Below, piece by piece: positions 1 to 64,000 of a DNA stretch of 64,000 bases (positions are counted from its first letter, which is position 1; each line of letters opens with the position of its first letter). Position numbers and translations under genes: made by a program. The stretch is from an uncultured virus (IMG/VR IMGVR_UViG_2061766007_004243). Its lineage: Duplodnaviria > Heunggongvirae > Uroviricota > Caudoviricetes. The notes beneath the pieces were generated by a model that did no database searches, was not told the origin of the DNA, and worked only from the letters and a program-made list of their open reading frames with translations. The stretch lies in IMG/VR virus record IMGVR_UViG_2061766007_004243. One strand, 5' to 3'.

Positions 1-342
1 TTAGGCGGCGTATCCGCCATCCTGTGTCATCAGGGATTCGATGATCTCTTTCTGTACGTAGCGGACCATACCGGGTATGCGTTCGATCGTTTTGCTCAGA
101 CGCTTGTTGGCTTGCCACCTGTTATAGCCGAGTATCTCATAATCGTAGCGGCCGTTATAGAAGTAGTCGTATACGCTTCTGGAGTAGGGCTGCGAGAAAA
201 GAAAGTAGCGGGCGTCGCGGGTACGCATGTAGAAGTCGATCCTGTACCCGCCGGGGGTGCTGGGTTCTTCACTCTTGCGGTTATTCTTCTCATTAATGAG
301 ATTTGAGTCCCAGATCTTACGAACGATGATCATGTACTTCAT
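1..342 (-). CDS. Hypothetical protein (~113 aa, MKYMIIVRK...)
   Basis: ORF 1..393; start moved to ATG 342 because GGAGG lies 9 nt upstream; no recognised motif. Confidence 0.65.
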   Translation of the reverse strand: MKYMIIVRKIWDSNLINEKNNRKSEEPSTPGGYRIDFYMRTRDARYFLFSQPYSRSVYDYFYNGRYDYEILGYNRWQANKRLSKTIERIPGMVRYVQKEIIESLMTQDGGYAA

Positions 343-576
343 AAAAGCTTTCCTCCGTTTTTTCCTTGGCCATTCCCTTGATGACATCGTCATTATAACC
401 TCGACGCGTGTACCGCTGTAGCCAACGTCTTCATGGGGTATAACGATAAAATGGCTAGGACTAATACGGTCTTGCGATTAGTCTTGTGAATGTAATGTGA
501 CATATAAAGAACATACGTATACAAACGCATAGAACTTTATTTGAAACATGAATGGTTGACTTATGTATCAGACAAG

Positions 577-1491
577 TTATCTATTTGTGTGATTGTATGA
601 TTCCGTTTTAACCAATTCCTTTTTGCACATTTCAAACAGCACTTCGAGGCGATCGGCCGGAGTGCCATATCTGGATGCAGGTGATCCTTTGTATTCTTCG
701 TTGCGCAGCTTGAAATCATCAATATACGGTTCATAATAATCATCATAATTGACGCAGAAAACATGGGCCGACTCCTTTGCCCCCCGCGGGGTCTCCCACA
801 TCATGATACCTTTGGCTATGGCCATATAATAACTGATTTTATCGAGTGCCTCGCATATCGCGTCTATTTCCTGTGATTCTCCGGAAAGACTCCGGGGCAG
901 CTTGAATTCTGCGTGTATATCATTCTCAAATATGGTATGATTATGTTTGATAAACAGATATTTCTGCCTCAGTCTGTACGCCACCTCGCAGGGTTCTTTC
1001 CTGCATTCATCGAACATACTGTCGTAAGCGAAAGAAGGCGAAGCGTTTGAGTTGTCACTTTTCCACAGAAGCAGAGCATCAGATAAGCCGGAAATAGCCT
1101 CACTCAATTCACGTCCCTGATCCGATATCGCCCGGCATACACTTGCATATACAGCTGGATAAGTCAGTTCATCCCTCATATACGCGATCAGCTGCATTCT
1201 CAATCCCTCGAGATCTTCAATAGGATACTCATCGGATCTGTAGAATAAGGAGATACTGTTACTGAATTCTGATACTGTTTCGCAGATCATATCAAACTCC
1301 GGTTTGAACAGCTTTTTTTCGAAAGAGCAATCAGAATCGACCCAGACTCGAAAAGGGTAGCCAAACACCGTTTCGATGTGCCGGATGTTTGCAGATATTT
1401 CTTCACAAATCCACATTTTTGCCCGCTTGATATCGCCCTGGTCCTTATATTCCCGCCAGCTCGGTTGCAATTCCTGATAAAACACCGACAT
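577..1491 (-). CDS. Hypothetical acidic protein (304 aa), third gene of the AAA/VirD4-like operon
   Basis: Long ORF with AGGAGGTG SD, 7 nt downstream of the VirD4-like gene. Confidence 0.75.
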   Translation of the reverse strand: MSVFYQELQPSWREYKDQGDIKRAKMWICEEISANIRHIETVFGYPFRVWVDSDCSFEKKLFKPEFDMICETVSEFSNSISLFYRSDEYPIEDLEGLRMQLIAYMRDELTYPAVYASVCRAISDQGRELSEAISGLSDALLLWKSDNSNASPSFAYDSMFDECRKEPCEVAYRLRQKYLFIKHNHTIFENDIHAEFKLPRSLSGESQEIDAICEALDKISYYMAIAKGIMMWETPRGAKESAHVFCVNYDDYYEPYIDDFKLRNEEYKGSPASRYGTPADRLEVLFEMCKKELVKTESYNHTNR

Positions 1492-1498
1492 TCACCTC

Positions 1499-3229
1499 CT
1501 ACCCGTTCTGCGCCGCAGTTGATTTTTGGTGCTTAGTAAACAGCTTTTCAAACGCTCGCTGTGTCTTTATCTTTTCAAGCAAATCCCGGTTATTCTGCCG
1601 GGATGTTTCTTTTTCTTCCTGCTCCTTCTCCTGCTCCGGATCATCTATCAGTTCTAAATCATCGAGAGGCAGAAGCTCAAGCTTGTTGTCGACCGACTCC
1701 GGAAACAGGGAAACAAGATCAGGGTCATCGAGATCCAAGTCCAGGTCTTCGAGGTTGAAGTCATCAAGCTTATCCAACGTATCAGCGCTCTCCATGACTG
1801 TGCTATCGAAATACTTTGCGTTGATCTGAGGCAGTGGAACAGGTTCCATGCTGCCAAACGGATAGCTGTCTATATCGGCAAGCCTTCCCATGAACGGATA
1901 CAGCCTGCCGCACAGTATCAGCGCTTCGCCTTTCTCCTTGTCAAGTCTCTGAAGCCGGGATATGTTTATCAGCGGGCGGTTATCCTTGTCCGTACCGCAC
2001 AGCGTTTCCAACTCGCTGAGCAGCGCGGTTTCGCGGCTGGTAAGGAAAACCCAGTCGTTGCAGTTGCCGCGGATCGTCTCCGCGTCTTCACCATATTTGC
2101 TCCTGAGCTGGTTCAGGCTCTGGATGATGAGGTAGAATCGGATATTCCGCGAGCGCGCCGCGGAGATCATGCTGCTCATATCAGGGATCGCGGGCAGGTT
2201 TGAGAACTCATCCAGCAGGAAATTGACTCTGACGGGCAGCCTCTTTCCATCGCTTTCCTGCGCCGCATGGATCAGTCTCTCATAACACTGTTTTATAAAT
2301 ACTGAAACCAGTCTGTGCAAGGTCGTTTTCTCGTCCGGCATAATGATGTACACGACCGTTTTTTCCATGCCGACATCTGAGAAATCGATATCATTGACCG
2401 ATAGCATATCCTGCAGCGCTTTACGGCTGTACAGGAACTGCACGCCGGCTTTATAGCTGACTATAATATTACTTGTTGTCCTTTCCGCACCGCAAAGCAC
2501 GGATTCGAGGTTTATCCTGGCCAGTGAGTCTGGACTGTAATGCTTGATCATCTCCCGCGCGCACGATTTCCTGTCCACGCAGGACACATCTTCCGCATCC
2601 AGGTTCTCGCTCAGCTTCTGTACGGCGCGCAGGCTTATCTCCGGGAAAACATCCGTTTTTTCTATAAGCATCTCGCATAAGCTTTCGAACAAGGTGCGCG
2701 CGGTATTGTCCCAGAACGGGTCTATGCTGTGCCCTGAAGCAGAAAAGAATGCCCTTGCAAGATCGTTGATGATGCTTACCGCGTCATCCATTTCTCCCAT
2801 TTTCACGTACCGTGCCGCTTCGTACAGCGGATTCCATCCGTGCGAGCGCCTTGGGTCCCGCAGATTGAGCACTTTGATGTTATATCCCTCAGAGGCATAC
2901 AGACCGCTCGTGCGCTCGTACAGTTCGCCCTTGGGGTCGGTACATATGACCGATTCGCCTGCCCGTGCGATCATCTGCATCATGGGCATGGCCAGCAGGC
3001 GGGATTTCTTGCTGCCTGTCGACCCGATGATCAGTCCGTGGGAATCATCGCCATTAACATAGGCGGTCTGGCCGTCGCTTATCAGCGGAAGCCCCGCGGC
3101 GGGATAATGCGCTTCGCTCATGTCGACTTTGACCAGGCGCTGCATAAGCTCGGTCTCATCCGCCCAGCGCGCGCCTGAGTAAGTGTCTTTGCTGTCGTAT
3201 CTGTAAGACTCATAACTCATACCATTCAA
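1499..3229 (-). CDS. VirD4/TraG/TraD-like P-loop ATPase without N-terminal membrane anchor
   Basis: GSTGSKKSR Walker A variant, TDPKGELY, SHGWNPL, DPFW, FLLDEFSNLP Walker B, SAARSRNIRF..QSLNQL typical of coupling proteins; acidic C-terminal tail. Confidence 0.85.
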   Translation of the reverse strand: MNGMSYESYRYDSKDTYSGARWADETELMQRLVKVDMSEAHYPAAGLPLISDGQTAYVNGDDSHGLIIGSTGSKKSRLLAMPMMQMIARAGESVICTDPKGELYERTSGLYASEGYNIKVLNLRDPRRSHGWNPLYEAARYVKMGEMDDAVSIINDLARAFFSASGHSIDPFWDNTARTLFESLCEMLIEKTDVFPEISLRAVQKLSENLDAEDVSCVDRKSCAREMIKHYSPDSLARINLESVLCGAERTTSNIIVSYKAGVQFLYSRKALQDMLSVNDIDFSDVGMEKTVVYIIMPDEKTTLHRLVSVFIKQCYERLIHAAQESDGKRLPVRVNFLLDEFSNLPAIPDMSSMISAARSRNIRFYLIIQSLNQLRSKYGEDAETIRGNCNDWVFLTSRETALLSELETLCGTDKDNRPLINISRLQRLDKEKGEALILCGRLYPFMGRLADIDSYPFGSMEPVPLPQINAKYFDSTVMESADTLDKLDDFNLEDLDLDLDDPDLVSLFPESVDNKLELLPLDDLELIDDPEQEKEQEEKETSRQNNRDLLEKIKTQRAFEKLFTKHQKSTAAQNG

Positions 3230-4281
3230 CCTCCGAATCCGATCCTTCTCTCCTCTTTTACTGCCGGCCGCAGTTGTTTCAGATAGCGGTCCTCAAGAAG
3301 ATTCCTGAGCACATTCTTTGTTATCACCCGTTCCTTCAGTTCAACGGTTGCTGCAGCCTGGAATACCAGAAGGTCGGCCAGATGCTCCAGCGTCTGCAGA
3401 CCGTCAAACCCCTTGACTTCCCTGAGCCGTCCCATGGTCGGAACAAGATACTCGCGCGCTTCATCCGACAGATCAAACCCCCGGCGCCAGAGAAAGTCTT
3501 CCGTGTAATGCACCAGATCTTCTTCGGATAGTCTGGGAAAGCGGATGATCTCTACAGGAAGCGATAATGCCAGCTGTCTTGCGAACGTCCCTGGAGCGTC
3601 GCCGTTTTCTATGGGGACTATAAACACGAAGAGCAGGTCTCCCCGCTTGTCCCGGGCAAAGTCGATCAACTTCTCAACCACCCAGTCGTCTTCTTGCCAG
3701 CTTCTTCCCACTTCGATACCGATTATCCCGCGAAAGCAGCTGTGCATCCCGGCGGCGTCACGGACTGCTTTCAAAATGGGATCCATTCCATAGTCCAGCA
3801 CCTGTTCGATCACCTGTTTCTCACCCTGGAAGCTGAACAGTTTCAGTTCATCCAGCAGCTGTGCAAGCATGCGCAGATGCGTCGTAACTCCGCTTCCGGG
3901 CGCCTCGGCAAATATGAAATTAGGAATGAGTATCGAGTCAATGCCCAGCCTGTCACAGTTTTTCGCTACGCATCTCAGCCGCTTGCTCAGCGCTTTGAAT
4001 TCTTCGTTCCCGCGCTGCCTGAGTATCCGGCCGTACGCGCTGTTGACGTCTTCATATATAGTATTCTCTTCGAAATTCGAAGGTTCAGCGTTTTCATCTT
4101 GTTGATGTTTTATATGCAATTCTGCACATCCGCCTTCAGGAAGTGTGCCTGCAGAGCAGATAGTTTTGTCTGCTGCATCAGCTGTTATGATGCTGTGTGT
4201 CATAGCAAGCTTGTTTAATGTATGAAGCTCAAAAGACTCACTGCTAGTTCCTGTTTTCTCATGTAAAACATATTTTGCCAT
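3226..4281 (-). CDS. Degenerate AAA+ ATPase-like protein (SpoVK/CbbX-like architecture)
   Basis: FIFAEAPGSGVTT P-loop lacking the Lys, IRFP..SEEDL, C-terminal RRIGF; start MAKY after GGAGGA; ATGA overlap with next gene. Confidence 0.7.
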   Translation of the reverse strand: MAKYVLHEKTGTSSESFELHTLNKLAMTHSIITADAADKTICSAGTLPEGGCAELHIKHQQDENAEPSNFEENTIYEDVNSAYGRILRQRGNEEFKALSKRLRCVAKNCDRLGIDSILIPNFIFAEAPGSGVTTHLRMLAQLLDELKLFSFQGEKQVIEQVLDYGMDPILKAVRDAAGMHSCFRGIIGIEVGRSWQEDDWVVEKLIDFARDKRGDLLFVFIVPIENGDAPGTFARQLALSLPVEIIRFPRLSEEDLVHYTEDFLWRRGFDLSDEAREYLVPTMGRLREVKGFDGLQTLEHLADLLVFQAAATVELKERVITKNVLRNLLEDRYLKQLRPAVKEERRIGFGG

Positions 4282-4810
4282 ATGATTTCCTCCGTGTATA
4301 ATCATATATTTATCATTATTAATGCCATGTGGAACGTTTTTCCCTTGGCTCGCTCATATCTTCGCGCAGCTTCCCCGGGTAAGTGCGTCCCGTATGGGCT
4401 TTGCAGTTTTCAAGGTGCGCGGATTTGGGGCAATATTAAAAGCCAATGCCCCGATCGAAACACGAATGTATAGACTCCACCTGTGGAGTTACATCATGTT
4501 TCCATCAAAGCATTGGCTTTTTTGATATACACTACATTACATGGCGTTCTTTTCCTTTTGCTTATCTTTTCTGCGCAGGTCTGTTATAATGACAAGCTGG
4601 TATTCTACAGCAACGTCGATCTTTTTCCAGTTACCAGCTGCTTTTGAGTATCGATGATTCCTGCTCCACTAGACTATAACACATTTTAATCAAGGTGTCA
4701 TTGAACTTGTAGTTCAGAATTATACAAACAAGTCTCTTGTATTGGGGAACTATTTACTGTAAAATCTCGTCTCGTTGTTGCTTGACAATTGAATACTCAG
4801 TGCGGAGGTT

Positions 4811-5107
4811 ATGCCTATGACTGACATGAGACCTTTTCCAACAATCGACCTTAAAGCCACTGGAAGTAAGATCGTAAGACTCAGGCAAGCAAAAGCACTT
4901 ACAGTTAGAGACCTCCAGGATTATTTTGGATTTGAAGCGCCTCAGGCCATATACAAATGGCAAAGAGGAGAAACGCTGCCAAGCGTCGACAATCTATACG
5001 CACTTAGCAAGTTGTTGGATGTGCCGATAAACGATATACTGGTGGGCAAAGACAGAATGATCAAAACAAAATCAGAGCCAAACGGCTCTGATTCTTTTTA
5101 TCTCTAA
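4811..5107 (+). CDS. Xre-family helix-turn-helix regulator
   Basis: LRQAKALTVRDLQDYFGFEAPQAIYKWQRGETLPSVDNL. Confidence 0.9.
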   Translation: MPMTDMRPFPTIDLKATGSKIVRLRQAKALTVRDLQDYFGFEAPQAIYKWQRGETLPSVDNLYALSKLLDVPINDILVGKDRMIKTKSEPNGSDSFYL

Positions 5108-5136
5108 TTGACAAATTATTAAGTATATGGTAGAAC
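5108..5136 (+). promoter_or_regulatory. Sigma70-type promoter of the phosphatase gene
   Basis: TTGACA-17 nt-TAGAAC with TG upstream of the -10. Confidence 0.55.
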
Positions 5137-5197
5137 CATATTAATCGTTTTATCTGATCTTCAATGAATTGAAAAAACTCTTTTGAGGTTTACCTAA

Positions 5198-5911
5198 ATG
5201 ATTTATGTAACTTCTGATCTGCATGGTTATCCTATGCCGGATTTCATGCGTTTGTTGGACAAAGCGAAGTTTTCTGATACTGATGACCTTATCGTTCTTG
5301 GAGACGTGATCGATCGCAACGGCGATGGAGGTGTTTCTATCCTGCGCTGGTTGCTTCAGCAGGTGAATGTCCGAATGATAATGGGAAATCATGAAGCAAT
5401 GCTATTAGCATGCCGGTTCTTATTTGATAATATAACCGATGAAAGCCTCAGCCGGTTGAATGAATACAAAATGCGGTTATTGTCAACCTGGATGATGAAC
5501 GGCGCGGAACCGACACTTAAGGCGTTGAGAGAGCTGTTTCATGAAGACGAAGAAACCGCACGTGAGATACTTGAATATCTCGATGAAGCTCCTTTTTATG
5601 AAGTGATTGAGTCGCCAACAAAACAGTATTTGCTGGTCCACTCCGGATTGGGTAATTTCTCCAGGGAAAAACGTTTATCCGAGTATACACCTGACGAATT
5701 GTTATGGACACGTCCAGAGCCTTACCAGATGTATTATCAAAAGACAGTGACCATATTGGGGCATACCCCGACTGAGTATTACGGTTCCACATATGCTGGG
5801 AAAATGATGAAAACCCCGACATGGATCGATATCGATACCGGGGCGGCTTATGGGGAACCGCCAATGCTTCTGCGCCTGGATGATGAACGACCTTTTTATC
5901 TGGATCGATAA
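5198..5911 (+). CDS. Calcineurin-like metallophosphoesterase (PrpA/lambda-type Ser/Thr phosphatase)
   Basis: DLHG, GDVIDR, GNHE, VHSG, GHTP, IDIDTG motifs. Confidence 0.92.
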   Translation: MIYVTSDLHGYPMPDFMRLLDKAKFSDTDDLIVLGDVIDRNGDGGVSILRWLLQQVNVRMIMGNHEAMLLACRFLFDNITDESLSRLNEYKMRLLSTWMMNGAEPTLKALRELFHEDEETAREILEYLDEAPFYEVIESPTKQYLLVHSGLGNFSREKRLSEYTPDELLWTRPEPYQMYYQKTVTILGHTPTEYYGSTYAGKMMKTPTWIDIDTGAAYGEPPMLLRLDDERPFYLDR

Positions 5912-6075
5912 GATCGTTCATCCTTGGTTATTGTTGATCATCATTGATAAGATATAGGATAAATGAGGGAGACACGCGTCTATTAATTTACTTCTTATAT
6001 ACTTGCCTTAAATCCATTTATTGTATACTATCGATGATGTGCCAACTCGTCGCATAACTGCGGGATACAAGTCGT

Positions 6076-6117
6076 CAACAAAACTGACCCAGGACAGTCC
6101 TCCGGTCAGTTTTGTTG
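6076..6117. terminator. Bidirectional terminator-like hairpin between convergent genes
   Basis: caacaaaactgacc / ggtcagttttgttg perfect 14-bp inverted repeat. Confidence 0.7.
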
Positions 6118-6336
6118 TATATAGGTGCAGATTAAGCCACACTTTGCTTAGCACATCTTTCGCAGCTCGTCATTTGTCGGCATGACAGTCTCAACATGCA
6201 GAAGCAGCTGATAACAAGCATACCAATAATACGGATGATGATCTCCGCAACCATCAGCATTCTTATTAGAGGGCTGATCTGATACATTTAGGATAGCATA
6301 ATACTTGTTTAGCAGTATCACTTATCAGATTACTCT

Positions 6337-7441
6337 CTAGTGCATCTTAACCCAGATACAAGGACGGACACAGCCCCTCGAACCAGTAACAGGATCACCT
6401 GAAGGCCCTAAACGACCCGTACTGTTAACCATAGTGCCGTCGGACTGTGTCCTTCCGGGGGTACGCAGCCACCACCAACCATTTCCGTCTTCGTTGGCGA
6501 AAGCGTTATGACTTCTTGCGTACTGGGTCGGAGCGCAAAGACGATCATCTTGATCGGGAAAGTATTTAAATACTTCATTGACACTCAACAGAAACACATT
6601 GTCAAGGGTATCGTTTCCTGGGTCTGTCTCCCAATCCGGATTCTCATCCGCGCTGACATCAGCGGTAATTATGAATGGCTTTTCGTACTTGCGGAATGCC
6701 ATGTTATAGAATTCGTCGTTAAGCCACTGACGCAGATCGCACTCTTCCCAGGTCATGTCGATTTCTTCTTCGTGATAGCATTTACAATCAAGACCGTCCT
6801 TGCTTAGGAGCAACGCGTTCTCGCCTTGTATGTCCAGCACGATCCATTCAATATCCATATCATAGTATTTGCCATATTGCTGCCTCTCCTGAGGATAAAC
6901 ACCGAATTCTACGATTGCGCCGATATAGTAATCCGGATAGAGGTCAGAAGCACTTTCGCTTAGCGGTTCAGACTCCGGGGTGTCGGATTGTGTTTCTTCA
7001 GATACGCCCAAGTAGAAACCTTTATTGCAGGTGTTGCCATTTGCATCAATGTCGCGCCAGTAGATAGTTTCACCTGGTTGCACATCAGGTATGGTGAACA
7101 TCAGATTTTCAGAATCAACTTGCTCTGACTGAGATTTCTGAATTTGCCCATCCTGGTTTTCACGCCAAACCTCTATGGTAAAGCTATCGGAAGATGACAT
7201 CAGCTCAATCGTGAATATGAGATCACAGTATTCATTTGCAGTCAGGCAGAATGTCCCGTCAGGAACATCGCACACGATGACCATGGTGTCGTCTGAGATA
7301 TGACTTAAATCTGTGCTGTCGAGCCATTCTCTTGCACCGTGTGAGGAGATGACGACTTCCTCAGCATATACGGATGCCAAGAAAGGCATAACGATACATA
7401 AAAGAGATAGAATTAGTACAAATACAAGGTAGCGTTTCATA
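6337..7441 (-). CDS. Exported protein with C-terminal DUF6273-like domain
   Basis: Signal peptide MKRYLVFVLIL after GGAGG; IEWIVL, TWEECDLRQWLN, VFLLS, WWWLRTPG, VRPCIW motifs. Confidence 0.8.
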
Positions 7442-8169
7442 ATGGTTTCCTCCAGCTTAGTCGTTATCAATGGTCTACCAGTTGCCATAAGATGATTATT
7501 GATTAGGAAGTACGTTATGATGTGATAAGTTCTATTTCATGTGATTTTGCCTTTCACCTAATCATCTGTACTGGCTTCATTTGGTTACGTCATGATTATA
7601 AACACTTAGCACACGTATCTGTATTTCTCTTTTTCGTCTATCCTTCAATCGAGTTATTTGCACTCTATTGTAGTTGTACAAGTAGAATCTATTTTACAAA
7701 TGCAAATGAACATAGAAGAATACAGTTTTATCCACTACTTCATTTGAGAATGGGTATACTTTTTTACACATGACCCCCCGGGCCCAATTTGTCGGAAATT
7801 CACGCGTGACCCCGGCGCGGTCCCCGGCACGCATACGTAGGGATCGTGATCCCCCTTCCCATAGGGGAGCCCATCCGGCCCCGGGCACAGCGCCGCCCCG
7901 GGGACTTCAGCACGGCAAAGCGGAGCAGTGTGCCCCGGCGGTTTCCCGCCGACTTTCGCAGAACAAAGTCCCATTTCCCCGGCACTTCCGCACGGCGAAG
8001 TCCGAAAGTGTGCCCCGGCCCCGGTAGCCCCGGGTTTTCGCCGGGGTTTTTTCTTTTTCGCCCGGGGTTTTTGCCGCCGGAAAAAAGGCTTCCTTATAGC
8101 GCCCCGCAGGTTATCCGAAACGACGCGAAAACTACGCCGGAAGTTATCTTGACTTCCGGNNNNNNNNNN

Positions 8170-9658
8170 GTGATTGTATTTCCAGTCAGTGCGCGTCAGC
8201 ACCAGCCGATCTTTCTTCCACACCAGGCCCGCGCCGACCTTGAAGCCCGCGTCCTCATATGCGTCGTGGAATACCCGCGCTTTGGCCGTGGCGTAAAACA
8301 CATATATACTGGCGTCCGGGGCCATAAAGTCATGAAAGCAATTGAATGCTTTCAGCAGGAACTCGTACCCGTCCCTGTCGTTCAGGTCGTCGTTGGCTAT
8401 TTTCCCTACCGAGCTTTCCAGCTTGACCAGGTAAGGCGGGTCGGTGCAGACCAGGTTGACCCTGGTATCGCCGAGCAGGCGTTCGTATGTTTCAGGCATA
8501 GTTGAATCACCGCAGGTCACGGTATGCCTGCCCAGATGCCATATGTCTCCCGGGCGGGAGAAGCACNNNNNNNNNNAGCCGTAGCATAGAACACATATAT
8601 ACTGGCGTCCGGGGCCATAAAGTCATGAAAGCAGTTGAACGCCTTCAGCAGGAACTCGTACCCGTCCCTGTCGTTCAGGTCGTCGTTGGCGATCTTTCCG
8701 ACCGAGCTCTCCAGCCTGACCAGGTAAGGCGGGTCGGTGCAGACCAGGTTGACCCTGGTATCGCCGAGCAGGCGTTCGTATGTTTCAGGCAGCGTGGAGT
8801 CGCCGCAGATCACGGTATGCCTGCCCAGATGCCATATGTCTCCCGGGCGGGAGAAGCACGGTTTCGCCAGTTCCGCGTCGACGTCGAAGTTATCGTCCTG
8901 CACATCCTTGTTGTGGACGTTTGAGAGTATGTCGTTCACCTCGGCGGCGTCAAAGCCTGTGGAATCCAGGTCGTAGCCGACGGACTGCAGGTCCTGCAGC
9001 AGATCAGCCAGGGCTACGGGCTCCCANNNNNNNNNNCTTTGCCAGCTCCGCGTCGACGTCGAAGTTATCGTCCTGCACGTCCTTGTTATGGACGTTGGAA
9101 AGAATGTCGTTCACCTCTGCTGCGTCAAAGCCCGTCGAGTCCAGATCATAACCGACGGACTGCAGGTCCTGCAGCAGATCAGCCAGGGCTACGGGCTCCC
9201 AGTCGCCGGTGGCTTTGTTGAGCACTATATTCAGCGCTTTCTCATCAGCGGGNNNNNNNNNNACCCGTGGAGTCCAAATCATAACCGACGGACTGCAGTT
9301 CGGACAGCAGATCGGCCAGCGCTACGGGCTCCCAATCGCCGGTGGCTTTGTTGAGCACTATATTCAGCGCTTTCTCATCAGCGGGATCTTCTATGTGCAC
9401 CACGACGCACATGATCTCCTGCGCGCCCTCCGCTTTCAGCACCTTGAAGCGCTGGTGTCCGCCGACTATATTTCCCGTCACTTCGTTCCAGATGATGGGG
9501 TCGACATACCCGAAATCGTTCATCGAGCGCTTGATCTTTTCATACGCGGGATCGCCGGGTTTTAGGTCTTTTCTGGGGTTGTATTTCGCCGGTTTCAGTT
9601 TGGAAACGGGCACTTTCTGTATGTTCATTTCAGCGTGAACGGTATTGGTCGCCGCCAT
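8170..9658 (-). CDS. ParB-like/DNA N6-N4 methyltransferase fusion, N-terminal part in four overlapping contig fragments from several element copies
   Basis: LKPAKYNPRK, GYVDPIIWN, VGGHQR (ParB-like); GDIWHLGRH, CGDS, TDPPY (MTase); fragments separated by 10-N gaps. Confidence 0.85.
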
Positions 9659-9741
9659 ATTATTCAGTCCTTTCAGAATTGTTTGGGTGATTCCGGCCGT
9701 CCGGAAAAATCTTTTCAGTTTCGCGAAAAATNNNNNNNNNN

Positions 9742-9847
9742 AGAGCAGACCGGCTACCGCAGCACTTCTTATTTCATAAAAACATTCAAAGGCTATTACG
9801 GCGTGACGCCCATACAATACAAGAAAAACAGCGCACAGTTCACCTGA
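9742..9847 (+). CDS. AraC-family regulator, C-terminal fragment (5' part lost in gap)
   Basis: EQTGYRSTSYFIKTFKGYYGVTPIQY. Confidence 0.8.
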
Positions 9848-9872
9848 AACCATTCTACAGGAGCGTGAGCCA

Positions 9873-11300
9873 ATGAGCAAAAAACCCAATCTCGTGTTCA
9901 TACTGAGCGACCAGCACCGTTTCTGCGATTCAGGGTTTATGGGCAACACCCAACTCAGTACTCCCTGCCTGGACCGGCTGGCAGCGGGCGGAGCTGTTTT
10001 CGAGCATGCGTATTCAAACTGTCCTGTCTGCGTCCCCGCCAGAGGTACATTGCTGACGGGTCTGCATGCTTTTAATCACGGTGCCGCAGCAAATGATATG
10101 AGTTTAGCCGTCACCCGCGGCATAGGCAATTCATTATCAGAAGCAGGCTATCGTACCGCCTACATAGGCAAGTGGAATCTTGGCGGCGTACCCAGGGACA
10201 GATATATAGACAGGAATGAGCGGTTGGGTTTTGAGTTCTGGAGAGCCAATAACTGCTGTCACGACTATATGCATTCCTATTACTTTGATAATGACAATGT
10301 CCGGCACGAAATAGACGGATACAGCCCCATTGGCTTTACTGACATAGCGCTATCATACATTAAGGAGCAGGCATCTGGCAAAAAACCGTTTGCCATGTTT
10401 CTCAGTTACTCTCCGCCTCATGATCCTTACCTTCTGATGCCGCCGGAAGACGTCGCATTGTGCGAAACAAGGGCGCCGCATGTCCGTCTCCGAAGAAATG
10501 TGTCCGAAATAACGGAGGACAAATATGTCCCTCCCAAGGGGCACCACGCATACGGCACCACTGATCCCTGGGCTAAATACCGCAAAGAAGTGACGACCGA
10601 TAAGCTAAAAAGCGACCTTTCAGGCTATTATCGGCATATAGAAAAGCTCGACGAGCAGATGGGCAGGGTCATTGACCTGCTGAAGGAGCAGGGCATTTAC
10701 GATGACACTGTGATCGTATATACCAGCGACCATGGCAATATGCTAGGCAGCCATGGGTGCTTAAACAAGCAGTGGTACTTTGAAGAGAGTGTACGCGTCC
10801 CCTTCTTGATCAATTGGCCTGGCAAGATCACTTCCGGTCGACGGGACCAGGTTATCAGTCTGGTGGACGTGGTCCCTTCCCTGCTCGGTCTGCTGGGCAT
10901 CAGATCCAATGACAAATATGACGGTGCTGACATCAGCCGTGCTTTTCTGGATCGGGATGCTGACATGTCCAACATCGCATATCTGTACAATATCGTACCC
11001 GCGCACCAGGCATGGCGAAGGGAGATATTTTCATGGAGAGCGATAACCGACGGCCATATCGTTTATGTTGCCAACCAAGATGCCTCTCCTCTGGCTATGT
11101 ACGACCTGGATACTGATCCGTATGAGTTCAACAATCTGCTTCCATCCAACCCGTTCGCGGGTGGGAACCTTAAACAACTGCTTGAGATCGAGGTAAACAA
11201 ATACGACGGCTTCCTGCCATGGCAGGATTTGCTTAGGAACTATGGTCTGGCAGATGAGTGGAACAAGAGTCAAGCGCATTTTGGCTATCCCACGCTCTGA
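9873..11300 (+). CDS. Cys-type (formylglycine-dependent) sulfatase
   Basis: PNLVFILSDQ, CVPARGTLLTG (CxPxR), GKW, PHDP, SDHG. Confidence 0.93.
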   Translation: MSKKPNLVFILSDQHRFCDSGFMGNTQLSTPCLDRLAAGGAVFEHAYSNCPVCVPARGTLLTGLHAFNHGAAANDMSLAVTRGIGNSLSEAGYRTAYIGKWNLGGVPRDRYIDRNERLGFEFWRANNCCHDYMHSYYFDNDNVRHEIDGYSPIGFTDIALSYIKEQASGKKPFAMFLSYSPPHDPYLLMPPEDVALCETRAPHVRLRRNVSEITEDKYVPPKGHHAYGTTDPWAKYRKEVTTDKLKSDLSGYYRHIEKLDEQMGRVIDLLKEQGIYDDTVIVYTSDHGNMLGSHGCLNKQWYFEESVRVPFLINWPGKITSGRRDQVISLVDVVPSLLGLLGIRSNDKYDGADISRAFLDRDADMSNIAYLYNIVPAHQAWRREIFSWRAITDGHIVYVANQDASPLAMYDLDTDPYEFNNLLPSNPFAGGNLKQLLEIEVNKYDGFLPWQDLLRNYGLADEWNKSQAHFGYPTL

Positions 11301-11318
11301 AAAGAGGAGAATTCTTAG

Positions 11319-11882
11319 ATGATTCTGTATATAAATGCCTGTGCAAGGAAGGTATCCCGTACAAAAAGGCTGGCAGACTGCCTTCTCAAACGTTTTACAG
11401 ACAGTGTAAAGGAAGTCAGGCTTTATGAAACCGCACTACCGAAAACCGATGACGCGTTCATCTCATGGCGGATAGAGCAAAGCGCGAAAGGCGACTTTTC
11501 TTCCCCAGTGTTTGATTTAGCTCAGGACTTTGCCAAAGCTGACACCATTGTGATAGCTGCCCCATACTGGGACTTGTCCTTTCCTGCTATACTAAAGCAA
11601 TACCTGGAGCATGTGTGCGTGATAGGGCTCACATTCTGTTATGATGACGACCTTCCCAAAGGCATGTGCCGGGCGAAAAAGCTGTATTATGTCACTACTG
11701 CCGGCGGCAATATCGTCAACGAAGAATACGGATTCGGATACGTTAAAGCCCTTTGTCATAATTTTTTCGGCATAGATGACTGTCAATTGATAAAAGCCGA
11801 AAACCTGGATAAAGTCGGCGTAGACGCAGGACAGATACTGAAGGATGCAATGGCTGTAATAGAATCTCTCAAACTCGATTAA
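11319..11882 (+). CDS. FMN-dependent NADH azoreductase / flavodoxin-like oxidoreductase
   Basis: ILYINAC, ADTIVIAAPYWDLSFPAILKQY, TTAGG. Confidence 0.85.
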   Translation: MILYINACARKVSRTKRLADCLLKRFTDSVKEVRLYETALPKTDDAFISWRIEQSAKGDFSSPVFDLAQDFAKADTIVIAAPYWDLSFPAILKQYLEHVCVIGLTFCYDDDLPKGMCRAKKLYYVTTAGGNIVNEEYGFGYVKALCHNFFGIDDCQLIKAENLDKVGVDAGQILKDAMAVIESLKLD

Positions 11883-12160
11883 TCACTCAAAGCCTAAGAT
11901 CTTAGCTAAGAAAAAGAACTTTGCACCATCACATAAATGTCCAATTACATCATGTACGAGTATATGAATATGATGCCCCCAGCAAATGGTGGTTATATCG
12001 AATTACTTCATTGCTGGAAATTCCGGATGATAGTGGAATAAACAATTTGACTATCACACCTCAGAAAGCCTTATTTTTCGATACTTTTTGACATGTAGCG
12101 CGTATAGTGGGGGTACATTCATAAACGTGAATCCGTTTCGCGCGCTCATATAATAAGCAT

Positions 12161-12490
12161 AATATTGATGATTTCGAGAAAAAGATCCTGAACTATATAG
12201 ACTCGCACTTGTCGTCTTCCGAATTATGTGTGCAGAGCATCATCGACGAGTTTTCGATATCAGCAACTTCCCTGCAGCGGATGATGCACCGGCTTGTCGG
12301 AAAGAGCTTCCTGGAATATGTGGACGAAGCGCGTATGCAAAGAGCGTATACATATATCACCGAGTCAGACAGATCCCTGAAAAATATCGCCGTGGACTGC
12401 GGTTATGCGAATTTCAACACCTTCTACAAAGCTTTCAAAAGGCGTTATGGATGCAGTCCCGGAAGAATCAGGCAGGGTGAATCATCTTAG
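12161..12490 (+). pseudogene. AraC HTH domain remnant with no sensor domain
   Basis: GKSFLEYV, IAVDCGYANFNTFYKAFKRRYGCSP; no clear SD or start. Confidence 0.65.
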
Positions 12491-12571
12491 AATAACCTGA
12501 TCACTAAATTTCTGAAAGCAATACAGTTTCTGCAGGCCTCAGCCGCCGATACCGCGGCTGGNNNNNNNNNN

Positions 12572-13040
12572 AGGCTTCATGAACCTCACGGCGCTTTCAA
12601 ATGCGCTGAAGGCTGAGAAGTTCACCGAAAACGACCCGGTGGTCTACCATTTCCGCATAAGCACACAGGCGGGCATCAATCCCCAGATGACGCATCCGTT
12701 CCCGCTTTCAAATCAGCCCGGGCACATGAAAGCGCTGGACGTGGACTGCAGGTGCGGGATAGCACACAACGGCATCATCGACATCACCACCGACCCGCGC
12801 AACAGGGAATACAGCGACACGGCCATATTCATTACGGACTACCTGACGCGGATCATCCGGAGACCGTCCGACCTTAAGGATGAACGGAGACTGGAGCTTA
12901 TATATAAACTGGCACAATCCAAGTTCGCCATCATGGATGGCAAAGGCTACATTGCCACAGTCGGCAGGTTCGTAAATGAAGACGGACTTCTCTACAGCAA
13001 CCTGAGTTACATACCAGCGTACACGGACCTGCCGTTCTGA
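12572..13040 (+). CDS. Class II glutamine amidotransferase (Ntn) family protein, copy 1, 5' truncated by gap
   Basis: HFRISTQ, THPF, AHNGII, SDT. Confidence 0.85.
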
Positions 13041-13071
13041 CAGGGCTTCCAAATCGAGAAGCGCATCATAT

Positions 13072-13097
13072 GCCGCCTGCGGGCGGCTTTCTTATTT
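13072..13097 (+). terminator. Rho-independent terminator after GATase
   Basis: gccgcc-tgcg-ggcggc followed by tttcttattt; same hairpin at 43548 and on the minus strand at 29098. Confidence 0.75.
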
Positions 13098-13445
13098 GCC
13101 TTGACTTAGTATGTACACAACAAGAATCAACTGTTTATTATTGAAATTGCAAGAATCAACTGTTTTTTATTGAATCTGCTATGCCTTGTCTTCAATGTGA
13201 GTATGAAAATCCTATGGCGTCCAATGCCCGGCAGTCGGTTCCCTTACTCCGACTCGTTGCCCTTAAAAAGCCGCGCCGTTTAAGGGCTTTGGAATCGGGC
13301 AGGGGTATTTCCCCTGGCAGGCCGCAAAAAGCGAACGTAGGCAAACGTGCGGGCTCACGCGGGCAAAGGAAAAGCGGTGGCGCTTTGCACCGGCGCCGCC
13401 GCTCCTGAATCAGGATTGTAGTCTTTTCTGTACCTTTAGGTAGAG

Positions 13446-13719
13446 TTACTTCGCGAACCTCAATATGTCCCTACTGATTCTTACGCCTTTGGATGTGCTT
13501 TTGAACCTGAGCACCAGCTCGCCCTCGGCAACCTTGTACACCGCGGAGAACGGCCGCTCCATCATGAAAGACAGCCCCGGGCAGCGGCGCAGCGCTTCCT
13601 TACGATAGGGTTTGAAATTCGCGCCGGTTTTCTCAGCCAGCCAGCGCACATACAGTTCCTCAAGGGTGTGCGTCTGCTCTTTCTGTATCTGTTCCCAGGC
13701 CTGCTCGCCGGGAGTGTCT
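13446..13719 (-). CDS. C-terminal fragment of the multicopy zinc-ribbon protein
   Basis: Near-identical to the C-terminus of 43713..44243. Confidence 0.75.
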
Positions 13720-14199
13720 NNNNNNNNNNGTAATACGCGATTCATAATTTTTTAATATTCCCGAATAGTCTCAGCTGCTGGGACCAAGATTTGGCCGTTT
13801 ATGGGCTCCAAAAGTGCACATCCTGCATTTAGTAGATCCATGACGGTCTTTTTTTCGCCAAAAGCCTTTTTTTCTGCAGTTTTCAAATTGTTAAGCCCCT
13901 CATTTATGGTGCCAGCTGCTGAGACTGACAAGCGCCATTCAAAAGGATATCCTTTAGTCAACGACAAGCGATCAGCTCAATATCCTGATCTCCTGTGAAA
14001 TAAATCTCAAAGCCTGAGATGCGCATTAAGGCGGCGGGATGCATACGGAGCAAGGAAACGGGAAACCGTTCCCCCACACCGGTGCACTCCACCGTGCCTT
14101 GTCATGCCTTCCCAGGGCGCAGCCGGCCGGTGACAGTGCGTCACTGACCGGCTCTTTATGTGTCCCCCGCCTATATGCCCCGGGCGGAAAGGACACATC

Positions 14200-14724
14200 A
14201 TGAAAACTAGCTCCTGTAACAGACAATTCTTCTATCCCGTCCGCGACGCTCGGGACCCTTACAAGGTCCGCCTTGAGCCGATCCCTGAGCACATCTATCA
14301 CCGTATCATGCCGGATATCTGGATGACGCAAAAGCGCATGCAGCGCAGTTGCCGTTGCACCTGCCCAAAGTCAATGCTCTGGGCCTGTGATTCCGATTGT
14401 GATTTCTGCCCCTATCATGCAGCCGATAACATGCTCGACTTTGATGCACCCGTTAAAGATGCTGAAGACCTGACCATTGGCGAAACGCTGGTAGACGTCA
14501 CACCATCCCCAGAATACATCTTTATGAATAAGGAGTTGATTGAAGCACTCTACGACGAGCTAGAAAAGCTCGACCCAGACAGCAGGCGCATCTGCGAACT
14601 CATCATGCAGGGCAAGTCTGAGCGCGAGATCGCTGCCGACATGGGGAAACGCCAGTCCACCATCAACTACCGAAAAAATAAGGTATTTTTCATTCTTCGT
14701 GAAGCTCTGAAAGACCTCATCTAA
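14200..14724 (+). CDS. Sigma70 region-4 / ECF-like HTH protein with Cys cluster
   Basis: CTCPK..CDSDCDFCPY; LEKLDP..GKSEREIAADMGKRQSTINYRK; SD gaaagga. Confidence 0.8.
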   Translation: MKTSSCNRQFFYPVRDARDPYKVRLEPIPEHIYHRIMPDIWMTQKRMQRSCRCTCPKSMLWACDSDCDFCPYHAADNMLDFDAPVKDAEDLTIGETLVDVTPSPEYIFMNKELIEALYDELEKLDPDSRRICELIMQGKSEREIAADMGKRQSTINYRKNKVFFILREALKDLI

Positions 14725-14888
14725 CACCTCAATTTGACCTCCGTAAAGACAATTCTTAGGCAGGCAAGCTTATTTTCTAATTATTTCGTTCAAAATTGCC
14801 TGTTTTGTCCAGTAAGTATTGAGGACACCAAAACAACACTGGTCCTCAGAAAGGAGGAACCACTATTGAGTGAGTACGAATGCCAGCC

Positions 14889-15038
14889 ATGGGAACGAAC
14901 GCGTTCAGGCTGCATGAGCACATGTTGTACAAGCCAGAGGTCAAAAAACTCCTGAGCGTCGGACAGGAGATCCCAGGCTGCGCGGTAATCGAGAACCGTT
15001 CCCGCAGCCTTAATAAAGGAGGAAGCAATAAATGCTGA
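14889..15038 (+). pseudogene. Remnant resembling the C-terminus of siphovirus Gp157 family
   Basis: YKPEVKKLLSVGQEIPGCAVIENRS immediately upstream of the Sak4-like ATPase, its usual position. Confidence 0.45.
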
Positions 15039-16075
15039 ATATCACATCGGGACGCGTGGCGCGTCCCCAGAAACTGGTGATCTACGGAGTCGAGGGTATA
15101 GGCAAGACCAGCCTCGCCGCGCAGACCCCCGAACCGCTGTTCATTGACACCGAAGGCGGCACCGCGCACCTGGACGTACGCCGCCTGCAGAAGCCGCAGA
15201 ACTGGAGCGAGCTCATTTCGCTCATAAACGAAGTGGCGCAGACTCTGGAGGTGTGCCGTACCCTGGTGATCGACACCGCAGACTGGGCGGAACAGATGGC
15301 CATAGACCATATCTGCCAGAAGTACAAGCAGCCCGGACTGGAGTCATTCGGTTACGGTAAGGGCTATACCTTCCTGGCAGAAGAGTTCTCCCGCATGCTG
15401 GCCGCCTGCGACGACGTGATACTGTCTGGGAAGAACGTGGTCATCACCGCTCATGCCAGGCAGCGCCGGGTAGAACTGCCCGATGAGACCGGAGGTTTTG
15501 ACGTATGGGGGCTTAAGCTCTCCAAGCAGTGCGCCCCGCTGCTCAAGGAATGGCCCGACGCGCTGCTGTTCATCAACTATAAGACCTATGTAGTCGCTAC
15601 GGATACCAACAGCCACAAGGCCCAGGGCGGCAAGCGCGTGATCTACACCAGCCACAGCCCCGTATGGGACGCTAAGAACCGTCATGACCTGCCTGAGGAA
15701 ATGGAGCTTAAGTACGAGAACATCGCACCCATATTCGGAGACACTTCTGTCGCGTCAGCGCTGGGCACACAGTCACGGACGGCAGCCGATACCCAGCGCG
15801 CAACCGCCGATCCCGCACAGCCTGCACCAGCTTCCAAAGACACCCAGCAGCTTGCGACAGTTACTCCCGAAACGCTGGCTACGCTCAGGGAATGGATGAC
15901 GAAAGCGGGCGTGGACGACAGTGACCTAAAGCGACTGGTTTCCCAGAAGGGCCACTTCTCCGCCGATACGCCCATAGACCGTTATCCCGAGAAGTTCGTC
16001 ACTGACTGGCTCATGCACAACTGGTCGCGGGTGGTCACCGCTATTCACAATGACCCCGAATATACTCCATTCTAA
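15032..16075 (+). CDS. Phage AAA_24 / Sak4-like ATPase (recombination)
   Basis: IYGVEGIGKTS, FIDTEGG, LVIDTADW, GYGKGY, AKNRH. Confidence 0.88.
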   Translation: MLNITSGRVARPQKLVIYGVEGIGKTSLAAQTPEPLFIDTEGGTAHLDVRRLQKPQNWSELISLINEVAQTLEVCRTLVIDTADWAEQMAIDHICQKYKQPGLESFGYGKGYTFLAEEFSRMLAACDDVILSGKNVVITAHARQRRVELPDETGGFDVWGLKLSKQCAPLLKEWPDALLFINYKTYVVATDTNSHKAQGGKRVIYTSHSPVWDAKNRHDLPEEMELKYENIAPIFGDTSVASALGTQSRTAADTQRATADPAQPAPASKDTQQLATVTPETLATLREWMTKAGVDDSDLKRLVSQKGHFSADTPIDRYPEKFVTDWLMHNWSRVVTAIHNDPEYTPF

Positions 16076-16110
16076 ATTCACACGATCAGTAACAGGAGGA
16101 AAACACACAT

Positions 16111-16590
16111 ATGGCACAAGATAACAGGATAATGGATTGGAACGATACCATTCAGGATGACGGCAGGGAATTCATCATCCTGCCCGAAGGCGATTACTAT
16201 TTTACCGTAACGGATTTCGAGCGCGCGCGTTTTCCCGGCTCCGCCAAGATCCCCGCTTGCAATAAGGCTACGCTGTCCCTGGACATAGATAACGATAAGG
16301 GCATCGCTACTGCGCGCGTCGACCTTATACTCTACCGCACTCTTGAATGGAGGATAGCATCCTTCTTCCGCTCCATAGGCATGAAGAAGCACGGCGAGCA
16401 GGTGGTCATGGACTGGACTAAAGTCGTGGGCGCCAGGGGCAAAGCGCACATAAAGCCGCGCTCATATACGGGTAAGAACGGCGAAGAACGCCAGGCCAAC
16501 AATGTGGAGAACTTTATTGACTGCGACGATCCCAAGGGCCTGGTGGAAACCAAGGATCCTGAACTGCCCTGGGGCAACAGCGGCTTCTGA
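16111..16590 (+). CDS. DUF669-like single-stranded DNA-binding protein
   Basis: FIILPEGDY, FFRSIG, acidic/aromatic tail ELPW; follows Sak4-like gene. Confidence 0.75.
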   Translation: MAQDNRIMDWNDTIQDDGREFIILPEGDYYFTVTDFERARFPGSAKIPACNKATLSLDIDNDKGIATARVDLILYRTLEWRIASFFRSIGMKKHGEQVVMDWTKVVGARGKAHIKPRSYTGKNGEERQANNVENFIDCDDPKGLVETKDPELPWGNSGF

Positions 16591-16640
16591 TGCCGATCAT
16601 GTGCCCCGTTACAGTCAACAGAGTTATCAAGGAGGAGAAT

Positions 16641-17072
16641 ATGCAGAATACCATAAGCCCAAATAGGAAAAAAGAATTGATCAAGTTCCTTTTCAACGCC
16701 AAGCTCGAAGAGCTCAAAAAGGGAGATAGCAAAGCAGTCCAGACACTTGACGACGCGATTCATTTTGCCAGCCTTGACCCTGCAGATCCGGAATATGCCG
16801 AAAAACTTCTCAAGCTCAGAAAACGGATGCGTCTTCATGAGCTCATAACGAAAGCTGAGGAAGCTATCAAAGCAACGGGAGATCCCTTGTGTTTTGATGA
16901 CGCGTATACAGCCATCTGCGAAGTCATCGAATCGGCAGCCGCGCGCTTTGCCGGTAAACCCTGTCCCAAACACGCGGCGGATCTGCTCGGACTTATACGT
17001 TGCCGGGATCTGCTGTTAGAATCCGAGCCCATCGTCTATGAGGTCTGTGACGGCGGGGAGGCTGGGAGCTGA
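16641..17072 (+). CDS. Hypothetical protein
   Basis: AAGGAGG SD before MQNT; stop overlaps helicase start. Confidence 0.7.
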   Translation: MQNTISPNRKKELIKFLFNAKLEELKKGDSKAVQTLDDAIHFASLDPADPEYAEKLLKLRKRMRLHELITKAEEAIKATGDPLCFDDAYTAICEVIESAAARFAGKPCPKHAADLLGLIRCRDLLLESEPIVYEVCDGGEAGS

Positions 17073-18658
17073 TGGCCATAGAGCTTAGGCCATACCAGGC
17101 CGAAGCCCGGGACGCGATACTCAAGGAGTGGTCGGAGGGCCGGAAGCGCACGCTGCTGGTGCTTCCGACCGGCTGCGGGAAGACGGTGTGCTTCGCCGCC
17201 GTCATAAAGGAACACTTAGCCGACGGCGGCAGGGCGCTGGTGATGGCGCACAGGGGCGAGCTGCTTGACCAGGCGGCGGACAAGATAAAGCAGGTCACAG
17301 GCATCGACTGCGCTTACGAGATAGCGGACAGGTCTTCCCTGGACAGTCCGCTCCCGGTCACCGTAGGCTCCGTGCAGTCCCTGTGCAGGGAGAGCAGGCT
17401 GGAACGTTTCCCCAAAGACTACTTCTCCACCATAGTAGTTGACGAGGCGCACCACTGCCTGTCGGATTCCTATCAGCGGATACTCAGGCACTTTAATACA
17501 GCGAATGTGCTGGGCGTGACCGCTACGGCTGACAGGGCGGACAAGAAGAGCCTCAGCCTGTATTTCGACAGCCTGGCGTATGAGTACACGCTCATACAGG
17601 CGGTAAAGGAGCATTATCTCTGCCCCATAAAGGCGGAGATGGTCTCCCTGGAGCTGGACATGAGAAACGTAAGGGAAAGCAACGGTGATTATGATCTTGC
17701 GGATATAGTCGTGGCCCTGGACCCGTACCTGTGGCAGATAGCCGGGATCATAGCCGAAAAGTTCGCTGACAGAAAAACGGTAGTGTTCCTGCCCCTCATA
17801 AACATCTCCCAGCGCTTCTGCGAAATGCTGCGTATGCACGGCGTGCCCGCCGCCGAAGTGAACGGCACGAGCACGGACCGCGGGGAGATACTCCGTAATT
17901 TCGAAAAAGGGCAATACTCCGTGCTGTGCAACAGTATGCTGCTGACCGAAGGCTGGGACTGTCCCGCGGTGGACTGCATAGTGATACTGCGGCCCACGAA
18001 GATACGGAGCCTGTACCAGCAGATGGTGGGACGGGGCATGCGGCTGTATCCGGGCAAGGAAGAGCTGTTGCTGTTGGACTTCCTGTGGCTGACTGAAAAG
18101 CACGACCTGTGCAGGCCTTCATCGCTGTTATCCAAGGATGAGGCCATAGCCGCTGAAATGGACCGCCTGCTCAGGGGTTCTCCGTATCCCATGGACATAC
18201 TGGAAGCGGAGGAACAGGCCCAGCGCAACGCGCTGGCCGAACGCGAGAATACCCTGGCCAAACGGCTGCATGAACTTAGAAGAGTCACGAAGACCGTGCA
18301 GGTGGATCCTCTGCAGTACGCCATGTCAATAGCGGACTGCGACCTGGCTTCATATGTGCCAACGTTCGCTTGGGAAATGGGTCCGCCCAGCCAGAAGCAG
18401 ATCGAGTTCCTGGAGAAACGGGGCATACTCGCTGCCTCTGTGGATAACGCGGGCAAGGCGCGCATACTCATCGACCGGCTCATACGCCGGCAGCAGGCCG
18501 GACTGTCTACTCCCAAACAGATCCGCTGCCTGGAGCGCTACGGTTTTAAGCAGGTAGGCACATGGACGTTCAGGCAGGCGGGAGATATGCTCACCCGACT
18601 CCAGCACAACAACTGGCGCTTACCGCAGGGATTCAGCGCCGCCAATTACAGACCGTAA
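17072..18658 (+). CDS. SF2 DEAD/DEAH-box helicase (Res/Irc3-like)
   Basis: LRPYQ, PTGCGKT, DEAHH, TAT, LTEGWD, QMVGRG. Confidence 0.92.
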   Translation: MAIELRPYQAEARDAILKEWSEGRKRTLLVLPTGCGKTVCFAAVIKEHLADGGRALVMAHRGELLDQAADKIKQVTGIDCAYEIADRSSLDSPLPVTVGSVQSLCRESRLERFPKDYFSTIVVDEAHHCLSDSYQRILRHFNTANVLGVTATADRADKKSLSLYFDSLAYEYTLIQAVKEHYLCPIKAEMVSLELDMRNVRESNGDYDLADIVVALDPYLWQIAGIIAEKFADRKTVVFLPLINISQRFCEMLRMHGVPAAEVNGTSTDRGEILRNFEKGQYSVLCNSMLLTEGWDCPAVDCIVILRPTKIRSLYQQMVGRGMRLYPGKEELLLLDFLWLTEKHDLCRPSSLLSKDEAIAAEMDRLLRGSPYPMDILEAEEQAQRNALAERENTLAKRLHELRRVTKTVQVDPLQYAMSIADCDLASYVPTFAWEMGPPSQKQIEFLEKRGILAASVDNAGKARILIDRLIRRQQAGLSTPKQIRCLERYGFKQVGTWTFRQAGDMLTRLQHNNWRLPQGFSAANYRP

Positions 18659-18779
18659 GCCCATACGGTAAGGAAAGGCTATGTACAATGATCACAACCA
18701 TAATACCAGACAAGGACCATAAACACAACATATACACGAACACGAAATAAGATAGGACTGAAAACAGGAGGACACTGAT

Positions 18780-20771
18780 TTGGACAATATACTATCCGCG
18801 TTAAACAGCATTAGCTGTGCCGAAGTGGACTACAGCACCTGGGTACAGATAGGCATGGCGCTAAAGGCCGAGGGCATGGACGTGAGCATATGGGACGAGT
18901 GGAGCCGCACGGACAGTAAGCGCTATCACCCGGGAGAGTGCGCGAGGCGCTGGGACACGTTCCACGGCAGCGACGCTCCCGTGACAGGCGCTACCATAAT
19001 CAAGCTGGCCAGGGACCGGGGCTGGTCGCTGTATCAGGGCGACGCCGGGATCATGGACTGGAACGACGTCATCGCGTATGACGGCAGCGGCAGCGATTAT
19101 GAGACAGAATACATAAGCACACCAACTGAGGATCTCATACTGTATCTGGAAACGCTGTTCGTTACCGATGATCACGTAGGCTACGTCACCAACGACGCGT
19201 GGCAGACAGATGATGGCAAGTGGGTGCCCTCAAAAGGCGTATACGACCGCACGGCCGGCGAGCTCATCGAATCCTTGCGCAGTCACCCGGACGATTTAGG
19301 CGCTACTGTGGGCGACTGGAAGCCCGAGGCAGGCGCATGGATACGTTTTAACCCATTAGACGGCAACGGAGTCAAGAACGAAAACGTGACCAAGTTCCGC
19401 TACGCCCTGGTCGAATCGGATTCCATGCCGCTCAATGAACAGATCGCCATGTACCGGAAACTGGAGCTGCCCATTGCAGCACTGGTATCAAGCGCCGGAA
19501 AGAGCGTGCACGCTATAGTACATATCGATGCCCAGGACATACAGGAATACAGGAAGCGAGTGACCTTCCTCTACGATTTCCTCGCGTCCCACGGCGTAAA
19601 GGTAGACACCCAGAACCGCAATCCCAGCCGTTTATCACGTATGCCAGGAGCCACACGCAACGGACAGGTACAGAAACTGCTGGGGATTAACATGGGCCGA
19701 AAATCCTGGGTGGACTGGATGGACTTCGTGGAAGGCGTAACGGATGAACTCCCGGGCTTCTCCACACTGGCCGAGGCAATGGAGCATCCGCTGCCCCTGC
19801 CCGAGGAGCTCATACAGGGTGTGCTCAGGCGCGGACATAAGATGCTCATATCCGGGAGCAGCAAAGCGGGCAAGTCGTTCCTGCTTATGGAACTGTGCAT
19901 AGCACTGGCGGAAGGGAAACCCTGGCTGGGATTCCCGTGCAAAAAGAGCAGGGTACTGTACGTCAACCTGGAGATCGATCCCGCATCGTGCATAAACAGA
20001 TTTATGAAGATATACAAGGCATTGGGATACGATCATACACACAGCAAAGACATCATCATCTGGAACCTGAGGGGCCACGCGGTGCCGCTGGACCAGCTGG
20101 TGCCGAAACTCATCCGCCGAGTGCGCGACCAGCATCTGGACGCCATTGTGATCGACCCCATATACAAGGTCATAACCGGCGATGAGAACAGTGCTTCGGA
20201 CATGGCTATGTTCTGCAACCAGTTCGACCGCATATGCAATGAGACCGGATGTTCAACCATCTACTGCCATCACCACAGCAAGGGCGCCCAGGGCATGAAG
20301 CGCGCCATGGACAGGGCGAGCGGCTCCGGTGTGTTCGCAAGAGACCCCGACGCTCAGCTGGATATGATCGAACTGGAGATGTCCGACGCCACGCGCAATC
20401 TGCTGGCAGAACAGGGGGCAAGCGCGTGGAGGCTCGAGGCCAGTTTAAGGGAATTCAAACCGTTCAAGCCCGTGGACTTCTGGTTCCGCTATCCCATACA
20501 CAGCCTGGATACTACGGGGGAGCTGGCGGAGCTGCCCGCGATCGGGACTGCTTCCGCGGGCAGGCTGCGCAACAAAAAGTCAAAGACCGCGAAAGAATGC
20601 GCGGATGAATTCCGCCTTGCCTATGACAGTGAGAACCTGGACGGCGACGGCGTATCAGTAAAGGACATGGCCGCGCATATGGATCTGGCTGAGCGGACAG
20701 TGCGCGACAGGGTAAAGAAAATGGACGGCGAGTTCGTGCTGGATGACGGCATGATAAGACGGGTCCAATAG
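18780..20771 (+). CDS. Phage primase-helicase (PriCT-2-like N-terminus + AAA_25/RepA-like helicase)
   Basis: WVQIGMALK..WDEWS, GKSVHA, SRLSRMPG, GSSKAGKS, IVIDP, HHHSKG, SGSG. Confidence 0.88.
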   Translation: MDNILSALNSISCAEVDYSTWVQIGMALKAEGMDVSIWDEWSRTDSKRYHPGECARRWDTFHGSDAPVTGATIIKLARDRGWSLYQGDAGIMDWNDVIAYDGSGSDYETEYISTPTEDLILYLETLFVTDDHVGYVTNDAWQTDDGKWVPSKGVYDRTAGELIESLRSHPDDLGATVGDWKPEAGAWIRFNPLDGNGVKNENVTKFRYALVESDSMPLNEQIAMYRKLELPIAALVSSAGKSVHAIVHIDAQDIQEYRKRVTFLYDFLASHGVKVDTQNRNPSRLSRMPGATRNGQVQKLLGINMGRKSWVDWMDFVEGVTDELPGFSTLAEAMEHPLPLPEELIQGVLRRGHKMLISGSSKAGKSFLLMELCIALAEGKPWLGFPCKKSRVLYVNLEIDPASCINRFMKIYKALGYDHTHSKDIIIWNLRGHAVPLDQLVPKLIRRVRDQHLDAIVIDPIYKVITGDENSASDMAMFCNQFDRICNETGCSTIYCHHHSKGAQGMKRAMDRASGSGVFARDPDAQLDMIELEMSDATRNLLAEQGASAWRLEASLREFKPFKPVDFWFRYPIHSLDTTGELAELPAIGTASAGRLRNKKSKTAKECADEFRLAYDSENLDGDGVSVKDMAAHMDLAERTVRDRVKKMDGEFVLDDGMIRRVQ

Positions 20772-20954
20772 CCCGCGTTATTTGATGGCGGCGGCGGTAT
20801 GTATATGTATCCATATACATGGATGGATAGACATCCCTCCAGTAGGGGGAGGGAATAAATCCCCCTCCCCCTTACGGGATGTCAAATGACTTCCCAGTCC
20901 GCTTCTTAAAACAAAAAAGACCTCCGCCGCCAATGCAATGAAAGGAGATTTGAT

Positions 20955-21353
20955 ATGGAGTTTTATCTTGACATGAACCCGCCGACGGTAACGGCGCAGG
21001 AACATAAAGTAAGGGTAAACAGGGGCAGGCCCATGTTTTATAACACCGCAAGGCTCAAGCAGGCCCAGGCCGTATTTGAGAGCCTGCTGATGCGCTACAG
21101 GCCAAGGCGGCCCATGGAGGGCCCGGTGGCGCTGACGGTGGACTGGTTCTTCTTTTCCGGCTCGCATAAGGATGGTGAATGGCGTGTCACACGGCCCGAT
21201 ACGGATAACCTGCAGAAACTGCTCAAGGACTGCATGACGCGCGTGGGATTCTGGAAAGACGATTCACAGGTGTGCGTGGAGTTGATATCCAAACGCTGGG
21301 CAAGGCGTAAACCGGGCATTGGAATAAAGGTGGTGAGTCTGGATGACGAATGA
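20955..21353 (+). CDS. rusA: RusA-family Holliday junction resolvase
   Basis: RPDTDNLQKLLKD..GFWKDDSQV. Confidence 0.88.
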   Translation: MEFYLDMNPPTVTAQEHKVRVNRGRPMFYNTARLKQAQAVFESLLMRYRPRRPMEGPVALTVDWFFFSGSHKDGEWRVTRPDTDNLQKLLKDCMTRVGFWKDDSQVCVELISKRWARRKPGIGIKVVSLDDE

Positions 21354-21579
21354 AGAAAACGAGATCATGAAGGACATATATTTCTTTCTCAGGGACCACG
21401 GCGATCCCCCGCCCATAAACACGGACGGCTGCGAGGAGTTCTGGTTCAAGGCTGGCCAGGATCTGGTGGATATGGTGGGTAAGAAATGGGACAACCATCC
21501 ATTAGCTAAGAAGCTCGGGCTCGCGCTCATAGTGTACATCGAAAACAAAAGCAAGGATATGGCAGGTGGTGCTAAGTGA
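21343..21579 (+). CDS. Conserved small hypothetical protein (copies at 33318, 33616, 51385)
   Basis: DPP..GCEEFW..AG.DL..W..HPLAKKLG motif shared by four copies. Confidence 0.75.
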   Translation: MTNEENEIMKDIYFFLRDHGDPPPINTDGCEEFWFKAGQDLVDMVGKKWDNHPLAKKLGLALIVYIENKSKDMAGGAK

Positions 21580-22001
21580 TATGGAAAAACGGCGAAGGCT
21601 ATTTCGATCCCACGGCGGGGGAAGCGTTGTCAACTGTCATACATGAGGAGAAGGTGAAAAGGAAGCATGAGAAAGCAACGGAGAAATGGGAGGCTGACAA
21701 GACCGGTATCCTATCCGGCGATGTGTATTCGAAAAAGCCGGACACCCTGGAGACCTGTTTCGCTTACATATCCACCGATCGCAGCTGCGGCGGCGACGGA
21801 TATCCCGACTGCATGGCGCTCACCGGTATGTGTCCCGGTTTCGATAAGTGCCGGTTTTACAAGAGCGAAGCTAGGCACAGGGAAGACAGGGAAAAGGCGT
21901 TTGAGCTGATCAGGCGGAAACCTTATCGGGAGCAGGCGCTCATATCAGTGAAGTATTATTCGGGCAGGAAGCCCTGGACCAAACGGGAGGAGGATGTTTA
22001 A
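21576..22001 (+). CDS. Phage hypothetical protein with N.EGY.DPTA motif and Cys cluster
   Basis: KNGEGYFDPTAGEA; CFAY..C..C..CRFYK; homologs at 33839-34315 and 50195-50545. Confidence 0.7.
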   Translation: MIWKNGEGYFDPTAGEALSTVIHEEKVKRKHEKATEKWEADKTGILSGDVYSKKPDTLETCFAYISTDRSCGGDGYPDCMALTGMCPGFDKCRFYKSEARHREDREKAFELIRRKPYREQALISVKYYSGRKPWTKREEDV

Positions 22002-22432
22002 TGAACGCGAGGGAATTCCTGGGCCGCGCTTATATGCTGGAAGCGCGGATCGACAGTAAGACGGAACAGCTAAAGCATTTAAGGGCGCTCACACAGAACA
22101 CGACTGCCGTGTACGGCCGTGAGGGAGTATCCCACTCACGGCACACTGACCGCATGGCTGATCTTGTGGCAAGGATCGCCGATATGGAAAAACAGGTCAG
22201 CGAGTCGATCGAGAAACTGGTCTCGATAAAACAGGAGATACTGGACGCGATCGGCAGGATAGATGAGTGCAAACTGCAGACCGTGCTCGAGCTCAGGTAC
22301 CTGAATATGAAGTCATGGAACGAGATCAGCGCGATCATGTATACGGGGAAAACGAACCTGTACCGCCTGCATAAGAAAGCGCTTACGCGGCTTCAGGAAA
22401 TATTGGATCATAACGAGGGTGGTAACGGTTGA
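22001..22432 (+). CDS. DUF1492 / RinA-ArpU-like late transcription activator
   Basis: MNAREFL, LELRYL..KSWNEI..YRLHKKAL. Confidence 0.85.
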   Translation: MNAREFLGRAYMLEARIDSKTEQLKHLRALTQNTTAVYGREGVSHSRHTDRMADLVARIADMEKQVSESIEKLVSIKQEILDAIGRIDECKLQTVLELRYLNMKSWNEISAIMYTGKTNLYRLHKKALTRLQEILDHNEGGNG

Positions 22433-22824
22433 GCTCAAATGGCAGAGCGGCGCTCAATGTCCGTGAGATATTCTTTATCGCCAGGGACATTGCCGGAAAG
22501 CATCACCTGGGCTGCCCCTGCCATCTGGAAATGCTGCAGACCATGCGCGGCAAGTATTTCCCGCCCATAGTGCGAAAGAACGGAAACGGCACGATATGGG
22601 TAGACAGGTATTACGTAGCGTACAGGCTGTATGAAAGCAGTGAAGTCAGGTATGTATATATGACCAGGTACCACATACTGGAGGAAGTGTATTCATACAA
22701 GGCGGCCTCGAAGCTCAGGAACATACAGGTGAAACTCCCGGCCGACATTCAGAAGCAGTTCGCGTACGCGCTGAAGCACATGGACGGGAACATATGGACA
22801 GACCCGGAATACGCGGTGACATGA
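22429..22824 (+). CDS. Conserved hypothetical protein (WVDRYYVAY family; copies at 48375, 49061, 50767)
   Basis: Motif WVDRYYVAY.L....VRYVY shared by four copies. Confidence 0.75.
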   Translation: MSSNGRAALNVREIFFIARDIAGKHHLGCPCHLEMLQTMRGKYFPPIVRKNGNGTIWVDRYYVAYRLYESSEVRYVYMTRYHILEEVYSYKAASKLRNIQVKLPADIQKQFAYALKHMDGNIWTDPEYAVT

Positions 22825-23068
22825 TCCCAGAATAAAATAAGCTTTGGCTGGAGATGTATACATAAAGCATCTCCGGCTTTTCCGCGGATAATATCGATCT
22901 ATATTTCAAAGCTGTCCTTATTTCAATAGGTCGCTGCTTTTTGAAATATGGGTGCTGAAAATGAACCGTTATTTCAATTTCCCATGTGATAATTCTCTGA
23001 TAACTGACTTGACTTATATGCCCAAACGAGTGATGTATATAGCAAACGATATTTTTGGAGGTATAAAC

Positions 23069-23388
23069 ATGAACAACGAACCAAAACCCATAAATGATGA
23101 TCTGAAACAAGCCCTGGCTGATTTACGAGCCAGACAGGAATCGGGCGAGCACATGCCCTGCCCCAGATGCGGCAGGGATACCATGCTGCCCAAGCTTTAC
23201 GCTAACGCCCTAAGCAGACACGCCGATGGAATTTTCGTGTGCCCGGATTGTGTGAACGCAGAAAGTGTGCTTCAGTTCATGAACAGCCCCCTGCCAATCG
23301 AAGAGTGGGCGGTATTCAACGACAGAAGCCACCGGGATGATTTCAAAGACACTCCCGGCGAGCAGGCCTGGGAACAGATACAGAAAGA
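23069..23388 (+). CDS. Zinc-ribbon protein, N-terminal fragment
   Basis: CPRCG..NALSR..CPDC; SD ggaggt. Confidence 0.75.
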
Positions 23389-23403
23389 NNNNNNNNNNTG
23401 AGT

Positions 23404-23468
23404 GTGCTATAATGGTATCATGTTGAAGACTGGGGGAAGGGCTCCGCGCATGCGGGGTCCTTTTCCTA
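23404..23468 (+). promoter_or_regulatory. Late-type promoter (-10 TGcTATAAT) plus hairpin upstream of metK
   Basis: gtgctataatggtatcatgttgaaga is also present on the minus strand at 48303-48328; followed by a GC hairpin and T run. Confidence 0.65.
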
Positions 23469-23484
23469 TACACTGGAGGTTATC

Positions 23485-24355
23485 ATGTTCGAAAAAGTGA
23501 ATCCATCCCATCCCGACAAGATCGCTGACCGCATCGCCGGCGCGCTGGTGGACATGGCGTACAGAAAGGCCCGGAATCCGCGTATCGCAGTCGAGGTACT
23601 GATCGGTCACGGCGTGTGCCACATCATTTGCGAGACTTCGGTCAGACTGCCGGAAAAGGAAGTGTACCGGACAGTACGGCGTATCGCCGGTGATGTGTAC
23701 GTGGACCTCAGGCAGCTGCCTCAGGACGCACAGCTCGCAGAAAACCAGTCGCGCGGTCTGCGCTGCGGGGACAACGGTATTTTTCGGGGCATGCCCGTGA
23801 CCGCTGAGCAGAAGAAGCTCTCACGGATCGCTAGGCGGATTTACGAGCAGTTTCCATATGACGGAAAGTACATACTCGACGGTGACAGGCTGATAATCTG
23901 CCAGAGCAATGCCAGATCAAGGGACTTGCAGCGCATGTTCCACTCGGCCGAGATCAATCCCCTGGGTGACTGGACCGGCGGCACCGATGTGGACACCGGC
24001 GCGGTCAACCGGAAGCTCGGCAGTGACATGGGCGATTCCGTCACCGGCGGCGGACTGCACGGTAAAGACCTCTCCAAAGCCGACGTGAGCGTGAACATCT
24101 ACGCCTGGCTCAAGGCGCAGCTGATCCAGGAGCCTGTTGAGATCTCCTGCGCCATCGGAGATGAGATCGTGGACGGGCTGCCATACGAAATNNNNNNNNN
24201 NACAGATCACGGAAGAACCCGTGGAAATCTCCTGCGCCATCGGAGATGAGATCGTGGACGGGCTGCCATACGAAATGATCGTGAGAATAGCCCGCAGGTA
24301 CATCGAACACGTCGGCGGATTTGAGAAGTTCGCCGAGTGGGGACTGATCAGATGA
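23485..24355 (+). CDS. metK: Short phage-type S-adenosylmethionine synthetase (split by gap, C-terminus duplicated)
   Basis: HPDKIADRI, GDNG, DGK, INPLG.W.GG...DTG, GGGLHGKDLSKADVS. Confidence 0.85.
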
Positions 24356-24444
24356 AAACGGCAGAGGCTGTGAGAGAATGAGAGGCGCAGCCGAACGCAT
24401 TGTTCCGGCCGCGCCTGAATGTTTTTGCTCGTGAAAATTCCCGA

Positions 24445-26040
24445 TTAATACGTCTGCGTAAGTCCCTGGCTCAATTGGGGATCTTTCACCAGATCTGTGC
24501 TTACGTACTGGCCGTCGTAGNNNNNNNNNNGACTCACGATTAATACGTCTGCGTAAGGCCCTGGTTCAATTGGGGATCTTTCACCANNNNNNNNNNGAAG
24601 TCCTTGGTTCAATTGAGGATCTTTCACCAGATCTGTGCTTACGTACTGGCCGTCGTAACTGAACAGCACCCGCCAGACCAACGTGTTGTCCGTTCTTTCA
24701 ACGCCGCCGTCCCAGTATACGTAGATGCCTTCGTTGACCGGTTCNNNNNNNNNNNNNNNNNNNNNNNNNNNNNNNNNNNNNNNNNNNNNNNNNNNNNNNN
24801 NNNNNNNNNNNNNNNNNNNNNNNNNNNNNNNNNNNNNNNNNNNNNNNNNNNNNNNNNNNNNNNNNNNNNNNNNNNNNNNNNNNNNNNNNNNNNNNNNNNN
24901 NNNNNNNNNNNNNNNNNNNNCACGGCCATGATCTGCTCTGTATTATCTGCATAGCCGCGACGAACGACTACTGTATAGCTGTTTGTGGCTTTGAATTCCA
25001 GTATTTCATTGCCGCGGTTTTTGAAGACTTCATAAGCGGGAAGGGTCAGATCATCGAACGAATTGTTCTGCGGCGGTTCATATTCACCCAGATAGTCGAT
25101 GAGGATATACCCGGTCTGGCCCTTATAGACGCACTTGACAAAGCGGTCGTTTACCTGCACACAGTCTTCCACCACGGCTCCCAGGGGAATGTAGACAAGC
25201 ACCGTGGCACCGGTAGAAGCGGAAGCCCTCAGGGATACGTTCTGCTGGCAGTTGATAACTTCCATATAATAAGGCAGCGCAGGATACACTTTGGGCGTAC
25301 CGGTGGGCTTTGGCGTTGGGGTTGGCTCCGTGACGACTTTGCTGTAATCGGCCTTCTTCAGGTANNNNNNNNNNCGCTCCCAGGGGAACGTAGACGAGCA
25401 CCGTAGCGCCGGTAGAAGCAGTAGCCCTAAGGGACACACTCTGCTGGCAGTTGATGATCTCCATGTAATAGGGCAGTGCCGGATACACTTTAGGCGTGCC
25501 GGTGGGTCTGGGCGTGGGTGTCGGACCAGTGACGACTTTGCTGTAATCGGCTTTCTTCAGGTACTTGGCCAGAATGTAGCCGCTCTTGCCCTTATAGGAG
25601 CAATGGATGAACTCTTCATTATAGCGGGTGCAGCCGGTGACCGCTGCACCGAGAGGCACCTTGATCAGGCGCTCGCTCTGTGTGTCGGGCATCTTTCTCA
25701 GTGAAACATATTCACTGCAGTTGTATACCATCTGGTTGGGCAGGATCTCATCCTCAGCCACCCACAGGGGCGTAGTCTTGAGGTACTGGGCTAAAATGTA
25801 GCCACTTTTGCCGTCCCAGGTGCAATGCACAAAACCGTTTTCCGCTTCGGTACAGTAAATGACATATTCGCCCAAATGTACCTTGGCTAATCGTTCAGAT
25901 TTGGTGTCCGGTTTTTCGCGCAGGGAAACGTAATCGTTGCATTTGACCACCTGCATGACTTCACTGACCTCTTCGGCCGTTGAGGGCGCAAAGCACAGCA
26001 GTAACGCTGAAAGCAGAACAATGCAAAGGATTCTTTTCAT
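24445..26040 (-). CDS. Exported multi-SH3b-domain protein with PT linker (fragments of several alleles)
   Basis: Signal peptide MKRILCIVLL; three repeats V.C..VSLR..P....L..V.LG..V......GYI...YL; PTPTP linker. Confidence 0.8.
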
Positions 26041-26062
26041 TCTGTCGGTTCCNNNNNNNNNN

Positions 26063-26240
26063 ATGGCAAAGCCGCATTATGAGGTTCGCTGCGGCCAAAC
26101 AGGCTCCGTCGGGAACGACGTCAGTTTGTGCGGTATTGCCTTATCAGTTCATTTGATTCATCAGGGATGATATCAGGCCTTTGATTGGCTCCGGAAAGAA
26201 AAACGTAAGCAGGAGCCTCGGGTCGGATTCACCACTAACC
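26063..26240 (-). ncRNA. Candidate structured 5' leader of the SH3b gene (divergent allele)
   Basis: Shares ggtt.gt...gaat.cgacc, gataaggcaataccg.acaaa and tgcggctttgc blocks with 34904-35080 and 44324-44527. Confidence 0.55.
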
Positions 26241-26244
26241 ATTA

Positions 26245-26273
26245 ATTATACATAAAAATGAACGCGGCGTCAA
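26245..26273 (-). promoter_or_regulatory. Consensus sigma70 promoter for SH3b leader
   Basis: TTGACG-17-TATAAT; second allele TTGACG-17-TATAAT at 26650-26678. Confidence 0.8.
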
Positions 26274-26397
26274 ATTATACTTTCCGGCTCGAAACCGTGA
26301 ATTGATAACACATGGATAAATCCATCAGGATATGCTTGACTTTCGGATTCAAAAGAGGGATGTATACGCTACCTTGAAATTGGAGGAGGAAAACGAA

Positions 26398-27860
26398 ATG
26401 ACCAACAGAAAACAGCTGGCCACTGAGCTTGGGCAGGAACTTGGCCTTGAGGTGAAATACCTTGGCGTCCCTTCCTGCGCTTACCAGGTCGGCGACTACA
26501 TCATCCGGAAGGACGGCACCATCGAAGGCGATTTGGAAGCTATCCACGACTTCCTGATCAGACAGGGCCTTATTGAACAGNNNNNNNNNNCGCCCTTGGA
26601 AAGGAGAATATAAACAAGACATCCAGGCCGAATTCGTCACCAACCCTTTATTATATACGGAAATAAGTCTGACGTCAAATTAATCTTTCTTTTAGACCTG
26701 TACCAACGATTGATAATTCTGGGCTAATACTTCCGGATATGCTTGACTTTCGGATTCAAAAGAGGGATGTATACGCTACCCTATTAAAAAGGAGGCAGTC
26801 GAAATGACCAGCAGAAAACAACTGGCCGCGGAACTCGCGCAGGAGCTGGGGGCTGAGGTGGAATACCTGGGCGTACCCTCGTGCGCATACAGAGTCGGCG
26901 GGTACACCATCAACAAAGACGGCACCATCGACGGCGATTTGGAAGCCATCAGGGACTTCCTGATCAGGCACGGCATCATCCATGAAGAACCTGATGCCGG
27001 GATGGAACCTGCCACAGACTGTGAAGAAGCATCAGAACGCGTTCCAAAGTCCATTAGTGGTGTGGACAGCATCGAACTGAGCATTCCATCGAACGACCTT
27101 ACCGCACAGCAACTGATCAACCTGATTCACATCCTGTANNNNNNNNNNACGGGACTTCCTGATCAGGCACGGCATCATCCATGAAGTACCTGATGCCGGG
27201 ATGGAACCTGCCACAGACTGTGGAGAAGCATCAGAACGCGTCCCAAAGTCCATTAGTGATGTGGACAGCATCGAACTGAGCATTCCCTCGAACGACCTTA
27301 CCGCACAGCAACTGATCAACCTGATTCACATCCTGTACGCGCGGCAGAAGCTGCTTTCAGCCATGACCCGGTACGCGGACATCCGCATAGACGATGAGCT
27401 CATCGGCCTGCTGAAGGATGAAAAGCCTGATACGGTCGCGCGGATTCTGGAGCTCCTGCAAAATGAGATCCATGTGGGCATGGTAACAGGCATCAACATA
27501 ACTGCCGACGTGTTCACGCTGACGCTAGCGGGTGCCGATCACAGCGACGATTTACCCACATACGTACGCCTCATGGCCGCGCTGCTTAAACGGGCAAAGG
27601 AAGCCGGATTTGTGAGCGCGAAGCTCATCAATCCTGCCGAGGGCGAAATGAAGTACTACATCAACAGCTTTTTGAACCAGCTGGGTTTCGGCGGCGCAGA
27701 TCACAAAAATGACCGCGCGATCCTCATGAGCCACATCAGGGGCTACGCTGCGTTCAAGAACAACGCGCAGATGGAAAAGCATAAAGCGCGGCTTAAGGAA
27801 AGACGGCATGCGTCCAAACAAACTGACCCGGCCAATTCGGAAGCGGGTGACACTGAATGA
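26398..27860 (+). CDS. Clostridial prophage 'virulence-related'-type hypothetical protein (three fragments: 26398, 26804, 27149)
   Basis: YLGVPSCAY.VG.Y.I.KDGT N-terminus; KYY..SFLNQLG.G...R..L..H..GYAAFK C-terminus. Confidence 0.7.
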
Positions 27861-28105
27861 AAAAACCTTCGCGCGAATACGTGGACTCGATTCGAAAGCA
27901 GTTCCCATCGGGCACACGCATAGAGCTTTTGCGTATGGATGATCCCTACAACAAAAAGCTCGTGCCCGGCAGCAGAGGCACCGTCAGATTTGTGGACTCC
28001 GCCGGCACACTGCAAATGGAATGGGACTGCGGTTCGTCGCTGGGACTGATCCCCGGCGAGGACGATTTCCGGATCATAGCTGAGGAGGCGAAAATACATG
28101 ACTGA
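27857..28105 (+). CDS. DUF4314 family protein
   Basis: FPSGTRIEL..MDDPY..PGSRGTV.FVD..G....WD.GSSLGLIPGED. Confidence 0.85.
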   Translation: MKKPSREYVDSIRKQFPSGTRIELLRMDDPYNKKLVPGSRGTVRFVDSAGTLQMEWDCGSSLGLIPGEDDFRIIAEEAKIHD

Positions 28106-28901
28106 TGATATGAAAAAGGCTCTGCTCGATATACGAGCCAGACAGGAATCCGGTGAACACATGCCCTGCCCCAGATGCGGTAGGGATAATATGAAACCGG
28201 AACTGCATACCAACGCGCTCAGCCGGTACGCTGATATCGCGATTTGTGACGAATGTGGTTCAGCAGAGGCGATGCTGCAATTCATGAACAGCCCGCTGCC
28301 TATCGAGGAATGGGCGGTATTCAACGACAGGACTCGCCGCGACGATTTCAAAGACATCCCCGGCGAGCAAGCCTGGGAGCAGATACAGAAAGANNNNNNN
28401 NNNTTACGAGCCAGACAGGAATCCGGTCAACACATGCCCTGTCCCAGGTGCGGCAGGGACACCATGAAGTCCAAACTGTACACCAATGCGCTGAGCCGGC
28501 ATGCCGACGGCATATACATCTGTGACGAGTGCGGTTCATCCGAGGCAATGCTGGATTTCATGAATAACCCGATGCCCATAGAGGACTGGGCGATATTCAC
28601 CCCTCAGGAGCACAGTGTGGATTTCAAAGATACTCCCGGTGATAAAGCCTGGGAGCGGATACAAAAAGAACAGATACAGTTGCTTGCGGAACTGTTCCGC
28701 GGCTGGCTCAACGGCGACGGCGATAAAGATTTCAAAGCATACCGCCGGGAAGCGATGCGGCGCTGCCCCGGGCTCACATTCCTTTTCGACAACCCTTTCT
28801 CCGCTGTGTACAAGGTGGCCGAGGGCGATCTGATCCTGCGGTTCAAAGACACTGACGACGGCGTGAAAATCAGCAAAGACATTTTGCATTTCCTGAAGTA
28901 A
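28098..28901 (+). CDS. Zinc-ribbon protein (two alleles joined at gap 28394-28403)
   Basis: CPRCG..NALSR..CDECG occurs twice, once either side of the gap. Confidence 0.75.
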   Translation: MTDDMKKALLDIRARQESGEHMPCPRCGRDNMKPELHTNALSRYADIAICDECGSAEAMLQFMNSPLPIEEWAVFNDRTRRDDFKDIPGEQAWEQIQKXXXXLRARQESGQHMPCPRCGRDTMKSKLYTNALSRHADGIYICDECGSSEAMLDFMNNPMPIEDWAIFTPQEHSVDFKDTPGDKAWERIQKEQIQLLAELFRGWLNGDGDKDFKAYRREAMRRCPGLTFLFDNPFSAVYKVAEGDLILRFKDTDDGVKISKDILHFLK

Positions 28902-29143
28902 CGGAACACGACAGGTCAGGCAGACAGACAAGCCCCAACCGATTCAAAAGCAGTACGGCATAACGCCGGCTGCTTTTTCGTTTGCCCATACGGGCCGCGA
29001 CGTTGGCTCACGTTCGCTTTTGCCGCCAGCCGCGGGTGATTGCCGCAGCCGATTCCAAAACCCGTACAAAGGCCGACACGCGGCAGAGACGAAAAAAGCC
29101 GCCCGAAGGCGGCATGAAGCGCTTCTGTATTTCAAAGCGCGTA

Positions 29144-29722
29144 TCAGAATGGGAGGTCGTATTTGAAAGGCAGGTAGCTTGTGTTGCTGTACAAGAGCCC
29201 GTCTTCATTCAGAAACTCGCCGACTGTGGCGATGTAGCCCTTCGCGTCCATGATGGCGAACTTAGACTGTGCTAGCTTCCAGATGAGCTCGAGCCGTTTT
29301 GTATTTCGAAGGTCAGACGGCCGCTGGATGATTCTTGTCAGGTAGTCCGTAATGAATATCGCTGTGTCGCTGTATTCCTTATTCCCCGGGTCGCTGGTCA
29401 GCCGGATGATTCCGTTGTGCGCGACGCCGCAGCGGCAGTCGACGTCCAGCGCTTTCATGTGCGCCGGGCGATTCGAGAGCGGGAACGGATGGGTCATCTG
29501 GGGATTGACCCCGGCCTGTGTGCTGATGCGGAAATGGTAGACGACCGGGTCAGCCTCGGTGAAGTGTTCCTCCTTCAGCGCATTTGAAAGCGCGGTGAGG
29601 TTCATGAAGCCCTTGCGGATGTGTACCCTGCCGTTGCGTGCGTACATGTATCCCGCTCCGTGCGGATTCCGTAGGAACATGGTCCTGATGGTTTGTGTGT
29701 CGGGCTGGCGAACGCCCTGGGG
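29144..29722 (-). CDS. Class II glutamine amidotransferase family protein, copy 2
   Basis: NPHGAG, HFRISTQ, HPF, HNG, SDT. Confidence 0.85.
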   Translation of the reverse strand, partial: PQGVRQPDTQTIRTMFLRNPHGAGYMYARNGRVHIRKGFMNLTALSNALKEEHFTEADPVVYHFRISTQAGVNPQMTHPFPLSNRPAHMKALDVDCRCGVAHNGIIRLTSDPGNKEYSDTAIFITDYLTRIIQRPSDLRNTKRLELIWKLAQSKFAIMDAKGYIATVGEFLNEDGLLYSNTSYLPFKYDLPF

Positions 29723-30091
29723 NNNNNNNNNNAGACATGGAGGATAAAGCACATGACTGAGGATATCAGGAAAGCCCTGCTCGATTTACGAGCCAGGCAG
29801 GAATCAGGCGAACATATGCCCTGCCCCAGATGCGGACGGGATACCATGTACGAGAACTTGTATACCAACGCTCTCAGCCGGGAAGCGNNNNNNNNNNATC
29901 CTCAGTTCACCTGATTCAGAAGCTGTGCGCGAAGGCGGCGGATGAGTCTGTCGGTCTCCCTGTGCGTGAGGCCGATGACTTCAAGGTCGTTCCTTCCGTT
30001 TACGGTGGCCATTAGTATCTCGAAGAGCTCCGTCCTGAAATCCTGTGCGTGGTTCTCCGGTTCCTGATTCCGGAGCANNNNNNNNNNGTTT

Positions 30092-30334
30092 TCAGTTCAC
30101 CTGATTCAGAAGCTGTGCTCGAAGGCGGCGGATTAGCCTGTCGGTCTCCCTGTGCGTGAGACCGATGACCTCAAGGTCGTTCCTTCCGTTTACGGTGGCC
30201 ATCAGGATCTCAAAGATCTCCGTCCTGAAATCCTGTGCGTGGTTCTCCGGTTCCTGATTCCGGAGCAGTTCCCACTCCTTCCTGATTTCAGAGAGTGTGT
30301 AGGTCCTGCGGTCGTTCAGGTCCATAAACTTCAT
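30092..30334 (-). CDS. Small hypothetical protein (80 aa, MKFMDLND..., cassette C)
   Basis: Homolog of 42590..42835 and of fragment 29898-30077; hairpin-SD leader. Confidence 0.8.
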   Translation of the reverse strand: MKFMDLNDRRTYTLSEIRKEWELLRNQEPENHAQDFRTEIFEILMATVNGRNDLEVIGLTHRETDRLIRRLRAQLLNQVN

Positions 30335-30376
30335 GGTATGTGTTCCTTTCCGGGCATAATACCCTGCTTGATTCAG

Positions 30377-30455
30377 GAGCCTGTGGCTCCGGGTGAAGGC
30401 TCTGCTCGATTCCAAAGCCCTCAGCCGGGGCCGCCGGTCGGCGGTGTGCCCGTGC
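30377..30455 (-). ncRNA. Conserved three-hairpin intergenic RNA candidate
   Basis: Homologous to 30553-30633 (-) and 42838-42914 (+); stems conserved, loops variable. Confidence 0.55.
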
Positions 30456-30651
30456 GCAAACGCCCTGCTCGATTTCAGAGCGTGTATCCGCATAAGTCAG
30501 CCATGTCGAGCGCTTCGACGGCGTAGTCTTCCGGGTCGATGNNNNNNNNNNTGTGAGCCTGTGGCTCCGGGTGAAGGCTCCTCTTGATTTGTGAGCCCTC
30601 AGCCGGGGCCGCCGGTCGGCGGTGTTCCCGTGCGCGATGCCCTGCTCGATT

Positions 30652-30900
30652 TCAGAGCGTGTATCCGTATAAGTCAGCCATGTCGAGCGCTTCGACGGCG
30701 TAGTCTTCCGGGTCGATGAAGGGATTCCAGTCGTACAGTTCGACCTTGTCGATTTGCGAGCCCACACAGTCTTCGATGAATTCAGCCCGGGCTTCTGTGT
30801 CCGGGAACCGTATGGCCCCGTCTTCTTCCAACTGTGCCACGGCATCCTCGAAACCGGATCGGATGTCGTCCTCGGTGATGACGGTGATGTACTTCTTCAT
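30652..30900 (-). CDS. Small acidic hypothetical protein (82 aa, MKKYI..., cassette B)
   Basis: Homolog of 42303..42551; hairpin-SD leader. Confidence 0.8.
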   Translation of the reverse strand: MKKYITVITEDDIRSGFEDAVAQLEEDGAIRFPDTEARAEFIEDCVGSQIDKVELYDWNPFIDPEDYAVEALDMADLYGYTL

Positions 30901-30948
30901 GGGGTGTATTCCTTTCCGGGCGTTTCACCCTGTGTTTTTCTGCGGCTT

Positions 30949-31008
30949 CCCGCGACCGGGTACTGTGCCCGGTTTCGGCCGGTTGCCGACCGGCGCTCGT
31001 CAGGCGGG
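30949..31008 (-). ncRNA. Type I hammerhead ribozyme (allele with 1-nt bulge in stem II)
   Basis: cccgc-CUGACGA-g(c)gccgg/ccggcc-GAAA-ccggg/cccgg-UC-gcggg. Confidence 0.85.
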
Positions 31009-31083
31009 GGTGGCCGTCCGGCCTCAGCCGGCCCGGCGCTGTGTCTCGGCCCCGTTGCGCCATGCGGCGTTGCNNNNNNNNNN

Positions 31084-31218
31084 TCGAAGCCGCGTCTCCT
31101 GCAGGCCCGCAGGGCGGAGCAGCTGAGAAGCCTCGACTTTACCGTGGCTGTTATCGACAGCCCGGAGGAGGCAGAGCGGTTCGCAAAGTCTGGAGGCGGT
31201 GCGGATGCTTACGCCTGA
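31084..31218 (+). CDS. VRR-NUC nuclease, C-terminal fragment
   Basis: KPRLLQ..RAEQLRSLDFTVAVIDS; precedes SNF2. Confidence 0.7.
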   Translation, partial: SKPRLLQARRAEQLRSLDFTVAVIDSPEEAERFAKSGGGADAYA

Positions 31219-33318
31219 GCAGCTTCACGGGTACCAGAGGTATGCGGCAGATTTCATCGTAGAGCATATGGCGTCGGCCATCCTTCTGGACTGCGGCTGC
31301 GGAAAGACAATCATCAGTTTGACGGCGATAGAGTCGCTTCTCCGAGATCGTTTTGAAGTCGGACGTGTTCTTGTCATCTGCCCGATCCGCGTGGCGCAGN
31401 NNNNNNNNNGTTATTACGCTGACCGCCCTTGAGTCATTGCTCCGAGATAGTTTTGAAGTCGGACGTGTTCTTGTCATCTGCCCGATCCGCGTGGCGCAGA
31501 TCTGGGCGGAGGAAATAGGAAAATGGGAGCATCTGAAGGGGCTGCGGTACAGCATCGCGGTGGGCACGGANNNNNNNNNNAGTAGAGCATATGGCGTCGG
31601 CCATCCTTCTGGACTGCGGCTGCGGAAAGACGATCATCAGTTTGACGGCAATAGATGAGCTCCTCCGAGATCGTTTTGAAGTCGGACGTGTTCTTGTCAT
31701 ATGCCCGATCCGCGTGGCGCAGGTCTGGGCGGAAGAAATAGGAAAGTGGGAGCATCTGAAGGGGCTGCGTTACAGCATCGCGGTGGGCACGGAAAGTCAG
31801 AGGCGCTACGCTCTTGGTGCGGATGCAGACATCTACATCGTGAACAGAGACGTTGTCCCCTGGCTGGTGGAGAACTACGCCGGGAGCTGGCGCTGGGACA
31901 TGCTCGTGCTNNNNNNNNNNAAGTCAGAGACGCTACGCTCTTGGTGCGGATGCAGACATCTACATCGTGAACAGAGACGTNNNNNNNNNNGAGCCAAAGG
32001 CGCTACGCCCTTGGTGCGGATGCAGACATCTACATCGTAAACAGAGACGTGGTCCCGTGGCTGGTGGAGAACTACGCCGGGAGCTGGCGCTGGGACATGC
32101 TCGTGCTGGATGAGCTGAGCAGCTTCAAGAATCCCCAGGCGAAGCGGTTCAAAGAGTTGTTGAAGGTCCGGCCGAAGGTAAGACGGATTGTCGGTCTGAC
32201 AGGGACTCCGTCCAGCAACGGCTTGATGGACCTGTGGGCGGAGTACCGCCTGCTGGACCTGGGAGAACGACTGGGAAAGTTCATCGGCGGGTACCGATCA
32301 CAGTACTTCCGGCCGGATAAGNNNNNNNNNNCTGATGGACCTGTGGGCGGAGTACCGCCTGCTGGACCTGGGAGAACGATTGGGAAAGTTCATCGGCGGG
32401 TACCGATCACAGTACTTCCGCCCGGATAAGNNNNNNNNNNGAGAGAACGATGAACAGCTCTGGATAGACTCCAAAGAATGTTCATCAAATCTTAACAGAG
32501 AAAAATAACCGAATTTCAAGCAGACCGGAGTAAACCGGANNNNNNNNNNCAATGGCATCATCGTGTACTCATATAAGCCGTTGCCGGGAGCCGAAGAGCG
32601 CATCTATAACCGGATCGCCGACATGACAGTCTCCATTCGCTGTACCGATGTTCTCCGGATGCCGGAGATGATCAGTTCTCCTTACGAAGTCCGCATGAGC
32701 GAGGAGGAAAAGACCGTGTACAGCCGCCTGAAGCGGGACTTGGTCCTGTCGCTTCCTGATGGGGAGGTAACCGCATCTAATGCAGCTGCCCTGTCGGGAA
32801 AGCTATCGCAGATGGCCAACGGCGCTGTGTACAACGATGACGGCGGTGTGGTGACCATCCACAGCCGGAAGCTCGATGCACTGGAAGACCTGATCGAAGC
32901 CCAGAATGGAAAGCCGCTTCTTGTCGCCTACTGGTTCAAGCATGACCTGGACAGGATCACGGAGAGGTTGCGAAGCCTGGGTATCCGTTACGCGAAGATC
33001 GACACCGAGGAGAGCATTTCCAGATGGAATCGGAAGATGATCCCTGTTGGGTTGATCCACCCCGCCAGCGCCGGTCATGGCCTGAACCTGCAGGCGGGCG
33101 GCAGCACCTTGATCTGGTTTGGCCTGACCTGGTCCCTTGAGCTTTACATCCAGACGAATGCCCGGCTCTGGCGGCAGGGGCAGGTCTCCAGCACGGTGGT
33201 GATTCAGCACATCGTCACAAAGGGAACGGTCGATGAACGGATCCTGAAAGCCCTGGAGGGCAAGGAGAGGACGCAAGCCGCGTTGATCGACGCGGTAAAA
33301 GCGGAGGTGAAAGCCTGA
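31205..33318 (+). CDS. Phage SNF2-family helicase (many redundant contig fragments)
   Basis: LDCGCGKT, LDELSSFKN, LTGTP, HPASAGHGLNLQ, QTNARLWRQGQ. Confidence 0.85.
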
Positions 33319-34391
33319 TGGAAACAGAGAAAGAGATATTCCGGGACCTGCTTGCGTACCTGGAAAAGTACAACGACCCGCCGACTGTGTATGACGACGG
33401 CTGCGTTGAATTCTGGAAACAGGCGGGCAATGACCTTACTAAGCTCCTGCGGGTGAAATGGCGCGAGCACCCGCTGGTGATGAAGCTGGGATTCGCGCTG
33501 ATAGTGTATATCGAAAACAAGAGCAAGGGAGGCGANNNNNNNNNNGGCCCTGGAGGGCAAGGAGAGGACGCAAGCCGCGCTGATCGACGCGGTAAAGGCG
33601 GAGGTGAAAGCCTGATGGAGACCGAGAAAGAGATATTCGCCGACTTATTCGAATATCTCAGAAAATATAACGACCCGCCGAGCTTATACGACGACGGCTG
33701 CGTGGAATTCTGGAAACAGGCGGGCGATGACCTGACTAAGCTCCTGCGGGTGAAATGGCGCGAACACCCGCTGGCGATGAAACTGGGATTCGCGCTGATA
33801 GTGTATATCGAAAACAAGAGCAAGGGAGGCGACGCGGTATGATCTGGAGGAACGGAGACGGATACCCCGACCCCACGGCGGGCGAGGCNNNNNNNNNNCT
33901 TGGCCAGGATGTAACCGCTTTTGCCCTTATATGAGCAATGGATGAACTCTTCGTTGTAGCGGATGCAACCCGTGACCGCCGCACCGAGGGGCACTTTGAT
34001 CAGGCGCTCACTCNNNNNNNNNNCCCGTCGGATGGTACGAACACCGGCCGGAAGCACGCTTCCCTGGAGACCTGCTTCGCTTACATACCCGCTGACGTAA
34101 GCAGCGGCGGTTATCCCGACTGCACGGCGCTCACGGGCGGCTGTCCCGGGTTCGACAAGTGTTCCTTCTACAAGGGCGTCAGCAGGCAAAAGGCTGACAT
34201 CGAAAAAGCCTACGAACAGATAAGGCAGAAAACCCACAGGGAACAAATGGCCATTTCCATGAAATACTACTCGGGCAGGATGCCCTGGAAGATAAAGGAG
34301 GCGGATGACGAGTGAACGCAAAAGAATTTCTGAGCCGCGCGTACAGGCTGGAAACGCGGATCGCTAACAAAAATGAGCAGATATATAGGTT
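33318..34391 (+). CDS. Fragments of late-early genes (two DPP/GC.EFW proteins, DPTA protein, DUF1492 N-terminus) with an interleaved SH3b fragment
   Basis: Homology to 21343-22432; several 10-N gaps. Confidence 0.65.
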
Positions 34392-34541
34392 NNNNNNNNN
34401 NNNNNNNNNNNNNNNNNNNNNNNNNNNNNNNNNNNNNNNNNNNNNNNNNNNNNNNNNNNNNNNNNNNNNNNNNNNNNNNNNNNNNNNNNNNNNNNNNNNN
34501 NNNNNNNNNNNNNNNNNNNNNNNNNNNNNNNNNNNNNNNNN

Positions 34542-34903
34542 TGCGTGTCGGGCATCTTTCTCAGCGATACATACTCGCTGCAGTTGCAGACCATCTGGTT
34601 GGGCAGGATCTCATCCTCAGCCACCCAGTAGGTCGTAGTTTTGAGGTATTTAGCTAATATGTAACCGCTTTTGCCGTCCCAGGTGCAATGCACAAAGCCG
34701 TTTTCAGCTTCGGTGCAGTAAATGACGTATTCGCCCAAATGCACCTTAGCGATGCGATCGGACTTAGTGTCCGGCTTTTCACGCAAGGATACATAATCGC
34801 TGCATTTTACCACCTGCATGACTTCGCTGACCTCTTCGGCCATTGAGGGTGCAAGACACAGCAGCAACGCTGAAAGCAGAACAATGCAAAGGATTCGTTT
34901 CAT
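34542..34903 (-). CDS. SH3b exported protein, second allele, N-terminal fragment
   Basis: Near-identical to 25680-26040; SD gggagg. Confidence 0.8.
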
Positions 34904-35080
34904 TCCTTTGGTTCCTCCCTTTTAGCAAAACCGCATGATAAGGTTGGTCGTATGGCAAAAGCCATGCGGAGGTGTCGCCTTTTTGTACGGTATTGCCTTA
35001 TCGGTGTTTTTGACTTTTCAGTGTCGAGAATCAAACCGTCGGATGATTGCCCTTGGAAAGGAGAATATAAACAAGACATG
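34904..35080 (-). ncRNA. Candidate structured leader of SH3b gene (5' truncated)
   Basis: Close homolog of 44324-44527. Confidence 0.55.
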
Positions 35081-35674
35081 GCAGACGAGCAATTCTACGT
35101 TTTCCTTCTGTCGGCTTTCAAGAACATGGCTGCGCACATGGCAGAAGGCGGCAGCGCGTACATCTTCCACGCAGACACCGAGGGCTTGAATTTCCGACGG
35201 GCATTCAAGGAATCCGGCTTTCACATTTCCGGTGTATGTATCTGGGTGAAGAACAGCCTGGTGCTCGGACGATCGCCCTATCAGTGGCAGCACGAGCCGG
35301 TGCTGTATGGATGGCTGCCCAACGGAAAGCATAAGTGGTTTGCCGACCGGAAGCAATCCACCATCTGGAATTTTGATAAACCCAAACGCAGTGCCAATCA
35401 TCCGACGATGAAACCGATCCCGCTGCTGGCCTACCCTATAAAAAACAGCAGCGCTCCGAACGCAGTGGTCATGGACCTGTTCGGCGGCAGCGGTTCGACA
35501 CTCATGGCCTGTGAACAGACAGAGCGTATATGCAGGACGATGGAGCTCGACCCCAGATACGCAACTGTAATATGTGAGCGTTTCCGCAATGAATATCCCG
35601 ACCAGGAAATCAGTGTAACAAGAGACGGCAAATCATATACATACGATGAAATTACCGGGTCTCGCGCGTCTTAA
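35078..35674 (+). CDS. DNA N6/N4 methyltransferase, C-terminal part
   Basis: YIFHADTEG, IWVKN, YQWQHEP, HPTMKP, DLFGGSGST, MELDP. Confidence 0.85.
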   Translation: MADEQFYVFLLSAFKNMAAHMAEGGSAYIFHADTEGLNFRRAFKESGFHISGVCIWVKNSLVLGRSPYQWQHEPVLYGWLPNGKHKWFADRKQSTIWNFDKPKRSANHPTMKPIPLLAYPIKNSSAPNAVVMDLFGGSGSTLMACEQTERICRTMELDPRYATVICERFRNEYPDQEISVTRDGKSYTYDEITGSRAS

Positions 35675-35709
35675 GACGATACTTATAAGACATAGAGGAT
35701 AAAACGCCT

Positions 35710-36429
35710 ATGCCGAAACCATTACCGACCGTCTCGTCCACGATAGGACTGAGCAAAGTGGTATTTGCACCACTTATACAGGACGACAGCAAGGGTACCA
35801 CGTACGGGGAACCGCGGAGACTGAAAGGAGCGATCGAGGCAAGCATAAGCAATGCCAACAGGGACCCGGTGATCACTTATGCGGACGACGGCGAGCACAG
35901 CTCCCTGTACCCTGATCCGGATATTACATTCAGGCTGAAACTGGCAGATCTGCCGCTTCTTTTCCTGCAGATGTTTTTCGACGGCGCTATCGATAAAAAT
36001 GGCGTCTGGGCCAGATCAGCACACAGAAAACCATACTATTACGCCATCGGGTTCAGGGCGCTGAAAGCAAACGGCAAATACCGTTACGTCTGGTTGTATA
36101 AATGCCGTGCAAATCTCATTACAGAAAGTTACGAAACGAAAAAAGGGCCGTCGCATTCGCGTCAGGAACCGGAGATCGAATTTGAAGCGCTCAGGCTTCG
36201 AAGCAGCGGCGTGTACCAGGCTGTAGCGGATGAGGATCGTACGAGACCGGACATTGCGTGGACTTTCCTGTCGAACGTATACGGTTACCGTGGCGACTGT
36301 TCGCTGGTTCTGGACGCGGTCCATTACCGGGTAAGCAGAAACAATACGGCGCTGCTATTGGATTCCGACGAATCCGCGGTTTACAGGGTTACCGGCCTAG
36401 GCAGCGCTATCATCATAACTACAGCATAG
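35710..36429 (+). CDS. Siphophage major tail protein (phi13-like family)
   Basis: IGLSKV.FA, YADDG, YYAIGFRALKANGKYRYVWLYK, YETK. Confidence 0.85.
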   Translation: MPKPLPTVSSTIGLSKVVFAPLIQDDSKGTTYGEPRRLKGAIEASISNANRDPVITYADDGEHSSLYPDPDITFRLKLADLPLLFLQMFFDGAIDKNGVWARSAHRKPYYYAIGFRALKANGKYRYVWLYKCRANLITESYETKKGPSHSRQEPEIEFEALRLRSSGVYQAVADEDRTRPDIAWTFLSNVYGYRGDCSLVLDAVHYRVSRNNTALLLDSDESAVYRVTGLGSAIIITTA

Positions 36430-36443
36430 ACAGGAGGCAGAAC

Positions 36444-37553
36444 ATGGCAGTATATGACCGCGTCACGATCGATGGTATTACAAAGCTTCTGGCAGACGGA
36501 GCGAACCTTTCCGGGTACACCGAAGTATCTTCTGTCGCCGCTTATACCCACGCGGCAGGGAGCTGCTTCACGCTTAACGGGCTTTTGTACAAAGCAACGG
36601 TCACGATCAGCGAAGGCAGCGATATTATTGAGCACACAAACTGTGAAAGAGCCTACGTTGCAGATGCCATATCGGACGTTGAGGAGAATACAAATAAGAA
36701 ACTTGCAGGTTTTATTACCGACATCGGAACGCTTAACGGCGTGATCTTCGAGCGCGGCATAAATCTTTACGACCCCAGTCTCCAGACGCCGGAGACCATC
36801 TCGCCGCACTACTACGTGAACGGCGTTCCCTACTCTTCGACCCAGTTCGACAACGCCTATAACTGCACCGCGCTCATACCGATAGAGCCGAACACCACAT
36901 ACACGATCGGGCTGATCGGCAGCAGCCTGACCAATCCGTGGGGCAGCGCCACCCAGCGCGGCTGGAGCTACGACGCCAACGGCGACTATATCTCCGGAAG
37001 CAACTGGCAGAGCAACACCTTCACCACGCCCGCAAACGCGGCGTTCATACGCTTCAACTACTACATTTCGGGCGGCATGGTGACGCTCGACACGCTCAAA
37101 AACAAGTGCATGCTGGTAAAGGGCGACACGCTGCCGGAGCAGTACTCGCCCTACGTGGCGCCCCGGACGCTGAGGGACGACGTGGAAGACCTGGAAGACG
37201 CGCTGGACGAGGCCGACCTGCCGGGCATGGAAACGGACATACAGACCGCGCTGGCGAAAGCCACCGCGCCGCTGCGGGCCATAGTCAACGCGGACGGCAC
37301 CGCCGTGACGGTCATTAGCAAATACTCGCCTACGGCAGACCTCGCCGTGACTGTAGGCACCGGCGGCGGGAACGGGCTTGTGGACTTCCGTACCTTCGCG
37401 CTGATCAGCAACAGCGCGGAAGAGCTTTCTGCGGACGCTGAGGATGCTGTGGAATTCTTCTCCACCTCTAGCGACTGGCACGCGCCGTTCATAGTAAAGG
37501 CAAAGGAGAACGGAGACGGCGGGCATCCCGACAGCGAGTACTTTACCGGCGGC
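36444..37553 (+). CDS. Phage tail-associated / structural-like protein, 3' end lost in gap
   Basis: AGGAGG SD; NLYDP, IPIEPNTTYTI, YDANG.YISG, FTTPANAAFIR, YSPY motifs typical of phage minor structural modules. Confidence 0.6.
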
Positions 37554-37563
37554 NNNNNNNNNN

Positions 37564-37795
37564 GCAGACGCGCATCCTCCAGGAACTGTACGTGCGGTGG
37601 CTGTCAGAAAAAGCCGGAGCGGATTTCAAACCGTACCGGAAGGAAGCGCTAAGGCGCTGCCCGGGGCTCTCGTTCATGATGGAGCGGCCCTTCTCCGCGG
37701 TGTACAAAGTGGCGGAGGGCGAGCTGGTGCTGCGTTTCAAAAGCACAGCCAAAGGCGTAAAGATCAGCAAGGATCTTCTGCGGTTCAGTAAATAA
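37564..37795 (+). CDS. Zinc-ribbon protein, C-terminal fragment
   Basis: Homolog of 43713 copy. Confidence 0.7.
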
Positions 37796-37997
37796 AGAAC
37801 GCATAGAAAGCAGAGGGAAACACAACAATCTGAAATAAAAAGCAGTGGGTAGAAACGCCTACTGTTTTTTACTTGGGAAGGGAGGGATATTGCATGAGCT
37901 CTGAACTGGATAATTAATATATTCTATTCTGCTCTCAAATAGAGGTTGAGAACGCTATTCACTTATCGCAAAAACATATAGTATAGGAGATTGTATT

Positions 37998-38579
37998 ATG
38001 GGATACATATGTAAGGTACGAACCTATCTTCCGCTTGACGACAACGGGAAACCGATTATATCGGCTTTTGGATATTATGATTTAGAAATCAGTTCTGATG
38101 GCTCTTCAGGATCACCTGCACTTCATTTTGACGAGCATACACAAGTGACAAATCCAGTATTCTGTTATGGCCATAACAGTTATAATCAAGGTAAAATTAT
38201 CATATTTGACGCATCGAAAACCACCAATATATTCGATCCATCACGGCTGATTTTTAAGTGGGAGTTTAGTGCTTCAAATAATCAGGTAAATACCTTTTTG
38301 ACAGCTATGCATAATGCGCTTCAGTACAGTTCGGGTGATGCCGATACAGGAGATTGTGCACACTACAATGTTGTTGCCGGACCGTTCATAACTTATTCGT
38401 TAGAACACATAAACTGTTTTTATGCTACGGCTTTTATGTGTAATAAACTTGGAAAAAGTACGCTACTAAATATATACAATAGTAATAATGGCTCGGACAC
38501 AGGATATTTGAACTATAGAGCCTGGACAATGTTTGGTGCTAACTATACATCATGGAAAGCGGCGTTGCTAATAAGATAA
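37998..38579 (+). CDS. Low-GC hypothetical protein, possible inactive permuted papain-like fold
   Basis: Paralog of next gene; GYYDL in place of GHYEL; YSLEHINCF. Confidence 0.7.
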   Translation: MGYICKVRTYLPLDDNGKPIISAFGYYDLEISSDGSSGSPALHFDEHTQVTNPVFCYGHNSYNQGKIIIFDASKTTNIFDPSRLIFKWEFSASNNQVNTFLTAMHNALQYSSGDADTGDCAHYNVVAGPFITYSLEHINCFYATAFMCNKLGKSTLLNIYNSNNGSDTGYLNYRAWTMFGANYTSWKAALLIR

Positions 38580-38594
38580 TAGGAGGAATCAATA

Positions 38595-39182
38595 ATGCCT
38601 ACGACGAATCATGGTGTCAGAATATATGTTCCGTTTCATTCTGACTCAAAAAAACCGTACACTAACCACAACGGTCATTATGAACTCCAATTAGCGGATT
38701 CCAGTTTTACATTTAACGCATATCAGATAGGTGATGACGTAAATGTAAATAATCCTCAACAGTTTAGTTTTAACGAACCTGTGATTTCTTATGGAGGTCG
38801 GTCAGGTGAAGGATATTTGACAATTAAGAACCGGGTAAACATGACCAATAAACCAGATAGCCTCCTTTGCTACTTTCCATTTACAGGTACAGATGAAGGA
38901 AAGGCAAATCTAAAAACATGGCTACAGAGTTATATAAGATATGACCCAATAAATTCAGACAGCACCACAAAATTATTTAAAGTCATTCATCCGGAATTTA
39001 GCACATACAGTGCACCCGATAGTAATTGCTTTATGGTCACTGCTTTGTTCTGCAATACTCTTGGGTACCCAACTCTCCAAAACATCTGTGACGATGCATC
39101 AAGTTATACACAGTATACAGCATGGCCGATGTTTATGCAACATAAAGCAAACTGGGAACTGGTAGACCTAAATTTAACCTGA
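38595..39182 (+). CDS. Low-GC hypothetical protein, possible permuted papain-like (NlpC/P60 superfamily) enzyme
   Basis: GHYELQL, VISYG, YSAPDSNCF; AGGAGG SD. Confidence 0.7.
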   Translation: MPTTNHGVRIYVPFHSDSKKPYTNHNGHYELQLADSSFTFNAYQIGDDVNVNNPQQFSFNEPVISYGGRSGEGYLTIKNRVNMTNKPDSLLCYFPFTGTDEGKANLKTWLQSYIRYDPINSDSTTKLFKVIHPEFSTYSAPDSNCFMVTALFCNTLGYPTLQNICDDASSYTQYTAWPMFMQHKANWELVDLNLT

Positions 39183-39200
39183 TGAGTTGACAAACAAAGC

Positions 39201-40004
39201 ATGAGAGCTATAATGAAAGAAAAGGAGGCTTTTCTCGGGATGCAAAGATTGCTGATACTTTTATTATCGCTCTCATTGCTTTTTGGCGGAGAAATAGAAG
39301 CAAATGCTGATGCTGTCGAAAAGCTGTTTCCGGATTTTTATATCTCTGAATTATATCAGCTGGATCTGGAAGACCCTTATTCCGATGCAAACAGGTATAT
39401 ATCGCGCAAATTCGATTGGCTTGCCGGACAGTATTACATATGCGGCAAATATGTGATCTACGCGGACGAGATGCCTTTGTGTGTGGACGAAGACAGCTTT
39501 GACGAGTGTAGTTTTTGGGGCGAGACAGGTATGGATGTCGTAGAGTGGGCAGCGATAATCATGGGCAAAAGAGGCGATACGGAAGAAATAATAAACAGTA
39601 TCCCAAGGGTCGAAGACATGGATTTTTCCCAGCCCTTGACGAAGGAGCGGCTGAAGCATCTCAATTATTCACTGCAGTTTGAAGAAGAACATTTGATATC
39701 ACTGATGCAGACTGATGATGTAAATAAATATCTGTGGCTCGCGAGCTATCGTGTAGAGACGATACGCTGGGGAGACTGGCTTTTAATCATGTCAGCGCCG
39801 CCACCGACGTTTGAGAAAGAAAAAGATCCATGGTATATAAGGCAGGGCGAATGGGCGTATAAATACTATGCAGACAATCCTGAATACATGAAGCAGGTAC
39901 AGGAGGACGGATACAAGGAAGTGAGACAAGAATTCGGTTACGGCGACCTGTGGGAGATATTCTTCGAGGAACATCCCGAGGCTCTGTACCTGAATGACGA
40001 TTAG
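39201..40004 (+). CDS. Acidic exported hypothetical protein
   Basis: Signal peptide MQRLLILLLSLSLLFGG (true start probably 39240 after aaggagg). Confidence 0.7.
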   Translation: MRAIMKEKEAFLGMQRLLILLLSLSLLFGGEIEANADAVEKLFPDFYISELYQLDLEDPYSDANRYISRKFDWLAGQYYICGKYVIYADEMPLCVDEDSFDECSFWGETGMDVVEWAAIIMGKRGDTEEIINSIPRVEDMDFSQPLTKERLKHLNYSLQFEEEHLISLMQTDDVNKYLWLASYRVETIRWGDWLLIMSAPPPTFEKEKDPWYIRQGEWAYKYYADNPEYMKQVQEDGYKEVRQEFGYGDLWEIFFEEHPEALYLNDD

Positions 40005-40225
40005 AATAGATACAGATTCATAAAAGTCGCAGTAATGACCAAATAAAAGCCAGCTTGATTTGGAAGCAGTGGGGGAGAGCCCGCTGCTTTTCGTTTGCGC
40101 ACGTGAGCCCGTACGTTGGCCCACGTTCGCCTTTGTATCCATTTTCGGGTGAATCACCGTAACCGATTCAAAAGCCCACACGAGGCCGACACGCGCCGTG
40201 GACGAAAAAAGCCGCCTTTCAAAAC

Positions 40226-40314
40226 AAAAAAAAAGCAGGCAGACCACCCTCAACAAAAGGACAACCTGCCTACTTCCATCGTGGTATTTTAACAGTTGCA
40301 GAATGAAATATCAA
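40226..40314 (-). ncRNA. Promoter-hairpin-terminator unit, candidate ~55-nt sRNA
   Basis: TTGATA-17-TAAAAT (40314-40286) followed by gtaggcagg...tctgcctgc and a T9 run. Confidence 0.6.
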
Positions 40315-40364
40315 TAGTCAGTTTGACTGTGACCTAGGATGCGCTTCCCGATTTGGAAGCCCTG

Positions 40365-40600
40365 TCAGAATGGCATGTCAGTGTACGCGGGCATGTAACT
40401 CAGGTTACTGTAGAGCAGCCCGTCTTCATTTACGAACCTTCCGACTGTGGCAATGTAGCCTTTGCCATCCATGATCGCGAACTTGGACAGCGCCAGTTTG
40501 TATATGAGCTCCAGCCTTCGCTCATCCTTAAGGTCAGATGGTCGTCTGATGATCCGTGTCAGGTAATCCGTAATGAATATGGCGGTGTCGCTGTACTCCC
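40365..40600 (-). CDS. Class II glutamine amidotransferase, copy 3, C-terminal fragment
   Basis: EYSDTAIFITDYL...DMPF. Confidence 0.8.
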
Positions 40601-40610
40601 NNNNNNNNNN

Positions 40611-41717
40611 CCAAGTGGTAGCCAAGACACTGCCCACCAACACACTCGGAGACGGAGCCCGGGTGGAGCACACCGGCGGTTCCTACGACACTTGGACGGT
40701 AACGGGTATAGACGGACGGAAGTGGAAACTCATGAGCGACGCCAGCATCGAGGGACCTTTTGAACAACGCACCGAGTTCGTGACCCCCATCTGCCGCTGG
40801 GAAGACATCGAGACGGTACAGGCCATAATCCGGGCTTTGCGGGAAGCCGGGGCACAGGCACACTCCTCCTGCGGCATCCACGTACACATCGGACTGGGTC
40901 AGCATACGCCCAAGACCCTCAGGAACTTGGTGAACATAGTAAACGCCAAGGAAGACCTTCTGACCCAAGCCCTGCAGATAAGCCCGGAACGCCGGGAACG
41001 CTGGTGCCAAGAGGTAGACCCATACTTCCTGCAGGTACTCAACAGGAGAAGGCCGACCACATCCGAACAGCTGGCGCAACTTTGGTATGACGACCGGGAC
41101 TGGGAGTACCACGCTCACGACCATTATGACCGGAGCCGCTACCACCTGCTGAACCTGCATGCGGTGTGGCAGAAAGGCACCATCGAGTTCCGGGCTTTCA
41201 ACAGCACGCTCCACGCCGGGGAGATTAAAGCCTACATACAGCTTTGCATGGCCATAAGCCATCAGGCCCTCACGGTAAGCACAGCGAGCCCCACGAGGCC
41301 GGTGACGGACAACCCCGCATACACCTTCCGGTGCTGGCTCCTCAGGCTGGGGCTNNNNNNNNNNCACGATTGAATTCCGGGCTTTCAACAGCACGCTCCA
41401 CGCCGGGGAGATTAAAGCCTACATACAGCTTTGCATGGCCATAAGCCACCAAGCCCTGACGGTAAGCACAGCGAGCCCCACACGGCCGGTCACGGACAAC
41501 CCCGCATACACCTTCCGGTGCTGGCTCCTCCGACTTGGGCTGAACGGCGAGGAGTTCAAGACCGCCCGGACGCACCTGCTCAAGCACCTGCCCGGCAACG
41601 CCGCNNNNNNNNNNGAACGGCGAGGAATTCAAGACCGCCCGGACACACCTTTTAAAGCACCTGCCCGGCAACGCCGCATGGCGCAACGGGGCCGAGACAC
41701 AGCGCCGGGCCGGCTAA
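40611..41717 (+). CDS. Putative amidoligase (COOH-NH2 ligase type 2), three overlapping fragments
   Basis: WKLMSDASI, EFVTP, SCGIHVHI, RYHLLNL, GTIEFRAFNST, FRCWLLRLG; stop TAA at 41717. Confidence 0.88.
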
Positions 41718-41754
41718 GGCCCGGTGGCCGGGAAGGACGGCCCCATGGAACACA

Positions 41755-41813
41755 CCCGCCTGACGAGGCCGGAGGGCGACCGGCCGAAACCGGGCACAGT
41801 ACCCGGTCGCGGG
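41755..41813 (+). ncRNA. Type I hammerhead ribozyme
   Basis: cccgc-CUGACGA-ggccgg(agggcga)ccggcc-GAAA-ccggg(cacagua)cccgg-UC-gcggg; predicted cut after 41808. Confidence 0.92.
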
Positions 41814-41915
41814 AAGCCGCAGAAAAACNNNNNNNNNNTGCCGAGACACAGCGCAGGGCCGGCTGAGCCGGCCGGGCACACTGAGATGAGCGAGGTGACC
41901 GAATGGAACACACTG

Positions 41916-41974
41916 CCCGCCTGACGAGGCCGGACGGCGACCGGCCGAAACCGGGCACACTACCCGGTCGCGGG
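41916..41974 (+). ncRNA. Type I hammerhead ribozyme (second allele)
   Basis: Same core and stems, loops acggcga and cacacua; predicted cut after 41969. Confidence 0.92.
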
Positions 41975-42021
41975 AAGCCGCACACAATTACACAGGGCGA
42001 AAGCCCGGAAAGGAACACACC

Positions 42022-42255
42022 ATGTTTGACAACTACGAGGACAACTTCAGCGACGAGGCACAGTTTGACGAAACGACCCTGCAGAACGGGCTCATGGAGC
42101 TCATGAGCTACGGCTACGACAGCTCTGAAATCTGCTGGGAGAACCTGCGGGTGCGCACATACGAGGAGGCCGGGGTAATGACCTACGATAAGGGGCTTGT
42201 CATAACCACACCGGACGGTCAGGAATTCCAGCTGACCATCGTTAGGAGCATGTAA
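42022..42255 (+). CDS. Small acidic hypothetical protein (77 aa, cassette A)
   Basis: VRTYEEAGVMTYDKGLVI...DGQEFQLTIV; hairpin-SD leader. Confidence 0.8.
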   Translation: MFDNYEDNFSDEAQFDETTLQNGLMELMSYGYDSSEICWENLRVRTYEEAGVMTYDKGLVITTPDGQEFQLTIVRSM

Positions 42256-42302
42256 GGCTCCCAAATCAAGCAGGGCGCACAGCCCGGAAAGGAACACACA
42301 CC

Positions 42303-42551
42303 ATGAAGAAGTACATCGCCGTCATCACCGAGGATGACATCCGCTCCGGTTTCGAGGAAGCCGTGGCACAGCTGGAAGAAGACGGAGCCATCAGGTTCCC
42401 GGATACAGAATCCCGCACAGAGTTCATAAACGACTGCGTGAGCTGTGAAATCGACAGGTACGAGCTTTACGAGAGCGACCCATTCGCACACAGGCCGGAC
42501 TACGCCGTTGCGGTATTGGATATGGCCGGACTGTACGGATACACGCTCTGA
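42303..42551 (+). CDS. Small acidic hypothetical protein (82 aa, cassette B)
   Basis: Homolog of 30652..30900. Confidence 0.8.
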   Translation: MKKYIAVITEDDIRSGFEEAVAQLEEDGAIRFPDTESRTEFINDCVSCEIDRYELYESDPFAHRPDYAVAVLDMAGLYGYTL

Positions 42552-42589
42552 AATCAAGCAGGGCATCATGCCCGGAAAGGATACACACC

Positions 42590-42835
42590 ATGAAGTTCAT
42601 GGATCTTAACGACCGCAGGACTTACACACTCTCTGAAATCAAGAGGGACTGGTCACAACTCCGGAATCAGGAACCGGAGAATCACGCTCCTGATTTCAAG
42701 ACTGAGCTCTTCGAGATACTCATGGCCACAGTCAACGGCAGGAACGACCTCGAGGTCATCGGCCTCACACACAGGGAGACCGACAGGATCATCCGCCGCC
42801 TTCGCGCACAGCTGCTGAATCAGGCAGACCGTTGA
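42590..42835 (+). CDS. Small hypothetical protein (81 aa, cassette C)
   Basis: Homolog of 30092..30334. Confidence 0.8.
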   Translation: MKFMDLNDRRTYTLSEIKRDWSQLRNQEPENHAPDFKTELFEILMATVNGRNDLEVIGLTHRETDRIIRRLRAQLLNQADR

Positions 42836-42837
42836 CA

Positions 42838-42914
42838 CACGGGCACGCCGCTTAAGCGGCCCCGGCTGAGGGCTCACGAATCGAGCTGAGCCTTCACCCG
42901 GAGCCACTGGCTCA
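42838..42914 (+). ncRNA. Conserved three-hairpin intergenic RNA candidate
   Basis: gccgc-ttaa-gcggc; ccgg.tgagggct/agccttca.ccgg; agcc-act-ggct. Confidence 0.55.
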
Positions 42915-42946
42915 CGTATCTTTCAAATCAAGGAGGACACTCACAC

Positions 42947-43518
42947 ATGTGCATCATCTGCGTATCANNNNNNNNNNTCGCACCATGTTCCTCAGGAATC
43001 CCCACGGAGCCGGTTACATGTTCGCACGCAACGGGAAAGTACATATCCGCAAGGGCTTCATGAACCTCACCGCGCTTTCAAATGCGCTAAAGGTTGAGAA
43101 GTTCACGGACAACGACCCGGTCGTCTACCATTTCCGCATCAGCACGCAAGCGGGCATCAACCCCCAGATGACGCATCCGTTCCCGCTCTCAAATCAGCCG
43201 GCGCACATGAAAGCGCTGGATGTTGACTGCAGGTGTGGGATAGCGCACAACGGGATAATCGACATAACCACTGACCCGCGCAATCGTGAGTACAGCGACA
43301 CGGCCATATTCATTACGGATTACCTGACACGGATCATACGCAGACCGTCCGACCTTAAGGATGAACGGAGACTGGAGCTCATATACAAACTGGCCCAGTC
43401 CAAGTTCGCCATCATGGACGGCAAAGGCTACATTGCCACAATCGGAAGGTTCATAGATGAAGACGGACTTCTGTACAGCAACCTGAGCTACATACCCGCA
43501 TACGACTTACCGTTCTGA
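42947..43518 (+). CDS. Class II glutamine amidotransferase, copy 4 (gap near 5' end)
   Basis: AAGGAGG SD then ATG-TGC (MCIICV, N-terminal nucleophile Cys); NPHGAG, HFR, HNG. Confidence 0.9.
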
Positions 43519-43712
43519 CACAGCTTCCAAATCAAGAAGCGCGTTTTGCCGCCTGCGGGCGGCTTTTTTCGTCTCTCGCACGTGTTGGCTTGTACGNNNN
43601 NNNNNNNNNNNNNNNNNNNNNNNNNNNNNNNNNNNNNNNNNNNNNNNNNNNNNNNNNNNNNNNNNNNNNNNNNNNNGGGCTCTCCCCCACTGCTTCTAAA
43701 TCGAGTCGCGCG

Positions 43713-44243
43713 TTATTTGCTGAACCGCAGAGTGTCCTTGCTGATCTTCACGCCTTTGGATGTGCTTTTAAAACGCAGTACCAGCTCGCCTTCTGCCACT
43801 TTGTACACCGCGGAGAAGGGCCTCTCCATCATGAACGACAGCCCCGGGCAGCGCCTTAGCGCTTCCTTCCGGTACGGTTTGAAATCCGCGCCGGCTTTCT
43901 CCGCCAGCCACCGCACGTACAGTTCCTCAAGGATACGTGTCTGCTCTTTCTGTATCTGTGCCCAGGCTTCCTCGCCGGGAGTGTCTTTGAAATCGTCCCG
44001 GTGAGTTTTGTCATTGAACACCGCCCACTCCTCGATCGGCAGCGGGCTGTTCATGAATTGCAGCACACTTTCTGCGTTCCCACAATCCGGGCACACGAAA
44101 ATTCCATCGGCGTGTCTGCTTAGGGCGTTAGCGTAAAGCTTGGGCAGCATTGTATCCCTGCCGCATCTGGGGCAGGGCATGTGTTCGCCTGATTCCTGCC
44201 TGGCTCGTAAATCGAGCAGGGCTTTTCTGATATCCTCAGTCAT
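43713..44243 (-). CDS. Zinc-ribbon protein (complete copy)
   Basis: CPRCG...NALSR...CPDCG. Confidence 0.8.
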   Translation of the reverse strand: MTEDIRKALLDLRARQESGEHMPCPRCGRDTMLPKLYANALSRHADGIFVCPDCGNAESVLQFMNSPLPIEEWAVFNDKTHRDDFKDTPGEEAWAQIQKEQTRILEELYVRWLAEKAGADFKPYRKEALRRCPGLSFMMERPFSAVYKVAEGELVLRFKSTSKGVKISKDTLRFSK

Positions 44244-44323
44244 GTGTTTCATCCTCCTCGTCAATGGTTTTCACTTTGTCTTCTTTATCAGCTTGACGCG
44301 TGTGCCTGCAGGGNNNNNNNNNN

Positions 44324-44527
44324 GAAGGGTTGGTAACGAATTCGACCTGGATGACTTGGTAATATTCTCCTTTCCAGGGACATTCATCCAACTGTTTGAT
44401 TTTCGGCACTGAAAAGTCAAAAACACCGATAAGGCAATACCGTACAAAAGGCGACACCTCCGCATGGCTTTTGCCATACGACCAACCTTATCGTGCGGCT
44501 TTGCTAAAAAAGGGAGGAACCAAAAGA
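44324..44527 (+). ncRNA. Candidate structured leader of SH3b gene (complete allele)
   Basis: Runs from predicted +1 region to gggagg SD and ATG 44528 (MKRIL). Confidence 0.55.
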
Positions 44528-44594
44528 ATGAAACGAATCCTTTNNNNNNNNNNGGCTTTCCTGATCTGTTCAACTGTATTCTGTGACGGGAACC

Positions 44595-45263
44595 TCATTC
44601 ACCATCACCTGCTTCCAAATCGGCAGGGGCGTGTATCGTTTCGCGCTGCGCCCTGCGCCGGGAATTGACCCTTGCGATGTGCGCGTCCAGCTGTGCCTTG
44701 CTCTTGAATGCGGCGTAGCCCTTCAGGTGTCCGGTGAGCAGGCGTCTGTGCGCGCTGTGCTCCGGTCCGGCCATGCCCAGCTGATTGAGGAAACTGTAGC
44801 AGTAATACTTCATCTCATCCTCAGCCGGGTCAACGAGCTTACGGCTCACATTTCCCGCGCTTCGGGCACGCTCCAGAATGCGGTCCAGCAGCCGCGCGTA
44901 GATCACGATCTCATCCTGCGTATGCTCCGCACCCGGTACTGTTATGCCCAGGCTGTCGCTGGTCAGCTGTATCCCTTTGACCATACCCACACGGATCTCG
45001 TTCTGTACCAGCTCCGAAATACGCTCGAGGGTATCGGGCTTTTCATCGTCCAGCAGGTCGATCAGTTCTTCATCGATGTATATCTCGCCGTTTTGGATCA
45101 TGGCTGCCAGGAGTTTCTGGCGCGCGTACAGTACCCTGATCAGGCTGCGCATGGCTTTGGGAGTCATATTACCAATGGATATGCTGATATCCAGGCGGTC
45201 GGGCTGCGTGGGTTCTGGCGGCATATTGACTGCTTCGTGGTTCTGTGTTCTTGCTCTCGGCAT
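44595..45263 (-). CDS. Homolog of the 27149-27860 protein lacking its N-terminal domain (second allele fragment 45315-45470)
   Basis: LYARQKLL, KYY.YSFLNQLG, GHLKGYAAFK; AGGAGG SD. Confidence 0.75.
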   Translation of the reverse strand: MPRARTQNHEAVNMPPEPTQPDRLDISISIGNMTPKAMRSLIRVLYARQKLLAAMIQNGEIYIDEELIDLLDDEKPDTLERISELVQNEIRVGMVKGIQLTSDSLGITVPGAEHTQDEIVIYARLLDRILERARSAGNVSRKLVDPAEDEMKYYCYSFLNQLGMAGPEHSAHRRLLTGHLKGYAAFKSKAQLDAHIARVNSRRRAQRETIHAPADLEAGDGE

Positions 45264-45545
45264 TTGAATTTCCTCCTGTTACTATATATTTGCCCCATGT
45301 TCGTNNNNNNNNNNCGCCAGAAGCTTCTGGCGCGCGTACAGTATCCTAATCAGGCCGCGCATGGCTTTGGGTGCCATCTCTCCAATGGATATGCTTATAT
45401 CCAGGCTGTCAGGCTGAACTGGCTCCGCGGGAGTAGTTTCAGCTTGGGCTTGGTTTCTGCTTCTCGGCATTTGAATTTCCTCCTGTTACTATATATTTGC
45501 CCCATGTTCGTGGCAGCCAGCCACAGGCGAGGGACATCTCATTGC

Positions 45546-47124
45546 CTAAGCTGTACAATGGGAGGGCAATGGCCTGACGAATTCCTCCAAGAGCATCACG
45601 CTCGTTTGGAAGTCAGTCAGCCGGCCTTCCCGTTGTGCAGCGTTCGATTTGTGCAGGTAGAGCACCCATAAGGGGCACTCGAGTCAGCGAACAGATAGAA
45701 TCGGCGATGGGTAAAGGCGGTTCGCCATTGTANNNNNNNNNNCAACACATCGGGAGGATTCAACATGTTCGCAGTAGGAGTCGATGTTTCCAACGGCAGA
45801 AGCACAGTCGCTGTACTTGGAGCCAGGAGAACAGTGGTGGTGAGGCCGTATGAGGTTCCACACACAGCGGATGGTTTTGCCGAGCTGACGGCAAGGCTCA
45901 ATGATCTGGATGGCGAGGTCAGGATCGTCATGGAGCATACCGGGCGGTACTATGAATCGTTAGCCATGAGTATGTACCGGGCAGGCTTCTTTGTGTCTGC
46001 CGTGAACCCTCTGGCTATCAAGGATTACCAGGAGGGGATCAGCGTCCGGAAGGTGAAGACCGACAAAGCAGACGCCCTGAAGATCGCCCAGTTTGCCATT
46101 GACAAATGGGAGATCCTGCCGCAGTATAGTCCCATGGATACGATTCGCTACGACCTCAAGACCATTCACCGGCAGTTCCAGCTGTCCTCCAAGACCAAGA
46201 CCGCGCTGAACAACAATCTGATCGCTCTGTTGGAGCAGAGCTACCCCGGCGCGAACAGGTACTTCGACAGCCCGGTCCGGCCGGACGGCAGCCAGAAATG
46301 GGTGGACTTCGCAGACACCTTCTGGCACGTGGACTGTGTGGCCAAGGTCAGCCGAAAGACTTTTACGGAGCGGTACCGGAAGTGGTGCAAGCGTCACGGA
46401 TACAACTTCTCCGAAGCCAAGGCTGTCGAAATTCACGAGGATGCCAGGCAGAAGTTCCCGCTAGTACCCAAGTCCGACACCTGCAAGCTTTTGGTCAAGG
46501 AAGCTGTTAGCCAGCTCAACGCTGTTTCCCGCACGGTGGAAACCTACCGCGCTGAGATGGATCGCCTGGCCTCTCAGCTTCCGGAATACGAGACTGTCAT
46601 GGCCATGACCGGCGTGGGCAAGTCCATGGGACCGCAGTTGATGGCAGAGATCGGCGACCTTCGCCGCTTTGCGCACCAGAAGTCTCTGGTAGGCTTTGCC
46701 GGCACCGATCCGATCAAGGATGATTCCGGCGACAAGGTTTCCGACAGCAANNNNNNNNNNGCGCGGTTCTCCTTACCTTCGCAAGACGCTCTTTGTTATC
46801 ATGACGATCCTGCTGCAGCTTCAGCCCCCGGACGATCCTGTCTACCAGTTCCTGGACAAAAAGCGCTCCGAGGGCAAGCAGTACTATGTGTACATGACTG
46901 CCGGCATGACCAAGTTCCTGCGCATCTACTACGGTAGGGTCCGTGATTGTCTCAAAGAGAAAGGTCTCTGGGAGCAGCCCTCTGTTGATGAGGTCAACCC
47001 TGGTTGACAGGGGTTGGGAACCAACCCCTTGACTGTCCATGAGCATAGACAGCACGACGAGTCAAGGATGCCGTAGGCACGGCCGAAGGCCGCTTGTCCT
47101 TGACGCGGCGGGATGGCTGTGCTA
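45546..47124 (+). mobile_element. IS110-family insertion sequence with long structured left end
   Basis: DEDD recombinase plus ~200-nt structured upstream region; shared CTA core at 45546-45548 and 47122-47124 (ends inferred). Confidence 0.7.
45765..47007 (+). CDS. IS110-family recombinase/transposase (frame broken only at gap 46751-46760)
   Basis: VGVDVS, MEHTG.Y, VNP, KTDKADA, GVG, AEIGD..RF, DSG, RGSPYLR. Confidence 0.92.
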
Positions 47125-47134
47125 NNNNNNNNNN

Positions 47135-47716
47135 CTTGCCGTGCAGGCCGCCGCCGGTGACAGAATCACCCATGTCGCTGCCCAGCTTGCGGTTCACCGC
47201 GCCGGTGTCCACGTCAGTGCCACCGGTCCAGGGTCCCAAAGGATTGACCTCGGCCTTTGGATACAGGTTCTGAATGTGCCTTGTCATGGCGTTGCTCTGG
47301 CATATGACCAGCCTGTCTCCGTCAAGTATGTACTTTCCGTCATAGGGAAACAGCTCGTAAATGCGGCGGGCGATCCTGCTGAGCCGTTTCTGTTCGGCGG
47401 TCACCGGCACGCCCCGGAAGATGCCGTTGTCTCCGCAGCGCAGGCCCTGCTTCTGGTTATCCGCCAGGTGTTCGTCCTGCGGCAGCTGCTTAAGATTCAC
47501 GCGCACGCTGCCGGCTATGCGGCGCACCGCCATGTACACTTCCTTTTCCGGAAGCATGACCGAAGTCTCGCAGATGATGTTGCACACGCCGTGGCCGATG
47601 AGAACTTCAACAGCTATACGCGGATGTGCCGCTTTTCTGTACGCCATGTCTACCAGCGCGCCGGCAATGCGGTCGGCGATTTTGTCAACATGCTGAGGGT
47701 TTACTTTTTCGAACAT
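47135..47716 (-). CDS. metK: Short phage-type SAM synthetase, second copy, 3' end in gap
   Basis: MFEKVNPQHVDKIADRI; homolog of 23485. Confidence 0.85.
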
Positions 47717-48225
47717 ACAGAATACTCCTTGCTTTTTATTCTTCCTCGTTGGAACCCGGTTGCGCACCATCTCTCAACATCTTCTTTATATACATATCTC
47801 TCAAGTATACCATTATTAATCCATCTTCTACGCGCGGTATCAGCTTTGAAAAAAGCACGCAAATCAATGGAAACCTTTCGATTTCGGTTTGCATCCCCAA
47901 TTCTTCGCTTGACAGTTCCATAATTCAAGTTATGAAGATGTGTGCACCACTCAAGATTCTCAACATTATTGTTTTCTTTATTCTCATCAAGGTGATTCAC
48001 TTCTGGAAAATGGTTTGGATTAGGTATAAACGCTTCAGCAACAAGCCTGTGGATCAAATGATTTCTTTTGGAGTTTCTGAGCCATAAGCACACCCTTAGA
48101 TATCCATTTCTTTGGCGATCCCCTTTTAAAACATGTGGTGCCTTTTTGACACTACGAACTTTGCCCGTATTGGAGACTTGATAGTGGCCTTCATAGCCTG
48201 CTACATCTCTCCATTCAGTTTCCAT
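47701..48225 (-). CDS. NUMOD4-HNH homing endonuclease
   Basis: EWRDVAGYEGHYQVSNTGKVRS (NUMOD4); IHRLVAEAF, VNHLDENK.NN...NLEW. Confidence 0.92.
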   Translation of the reverse strand: METEWRDVAGYEGHYQVSNTGKVRSVKKAPHVLKGDRQRNGYLRVCLWLRNSKRNHLIHRLVAEAFIPNPNHFPEVNHLDENKENNNVENLEWCTHLHNLNYGTVKRRIGDANRNRKVSIDLRAFFKADTARRRWINNGILERYVYKEDVERWCATGFQRGRIKSKEYSVCSKK

Positions 48226-48317
48226 TCACCGCTCCTATTAACAGAAGTACAGATATGCATATGAAAAGGACCCTGCTTTCTTAAGCAGAGTCCTCTCCTG
48301 ATCTTCAACATGATACC

Positions 48318-48371
48318 ATTATAGCACCCCTTGTAGTCACATTTAGTACCATCAAAGTGCCATTTAGTTCC
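48318..48371 (-). promoter_or_regulatory. Late promoter with two 11-bp direct repeats
   Basis: gg(a/t)actaaatg at 48361-48371 and 48340-48350 (21-bp period) upstream of TGcTATAAT. Confidence 0.65.
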
Positions 48372-48374
48372 AAA

Positions 48375-49862
48375 TCAGGCTGTTTTTATGTTAAGATTCT
48401 GATTTATTTCTTCGGAATCTATCCAGAACCTTGCGCCGGCGTTCCTCATGTACCTTTTCGCCCTTTTGAATTGAGCGGCAATGTCCTCGGGGAGGTTTAT
48501 GTCCCGGCCCCGAGCCCTGGAAGCGGCCCTGTAAGACGCGATCTCCTCATTGACGTGATCGCCCGTGATGTACACATACCTGACGTCCGCCTGTCCGCTC
48601 AGCTGGTAGGCCACGTAATACCTGTCCAGCCACAGTACGCCGTTATCGTTTGCCATCACTACGGGCTGGGGAAACTTCCCGGACATCTCGCTGATCATTT
48701 TCGAATAGTCCGGTGTGCGCAGGCGGTGCCTTGCGGCGATCTCCCTGGCTATCTTATACACTTCTATGTTGCTCAGCAGGCCTTCATCATTTTTCTTCAT
48801 ATTCCCCTCCCCCGTCCAGTATCCGTTCCACCAGCTGCAGCGCGTCTCTGTGCAGCCGGAACATATGTGTTCTGCTCAGGCCCATTATCTCGCGTATCTC
48901 GTTCCAGGGCTTCATGCACAGGTACCTAAGCTCCAGCAACGTCTGGCATGAGATATCCGGCACCTGGTCTATGACGTCGGCGATATCCTTACGGATGGCT
49001 ACCAGCTCATCCACCGTGTTTCTGAGCTTCATTTCCAGTTCGCTGATACGNNNNNNNNNNATTGATGAACTTTCTTTGAGGTCTATCCAGAACTGTTCAT
49101 CGTTCTCTTTCATCTGCCTTCGGGCCGTACGAAACTGCCTTTCAATATCAGGAGGCAGGTGTACCGCGATCCCGCGCGCTTTCCCTGCTGCCCTGTAGGA
49201 TGCTGTCTCCTCATCGATATGGCGGCTTGTGATATATACGTACCTGACGTCAGCCTCCCCGCTCAGCTGGTATGCTACATAATACACGTCTACCCAGAGA
49301 CTGCCTTTTTCATTCGCCAGCAAATAGGGCTGGGGAACCTTGCCGCGCGCGTTCTGCCGGAACACCGCGAGATCAGGGCGTGGAAATCCATATCTGTCAG
49401 CGAGATGCGCGGCTATGTCCCAAACCTCCTGAAGATTCAGGTGTGCGCCTTTATCTGCCTTCATGAAGCTTCTCTCCTCTGCTCTCGCAATACGGTTTCG
49501 ACCGCTGACAGGGCTTTACTGTGCAGGTGAAACACCTGAGAGCTTCGCAGTTTCATCATGTCGCATATTTCGCCCCACGGCTTCATGCACAGGTACCTGA
49601 GCTCCAACAGCGTCTGGCATGAGATATCCGGCACCTGATCTATAACGTCGGTGATCTCCTTACGGATGGCCACCAGCTCATCCACCGTGTTTCTGAGCTT
49701 CATTTCCAGTTCGCTGATACGCGCTATGCTGTCCGCCATGCTGTCGGTATTGCGGGAGCGGGATACAGCCTCCCTGCCGTAGGACGCGGTCACCCTCTCG
49801 GCGAGCGCTCTTAACCTATATATCTGCTCATTTTTGTTAGCGATCCGCGTTTCCAGCCTGTA
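48375..49862 (-). CDS. Two alleles of the DUF1492 activator + WVDRYYVAY-family gene pair (48375-48800, 48787-49050, 49061-49464, 49461-49862)
   Basis: LELRYLCMKPW.EI; homology to 22001-22824. Confidence 0.75.
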
Positions 49863-49872
49863 NNNNNNNNNN

Positions 49873-50184
49873 CGATCCGACCGAACTGACCATGACAAAT
49901 GCGCTGGTCACCTACACCGACAGCAATGCGGTACTCGTCCTGTTTACCTGCGGTAAGGGTTTCACAGCCTATAACATCGGTCCTGACGGAAGTGTGCAGT
50001 GGCAGCTGAATGACGAGCAGGCGCAGTCTGTCGGCGCCGGCATCTGCTATGCTGTGCAAAGCGACGGCGTGTTCTACGTGATAGGCTACTATTCATCCGT
50101 ACTGACCGCAATCTCCCCCGACGGCAGATTCCTTTGGGAATGCAGTTGCGACGACGAGAATATTTATTGGCCTTATTACATCGA
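49873..50184 (+). CDS. Beta-propeller-like internal fragment, probably middle of the SH3b protein
   Basis: AYNIGPDGSVQW, TAISPDGRFLW repeats; isolated between gaps. Confidence 0.45.
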
Positions 50185-50194
50185 NNNNNNNNNN

Positions 50195-51621
50195 TGAGTA
50201 GTACTTAAGGGAAATGGCCAGCTGCTCCCTGTAGGGTCTCTGCCTTATCTGCTCGTAGGTTCGATCCACGTCTTCTCTGTGCCGGCTGACGCCCTTGTAG
50301 AACGCGCACTTGTCGAACCCGGGACAGCCTCCCGTGAGCGCTGTGCATTCAGGATATCCGCCGCCGCTTACGTCCGCGGGTATGTACGCGAAGCATGTCT
50401 CCAGGGATGTGTGTCTCCGGCTGGTGTTCGTACCATCCGGCGGGAACAGCCCCCGTCTGCGCATGCGTTCCTTAAGTCTCTCCTCGCGTATTATATTGGA
50501 TATGGCCTCGCCCGCCGTGGGGTCGGGGTATCCGTCTCCGTTCCTNNNNNNNNNNGTGCTGATCTGTGTGCCGAGCTCGGTTTCGGCCTCCGTAAGCTTC
50601 ACAATCGCGTCCTCCAACGAATGAACGTTTCGCGTCCGCGACACCACTTCGCTGCCATAGGATGTGGTCACGGTCTCCGCCAGTGAACGGATGGATTCGA
50701 TCTGCTGCAGCTTGCTCCTGATCCGCTGTTCAAGGCGGTAGGCCTGGCTGAGGAATTCTTTTGCCGTCATACACTCACCCCCGTATTGTAAGTTCCTGTG
50801 CTGAATGAATTGTTCTGCGTGACTGCTCTATACGGCACCTCGTTTACATCCACCCATATCTGGCAGCCTTTGGCAAGCATCTCCCCGCGCGCGCGTTTGA
50901 ACTGTCGCAGGATACCGTTCGAAGGTTTAAAATCCTCACCGCGCAGTTTTGACGCATGCTTGTAACCGGATATTTCTTCAAGCACATGATGCTTGGCGAT
51001 ATACACATACTTGACCTCGGCCATGCCGTCCAGCTGATAAGCCACATAGTATCTGTCCACCCACATGCGTCCGTTGTTACTGTCAAGAATTATGGGCTGA
51101 GGAATCTTGCCGGACATCTCGCTCCGCATTCTGCAATAATCCGGCAGTCGAAGCCCGTACTTTCTGGCGATGTACTTTGCGATATTGAACACCTGCATTG
51201 CGTTCAACGATTCCATTTCGTTTATGTTCATTTTGTCCTCCTGTTATTACCGGCGACAGCAGCCGTGCGCGCAGCGGTCTTTTTTGCTTTCTGGCCTGCC
51301 TTGCGGCGCTTTGCTTTGGCTGCCCGCTTCTGCTCCCTCATAATGTTTGCTATAGCCTGTCCCGCGGTGGGATCGGGGTATCCTTCACTGTTTCTGTACA
51401 CCCTTATCACCATCCTTGCTCTTGTCTTCGATGTACACGATCAGCGCCATACCCAGTTTTTTTGCCAGCGGATGCTCGTGCCACTTGCGGATCAGCGCCA
51501 TCAGATCCTCACCGGCTTTGCGCCAGAATTCCTCGCAGCCGGGATTGTGGATCGTGGGCGGGTTGTCGTATGTTTTCAGGTAATTCCAAAGATCCCTGAA
51601 TATCGCTTTCTCGGTTTCCAT
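50195..51621 (-). CDS. Late-early gene run: DPP/GC.EFW protein (51385-51621), short DPTA protein (51228-51413), WVDRYYVAY protein (50767-51231), DUF1492 N-terminus (50556-50770), DPTA/Cys fragment (50195-50545)
   Basis: Homology to 21343-22824; overlapping stop/start codons. Confidence 0.75.
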
Positions 51622-51777
51622 TACACTTTCACCTCCGCTTTCACAGCTTCAATCAGCGCCTCTTGCACTCTGTCCTTCTCGGACAGCGCCTTCAGCACCC
51701 TCGAATCTACAGTNNNNNNNNNNTGTATGTTTTCAGGTAATTCCAAAGATCCCTGAATATCGCTTTCTCCGTTTTCA

Positions 51778-53149
51778 TTACACTTTCACCTCCGCTTTTA
51801 CAGCTTCAATCAGCGCCTCCTGCACTCTGTCCTTCTCGGACAGCGCCTTCAGCACCCTCGAATCTACAGTGTCTTTCGTCACAATGTGCATGATCACAAC
51901 CGTATCGGCTGTCTGCCCCTGCCGGTAAAGCCGCGCGTTCATCTGCTGATACAGTTCCAGCGACCAGGTGGGCGTGAACCAGCATATCGTGTTACCGCCC
52001 GCCTGCAGGTTAAGCCCGTGGCCGGTTGAAGCGGGATGCGCCAGCGCCACCTGAATTTGCCCGGCGTTCCACCGTTGCATCGATGCTTCGGAGTCAAGCC
52101 GTTCACAGGCGATGCCCAGTTTCGTCAGCCGCGCGGCGATGCGGTCGTAATCATGCTTGAACCAGTAGGCTACCAGCAGCGGCTTTCCATTCATGCCCTC
52201 GATGATGTCCTCCAGCGCGTCCAGCTTCCGGTCGTGAAGGTACATCACGCTTCCGTCGTCCGCGTAAATCGCGCCGCTCGACAGCTGCAGGAGCTTTCCC
52301 GTCAGCACAGCAGCATTGCTTGCGGTCACCTCGCCGTCCGGGAGAGACAGCATCAATTCACGCTTCATTTTCACGTACTGCCTTATCTCCGGATAGGACA
52401 TCTCGACCTCATAATTCGTGGTGATGAGTTCCGGCATCCGCAATTGTCCGCACGCCTTCATGCTGATCGTGATATCCCCTATCCTGCGGTAAATTTCCTC
52501 TTCCGCGCCGGGCAGTGGCCTGTAGCTGTACACGATCTGGCCGTTGGTTTTATCCGGCGTGAAGAAAGCATTGCGGTATTGTCCGATGAACCTCCCCAGC
52601 CGCTTACCCATATCCAGCAGTTTGAATTCCGCGAAGAGGTCCATAAGCCCGTTGCTGCTGGGCGTGCCCGTTAGCCCGACAATGCGTTTCACGCGGGGAC
52701 GCACCTTCATAAGGCTCTTGAAACGTTTGGCCTGCCAGCTTTTGAAGGAAGACAGCTCGTCGATCACCAGCATGTCGTAATCAAAGGGAAGGCCGCTGTC
52801 TTCCACCAGCCACTGCACATTTTCGCGGTTGATGATGTAGATGTCGGCATTTTGCCTGAGCGCCGTCCTGCGTTCCTCAGCTGTGCCCGCCGCGACCGAC
52901 CAGGTCAGGCCTTTAAGGTGATCCCACTTCTGAATCTCAGCGGGCCAGGTGTTCTTCGCCACCCGCAGAGGCGCGATGATCAGCGGCTTCCTGATCTCAA
53001 ATTCCCGGTACATGAGATGTTCGATCGCAGTCAGGGTTATAATGGTTTTGCCCTCAACCCAAGCCCATATCCAGCAGCAGTGCAGCCTGCTTATGATCCA
53101 AAATATGCTTGATCGCATATGCCTGGTAATCATGTGGTATGAACTTCAT
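51778..53149 (-). CDS. Phage SNF2-family helicase interrupted by a 7-nt insertion in Walker A
   Basis: MKFIPHDYQ...DMGLG*, continues GKTII in +1 frame; DELSSFK, TGTP, GHGLNLQ. Confidence 0.85.
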
Positions 53150-53433
53150 CGGGCATCACCTCCAATCTCATCCAGTATTCCGGCAACAGCGGCCGGATCG
53201 TCCAGCACATACACTCTGAAGCCCAGTCGCCGCAGGAGCCTGTGCCGTGACAGCTGCAGGGGCCGCGGCCTTTTGCCGGGAGCTTTCACTTCCACAAAGG
53301 CTATGCGCCCTACCGGCAGCAGCACCAGTCTGTCCGGCATGCCGTCCATCCCCGGGCAGACCAGTTTGGAACAGATTCCGCCCAGGTCTTTTACCGTCCG
53401 GACCAGTTTCTGCTCAATCTGCTTTTCTCGCAT
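53146..53433 (-). CDS. VRR-NUC domain nuclease
   Basis: MREKQIE, GMPDR, FVEVKAPG..PRPLQ. Confidence 0.9.
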   Translation of the reverse strand: MREKQIEQKLVRTVKDLGGICSKLVCPGMDGMPDRLVLLPVGRIAFVEVKAPGKRPRPLQLSRHRLLRRLGFRVYVLDDPAAVAGILDEIGGDAR

Positions 53434-53651
53434 CTGACATACTCCTCCCAGCATTCTTCAAAAGTCTCCAGGCATTCATCGCAGGCGTTGTGACGATACA
53501 GATGCGCCAGAATGATCTCGTGCCAGTCGTCGAACTTGCACGAACTGTTTCTGGGGAAGTCTTCCTTATCGCGTTCCATGTCATACGCGAGATCACCCGC
53601 ATTGGTAATCTGGCCTTTATGCGTTCTCATCATGTAAGTGTAAAAAGTCAT
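53391..53651 (-). CDS. YozE-like SAM-fold small protein
   Basis: TFYTYM, GDLAYDM..D..FP, FEECWEEY. Confidence 0.65.
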   Translation of the reverse strand: MTFYTYMMRTHKGQITNAGDLAYDMERDKEDFPRNSSCKFDDWHEIILAHLYRHNACDECLETFEECWEEYVRCEKSRLSRNWSGR

Positions 53652-53922
53652 TTTGGTTCTCCTTCTTTTGTCATGCGGTCTTCTTCACCGTCTTTCAGTT
53701 GTTCCACACAAACCCCCTTTATTTACAGGGGGGTTTTCACATATGTCAGCCCAGTCATTTATGTCTTGAAATAAAGGGTATAAAACCTTATTCTGTAGTA
53801 GTAAAAATATATAATAATAATTATTATCTTTTTTTGACTGACTATGTGTAATGACATAAATGACGGGACTGTCCAAAGACTGAAACCTCCCTAAAATACA
53901 GAGGGTTTTGTGTGTTGGGGTG

Positions 53923-56460
53923 TCATTCGGAACGGACGACGCTTGTTATGTCAAACTGACAATAGTAGTGTTCGACCCAGGGGTTGACGAGATAGGCCGG
54001 CATGGGCGGTCTTCCCTTGCCATAGCTTGCCGTGGGCTGGACAGTGGTGATATAGCCGTAGTCCTCGAGGAAATCCAGGACGGGCTGGATTTCAGCCACA
54101 GTCTTGAACATCTGGCAGTTGCGCATGGCCGTCCTGCGGTTGAACTCCTGCAGCCGCTTGTCATGCAGCATCTTCAGAATCTTGTGCGCGTTCTGGAACA
54201 TGGCGTTATCGGGCAGGACGTTGAACACAGCCTGGGCGTGGTTCAGGAAGTACCTTCCCAGCCGGATGGCATTTTTCATTGTCTGCCCATCGATCACAAG
54301 CGGCTCGGGCACATCGAGAAAGTCATGGCAGCGCTCGACAGACGACCTGCACAGCAGCCCCGCAATACGCAGCGTATTGCCAGGCAGCTTGCCACACCAG
54401 TCTGCGATTTCGGCGTACTCCTTCACGAGCTTGCCTTCGATCTCGTCCGAGAACGCTTCCAGCAGCCTGTCCGCTTCAGGGGACAACGTGATGAGCTCAG
54501 GCCTTTCCGAGTACTCATCTTCCAGCAGGTTGAAGATACGGCGCTCATAGGCTTCGTAGACGCCGGGCGGGACCTGCGTACTCCGGTACTGCCTTGATCC
54601 GACGATGGATTTGGGCATGCTGTAGAGGAAACGCGCGGTGAGGCCCCTGCCGCGGAAGGTCTTGTTGCTCAGGACCCTGGACACGGCTTCAGGCTGCGCC
54701 ATCATGAGAATCGTGAGCGAGGGTCGCATAATGCTCTCGCTTTCCCTGCCGATACGGTCAACCCGGATTGGATCTCCAGAATAACTTTTAAGCAGCACGT
54801 CAATATTGGGCATTTTGCTGTATGCGCCCGCGAAGGTGTCGAACAGGCCCGCTTCGCTGGAAAGCACCGACATGCGTCCGTCGTTCTCAGCCAGCACGGA
54901 CACCAGTTTTTCCGGCGTGATGTCATCCGCGAACAGACGAAGGGGCTTCCGCGGGATGTATTCCGTCAGTTCCCTGGCGATTTTGTCCGCTTCGGACTGC
55001 TCCGCTTTCCCTTTTGCGATCTGCTCCTCGATCGCTTTTTGCCTGCGTTCAAGGATGCGCATGTGCATGCGGCTCGTTTCGACCGCTGCGGCGTGCTCCC
55101 GGTTATAACGGCTCTCGTAAGTGCTGAGCGGGCTTACCGGTCCGTGCTGCGCAGCGGATTTTCTCTCGGACGGTGCCGCGATAACAACTTCATACAAGTG
55201 TGGCGGCTCCTTCCAGTCGGGCTTGGCCTGAATTTCGTATTTGCCATTCATGCTTGCCGATACTGCACTAAGAACGCTGCAGCCTACCATGTCGGGTGGT
55301 ACCTGAATGCTGTCAGCGTAGGCGTTTACGTAGTCTGCCAAAACAGGAGGCAGCGCGTCCACGGGAAATGCGGTAATAGTATGTTTGCCAAAGGGAATCG
55401 GCTCCTCCCATGAGGAAGACACTTCTTCGAAATCCTTCTGCGCCTTCGCCGTCCGCTCCGTCTGCAGCGCTTTGCAGACCTCTTCATCCTCTTCGGCCAG
55501 CGCGCACATCTGCTGGAACGAGCCCTCCCCGTCGCCAAAGCGGTGCAGCCGGACGAGGTCGAAGGCGTTCAGCAGTTTGCCCCCAGCCGGGTCAGTCGCG
55601 TGATGGCTGTAGGCAAATTTACCGTCGTAGATCACGACGCCTGCTGTGCCCTCGCCGGGGATGTAATCGTAGCGGCCTTCCTTGAGAGACGGCGAATATA
55701 CACTTGACAGGTACTTTTTGATCGCGTCGTGGATGCTGTAGGTGCGGCAGAACGCACCGACAATGCCGCTTTTGGTCAGCGGGTCTTCCTGCTTTCTGCC
55801 GTCGGAAGCCCGCAGCGGCTTTTCCTTGCTGGCGATCGGCAATTTGGAACAGTCGCGCCAATCCGGATACGCGGCAAGGAAATCCATGGCGTTCAGGAAC
55901 GGTCCGTCGACCACCTTACAGATGTACTCGCCGTCTGACGGAGTCGAAGGCCAGTACATCAGCTGGTTTACCTTGTAGGAGCACATATCAAACTGGTCGA
56001 TGCCCCACTGAGCGGCAAAGTATCTGGCGACCGCGTTATAGCAGTCCGGGGTGATGTCCTTTTCGAAGGGCATTACAATCCTGTACCGGGGAGCCTCGGG
56101 CGTATGCCCGTGGGTGGTATAAACCGCCGCCGCATAACCGCACCGGCTGAGAAACTTATTCAGGAACCCCATGTCTGCGGTGTCGGAATCGAGTGTGAGC
56201 AGCGACCGGCATTCCACGTTCTCTGCCAGGCGTCTGCCGTCCCTGAGGCTGCCGCCGACAAAACCGCCGATGTCTTTTGCCTTCTCTTTATCGTCCCGGC
56301 TCATGGCGTGATACTCTGCAACCGTCTCGCGCGTCCTGAGCGTGGTCTTCAGCTTCTCGCAGAGCTTTTCCCAGCTGATCGTGCTGTTCGTCCATTTCAG
56401 GGAGTCGGCGCTGCGGCCGAGGGCAATCTTTAAATCGCGCATATCTGGTTCTCCTTTCAC
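53923..56460 (-). CDS. Primase-like N-terminus fused to DUF3987 (YfjI-like) helicase domain
   Basis: GGFVGG, LTLD.D, YTTHGH...PRYR, QLMYWPS, GAFCR, SHHATDP; APSERKS, DITPEKL, DRIGR, RGLTARFL. Confidence 0.8.
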   Translation of the reverse strand: MKGEPDMRDLKIALGRSADSLKWTNSTISWEKLCEKLKTTLRTRETVAEYHAMSRDDKEKAKDIGGFVGGSLRDGRRLAENVECRSLLTLDSDTADMGFLNKFLSRCGYAAAVYTTHGHTPEAPRYRIVMPFEKDITPDCYNAVARYFAAQWGIDQFDMCSYKVNQLMYWPSTPSDGEYICKVVDGPFLNAMDFLAAYPDWRDCSKLPIASKEKPLRASDGRKQEDPLTKSGIVGAFCRTYSIHDAIKKYLSSVYSPSLKEGRYDYIPGEGTAGVVIYDGKFAYSHHATDPAGGKLLNAFDLVRLHRFGDGEGSFQQMCALAEEDEEVCKALQTERTAKAQKDFEEVSSSWEEPIPFGKHTITAFPVDALPPVLADYVNAYADSIQVPPDMVGCSVLSAVSASMNGKYEIQAKPDWKEPPHLYEVVIAAPSERKSAAQHGPVSPLSTYESRYNREHAAAVETSRMHMRILERRQKAIEEQIAKGKAEQSEADKIARELTEYIPRKPLRLFADDITPEKLVSVLAENDGRMSVLSSEAGLFDTFAGAYSKMPNIDVLLKSYSGDPIRVDRIGRESESIMRPSLTILMMAQPEAVSRVLSNKTFRGRGLTARFLYSMPKSIVGSRQYRSTQVPPGVYEAYERRIFNLLEDEYSERPELITLSPEADRLLEAFSDEIEGKLVKEYAEIADWCGKLPGNTLRIAGLLCRSSVERCHDFLDVPEPLVIDGQTMKNAIRLGRYFLNHAQAVFNVLPDNAMFQNAHKILKMLHDKRLQEFNRRTAMRNCQMFKTVAEIQPVLDFLEDYGYITTVQPTASYGKGRPPMPAYLVNPWVEHYYCQFDITSVVRSE

Positions 56461-57554
56461 AGAATAATTTCACGGTCGCGTCCGTCGAGACTCATACGGA
56501 ACTCCCTCAATGCGCCTTTCCAGTAGGGCTGAATGAAAACCGTTTTGCCGTCCCCGTAGTGACGCCAATGACCGATCACATACCAGACCAGTGTGTGGCG
56601 TTCGAATTCACGGTCAGAGCCGTATTGAGCCCTATGGATGTCATCCGCGTTAATGACATGCTTACGGATATAACGGACAAATCTCCTGTGATTGCCTTTC
56701 TTTCCATATGCCGCGTATACGGGTTCGGTTCGGGGATTACGGAAGACGTCCTTTACGGTCGGGTGCAGCAGCGCAACCTGGATGCCGTACCACGTAGTCA
56801 TATGCTCGTAGACAAGATCAATCATGCCCATCTGCTTCCACTGCCGTCTGCATGAATTAAGTATCTCCGCAGGAACATTGCGATGACCTGTTTTTTCGAT
56901 CATTATTGTGTCTACTCCCTTGCAAACGCTGAACGGAAAGATGAACGTGTACCCATTAAGATCAATAAGCAGAGCGCCGACATCAACCGGCTCGTCGCCC
57001 GCCGATTCTATGCGTTCCCTGTAATCCGGAAAAATGACGACGCGGTAAGAACAGACCAGGCCGTTGGGTTCATCGGTTTCGTCCACGACGATCTCACAGT
57101 CCATCATCGGGATTCTCCCGCTGAAAAAGATGTCGGAAGGTAACCGCCCCTTCGGAACGGAGCAGCCCTTCATCCAAAGCTCGCACAGGGCCTCGTCATC
57201 CGCTCTTTTCAGGCATATTCTGTCGTCGGGGCGCGAACGCCTGATGTCCTGCCAAAGCGCTTCGTTCTCTGATCTGTTCAGAAACTTTACTGGAAAAAGA
57301 TTCAGCGCGCTGTTTGCGCTGTTGATTTTGCCGGTGGAGAGTATTTTGCTGAGCGCATCCTGACAACGCCTGGGGGTGACGCCCGCTGCTTCGGCATAAA
57401 GCTTTGCTTCATCCATGAAACGGAAAAAATCTTCTTCCGGCATTGAGAGAAACCAAGCGCGCGTTTTTTCATACATATCGATAGTCAGGACCTGCCTCAC
57501 TGCGTACAGCACTTCGTCTACGACCTGTTCCCTGGGCATATTCCTGTAGTCCAT
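56457..57554 (-). CDS. Hypothetical protein with C-terminal W.V.GHWR...K..FI.PYWKG motif
   Basis: 365-aa ORF with AGGAGG SD, coupled to primase. Confidence 0.75.
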   Translation of the reverse strand: MDYRNMPREQVVDEVLYAVRQVLTIDMYEKTRAWFLSMPEEDFFRFMDEAKLYAEAAGVTPRRCQDALSKILSTGKINSANSALNLFPVKFLNRSENEALWQDIRRSRPDDRICLKRADDEALCELWMKGCSVPKGRLPSDIFFSGRIPMMDCEIVVDETDEPNGLVCSYRVVIFPDYRERIESAGDEPVDVGALLIDLNGYTFIFPFSVCKGVDTIMIEKTGHRNVPAEILNSCRRQWKQMGMIDLVYEHMTTWYGIQVALLHPTVKDVFRNPRTEPVYAAYGKKGNHRRFVRYIRKHVINADDIHRAQYGSDREFERHTLVWYVIGHWRHYGDGKTVFIQPYWKGALREFRMSLDGRDREIIL

Positions 57555-57722
57555 AAGTCAACCTCCTATTAAATTGTTTTGAGTCTTTCATCTTTCTGAG
57601 CAAGCCATCTTACCCGGTGAGGTAATGGGATTCTGTATAAACTGCTCCTAACTGGTGTCGCCGTATCGCATATTCGCACATTCCTTTCATGTGATAGTGG
57701 GAGGCGGATCATCCTCTCACCA

Positions 57723-57924
57723 GCTATGTAGCCAAACAGTGCATTTTTCCGGTCCGCAGAAAAATATTTTTTCTGCGCGCGGGCGTGAAAAGTTTTCTGA
57801 AAAAAGTTTCGGGGGCACCGGAAAAACAGGTCCTTTGGCTACATAGCTTGTGGAAGGACGAAATCCGGAGCGTCCTTCAAAAAAGTTTTCGGATGACCGG
57901 AAAAACAGGTGGTTTGGCTACATA
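57723..57924. promoter_or_regulatory. Three copies of CCGGAAAAA-N7-TTTGGCTACATA, divergently oriented
   Basis: 57723-57752 (-), 57818-57847 (+), 57897-57924 (+). Confidence 0.75.
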
Positions 57925-57944
57925 TCGGGTGAAAGGAGGTCCAC

Positions 57945-58115
57945 ATGGATGAAAACAGGCCCGCCAATGATCAGGAACTGATCGATGTGCTGATCGCAAT
58001 CAGCGTTGTAGCGAGGCGATTGGCAAGGAAACTGGAAATCTTGGAAAAGGAGAAACACCATGAGCAAAATGAACGAACTGATGCAGACGCTGGATGCCCT
58101 TATCGCGTGCGGTGA
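57945..58115 (+). CDS. Small hypothetical protein (56 aa, below the ORF-track cutoff)
   Basis: GAAAGGAGGT SD; ELIDVLIAISVVARRLARKL. Confidence 0.65.
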   Translation: MDENRPANDQELIDVLIAISVVARRLARKLEILEKEKHHEQNERTDADAGCPYRVR

Positions 58116-58428
58116 GACGCTCATCCGGTCGGCATCTGCCATCCGCGAAATGTTCAAAAGTGACGCGGAACTGACACCGGCGCATGATCCCGACCTGCCG
58201 TGGCCTGAAAAGGGAGAGCCCGCGCAGCAGGAGCTTCCAAAGGAGGGCCCCGAAGCAAAGACATACGCAAAAGAAGATGTCCGCGCCATGCTGGCTGAGT
58301 TGTCACAGACGGGGCACCGTGCTGAAGCAAAAGCGCTGGTAAGCAAATACAGCGGAGGCGGCACTTTTGCGGACGTGCCTGCCGCGAAGTATAACGAACT
58401 GGTAAAGGAGATTATAAGCTATGCCTGA
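58060..58428 (+). CDS. Conserved phage protein preceding DUF2800
   Basis: MSKMNEL...EDVRAMLAELS..G..AE.KAL..KY. Confidence 0.75.
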   Translation: MSKMNELMQTLDALIACGETLIRSASAIREMFKSDAELTPAHDPDLPWPEKGEPAQQELPKEGPEAKTYAKEDVRAMLAELSQTGHRAEAKALVSKYSGGGTFADVPAAKYNELVKEIISYA

Positions 58429-59544
58429 TCACGCGCTGCTATCCGCGTCGTCCAGCTACCGCTGGCTCAACTGTCCGCCCAGCGCGAGGCTTGCAGCTGA
58501 ATACCCTGATACCTCATCCCCCTATTCCCTGCAAGGCACGCAGGCGCACAGCCTTGCCGCCTATAAGGTAATGCGGGCGTTGGGCATGGACGCAAAAGAC
58601 CCCACCGGGGAGTTGACCCTGTTAGATCATGAAATGGAAGACTGCACCGACGCTTACTGCGCCTTCGTCATGGAACAGCTGGCGGAGACCAAGAAGCACT
58701 GTTCCGACCCCGTTGTGCTGGTAGAGCAGCGGCTGGACTTCTCCCACTGGGTACCTGAGGGCTTTGGCACAGGAGACGCCTGCATCGTAGCTGATGACCA
58801 CCTGCACGTCATCGATTTCAAATACGGCATGGGCGTTCTTGTGGAAGCTGAGCGCAATCCGCAGATGATGTGCTACGCACTGGGGCTGTTGGAGGCTTTC
58901 GACGAAATCTACACTATCCGCACAATCCGTATGAGCATCTTTCAGCCCCGGCGAGACAATGTTTCGACGTATGAGATCAGCAAGCGCGATCTGCTTTTCT
59001 GGGCTGAGACTGTGCTCGCCCCTACCGCCAAACTGGCATACAAGGGAGAAGGCACCTTCAAGGCGGGCGATCACTGCCGGTTCTGCCCCGTCAAGGCTAC
59101 CTGCCGGAAACGGGCCGAGTACAACCTGGAAATGGCGCGCTACGACTTTACGCCGCCTGCGACACTAAGCGAGGATGAAGTCGCCGCAATACTGCCCCGC
59201 CTGGACGAGCTGGTGGCGTGGGCGGATGATGTGAGAGCTCATGCCCTGGCGCAGGCGATCTCGGGCACACACTATCCTGGGTTTAAGCTTGTAGCCGGAC
59301 GCTCCGTAACAAAGTACACCGACGAGGACGCCGTGGCGCTTGCCGTCAANNNNNNNNNNNNNNNNNNNNNNNNNNNNNNNNNNNNNNNNNNNNNNNNNNN
59401 NNNNNNNNNNNNNNCTTTGATGAGCTGCTTGGCGGTCTGACCTACAAACCCCAGGGCAAACCCGCGCTCGTGCCGGAGAGCGATAAACGCCCGGCAATCA
59501 CTACAGTCAACAATGATTTTATGGAGGAAAATGAACATGAGTAA
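58421..59544 (+). CDS. DUF2800 Cas4-like PD-(D/E)XK exonuclease (spans N gap)
   Basis: HALLSASS..RWLNCPPS, GTQAH, EQRLD, FGTGD, IDFKYG, NPQM..YALG, HCRFC. Confidence 0.88.
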
Positions 59545-60100
59545 ATTCGTCAATTCCTGCAAAGTAATCACCGGTCCCAATACCCGCTGGTTCTACGCAA
59601 ACGTGTGGGAAGCCCGCGCCATCAACGGCGGGACACCCAAGTTCTCCGTCAGCCTGATCATCCCGAAAACGGACACAGAGACCATAAATAAAATCAACCG
59701 TGCAATTCAGGCTGCTTACGAGGAAGGCCAAAGCAAGCTGAAGGGCACCAGTAAGTACATGCCCAGTCTTGAGGACATCAAGAACCCGCTGCGCGACGGC
59801 GACAAGGAGCGCAAGGGCGATCCCACGTATGCCGGGTGCATGTTCATCAACGCCAACAGCAGCACCGCGCCGGGCATCGTGGACGCCGACCGTCAGCCCA
59901 TTCTGGAGCGTTCCGAGGTATACTCCGGCGTGTATGGCAGGGCGAGCATTACCTTCTACGCCTTCAACTCCAACGGCAATCGCGGTATCGCCTGCGGCCT
60001 GAACAACCTGCAGAAGATCCGTGACGGTGAGCCGCTGGGAAGCCGCAGCCGTGCTGAGGATGACTTCGACACCGATGATGACGACGATTTCCTGTCATAA
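59537..60100 (+). CDS. DUF2815 (T7 gp2.5-like) single-stranded DNA-binding protein
   Basis: YANVWE, PKFSVSLIIPK, PLRDGD, YSGVY, GIACGLNN, acidic tail DDDDDFLS. Confidence 0.9.
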   Translation: MSKFVNSCKVITGPNTRWFYANVWEARAINGGTPKFSVSLIIPKTDTETINKINRAIQAAYEEGQSKLKGTSKYMPSLEDIKNPLRDGDKERKGDPTYAGCMFINANSSTAPGIVDADRQPILERSEVYSGVYGRASITFYAFNSNGNRGIACGLNNLQKIRDGEPLGSRSRAEDDFDTDDDDDFLS

Positions 60101-60145
60101 AAAAACACCGGGCAGCAGAGTGATGAGCTCTGCTGCCCGGCAGGA

Positions 60146-62140
60146 TTGGAGGGTAATGTGAAATCAATCTCGATTGATATTGAAACCCGGAGCAGTGTTG
60201 ATCTGGGTAAATGTGGAGTTTATAAGTATGTCGAGAGCCCCGATTTCGACATACTGCTCTTTGGCTACGCTGTCGATGCCGGTGAGGTGCAGGTCGTCGA
60301 TCTGGCCTGTGGGGAGCAGATTCCGGAAGAAGTGTTGCTGGCGATCGTCGACGAATCCGTTGTGAAATGGGCGTTCAATGCGTCTTTCGAGAGAATCTGT
60401 CTGTCGACCTGGCTCAGGAAGAACAGGCCTGATCTGTTCCAAAGCTACGGCATACCGGAGGACAGCGTTGGCAATTATCTCGATCCACGGTCATGGCGCT
60501 GCTCCCTTGTATGGTCGGCTTATCTGGGCCTGCCTTTATCGCTCCAGGGCGTCGGCGCTGTACTGAAGCTGGAAGACCAGAAAATGACAGAAGGTAAGGC
60601 ACTCATTCGCTATTTCTGTATGCCCTGCAAACCGACCTCCGCCAACGGCGGCAGGACATGGAATCTTCCGGAACACGCGCCTGACAAGTGGGCTGTGTTT
60701 AAAGAGTATAACAAGCGTGACGTTGAAGTAGAAATGGCGATACAGAAAAAGCTGTCTGCATTTCCTGTTCCTGATTCCGTTTGGGATGAATACCATCTGT
60801 CCGAAGAAATAAACGACCGGGGCATCGCCCTGGACAGGGAGTTGGTCAAACAGGCCATCACCCTTGACGATCTATCCCGGGACGAGCTCTCCGCCGAAAT
60901 GCAACGACTGACGCAGATGGAAAATCCAAACTCCGTTTCGCAGATGAAGCAGTGGTTGGCCGATCACGGGATGGAAGTGGAATCACTGGACAAAAAAGCT
61001 GTGAAAGAGCTGCTGAAAACTGCGCCACCGGAACTGGCAAAGGCGCTGGAGCTCCGTCAGCAGCTTGCCCGGTCGAGCGTGAAGAAGTATATCGCCATGG
61101 AAAACTGCGTATGCGCAGACGGGCGCTGCCGGGGAATGTTCCAGTTCTATGGGGCGAACCGCTCTGGGAGATGGGCAGGCAGGCTTGTGCAGTTGCAGAA
61201 TTTGCCGCAGAATCACATCCCGGATCTGGGGTCTGCACGTGATCTCGTCAAGGCAGGCGATTATGATATGCTCCGCCTGCTGTATGAGGATGTCCCCGAT
61301 ACGCTCAGTCAGCTGATCCGGACAGCCTTCGTGCCGAAGCCCGGATACAAGTTTATCGTCAGCGATTTCAGCGCCATTGAAGCCAGGGTAATCGCGTACC
61401 TGGCCGGGGAAACCTGGCGCACGGAGGTGTTCCGCAACAACGGTGATATTTACTGCGCAAGTGCAAGTCAGATGTTTCATGTGCCTGTGGAGAAGCACGG
61501 GATCAACGGTCATCTCCGGCAAAAAGGCAAAATAGCCGAGTTGGCTTTGGGCTACGGCGGCAGCAGCGGAGCCTTGCGGGCAATGGGTGGTTTGGAGATG
61601 GGCCTGAAAGAAGAGGAACTTCAACCACTGGTCGCAGCATGGCGCGAGGCCAATCCCAACATTGTGTCCTTCTGGTGGGCTGCCGATGAGGCCGTTAAGA
61701 AAGCAATCCGGCAGAGGACAGAAACCGAAACACACGGCATCCAGTTCACGTGCCAGAGCGCTATGCTGTTTATCACCTTGCCCTCCGGCAGACGGCTGGC
61801 TTATGTAAAGCCGAAGATTGACTTCAACAAGTTTGGTGGCGAATCAGTCACCTATGAGGGTGTTGGCACCACAAAAAAGTGGGAGAGAATCGAAAGTTAT
61901 GGGCCAAAGTTCGTGGAAAACATTGTACAGGCCATAAGCAGAGACATTTTGTGCTACGCCATGCGAACATTGTCACACTGCTTCATCTGCGGGCACATCC
62001 ATGATGAACTTATTATCGAAGCCAGCAAGGGTGTAAATTTGCAGGCAGTCTGCGAACAGATGGGCCGGGTACCGCCGTGGCTACCAGGGGCTGTGCTGAG
62101 GGCTGATGGGTATGAGTGCGAGTTTTACATGAAGGATTAA
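60146..62140 (+). CDS. Phage family A DNA polymerase
   Basis: IDIET, AFNASFE, YNKRDV (exonuclease); QLQNLP, SDFSAIEAR, RQKGKIAELALGYG, HIHDE. Confidence 0.93.
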   Translation: MEGNVKSISIDIETRSSVDLGKCGVYKYVESPDFDILLFGYAVDAGEVQVVDLACGEQIPEEVLLAIVDESVVKWAFNASFERICLSTWLRKNRPDLFQSYGIPEDSVGNYLDPRSWRCSLVWSAYLGLPLSLQGVGAVLKLEDQKMTEGKALIRYFCMPCKPTSANGGRTWNLPEHAPDKWAVFKEYNKRDVEVEMAIQKKLSAFPVPDSVWDEYHLSEEINDRGIALDRELVKQAITLDDLSRDELSAEMQRLTQMENPNSVSQMKQWLADHGMEVESLDKKAVKELLKTAPPELAKALELRQQLARSSVKKYIAMENCVCADGRCRGMFQFYGANRSGRWAGRLVQLQNLPQNHIPDLGSARDLVKAGDYDMLRLLYEDVPDTLSQLIRTAFVPKPGYKFIVSDFSAIEARVIAYLAGETWRTEVFRNNGDIYCASASQMFHVPVEKHGINGHLRQKGKIAELALGYGGSSGALRAMGGLEMGLKEEELQPLVAAWREANPNIVSFWWAADEAVKKAIRQRTETETHGIQFTCQSAMLFITLPSGRRLAYVKPKIDFNKFGGESVTYEGVGTTKKWERIESYGPKFVENIVQAISRDILCYAMRTLSHCFICGHIHDELIIEASKGVNLQAVCEQMGRVPPWLPGAVLRADGYECEFYMKD

Positions 62141-62234
62141 CATCCTCATACGACGGATTAACACTGCTCTCCCCTTTCATGGGCGCGGTGCTTCGTTGCT
62201 CATAGCATTACTTTTGCTTTTTATTCTATGTCAG

Positions 62235-62263
62235 TTGACAGACACATATGCTCATGCTATAAT
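62235..62263 (+). promoter_or_regulatory. Perfect consensus sigma70 promoter
   Basis: TTGACA-17-TATAAT with extended TG. Confidence 0.85.
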
Positions 62264-62439
62264 ACAAAGTACCAATTAGGGAATATTGTCCGTTTGGACG
62301 TGTTGAGGTAAATATATGGATTTTATTAAATTTGAGTTTCCTCTCCAGCGCATCAATGGCGAAGACTATATCGTTGGTTTGGACGATGCCGGCGTTCTTA
62401 AACATAGAAGAAAGCANNNNNNNNNNCTGAGGTAAATAT

Positions 62440-62802
62440 ATGGATTTTATTAAATTTGAGTTCCCTCTCCAGCGCATCAATGGCGAAGAATATATCGTTG
62501 GTTTGGACGATGCCGGCGTTCTTAAACATAGAAGAAAGCATCTGGGGCTGACACAGCAGCAGGTAGCAAAGTTGGCAGGTATACAGGTCAAGCAATACCA
62601 GCGGCTCGAATCCGGCGAGCGCAACATTATGGGAGCCAGCATGCGCATTGGGTTGTCCATATGCGCTGTGCTCAAACTCGATCCATACAGTTTTATCGGG
62701 ACCGCGGAGAGCATGAACAAAGCGATCAAAGTGACCAAGATCACACCCGATCGGCTGCCTGATATGCAAATAGATTTTGACGATCGGCCCGGGAAGGGGT
62801 AG
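62440..62802 (+). CDS. Xre-family HTH regulator (5' end duplicated at 62316-62416)
   Basis: RRKHLGLTQQQVAKLAGI....YQRLESGER. Confidence 0.88.
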   Translation: MDFIKFEFPLQRINGEEYIVGLDDAGVLKHRRKHLGLTQQQVAKLAGIQVKQYQRLESGERNIMGASMRIGLSICAVLKLDPYSFIGTAESMNKAIKVTKITPDRLPDMQIDFDDRPGKG

Positions 62803-62966
62803 ATGCTCAAGTTTTCTATTTCTTGAGCATCTGGGTTTTTGCGTCAAAACTGTTAGATTTACGTCGCTACTCGACAAGAAATCGTATGTTTTACTCCCAA
62901 AAACCGTAGATGCTCAAGATGCTCAACTTTCCCCCACTCCATAGTTGATCATGTGCGAGGTATAAC

Positions 62967-64000
62967 ATGGAAAAGTCTGTCACTAAACCGTTTCACGCTG
63001 ACATCGAGCCCGGTTCGCCGGAGGACTACAGGCTCACAAAATTCTCGTCGGTTCAGGATGACCCGCCGAGCTGGTTGTGGGCTCCCTTCATTCCGTTTGG
63101 ACATTTGACGATTGTCCAAGGCTGCCCCGGAAGTGGGAAATCATCCATGCTTCTGGATATCATTGCGAGAGCAAGCAAAGGCAGAATGATGCCGGATGGC
63201 AGCAGACTGGATAAGCCAATAACATCCATTTATCAGTGTCTGGAAGCAGGCAAAGCTAGTGTCACGAAGCAAATGCTGCTCAACTCGGGTGCAGACCTTG
63301 ACGCCGTTTCGTTTATTGAAGGAGCCGATCTGACCATCAACGATACACGCATACAAAGAGCGGTTCGGGAAACAAGCGCTAAGATCCTTGTGATCGATCC
63401 CATACAAAACTATCTGAGAGGCAATATGTCTTCAGCTCAAAGGCTCCGCATGGAGCTGGCTCCCATTTGCAGTTTTGCAGCGGAAACGGATTGCGCCGTC
63501 ATTCTCGTCGGTCATTTCACAAAGAAGAGGTCAGCCAAAGCGCTGTATCGGGGAATGGGCAGTGTAGACTTATCCGCCATTGTCAGGAGCATGATTCATG
63601 TTTTCAAAGTTAATGATCACTCCTCGCTCAGATACATAAGACAAATCAAGTGCAACGACGCTATGCAGGGTGAAGACTTTGCTTATGAAATCGTTGGATT
63701 AGGCGATGTAAAATGGATAGGCCCATGTGACCCGGAAGAATTGGATGATCTGGAAGAACAGGCAAAGGCACCAAATCCGGGGAAGTTAAATGAAGCCATG
63801 CTGTATATGCGTAATATGCTCAAAGGTCATGTAGTCTGCGCCATTGACGCGATGGCAGAGATGCTGTCGCAGGGTTTCTCAACAGCTACCATACGCAGGG
63901 CTAAAAGGGAACTGGGCGTTCGATCTGTGCGTCAGTCTGATAAGCGCTGGGTGTGGGTACTGGAAGAGGAACGAATACCACATACCGGACGGAGGTCCAG
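62967..64000 (+). CDS. AAA_25/RepA-like ATPase, runs off window end (absent from ORF track)
   Basis: Manual translation: WLWAPFIPFGHLTIVQGCPGSGKSS, LVIDPIQ, LVGHF, YRGMGS, TIRRAK. Confidence 0.85.
   Translation, partial: MEKSVTKPFHADIEPGSPEDYRLTKFSSVQDDPPSWLWAPFIPFGHLTIVQGCPGSGKSSMLLDIIARASKGRMMPDGSRLDKPITSIYQCLEAGKASVTKQMLLNSGADLDAVSFIEGADLTINDTRIQRAVRETSAKILVIDPIQNYLRGNMSSAQRLRMELAPICSFAAETDCAVILVGHFTKKRSAKALYRGMGSVDLSAIVRSMIHVFKVNDHSSLRYIRQIKCNDAMQGEDFAYEIVGLGDVKWIGPCDPEELDDLEEQAKAPNPGKLNEAMLYMRNMLKGHVVCAIDAMAEMLSQGFSTATIRRAKRELGVRSVRQSDKRWVWVLEEERIPHTGRRS

Follow-up and report, generated by a model that had tools for sequence, protein, structure and literature searches.

A prophage-like amidoligase operon with type I hammerhead motifs, variable small genes and a conserved three-hairpin RNA

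Introduction

Phages carry sets of amidoligase, class II glutamine amidotransferase and gamma-glutamyl cyclotransferase genes, and the prediction behind these sets was reportedly made by Iyer and colleagues in 2009. According to the available text of the sources, LUZ24-like phages (PMC3890496) have such sets in their annotation, as do prophages of C. clostridioforme (PMC11318856), and the accessible parts of these two papers contain no mention of a ribozyme. Hammerheads in prophages, as described in the available text of Perreault et al. (2011, PMC3088659), cluster around individual genes or short stretches of genes and cleave in vitro, with cleavage of arrays reported for Clostridium scindens, Azorhizobium and Agrobacterium. 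What bacterial hammerheads do biologically is still called an open question in the accessible part of PMC6765202. Our literature search found no paper with both "hammerhead" and "amidoligase".

Here we describe an operon in a stretch of 64,000 nucleotides from an uncultured virus (hereafter the window). With assembly duplicates collapsed, its order is an Amidoligase_2 gene, a type I hammerhead, three small genes (ORF1, ORF2 and ORF3), a structured RNA that we call RNA2, a class II (Ntn) glutaminase-like gene (GATase-like below) and a terminator. In common with the phage sets, as far as they are described in the parts of the papers available, Amidoligase_2 is co-oriented with a class II GATase-like and/or a cyclotransferase gene in a phage accessory region; the LUZ24-type GATase, however, has 486 aa and matches GATase_6 in the available description (PMC3890496), whereas the domain found here has 190–200 aa, stands alone and lies below every Pfam threshold. 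With the prophage arrays, as their accessible description goes (PMC3088659), the operon family shares several hammerheads per prophage transcription unit, lying between small genes of changing identity, and the proposed role, namely that a long transcript is cut into single-gene messages. By the same description it differs from them in being tied to an amidoligase, in its type I hammerheads with a fixed stem I (CCCGC/GCGGG), in a conserved tail predicted to fold into a 5'-terminal hairpin, and in a non-hammerhead RNA that substitutes in some operons. A preliminary description, made from the sequence alone, had presented the locus as a candidate for an undescribed system. This was an overstatement, since prophage hammerhead arrays and phage amidoligase/GATase/GGCT sets are published, as the available portions of the sources indicate (PMC3088659, PMC3890496, PMC11318856). 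What is new here is RNA2 and a strand-specific leader motif; the hammerhead layout in prophages has been known since 2011.

Results

An operon seen through a broken scaffold

The region is seen through a chimeric, stuttering scaffold. The window contains 53 runs of N, which are 10-N gaps joining variant contigs into one scaffold, and at 20 of these (the gaps at 41355, 41605 and 41829 among them) the pieces dovetail, the right piece opening with a 75–98% identical copy of the left piece's end. The features that bear on the assembly are as follows.

40365–40600, minus strand: inverted C-terminal fragment of another GATase-like gene (from the ORF list, pairwise identity, and dovetail and tblastn comparison)
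40612–41717, plus strand: Amidoligase_2 gene (Pfam PF12224), TAA stop at 41715–41717
41755–41813, plus strand: type I hammerhead, variant copy on the piece 41615–41828 (68.9 bits with our own covariance model), same site as 41916–41974
41839–41866, plus strand: duplicate amidoligase 3' end on the next piece, TGA stop at 41864–41866 (from the dovetail overlap)
41916–41974, plus strand: type I hammerhead (70.3 bits with our own covariance model)
30949–31008, minus strand: third hammerhead motif, in a second operon variant (73.0 bits with our own covariance model)

The copy numbers given in the preliminary description, three hammerheads and four GATase genes, turn out to be largely an assembly artefact. 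The hammerheads at 41755–41813 and 41916–41974 are a single site assembled twice, because the pieces flanking the gap 41829–41838 dovetail (131-nt overlap, 83% identity), and the third belongs to another operon variant, in which it follows the 3' end of an amidoligase and precedes an ORF2 homologue. The four GATase pieces in the window are gap-truncated fragments with 83–90% nucleotide identity in the pairs reported, and for these fragments, as for the operon copies, paralogues and strain variants are not separable from the scaffold alone. The amidoligase gene is itself made up of three overlapping variant pieces (40612–41354, 41365–41604 and 41615–41717). Its first ~21 codons are absent because of the N gap 40601–40610; in tblastn with the full-length homologue of locus L017, the window gene covers residues 22–294. 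The GATase fragment at 40365–40600 meets the amidoligase only through a scaffold gap, and therefore this adjacency is not real.

Given the 53 N runs, the variant overlaps at 20 of them and an inverted GATase fragment abutting the amidoligase across a gap, it could be argued that the whole operon is an assembly chimera whose parts are biologically unlinked. We find this hardly credible, as related loci contradict it: the same gene order recurs on gap-free contigs, both of genomes and of viral collections, with an amidoligase, a hammerhead or RNA2 together with small ORFs, a GATase-like or cyclotransferase gene, and a convergent Cys-rich gene. The related loci also bear out the earlier proposal of a ribozyme-punctuated operon of variable cassettes between an amidoligase and an Ntn amidotransferase-like gene. 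In relatives the operon is flanked by genes for terminase, ParB-methylase, SAM synthetase and integrases, and from these sequences its context appears prophage-like. We take the region to be most of a prophage accessory operon, whose host would be a gut Clostridia-type bacterium.

Type I hammerheads at amidoligase loci

The catalytic core of the hammerhead comprises C3 U4 G5 A6 N7 G8 A9, G12 A13 A14, the A15.1–U16.1 pair and H17. The core CUGACGA...CGAAAC...GUC is present in all three window copies, and the core pattern is matched three times in the window, where chance alone would give 0.02 matches. Among 101 aligned hammerheads, C3–A9, G12 and U16.1 are invariant, A13, A14, A15.1 and C17 each reach 90% conservation or more, and the A15.1–U16.1 pair is found in 100. 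Stem I is open and stems II and III are closed by loops, which is the canonical type I topology. With stems II and III left unforced by the search pattern, 95.5% of the cells in the alignment are paired and 267 carry compensatory changes, counts which, like those for RNA2 below, do not represent independent events because the aligned copies are related. Ten of the 17 pairs changed on both sides, a number reached by 12 of 500 shuffles; none of the 500 reached the paired fraction or the covariation score, and slid controls pair at 29–46%. With regard to a pseudoknot between loop II and the stem I side, a tertiary contact linked to fast cleavage, loop II nearly always contains GGC and the 3' tail GCC; neither varies, so that there is no covariation to read in them.

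With our covariance model, 53 of 80 amidoligase loci yielded 138 hammerheads in total, every one of them on the same strand as the amidoligase, and the linkage suggested in the preliminary description thus extends well beyond this genome. The densest locus holds 10 hammerheads in 7.5 kb; in the window, each operon variant has a single true one. The model found none in the other 27 of the 80 loci, which include most Lacrimispora-type loci (~55% identity; L058 onward). At the Rfam gathering score, no hammerhead was called in the window or in 15 hammerhead-rich loci. The Rfam family Hammerhead_1 (RF00163) has the same core and three-stem topology and aligns over its full length to 41916–41974, but with 13.5 bits it falls short of the gathering score, which is 34; routine annotation therefore misses these hammerheads.

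Related sequence is also present in RNA libraries that are stored as contigs, a form without transcript ends.

Downstream of 112 of 113 hammerheads come a Shine-Dalgarno sequence and the start codon of an ORF with 40 aa or more; the median distance between cut and start is 46 nt. At 41916–41974 the predicted cut falls after C41969, between GUC and GCGGG, and would leave a 52-nt leader before ORF1. A 5'-terminal hairpin is predicted in 86 of 104 distinct 3' products (shuffles: mean 22.7, maximum 34). The predicted accessibility of the Shine-Dalgarno sequence rises only slightly after cutting, from 0.49 to 0.57, and is unchanged in 58 of the 104 leaders.

Drawing on sequence and structure, and on in vitro experiments published for other hammerhead arrays, we propose that the operon would be transcribed as one RNA, in which each hammerhead would cut itself after its GUC triplet. 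Cutting would leave the upstream message with a folded ribozyme and a cyclic phosphate at its end, and the downstream message would begin with a 5'-OH about 46 nt before the start codon, its 5' end consisting of a short terminal hairpin, then RAAUCRAG as a single-stranded patch, then the Shine-Dalgarno sequence. In this way a polycistronic RNA would be converted into separately stabilised single-gene messages, and cutting would allow cassettes with their own leaders to be exchanged.

Small genes and their leaders

The variable part of the operon contains the following genes and leaders.

42022–42255, plus strand: ORF1, 77 aa, acidic (16 D+E, 4 K+R)
42256–42302, plus strand: leader module before ORF2 (from sequence and motif statistics)
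42303–42551, plus strand: ORF2, 82 aa, acidic
42590–42835, plus strand: ORF3, 81 aa, near-neutral
42920–42946, plus strand: leader of the GATase-like gene, with the CUUUCAAAUCAAG motif and then the Shine-Dalgarno sequence AAGGAGG (42930–42936)

The three short proteins with repeated leaders noted earlier are indeed present; the acidic character ascribed to them holds for ORF1 and ORF2 (pI about 4.1) but not for ORF3 (pI 6.7). Pfam and further profile searches gave no family match for any of them, and the roles suggested in the preliminary description, as substrates, specificity factors or anti-defence effectors, are conjectural. Relatives of ORF1 occur in 22 of the 80 amidoligase loci, ORF2 is rare (1 of 80 genome loci, and three viral contigs), and ORF3 is carried by 6 of the 80 genome loci and by all but one of the 10 viral contigs with RNA2. 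As had been surmised, the small-ORF content between the two enzymes differs from locus to locus, and cassette order and content differ between the two window variants as well as in L201, L206, L213–L215 and L017.

The leader of ORF2 opens with a hairpin across the ORF1 stop codon, after which come the CAAAUCAAG motif, a small hairpin with a GGGC/GCCC stem and a Shine-Dalgarno sequence; in that of the GATase-like gene, a small hairpin is predicted that pairs the Shine-Dalgarno sequence. The leader motif, RAAUCRAG, occurs 428 times on the operon strand and 39 times on the opposite strand, with about 37.5 expected, and borders hammerheads on both sides. A tail hairpin is common to hammerheads and RNA2.

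It would be tempting to view the motif and its flanking modules mainly as recombination joints that shuffle cassettes at the DNA level, with the RNA structures being secondary. Cassette order and content vary between operons, the motif lies on either side of hammerheads, and the assembly breaks at these repeats, all of which speaks for such joints. We nevertheless consider this rather improbable in view of the strong strand bias of the motif, the G–U pairs of RNA2, which work on the operon strand only, and the compensatory changes in the helices, which point to selection on RNA.

T4-type phages have promoter/stem-loop cassettes and cluster K mycobacteriophages have start-associated sequences, repeated at gene boundaries. 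In both, as here, a short conserved module precedes many small accessory genes at points of gene gain and loss; in contrast to them, the module described here consists of a hairpin, RAAUCRAG and a Shine-Dalgarno sequence, with no promoter and often with a ribozyme. Should an anti-defence function be found for the small acidic proteins, the leader modules would be the marks of a system for exchanging cassettes.

A three-hairpin RNA in the hammerhead slot

The second structured RNA of the preliminary description, RNA2, proved to be conserved and covarying.

42841–42913, plus strand: RNA2, uncatalogued three-hairpin RNA (from fold z-score, consensus fold and covariation)
30359–30460, minus strand: RNA2 copy belonging to the second operon variant and preceding an ORF3 homologue (96 bits)
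30537–30638, minus strand: RNA2 copy on the neighbouring piece (75.2 bits), a dovetail duplicate of 30359–30460 across the gap 30542–30551

Its consensus is three plain hairpins: P1 (42847–42860, extended by 42841–43 pairing with 42861–63), the long hairpin P2 (42862–42901) and P3 (42902–42912). The single-sequence fold has a z-score of -4.45. In an alignment fitted to the model, 97% of the cells are paired and 12 of 22 pairs changed on both sides, which none of 500 shuffles reaches. The divergent copies in L035, L029, L013 and L031:1220 hold the P2 helix with different letters, and P1, P2 and P3 are retained together in 35 copies. Conservation among 32 distinct copies is almost confined to helical positions, and hardly any unpaired nucleotide is conserved. 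No Rfam family matches RNA2.

RNA2 occurs in 10 of 16 viral-contig pattern matches, always inside an amidoligase operon. Two of these contigs, L213 with three copies and L214 with two, have no hammerhead, and in both RNA2 lies directly 3' of the amidoligase, the slot taken by the hammerhead in L215. RNA2 thus takes the hammerhead's place in some viral contigs, and in our proposal it would be a second intergenic module for this slot, made of three hairpins and the same tail.

Most likely RNA2 is non-catalytic and would serve either as the target of a host RNase guided by double strands or hairpins, or as a stability barrier; RNase-dependent processing in particular has, in our judgement, a little under an even chance. 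In phage T7, RNase III processing hairpins lie between the early genes. These long imperfect hairpins split a polycistronic transcript and leave protective hairpins, and RNA2 may work alike, the likeness being one of analogy and not of family membership; P2 has only about 15–19 pairs. RNA2 and the leader hairpins might also be passive, serving as decay barriers or translational insulators with nothing cut at RNA2. Stable hairpins right after stop codons and ahead of the next Shine-Dalgarno sequence would suit such a role, as would the tail hairpin that hammerheads and RNA2 have in common; it is an unlikely one, because it leaves the alternation with a cutting element in one slot unexplained, and because P1, P2 and P3 are all kept in 35 copies.

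At the other extreme, RNA2 could be a new class of self-cleaving ribozyme doing the hammerhead's job. Newer ribozyme classes have been found through nearness to known ribozymes, according to the available text of two papers (PMC6765202, PMC5737381), and RNA2 shares the hammerhead slot, substitutes for the hammerhead in L213 and L214, is conserved with covariation and has no Rfam match. Such a class is very improbable all the same. The consensus comprises only three plain hairpins, conserved letters are almost all helical across the 32 distinct copies, the entire P2 helix is rewritten in divergent copies, and a conserved core in a junction or loop, as known ribozymes have it, is absent. A broader version, in which RNA2 is a new RNA-processing element (in its boldest form a ribozyme class), interchangeable with hammerheads ahead of phage accessory genes and with RAAUCRAG as part of a shared recognition system, seems to us quite improbable. 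A non-catalytic RNA2 remains our preferred reading.

Amidoligase and its partner enzyme

Two further features complete the operon.

42947–43518, plus strand: stand-alone class II (Ntn) glutaminase-like gene, protein start MCIICVS (from homologues, an AlphaFold model and Foldseek)
43548–43569, plus strand: intrinsic-terminator-like hairpin with a T run at the operon end

The first reading of both enzyme genes was sound. The stretch 40612–41352 matches Pfam Amidoligase_2 (PF12224) at 1.6e-55 (189.1 bits, cut-off 22; profile positions 30–244 of 245), and a full-length homologue reaches 215 bits over positions 1–244; by this family match, the product is a predicted ATP-dependent carboxylate-amine ligase. 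The GATase-like gene is broken by the N gap 42968–42977, which hides ~12 codons by comparison with homologues. Its nucleophile Cys follows directly after the initiator Met, as in the Ntn amidotransferase with Cys2 proposed earlier, and C2 is invariant in 26 homologues, which were chosen by a pattern requiring it. These proteins are stand-alone domains of 192–204 aa, in which a synthase or acceptor domain is absent.

Sequence comparison gave no Pfam family at E ≤ 0.05 (GATase_2, GATase_4, GATase_6 and GATase_7 included), only an NCBIfam hit to GlmS at E 0.033 (12.5 bits, where the cut-off is 381), and no match to PDB sequences with a single sequence or a profile. Foldseek with the AlphaFold model of a homologue (pLDDT 87.9) retrieved class II glutaminase domains of GFAT/GlmS, EgtC and PurF at E 2.7e-6 and weaker; 38 PDB chains have E ≤ 0.001, the listed ones belonging to GFAT/GlmS, to EgtC and to a P. 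aeruginosa protein predicted to be a glutamine amidotransferase, while PurF comes at weaker E-values. EgtC is an Ntn hydrolase of the ergothioneine pathway. Both EgtC (PDB 4zfj, 4zfk, 4zfl) and the GlmS/GFAT glutaminase domain (1xff, 6zmj) share the fold and the N-terminal Cys nucleophile with the GATase-like model, at query TM-scores of 0.51–0.63, a Foldseek probability of 1.00 and 12–18% identity. As modelled, the GATase-like protein has the Ntn-hydrolase fold of a glutaminase domain.

The gamma-glutamyl cyclotransferase that the preliminary description had noted as absent is likewise not found in the window by tblastn; in relatives, it is the usual alternative to the GATase-like gene. Among 40 related operons complete within their locus, 24 end in a GATase-like gene only, 12 in a cyclotransferase only, four in both and none in neither, so that 28 have the GATase-like gene alongside the amidoligase and 16 a cyclotransferase (that of L018 matches Pfam GGACT at 7.6e-11). 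The two genes are mostly alternatives. We suggest that the ligase would form a glutamate-type amide bond on some target and that the Ntn enzyme, like EgtC, would remove or process a gamma-glutamyl group, a role which the cyclotransferase would fill where it replaces the Ntn enzyme. The choice of partner, Ntn hydrolase or cyclotransferase, points to cleavage of gamma-glutamyl amides.

Instead of such a write/erase pair, the amidoligase and the GATase-like protein could be the halves of a split glutamine-dependent amidotransferase, in which ammonia from glutamine would amidate a carboxylate in the manner of MurT/GatD. The class II glutaminase fold with its nucleophile Cys and the co-transcription of both genes in 28 of the 40 complete operons speak for this arrangement. 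We hold it to be somewhat unlikely, since 12 of the 40 carry a cyclotransferase in place of the GATase-like gene, which fits a shared gamma-glutamyl-cleaving role, and since the hydrolase EgtC is among the close fold neighbours.

Discussion

We consider it probable that the locus is a prophage operon in which an RNA layer and a protein layer work as proposed here. For the long-predicted phage amidoligase systems this sharpens the hypothesis, in that the ligase would have an Ntn hydrolase or else a gamma-glutamyl cyclotransferase as its partner. Rfam-based annotation overlooks an entire sub-family of type I hammerheads, and RNA2, at about 75 nt, is a simple and testable RNA from a ribozyme-rich neighbourhood. 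Moreover, because the same genes stand behind a hammerhead in one phage and behind a non-hammerhead RNA with the same tail in another, the contribution of cutting can be asked about directly, and this operon family offers a natural comparison for the role of hammerheads.

Results

One operon in a chained scaffold

The window contains 53 runs of N, most of them 10 long, and at 20 of these 53 gaps the right-hand piece opens with a 75–98% identical copy of the final 40–376 nt of the piece on its left. Overlaps of this kind mark contigs that are variants of one another, derived from strains or from paralogous copies, and that the scaffolder has chained together; three of the five gaps within 40611..43570 (at 41355, 41605 and 41829) are of this type. 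Collapsing the overlaps leaves a single operon.

Features of the collapsed operon and of its second variant in the window
40612-41717, + strand: amidoligase gene, the first ~21 codons missing at gap 40601-10
41916-41974, + strand: hammerhead (41755-41813 is the same site in an overlapping piece)
42022-42255, + strand: ORF1, small ORF
42303-42551, + strand: ORF2, small ORF
42590-42835, + strand: ORF3, small ORF
42841-42913, + strand: structured RNA (RNA2)
42947-43518, + strand: GATase-like gene, start MCIICVS
43548-43569, + strand: terminator-like hairpin
42256-42302, 42552-42589 and 42920-42946: leader motif
~29900-31070, - strand: second operon variant, with amidoligase 3' end, hammerhead, ORF2 homologue, RNA2 (assembled twice) and ORF3 homologue

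Fragments of one operon end recur in the window: four GATase-like, seven Cys-rich and three of the gene labelled p222. The preliminary description had thus named the right kinds of parts and miscounted them through assembly inflation; the four GATase copies it reported are four fragments, each truncated by a gap. Nor is the adjacency of a GATase-like fragment and the amidoligase gene real, because the fragment to the left of gap 40601-10 comes from the end of a different GATase-like gene and is inverted. Mobile-element genes lie elsewhere in the window (1499-3229, 15032-20771, 45765-46937 and 53923-62140) and include a type IV coupling protein, replication modules of the AAA_24/helicase/primase and DUF2800/PolA kinds, DUF3987 and an IS110 transposase; given the state of the scaffold, we draw no inference from this content.

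Proteins of the operon

The amidoligase carries an Amidoligase_2 domain at 40612-41352 (PF12224, 1.6e-55). The GATase-like protein has no Pfam match, only a 12.5-bit hint to GlmS in NCBIfam, and no sequence match in the PDB, whether searched as a single sequence or as a 26-sequence profile. Foldseek places its AlphaFold model, built from the 26-sequence alignment (pLDDT 87.9), alongside glutaminase domains, namely those of GFAT-1/GlmS, of the Ntn hydrolase EgtC and of PurF (E from 2.7e-6, probability 1.00, TM 0.5–0.63). On these fold matches, and with cysteine as residue 2, the protein is a stand-alone class II (Ntn) glutaminase-like enzyme.

The three small ORFs belong to no Pfam, PHROG or NCBIfam family; in a protein atlas ORF1 hit unnamed clusters only and ORF3 had no match. 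ORF1 and ORF2 are acidic and ORF3 is not. The C-terminal half is strongly conserved in the ORF1 family, for which the AlphaFold prediction was unusable (pLDDT 53).

Convergent downstream of the operon, a 222-aa protein (44598-45263, - strand) has a segment in common with the amidoligase C-terminal tail (41500-41717, + strand). It matches PHROG 2443, 'amidoligase enzyme' (7.6e-11), and it and the amidoligase match each other by tblastn in viral loci.

A variable operon with a two-enzyme core

Relatives of the amidoligase were sought in one genome per species, which gave 117 stretches, and 80 loci were retained. All come from Clostridia-type bacteria or metagenome-assembled genomes, many of them from the gut of ruminants or other animals. 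In four well-assembled loci the operon is flanked by prophage genes on the opposite strand, namely those for both terminase subunits (small and large), a ParB-type DNA methylase, SAM synthetase, a DUF1492 sigma-like regulator and integrases.

With many loci cut by contig ends, the GATase-like gene was found in 31 of the 80 and a gamma-glutamyl cyclotransferase in 38, while the ORF1, ORF3 and ORF2 families were present in 22, six and one, respectively. All homologues of these genes share the strand of the amidoligase, and 40 of the 80 loci also have a convergent gene for a Cys-rich zinc-ribbon protein. The end of the operon is visible in 40 loci, where the GATase-like gene alone is present in 24, the cyclotransferase alone in 12, both in four and neither in none. 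Because all 40 complete operons end in the GATase-like gene, the cyclotransferase or both, we conclude that the core is the ligase plus one of two enzymes predicted to be able to act on gamma-glutamyl amides. The load of small ORFs between and around these genes varies, as the preliminary description had proposed for its cassettes, and in the 40 complete operons the operon end lies 1.0 to 5.3 kb from the amidoligase.

Two further observations concern the upstream side. In two related prophages a Phd/ParE toxin-antitoxin pair and a HipA-like gene stand immediately upstream of the amidoligase operon (L018:3941-4590 and L042:4515-4844). Some operons (L053-L057 and L069, first ~150 nt) are preceded by GC-rich tandem repeats (CCCCGGCGGGC-like) and then a TATATA box, which may form a promoter region that includes an array of repeats.

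A hammerhead sub-family below the Rfam threshold

The hammerhead core pattern occurs three times in the window against 0.02 expected. With a stem I filter added, the pattern picked out 113 copies, spread over 45 of the 80 loci. A covariance model built from 101 of these raised the count to 138, in 53 loci, and all 138 share the strand of the amidoligase. The RNA punctuation claimed at the outset is borne out. Copies are most numerous in L016 (ten) and L017 (nine), with one degenerate copy counted in each. The catalytic core is kept throughout the alignment. The search pattern left stems II and III unconstrained; over the three stems, 95.5% of cells are paired and 267 show compensatory changes. 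None of 500 shuffles scored as high, and slid controls reached 29–46%.

The Rfam hammerhead model RF00163 aligns over its full length at 13.5 bits, where the gathering score is 34. At the gathering score, Rfam matched nothing in the window, nor in 15 loci rich in hammerheads, and at E <= 10 it returned nothing relevant over 40000-44000; in 11 hammerhead-free amidoligase loci it found no ribozyme and one tRNA only. A tRNA/tmRNA scan returned none.

Where a stop codon lies within 200 nt upstream (100 copies), the median distance from the preceding ORF to stem I is 18 nt. Downstream of 112 of the 113 pattern copies come a Shine-Dalgarno sequence and a start codon that opens an ORF of 40 aa or more, with a median of 46 nt from predicted cut to start. 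The predicted 3' product opens with GCGG(G/A)A(A)GCC, and in 86 of 104 distinct products a predicted hairpin begins no more than 3 nt from the new 5' end (shuffles: mean 22.7, maximum 34). We considered cleavage-dependent release of the Shine-Dalgarno sequence, whose predicted unpaired probability moves from 0.49 to 0.57 on cutting (up in 41, down in five and unchanged in 58 of 104 leaders from related sequences); with so small a shift, this remains a weak hint. Pieces resembling the hammerhead, leader and RNA2 modules are present in public RNA data (small shares, two studies), as contigs that carry no ends, strand or level, and they are evidence neither for nor against transcription or cleavage.

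Hammerhead-like copies in L017 (2331-2430) and L025 (around 4966-5060) have a hairpin of ~25 nt inserted exactly at the position of the cleavage site, and in the L017 copy the core reads GUAA in place of GAAA; both are probably inactive relics.

A three-hairpin RNA in the hammerhead slot

The 110 nt 3' of ORF3 fold far better than shuffled sequences (z = -4.45), and a 131-nt query of this region, RNA2, had no family match in Rfam with the cut-off relaxed to E <= 10. Scanning metagenome contigs with a pattern returned 121 matches, 15 of them in full RNA2 context, and 20 distinct sequences from metagenome contigs, the window and the amidoligase loci were aligned. Three hairpins make up their consensus, P1, then the long and imperfect P2 and the short P3, and behind them stands the leader also seen 3' of hammerheads. 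An alternative pairing of GG[C/U]U with A[G/A]CC, read from the earliest copies, was broken by later ones and rejected.

Because the search pattern had fixed part of P2, a covariance model was run on the unbiased amidoligase loci. It located further copies in L012, L013, L029 and L035 and a partial one in L031, with the base of P2 rewritten and fully compensated. Across 26 distinct rows, in an alignment that was itself model-fitted, 97% of cells are paired and 12 of 22 pairs vary on both sides (11 of 14 in P2), a level reached by none of 500 shuffles. The numerous G-U pairs form on the operon strand only.

In viral contigs the pattern matched 16 loci, ten of which hold true RNA2 (14 copies in total), each within an amidoligase operon. 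RNA2 lies directly 3' of the amidoligase gene in two of these contigs (L213, three copies; L214, two copies), neither of which has a hammerhead by model search; in L215, L201 and the window a hammerhead occupies that slot. A further contig, L206, combines four hammerheads with one RNA2.

In 32 distinct copies the conserved letters of RNA2 coincide with helix positions, and no conserved junction or loop core is seen. For this reason we rate the likelihood of self-cleavage as low, and favor a role that would depend on an RNase or in which RNA2 would act as a barrier. To the eye, P1 (CCGCC...GGCGG) and the tail look like a hammerhead unit with its core swapped for a small loop and P2 inserted.

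A strand-specific leader motif

Most Shine-Dalgarno sequences are preceded by YYNRAAUCRA, usually placed directly after a short hairpin. Further copies of the motif stand just 5' of hammerheads or lie within a loop, either that of P2 in RNA2 or, in some cases, that of stem III. In the 80 loci the operon strand carries 428 occurrences and the opposite strand 39, against ~37.5 predicted from base composition; for 197 of the 428, a Shine-Dalgarno sequence and a start codon come within the next 80 nt. Candidate functions are a recognition site for an RNase or other protein, a ribosome stand-by site and a joint for cassette recombination.

Separately, an operon leader (30470-30490, - strand) shares the 14-mer AAATCGAGCAGGGC with the antisense strand of the convergent Cys-rich gene, within its 5' coding part (44205-44225, + strand), where relatives keep GCTTTCAAATC. 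This sharing may be a coincidence of the conserved peptide LDLKARQ, or it may mark an RNA-RNA pairing site.

Discussion

Hammerheads that punctuate genes have precedents. Perreault et al. 2011 (PMC3088659) describe prophages in which multiple hammerheads flank individual genes or small gene blocks; these arrays cleave in vitro, and processing into single-gene mRNAs was the proposed role. A 2019 review (PMC6765202) still regarded the purpose of hammerheads as undefined, and noted that ribozymes cluster near one another and near certain types of genes. Amidoligase genes paired with a GATase or a cyclotransferase have been annotated in LUZ24-like phages and in prophages of C. clostridioforme, and ribozymes are mentioned in neither report (PMC3890496, PMC11318856). 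Our search found no paper that joins 'hammerhead' with 'amidoligase'. A mention is possible in ribozyme-discovery papers that list ribozyme-associated genes, or in the prediction of Iyer 2009, reportedly the original prediction paper for amidoligase sets.

What is new here is a type I hammerhead sub-family that Rfam misses, together with its fixed 5'-hairpin leader; a near-exclusive alternation between the GATase-like gene and the cyclotransferase; an uncatalogued three-hairpin RNA that occupies the hammerhead slot; and a leader motif specific to the operon strand.

Follow-up and report, generated by a model that had tools for sequence, protein, structure and literature searches.

Hammerhead ribozymes that carry a pseudoknot and flank single genes in prophages have been known since 2011. 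According to the text of the report by Perreault et al. (PMC3088659), arrays of these ribozymes were proposed to cut long prophage transcripts into gene-length mRNAs, and three prophage arrays cleaved efficiently in vitro. The text of a 2019 review (PMC6765202) still calls the function of bacterial and phage hammerheads open. An earlier sequence-only reading of the locus described here had stated that such ribozymes exist and that their function is mostly unknown; the novelty that it implied does not stand, since prophage pseudoknot hammerheads are already described in the 2011 text.

The locus lies in an IMG/VR virus record of 64,000 nucleotides (the whole stretch of DNA analysed, hereafter the window), in which three hammerheads were found. 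By core, topology, pseudoknot, and setting, they belong to the prophage pseudoknot class of 2011 and fail the Rfam score thresholds only. As in the text of PMC3088659, the core is canonical, a Watson-Crick pseudoknot connects the stem I side with loop II, and the ribozymes separate individual genes within phage polycistronic units, an operon often containing several of them. The mutants characterised in detail in that text are of a type II example, whereas the window copies are type I, and neither a covarying product hairpin nor a core UGA used as a stop codon is described in its running text. As hammerheads, the copies in the window are therefore of little significance, being three more members of a class known since 2011. 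The covarying product hairpin and the frequent core-UGA stop turn a vague idea of mRNA processing into a specific hypothesis that can be tested with mutants.

The Rfam library contains a type I model, RF00163, with 45 positions, and the window hammerheads share its permutation (stem I open), its core, and its three stems. RAGATH-1 (RF03152), which we take to be a pseudoknot-reliant, phage-associated hammerhead variant, is different in that the window copies have full-length stems II and III. Three better-studied systems share parts of the logic discussed below. In RiboJ-type synthetic insulators, cutting by the ribozyme gives the mRNA a 5'-OH end, and a hairpin close by provides the ribosome-binding site with its context; the body of the RiboJ ribozyme remains on the downstream RNA, whereas that of the window hammerhead would stay on the upstream RNA. 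In Firmicutes, a 5'-OH end made by a ribozyme is a known entry point for RNase J1, which attacks the 5'-OH product of glmS in Bacillus, and this is why a 5' hairpin flush with the end would matter; glmS depends on a metabolite, whereas the window hammerhead has no indicated ligand. Between the early genes of phage T7, RNase III sites are cut in the polycistronic message and leave protective hairpins at the ends. Those sites need a host enzyme and long duplexes, whereas the window RNA would be its own nuclease, with an end hairpin of 4-6 bp.

Results and Discussion

Architecture of the three hammerhead copies

The interpretation of copies A, B, and C (Table 1) as canonical type I hammerheads is supported by their core, stems, and topology, by an independent phage model, by the covariation of stems I-III and of the pseudoknot, and by synteny; self-cleavage itself is a prediction from the sequence. 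The core C3-U4-G5-A6-N7-G8-A9 is present as CUGACGA in every copy, starting at 41760 and 41921 on the plus strand and at 31003 on the minus strand, and each copy also has GAAA (with G12-A13-A14), a stem III closed by the A15.1:U16.1 pair, and GUC as the N-U-H triplet. Three helices are formed, of which stem I is open and stems II and III are capped, and they covary among relatives. Copy B has the layout of copy A shifted by +161 nt and reads, from its 5' end, CCCGC (stem I), CUGACGA, GGCCGG-ACGGCGA-CCGGCC (stem II with its loop), GAAA, CCGGG-CACACUA-CCCGG (stem III), U-C with C17, GCGGG (stem I), and AAGCCGCACACA. Copy C, the third allele, has UCGGCAA as loop II.

Table 1. Positions of the hammerhead copies and neighbouring features in the window.
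Feature	Position	Strand	Remarks
amidoligase gene (Amidoligase_2)	40573-41717	+	Pfam 1.9e-55 for 40573-41373; C-terminal frame by eye
hammerhead copy A	41755-41825	+	type I; C17 = 41808; 12-nt tail; 55.9 bits
copy A, stem I	41755-41759/41809-41813	+	
copy A, core	41760-41766	+	CUGACGA
copy A, stem II	41767-41772/41780-41785	+	loop II AGGGCGA
copy A, GAAA	41786-41789	+	
copy A, stem III	41789-41794/41802-41807	+	loop III CACAGUA
copy A, predicted cut	after 41808	+	GUC triplet with C17 at 41808
copy A, pseudoknot	41816-41818 with 41775-41777	+	tail GCC with loop II GGC; 3 bp
copy A, alternative hairpin	41809-41820	+	GCGG(GAAG)CCGC
10-N run	41829-41838	.	separates copy A from copy B; flanking pieces re-cover one locus
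hammerhead copy B	41916-41986	+	type I; C17 = 41969; 56.9 bits
copy B, stem I, 5' strand	41916-41920	+	CCCGC
copy B, predicted cut	after 41969	+	
copy B, pseudoknot	41977-41980 with 41935-41938	+	tail GCCG with loop II CGGC; 4 bp
copy B, alternative hairpin	41970-41981	+	GCGG(GAAG)CCGC
leader of downstream gene	41993-42024	+	hairpin GGGC-GAAA-GCCC; purine-rich ribosome-binding stretch GGAAAGGAA; ATG 42022
77-aa ORF downstream of copy B	42022-42255	+	
hammerhead copy C (third allele)	30937-31008	-	C17 = 30954; bulged C in stem II; 54.3 bits
copy C, alternative hairpin	30953-30942	-	GCGG(GAAG)CCGC

The core nucleotides are identical in the three copies and complete, as the sequence-only reading had claimed, and the cleavage positions that it gave, 41808 and 41969, coincide with the C17 that we placed from the sequence as predicted sites. 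The third allele to which it referred does exist, outside 41755-41974 and on the minus strand (31008-30937). Its description of three perfect stems is correct for copies A and B and fails for copy C, in which stem II contains one bulged C. Likewise, differences between the alleles do fall in loops II and III, as had been stated, and one falls in a stem, namely this stem II bulge; the spacers differ as well. Loop II had been described as complementary to the AAGCCG tail, and we found the pairing to be kept by compensatory change, with GGC facing GCC in copy A and CGGC facing GCCG in copy B.

The amidoligase junction and the assembly of the window

The ribozyme had been placed just downstream of the amidoligase stop, and we found all copies at this same junction, which is also occupied in a Christensenellales phage. 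When 41839-42300 was compared with phage records by blastn, this phage (PV036454.1, Ca. Heliusvirales, 61.9-kb genome) was the one record found, with 74.6% identity over the ribozyme and the leader, and the end of its amidoligase is homologous to the C-terminal end of the amidoligase in the window. Copy C is preceded by the same amidoligase 3' end (TGA at 31026-31024, minus strand) and followed by a different small gene (ATG at 30900). The spacers from stop to ribozyme are 37, 49, and 15 nt long in copies A, B, and C, respectively, and show no relation to one another on alignment, which bears out the earlier observation that the ribozyme is retained between unrelated spacers. The start codon expected about 50 nt past the predicted cut lies 52-53 nt past it.

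Taken at face value, the window has copies A and B on one strand at a distance of 161 nt, and they could pass for a true tandem pair that excises an RNA of ~161 nt, perhaps circular, as in viroid-like or retrozyme elements. We rejected this reading as highly improbable on account of the N runs, the re-coverage of the locus, and a bridging contig. The scaffold that makes up the window contains 53 N runs, mostly 10 long (e.g., 41605-41614, 41829-41838, and 31074-31083); the amidoligase gene is broken by such runs at 40601-40610, 41355-41364, and 41605-41614, and another separates copy A from copy B. Copy A is located on a piece of 214 nt (41615-41828) bracketed by 10-N runs, which repeats the last 63 nt of the preceding piece (the amidoligase C-terminus) with a few differences in the alignment and holds the TAA at 41715-41717. 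Copy B is located on the piece 41839-42967, which begins again inside the amidoligase 3' end and extends into the downstream genes. A public contig runs from the letters of the amidoligase 3' end directly into 41846 onward, linking that end to the copy B piece, and a single ribozyme is present at the junction both in the minus-strand allele and in the related phage. Because one locus is covered repeatedly by the N-separated pieces, we regard copies A and B as serial assembly variants rather than a tandem pair, and most likely there is one ribozyme per genome at the amidoligase junction.

The related amidoligase-hammerhead junction at ~31 kb is inverted and has a different downstream gene, and the record looks like an interleaving of several related phage variants. 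A search of the plasmid collection gave no match.

Detection by Rfam and by a phage family model

With Rfam 15, the whole window gave 0 matches at gathering scores, and 601 nt and 86 nt of it gave no hammerhead family at E<=10, so that the check with the Rfam hammerhead models proposed in the sequence-only reading came out negative at either setting. The Rfam matches in this region of the window, mir-762, P36, and int-alpA, are due to chance only and were discarded. RAGATH-1 had no match in the window and 0 matches at E<=10 in PV036454.1. On the hammerhead of this related phage, RF00163 scored 15.7 bits, below the 34-bit cut-off that marks a curated-model match; the score is far below the cut-off because the model expects short stems, whereas stems II and III are long and GC-rich here and are followed by a tail.

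Since Rfam gave no matches, we built a covariance model, R1, from 74 IMG/VR phage hammerheads with the window excluded. Applied to both strands of the 64 kb with filters off, R1 returned the three copies at 56.9, 55.9, and 54.3 bits (rough E ~1e-15), and the next-best match in the window scored 12 bits; the three hammerhead matches are far above chance. A script scan of both strands of the window for the core and a 4-bp stem II found copies A and B alone. The Rfam thresholds thus miss an abundant subfamily of gut-phage hammerheads with long, GC-rich stems, which R1 or a similar model recovers cleanly, and because the subfamily falls below these thresholds, annotation pipelines under-count it.

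In PV036454.1, R1 found exactly three matches, all within ~1 kb and starting right after the amidoligase. One hammerhead follows the amidoligase stop, the next small gene ends inside the second, and the third comes two genes later; stems II and III differ from those in the window by compensatory changes. Pattern scans of IMG/VR with either stem I or stem II fixed each yielded an estimated ~740 stored stretches with a match, and the IMG/VR relatives have up to five ribozymes within 2 kb. A scan of the genome collection gave ~1000 stretches across many phyla, chance matches included, and was kept out of the statistics, since GC-rich genomes contributed many matches by chance; it contained hammerhead arrays of five or six on Clostridia contigs from the rumen and the sheep gut. 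Such Clostridia contigs and some viral contigs carry at least five hammerheads of the family per 2-5 kb, about one per small gene (L268-L272, L283-L287, and L289-L293 in the genome collection; L076/L077 and L060 in IMG/VR).

Some animal-gut contigs join the 3' half of the hammerhead (stem II onward) to differing 5' halves, with loose ends at 41929 and 41943, and one alternative 5' half has a U-bulged UGGCCCGG stem II. This suggests that the ribozymes recombine as mosaics between related phages.

Covariation of the stems and the pseudoknot

The covariation set comprised 137 R1 matches from 100 sources, giving 130 distinct rows. In this alignment, 93.5% of the paired cells hold a pair, compared with 68.4% after shuffling (0/500 shuffles reach the observed value) and 30-42% with the 3' partners slid. 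By element, the value is 96.6% for stem I, 97.9% for stem II, and 99.0% for stem III, figures that lean towards the stems because the alignment is fitted to those of the model, and 75.4% for the pseudoknot, which lies outside the R1 model and therefore gains nothing from the fit. Changes on both sides are seen in each of the four pseudoknot pairs; the column pair 28/111, for example, occurs as GC (29), UA (28), CG (27), and AU (8). A contiguous pseudoknot of at least 4 bp is found in 74/124 hammerheads, whereas re-partnering of loops and tails leads one to expect 36. When stem II is fixed and stem I is allowed to vary, stem I reaches at least 4 bp in 107 of the 121 unique matches, its variants including CCCGC/GCGGG (48), CCCAC/GUGGG (10), CCCGU/ACGGG (5), and many others.

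These data bear on the reading of the hammerhead as a structured 3' end or spacer for the amidoligase message, or as a decaying relic, with no useful cleavage in vivo. The low scores from the Rfam models are in its favour, as are RNA-library contigs, found among four runs aligned, that bridge the predicted cut site, contigs being unable to show RNA ends; public sequencing runs recorded as RNA account for small shares (0.06-0.12, Logan contigs). Against this reading, the catalytic nucleotides are invariant in the three alleles despite differing flanks and loops and remain so across 137 relatives with covarying stems, and the pseudoknot, which serves only the active fold, also covaries. We consider a 3'-end structure or relic quite improbable.

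Position between genes

In the relatives, the ribozyme recurs between a stop codon and a ribosome-binding site. Among the 71 relatives with an upstream ORF of at least 50 codons, 54 have the upstream stop within the ribozyme or 0-5 nt ahead of it, and 28/71 IMG/VR relatives use the UGA of the CUGA core as this stop; an annotated CDS of PV036454.1 (5704-6009) also ends in the hammerhead-core UGA. Where the core UGA is the stop, the coding sequence takes in stem I and part of the catalytic core, and a terminating ribosome would sit on the ribozyme. The spacers of 15-49 nt in the window are longer than in most relatives, and with its stops this far upstream, no ribosome would overlap the ribozyme there. 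On the other side, a start preceded by a Shine-Dalgarno sequence is present downstream in 100/124 hammerheads, 60 of those 100 having it 31-46 nt past the cut.

The upstream genes are varied. Among 43 upstream ORFs of at least 90 codons in relatives, an amidoligase is found in 2 and no Pfam family in 33; the other families are DUF4942, DUF932, DUF7192, DUF2786/DUF7168, MazE, and DUF7698. We therefore regard the ribozyme as intergenic punctuation of accessory-gene arrays and not as an amidoligase accessory. A specific amidoligase-ribozyme unit, considered as a candidate, was dropped on the 2/43 count.

An alternative hairpin at the predicted new 5' end

The hairpin GCGG-GAAG-CCGC is present in all three copies and begins at the first nucleotide of the predicted 3' cleavage product. 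Its 3' strand overlaps the pseudoknot partner, so that the hairpin cannot coexist with either stem I or the pseudoknot. In the stem-I-fixed set, CCGC follows 3-14 nt after the stem I GCGG in 93/124 hammerheads. With stem I left free, a downstream partner for the first four product nucleotides is present in 70/107. Among the 47 hammerheads with a stem I other than GCGG, 21 have such a partner and only 3 have a literal CCGC; in controls of 1000 trials each, foreign 4-mers gave a mean of 9.6 (max 16) and shuffled tails a mean of 11.1 (max 19). The downstream element tracks stem I, with AUGGG answered by CCCAU (L127), GUGGU by ACCAC (L189), and ACGGG by CCCGU (L181, L220, and L235). In L182 and L218, stem I is CCCGC/GUGGG and contains a G-U pair, and the downstream CCAC complements the 3' strand rather than copying the 5' strand.

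The hairpin is preferentially flush with the cut, being found at offset 0 in 87/135 hammerheads and at offsets 1-4 in 35-43. After dereplication, a flush hairpin remains in 23/44, compared with 11.1 on average and 21 at most in shuffles, these sequences being related to one another. Folding predictions for product nt 1-28 have the first 5 nt paired in 96/124, compared with 29/124 for nt 51-78 and 40/124 for shuffled sequences; the dereplicated counts are 41/62, 17, and 21, respectively. Some members have a hairpin that starts 2-3 nt in, such as GGGAGC-CACA-GCUUCC. Overall, a terminal hairpin is present in about two thirds of the family members and absent from about a third. It is not described in the text of PMC3088659, of PMC10085705, or of the other openly accessible literature searched. 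A covarying terminal hairpin of the 3' product, as predicted here, would be a modest addition to the known class.

The hairpin and the hammerhead compete closely in the folding energies. For RNA ending at stem I, the hammerhead is the minimum-energy fold in copies A and B (-28.9 kcal/mol), but not in copy C, where an alternative register of stem II (-28.2) beats the hammerhead fold (-25.1). Once the 12-nt tail is included, none of the three copies has the hammerhead as its nearest-neighbour minimum-energy fold; in copies A and B, the hammerhead (-30.0) lies 0.6-2.5 kcal/mol above the fold with the alternative hairpin. The 3-4 bp pseudoknot, left out of the nearest-neighbour folds, is worth -2.6 to -5.0 kcal/mol. 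Since the energy gap is about what the pseudoknot is worth, the uncut RNA would be roughly balanced between the two states. In the cut 3' product, only the hairpin state remains possible.

This balance gives rise to the main rival to the model described below, in which the GCGG/CCGC hairpin acts as an OFF state by vying with stem I and the pseudoknot in the uncut RNA. The element would then not cut constitutively but serve as a tunable gate, set for instance by a protein, by a terminating ribosome, or by the speed of transcription. The folds are near-isoenergetic, the minimum-energy fold of all three full-length copies contains the alternative hairpin, and the partner CCGC comes only 4 nt after stem I and would hence be available almost at once; the upstream gene of 28/71 relatives ends in the core UGA, where a terminating ribosome would cover stem I. 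Nevertheless, that the hairpin is preferentially flush with the cut is relevant to a product end and not to a competitor, the window stops are too far upstream for ribosome overlap, and related multi-hammerhead arrays cleaved efficiently during in vitro transcription according to the text of Perreault et al. (2011, PMC3088659). We therefore hold an OFF-state gate to be unlikely as the explanation, and gating and end protection could both be true.

A model for cleavage and refolding

The reading that we prefer, to which we give a probability of roughly 0.7, is that the three copies are variants of a single locus in a Heliusvirales-like phage or prophage of gut Clostridia, at which the hammerhead cuts between the amidoligase and a small accessory gene, the product refolds, and the two messages become separately stable; cleavage and RNA stability are what we infer. 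As a long early or accessory RNA is transcribed, stems II and III would form, followed by stem I (CCCGC/GCGGG) and the pseudoknot. The active fold would then cut itself co-transcriptionally after the C of GUC. The amidoligase message would retain the compact body of the ribozyme and end in a 2',3'-cyclic phosphate, while the downstream message would begin with a 5'-OH, 52-53 nt before its start codon. The first 12 nt of the 3' product (GCGG-GAAG-CCGC) would refold into a hairpin flush with the new end, reusing nucleotides of stem I and the pseudoknot. Such refolding may release the 5' product, make the cut irreversible, and shield the 5' end from 5'-end-dependent decay, leaving each gene as a separately stable message. 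The stabilisation step draws on the general biology of RNase J and RNase E.

A broader form of the idea, which we offer only tentatively, is that these hammerheads are two-state, cut-and-cap modules in which the strand used in stem I and the pseudoknot becomes a flush hairpin, with product release, a block to re-ligation, and protection from nucleases such as RNase J as the possible benefits. If true, it would provide a functional logic for phage hammerheads placed between a stop codon and the next ribosome-binding site, and it could be tested through point mutants of the 4-nt CCGC element. The description of the Heliusvirales (PMC11283538) contains zero mentions of ribozyme or hammerhead in a term look-up.

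Leaders and surrounding genes

A recurrent leader without a ribozyme was also observed, consisting of GCTYCCAAATCAA, a short GC hairpin (GGGC-loop-GCCC), GGAAAGGA, and ATG. It occurs in the window at 42259-42315 (+) and 30378-30320 (-) and in PV036454.1 at 5660-5704 and 6060-6106. The string CAGCTTCCAAATCAA is found directly after many IMG/VR hammerheads and is common to the ribozyme-less leader.

The surroundings of the locus contain phage and mobile-element replication genes, a methylase, an IS110 transposase, and a TraG-like coupling protein. The IS110-family transposase (DEDD_Tnp_IS110 and Transposase_20) is encoded at 45765-46937 (+), a few kb downstream of the ribozyme locus, and the TraG/VirD4-type type IV coupling protein at 1499-3229 (-), at the left end of the window. 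Phage-like replication modules lie at 15-21 kb and 51-62 kb, with AAA_24, helicases, PriCT_2 and AAA_25, DUF3987, DUF2800, and PolA. The scaffold may therefore join a conjugative element with one or more phages. Two ORFs, 23485-24249 (+) and 46994-47770 (-), weakly match the N-terminal domain of S-adenosylmethionine synthetase (41.3 and 31.6 bits, respectively; cut-off 33.1) and may be SAM-related accessory genes of phages or fragments thereof.

Follow-up and report, generated by a model that had tools for sequence, protein, structure and literature searches.

The early genes of phage T7 carry RNase III processing hairpins (R0.3-R1.3), and an RNase III site is a double-stranded RNA of some two helical turns (roughly 20 bp), in which an internal loop is frequently present. 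The early mRNA of phage SP82 is said to contain sites for the RNase III of B. subtilis, and cluster K mycobacteriophages reportedly possess a motif, SAS/ESAS, located upstream of many start codons. A different kind of RNA device is the hammerhead ribozyme, whose core (C3-U4-G5-A6-N7-G8-A9 and G12-A13-A14) surrounds a three-way junction, with cleavage after UH; the type I form is recognized by the sequences CUGANGA and GAAA, the A15.1-U16.1 pair, H17, and stems I-III, of which stem I is open. The examination of gene contexts shared with hammerheads reportedly led to the discovery of twister-sister, pistol and hatchet. In prophages, multiple hammerheads flank single genes, which was read as mRNA processing, with a presumed role in converting a long phage transcript into gene-length mRNAs, according to the accessible part of the report (Perreault 2011, PMC3088659). 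The accessible part of a further article describes 33 of the 36 RAGATH motifs as being without demonstrated ribozyme activity (PMC11061315).

Here we describe a three-hairpin RNA element found between small genes in a 64,000-nucleotide stretch of DNA of an uncultured virus (IMG/VR record IMGVR_UViG_2061766007_004243), referred to below, as a whole, as the window. Like the T7 and SP82 RNase III hairpins, at which the cut leaves a 3' hairpin stabilizing the upstream mRNA, the element is a repeated, sequence-related intercistronic structure with an internal mismatch, occurring in phage early operons; unlike them, it is composed of three hairpins instead of one, has a central helix (P2) of only 12-14 bp, is known from sequence alone, and belongs to phages whose host is an uncultured Clostridia-type gut bacterium. 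The SAS/ESAS system resembles this locus in that a short motif, recurring through one part of the genome, lies just before start codons and sometimes follows an imperfect inverted repeat, but the sequence and the host are different; at the present locus, the hairpins show RNA covariation and trade places with ribozymes, and the motif is also found antisense in convergent genes. With the clustered hammerheads of prophages, as presented in the accessible part of that report, the element shares the genomic slot (between small genes of one operon) and the phage lineage, but it lacks the CUGANGA/GAAA core and the three-way junction, and its anatomy does not suggest self-cleavage (Perreault 2011, PMC3088659). 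The RAGATH motifs, a list known here by description only, are likewise conserved structured RNAs defined by a gene context shared with hammerheads, whereas the element matches no Rfam 15 model (PMC11061315).

Organization of the window and of the gene module

The window was assembled as a scaffold and contains 53 N-runs, with gaps that break reading frames. Sequences flanking the 10-N gaps (e.g., 30542-30551, 41829-41838 and 42968-42977) are repeated across each gap with 90-98% identity. The scaffold sets strain variants in tandem, and the "repeats" and "alleles" of the window have arisen in part through assembly. Among named relatives, the nearest is PV036454, a phage of Christensenellales (Ca. 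Heliusvirales) that comes from human faeces; the terms ribozyme, hammerhead, amidoligase, intergenic and non-coding do not occur in the Heliusvirales paper.

On the plus strand, the gene module carrying the element is composed of (i) an amidoligase gene (40573-41373; PF12224, E 1.9e-55), (ii) a hammerhead and its allelic duplicate, (iii) three small genes, (iv) the element, (v) a gene whose product begins MCIICVS, (vi) a terminator, and (vii) two convergent genes, encoding a Zn-ribbon protein and a second amidoligase. The same layout occurs in the complete provirus G001 and in PV036454. The small gene directly upstream of the element (42590-42835, plus strand) encodes an 81-aa protein ending in ...LNQADR*, with no PHROG or Pfam match, and its stop codon abuts the element. 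The leader of the next gene (42919-42946, plus strand) contains a strand-polar motif (tctttcaaatca), described below, followed by the ribosome site aggagg, the end of which is 7 nt before the ATG at 42947. The MCIICVS gene (42947-43518, plus strand) is interrupted by the assembly gap 42968-42977, and its homologue in G001 matches phrog_2520, gamma-glutamyl cyclotransferase. An intrinsic terminator is a GC-rich hairpin directly before a U tract, and a canonical one (GCCGCCTGCGGGCGGC followed by TTTTTT; 43548-43569, plus strand) closes the small-gene operon. One junction of the module (42545-42589, plus strand) is "empty": it consists of the motif, a leader hairpin (gggcatcatgccc) and a ribosome site, without the element, and in a by-eye comparison it joins the same two gene families as those that flank copies B and C of the element, described below.

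The small-gene array is bracketed by two oppositely oriented amidoligase paralogues, along with a gene for a gamma-glutamyl-cyclotransferase-like or N-terminal-Cys protein and the Zn-ribbon gene. Such paralogues are located at 40573-41373 (plus), 44595-45263 (minus) and 27201-27860 (plus) of the window, and at 9737-10969 (plus) and 14125-15030 (minus) of locus L172. This two-amidoligase layout is kept in G001 and in the window; in the PV036454 record only one gene is labelled as an amidoligase, and the products of the convergent genes are labelled hypothetical. An IS110-family transposase gene (45765-46937, plus strand; PF01548, PF02371) is inserted beside the second amidoligase gene of the window and was not seen at the corresponding place in G001 or PV036454. 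Elements of the IS110 family use a bridge RNA.

The three-hairpin element in the window

Three copies of the element were located in the window: copy A (42836-42918, plus strand; covariance-model match of 96.4 bits, E 4e-20), copy B (30551-30634, minus strand; 99.3 bits), which adjoins the N gap 30542-30551, and copy C (30373-30456, minus strand; 101.1 bits). The sequence and the three-hairpin pattern given in a preliminary description of this DNA were thereby confirmed. The same description spoke of three alleles, and three copies do exist, but B and C are strain variants of one locus lying on either side of the assembly gap, since the post-gap sequence repeats the pre-gap sequence (30555-30718 versus 30377-30541; 165 nt, 92.7% identity). 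Copy A sits in a second, inverted copy of the gene module that holds B and C.

In copy A the hairpins occupy positions 42847-42860 (P1), 42862-42901 (P2) and 42902-42912 (P3). Copies B and C share the P1 sequence ccgcc-gacc-ggcgg; that of copy A is gccgc-ttaa-gcggc. P2 has the form ccgg-c-tgagggct(c)...(g)agccttca-c-ccgg, with a loop of 12-14 nt; in copy A it comprises 4 bp, a C.C mismatch, a further 9-10 bp, and the 12-14-nt loop with GCTCACGAATCGA. P3 has the form agcc-acW-ggct. Of two sequences taken from the arms, the 13-mer CCGGCTGAGGGCT has exactly three occurrences in the window, and 13 matches were found with up to 2 mismatches, against 1.62 expected (0 of 100 shuffles equalled this number); for the 17-mer AGCCTTCACCCGGAGCC, which also has exactly three occurrences, 6 matches were found with up to 3 mismatches, against 0.16 expected. 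RNA folding of the three copies gave -41.2, -39.6 and -46.4 kcal/mol (z of -3.6, -3.5 and -3.0). The reverse strands fold about equally well (z of -3.7 and -2.1), so folding energy by itself cannot indicate the strand to which the element belongs.

Distribution and covariation of the element family

A covariance model was built from five element copies, and loci were fetched with a 23-nt pattern, which yielded 5 loci from viral contigs and 31 from metagenome contigs. One of the metagenome loci (L161) was a chance match, having the 23-mer without the fold of the element. At E<=0.01 the model gave 70 hits in 39 sources, weak reverse-strand echoes included. At E<=1e-5, in a run that omitted L137, L141 and L145 (twins of included loci), L159 (overlapping L158), L167 (a truncated hit) and L124-L127 (without a strong hit), the forward hits numbered 57 (46 distinct) and came from 32 of the 33 sources, which are loci of related phages and metagenomes. 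Several loci contain two to four copies of the element, with four within 2.4 kb in L142. The loose core pattern TGAGGGCT-N-AGCCTTCA identified 120 loci in viral contigs and matched twice only in L038. A Phycisphaerales locus, obtained in a genome scan with a pattern demanding two letters where most copies have one, was not recognized by the model.

Within the model alignment 96.8% of the cells are paired, a value that is to be read with the alignment having been fitted to the model, which favours the structure; when the partner columns were slid by 1-3 positions, pairing fell to 37-51%. Compensatory (both-side) changes occur in 9 of the 24 pairs (7/14 in P2, 2/6 in P1 and 0/4 in P3), and none of 500 shuffles matched the covariation score. 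A covariation analysis of homologues had been proposed in the preliminary description, and its outcome is positive. The swaps are plain in the raw sequences as well: TGAGGG/CCTTCA is replaced by GGAGGG/CCTTCC or AGAGGG/CCTTCT, GGGCT/AGCC by GGGCAT/ATGCC or GGGCC/GGCC, and CCGG/CCGG by CCTC/GAGG. In the family alignment, G.U cells outnumber A.C cells (89 versus 20), and at one position of P2 a G.U pair is kept in 40 of the 46 copies, from which it follows that the fold belongs to the gene-sense strand. The element represents a real, covarying family of structured RNA. With its 46 distinct variants, nature has already provided a set of compensatory mutants, and the element is a clean, short candidate for ribozyme or RNase III tests.

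Hammerheads in the same genomic slot

The window carries a type I hammerhead at 41755-41813 (plus strand; CUGACGA, stem II, GAAA, stem III, UC/GCGGG), its allelic duplicate at 41916-41974 (plus strand), situated across the N gap 41829-41838, and the hammerhead of the inverted module copy at 30949-31008 (minus strand). The hammerhead array mentioned in the preliminary description is thus real, but it is small within the window, where each module copy has one hammerhead. A structural search revealed 21 distinct hammerheads, each with CUGANGA, GAAA and the A15.1-U16.1 pair, a UC or UA cleavage site, and an open stem I of 5 bp. Their consensus fold contains stems I, II and III, with compensatory changes in 7 of 15 pairs, and the neighbouring hammerheads are canonical type I ribozymes. 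None of the hammerheads of the window was reported in scans with Rfam 15 (to E<=10), and RF00163 alone found no hammerhead in four phage records. The Rfam type I model appears to have a blind spot for the hammerheads of this phage lineage (also for those of L122, L123, L124 and others), so that a whole lineage of canonical phage hammerheads is missed.

The element and the hammerheads occupy the same slot before homologous genes. A gene encoding MQKQDIRNIY... is preceded by a hammerhead in L123, and one encoding MKKQDIRNIY... by the element in L139, L143 and L164; similarly, MCVICAS... stands behind a hammerhead in PV036454, and MCIICVS... behind the element in the window, L149 and L154. At least one hammerhead is present within 1-3.5 kb in 11 of the 32 element-bearing loci, and the gene context shared with hammerheads, part of the original observation, is therefore borne out. 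A regular-expression survey of 111 distinct junctions, which is crude and covers loci chosen for holding the element, assigned 45 junctions to the element, 10 to hammerheads and 56 to neither. In distant relatives of the MC(I/V)I gene, no hammerhead, element or motif was found at the corresponding junction. The accessory-gene operons of these phages appear to use interchangeable RNA punctuation marks, and the alternation of an uncatalogued RNA fold with a true ribozyme at the same junctions provides a natural experiment in which self-cleavage can be set against nuclease-guided processing.

Comparison with known RNA classes

No match to the element was obtained with Rfam 15, either at the gathering score or at E<=10, in the window and its relatives (including a lax-filter scan of 1.25 kb), a negative of limited power, as the same scans missed genuine hammerheads. 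The comparison spanned the hammerhead types, twister, twister-sister, pistol, hatchet, HDV-like, hairpin, VS, glmS and hovlinc ribozymes, and it agrees with the earlier statement that the element cannot be assigned to a known ribozyme family. The family is uncatalogued in Rfam 15; the 36 RAGATH motifs were compared by description only, and an earlier, undeposited description of the element is possible.

Anatomically, the element is a series of three hairpins joined by linkers of 0-1 nt, without an enclosing helix or a multi-helix junction, and its conserved letters fall within helices. The triloop of P3 (ACA) is conserved, and the loops of P1 and P2 vary. The 5' letter of the 1x1 mismatch in P2 is T in 18, C in 17, G in 5 and A in 1 of 45 rows (gaps in 4), with the mismatch replaced by a G-C pair in 5 of the 45 copies, and the C on the opposite side is constant in 41 of 45. 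According to thermodynamic models, pairing of the 5' flank (CGGR with YCCG) and a longer P3 compete with the base of P2.

These features bear on the possibility that the element is a new class of self-cleaving ribozyme, or some other protein-independent processing RNA, that replaces hammerheads at many junctions, with the GAGGG/CCUUC helix, the G.U pair and the C bulge as its active site. Such a role would fit the shared slot before homologous genes, the position of the element outside every known Rfam family, and the unusually conserved helix letters with the fixed G.U and the constant C opposite the mismatch. We nevertheless consider it distinctly unlikely: there is no multi-helix junction, enclosing stem or pseudoknot candidate, the loops of P1 and P2 vary freely, and internal loops are limited to the 1x1 mismatch, which has a variable 5' letter and is paired in 5 copies. 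Furthermore, the RAGATH motifs were found by the same logic, and 33 of those 36 lack demonstrated activity in the accessible part of the source (PMC11061315). The element had been put forward as a candidate self-cleaving or processing RNA; the absence of a junction and the unconserved mismatch speak against the first term, and the second is retained in a wider sense, with processing by protein nucleases preferred.

A hammerhead or hammerhead-derived relic was rejected as an explanation, since the element has neither GAAA nor the junction, and its CUGA-like letters vary and covary as part of a helix (CUGAGGG of the window copies is elsewhere UUGAGGG, GUGAGGG, CAGAGGG or CGGAGGG, covarying with the 3' arm). 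A tRNA-like or enclosing stem was also rejected, the flanks of the element not being complementary, as was a sigma-70 promoter reading of TTCACC-N16-TAAATC, for which 0 promoter-like sites were found. RNA libraries constitute 5 of the 8 listed runs, with small shares; contigs from these libraries bridge the element and likewise the hammerhead cleavage site, and they say nothing on cleavage or transcription.

The GC-rich hairpins immediately behind stop codons could also suggest a factor-dependent or leaky transcription terminator or attenuator placed after each small gene, and P3 of copy A with its tail (ACGTATCTTT) indeed passed a simple terminator scan. It was, however, the only copy to do so: across 50 distinct contexts listed, the tails are CCTGAATCAAG-like and not U-rich. 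The argument of the preliminary description that the element has no U tract and is not a terminator accordingly stands for the family, with the tail of copy A as a terminator-like exception in that scan. Up to four copies lie within 2.4 kb of one operon (L142), the operon is already closed by a canonical terminator, and the hammerheads found in the same slot are not terminators. We regard termination as a most improbable function of the element.

Linkage of the element to neighbouring genes

The start of the model lies between -16 and +21 nt from the upstream stop codon, which in the TIVQSR* type is located inside P1, and the next ATG is found 15-59 nt past the end of the element. The subtype of P1 tracks the upstream gene (TIVQSR* in 5/5, LNQAxR* in 3/3 and LYGYTL* in 4/4 cases), while up to four different downstream genes follow a single upstream type and element subtype. 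The element therefore behaves like the 3' terminus of the cistron before it. In contigs from other samples it is connected to different genes (joints 42569>42856, 42242>42855, 42912>42582 and 42915>42003), and strain-to-strain breakpoints fall after the element. P3 is always succeeded by YYNRAATCRA, after which there is either a small covarying leader hairpin with GGAAAGGA, or GAAGGAGG directly.

The leader hairpin of the empty junction (42561-42573; gggcatcatgccc) lies directly 5' of the ribosome site GGAAAGGA, a position that it has in many loci. It covaries between junctions (GGGC/GCCC, GCGC/GCGC, GGCG/CGCC), is found whether or not an element or hammerhead is present upstream, and may be a protector of the 5' end.

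The joining of one element to different genes might also be explained at the level of DNA, by a recombination joint or a mobile hairpin module (attC-like or MITE-like) that swaps gene cassettes. In keeping with this, the element is absent from and present at one gene pair (42545-42589 empty; copies B and C filled), a 19-nt direct repeat (the motif and half of the leader) flanks the filled site, and, besides the variable joints in other samples, different downstream genes stand behind one element subtype. But the same slot is occupied by hammerheads, which are RNA-only devices, and the compensatory changes and the excess of G.U over A.C (89 to 20) show selection for a single-strand fold of the sense strand. 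In addition, the copies within one genome have diverged (L136), so that recent transposition did not produce them; neither an integrase nor a HUH transposase was found beside the arrays of the annotated relative PV036454, and the IS110 transposase gene (45765-46937) was seen in this window only. This explanation we judge very unlikely, and the gene shuffling may be a by-product of the repeated sequence.

An attC site ends an imperfect palindrome with the core sites RYYYAAC...GTTRRRY and is adjacent to an integron integrase gene; no GTTRRRY/RYYYAAC was found at the ends of the element and no integrase is annotated near the array of PV036454, so this identification was discarded. A hairpin element of the IS200/IS605 type was discarded too, the sole transposase nearby being of the IS110 family.

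Predicted role in mRNA processing

The reading that we prefer, and to which we give about an even chance of being correct, is that the element serves the upstream cistron as an intercistronic punctuation RNA, at which host nucleases would make a cut or set a boundary and leave protective hairpins. In the polycistronic operons (early or accessory) of Heliusvirales-like gut phages, it would constitute the cis-acting 3' untranslated end of the upstream cistron, and would do by structure what type I hammerheads do by self-cleavage, i.e., split the message into single-gene units and protect their ends. A host endonuclease might cut either the P2 helix (an RNase III-like enzyme, as at the T7 and SP82 sites) or the single-stranded, AU-rich stretch immediately 3' of P3 (an enzyme of the RNase Y or J type); the leftover hairpins would then block 3' exonucleases, and the downstream 5' end would be guarded by the small hairpin that precedes the next ribosome site in the leader. 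More speculatively, a ribosome terminating beside P1 could switch the RNA between the fold with three hairpins and a fold with one long hairpin.

P2, with its 12-14 bp, can be extended to 16-18 bp if it takes in the last part of P1 and the first part of P3. This long-helix alternative is possible in 45 of 45 copies, gains 3-4 pairs, and has a mean energy 1.4 kcal/mol higher than that of the three-hairpin fold; with 16-18 predicted pairs, it would approach the length of an RNase III substrate. Several points stand against punctuation. P2 proper is short for RNase III, and the longer helix is formed at the expense of P1 and P3, of which P1 covaries. P3 shows no covariation (0/4 pairs). GAGGG/CCUUC is strongly conserved, as are the G.U pair, the C opposite the mismatch and the ACA triloop; this is more than an RNase III site or an exonuclease barrier needs, and points to a specific partner or a tertiary structure.

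The strand-polar motif GCTYYNRAATC

The 11-mer GCTYYNRAATC has a strongly biased strand distribution. In 20 kb of G001 it was found 27 times on the strand of the array and 0 times on the other, with all sites within about 5 kb, and in 45 kb of PV036454 the respective numbers are 17 and 1. The window, with its two inverted modules, contains 12 plus-strand sites (12704, 13045, 13286, 13401, 42257, 42545, 42872, 43185, 43523, 43692, 44203 and 44611) and 20 minus-strand sites, from 23130 to 40360; elsewhere the motif extends over 11087-16013 of L172 and 17855-25266 of L174. The motif domain covers about 5 kb from the first hammerhead and becomes sparser downstream. Individual sites lie in the loop of P2, at the 3' arm of P3, after hammerheads, before ribosome sites and inside coding sequence, and beyond the operon terminator the motif continues antisense across the convergent genes, where its reading frame is not constant. 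It is absent from the distant relatives that lack hammerheads. A peptide origin of the antisense copies was rejected because their reading frames differ.

With the motif taken into account, the element could be a binding platform or switch, in which a phage or host protein reads GCUYYNRAAUC and controls the translation or stability of the next gene: the P2 loop would display one copy of the motif, and P3 would sequester the 5' half of a second copy before the ribosome site. The motif is indeed present in the P2 loop of most copies and always at the 3' arm of P3, it recurs in the stem III loop of hammerheads (L123, L171) and in the terminator loop of PV036454, and GGCUCC and GGAGCC, each occurring twice, allow alternative pairings, the two folds being nearly isoenergetic. 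On the other hand, some P2 loops are without the motif (the GGGCATCAAACACAGGATGCC and CTCCTGYTGGGAA loops), no candidate protein was identified, and the motif is also found within coding sequence and antisense to genes, which leads us to rate this possibility as unlikely. For the preferred reading, punctuation by host nucleases, the motif is also a point against: its occurrence in the P2 loop and the P3 3' arm and, antisense, past the terminator hints at a reader other than mRNA processing. The polar 11-mer, which pays no regard to gene orientation, is stranger than the element itself and may point to a new way in which phage DNA or RNA is read.

Copies of the motif placed in loops were located in stem III of hammerheads at 5471-5502 of L123 and 842-902 of L171, and in the loop of the operon terminator near 23653 (minus strand) of L174. 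In each of these cases the GCTYY letters pair with a downstream complement.
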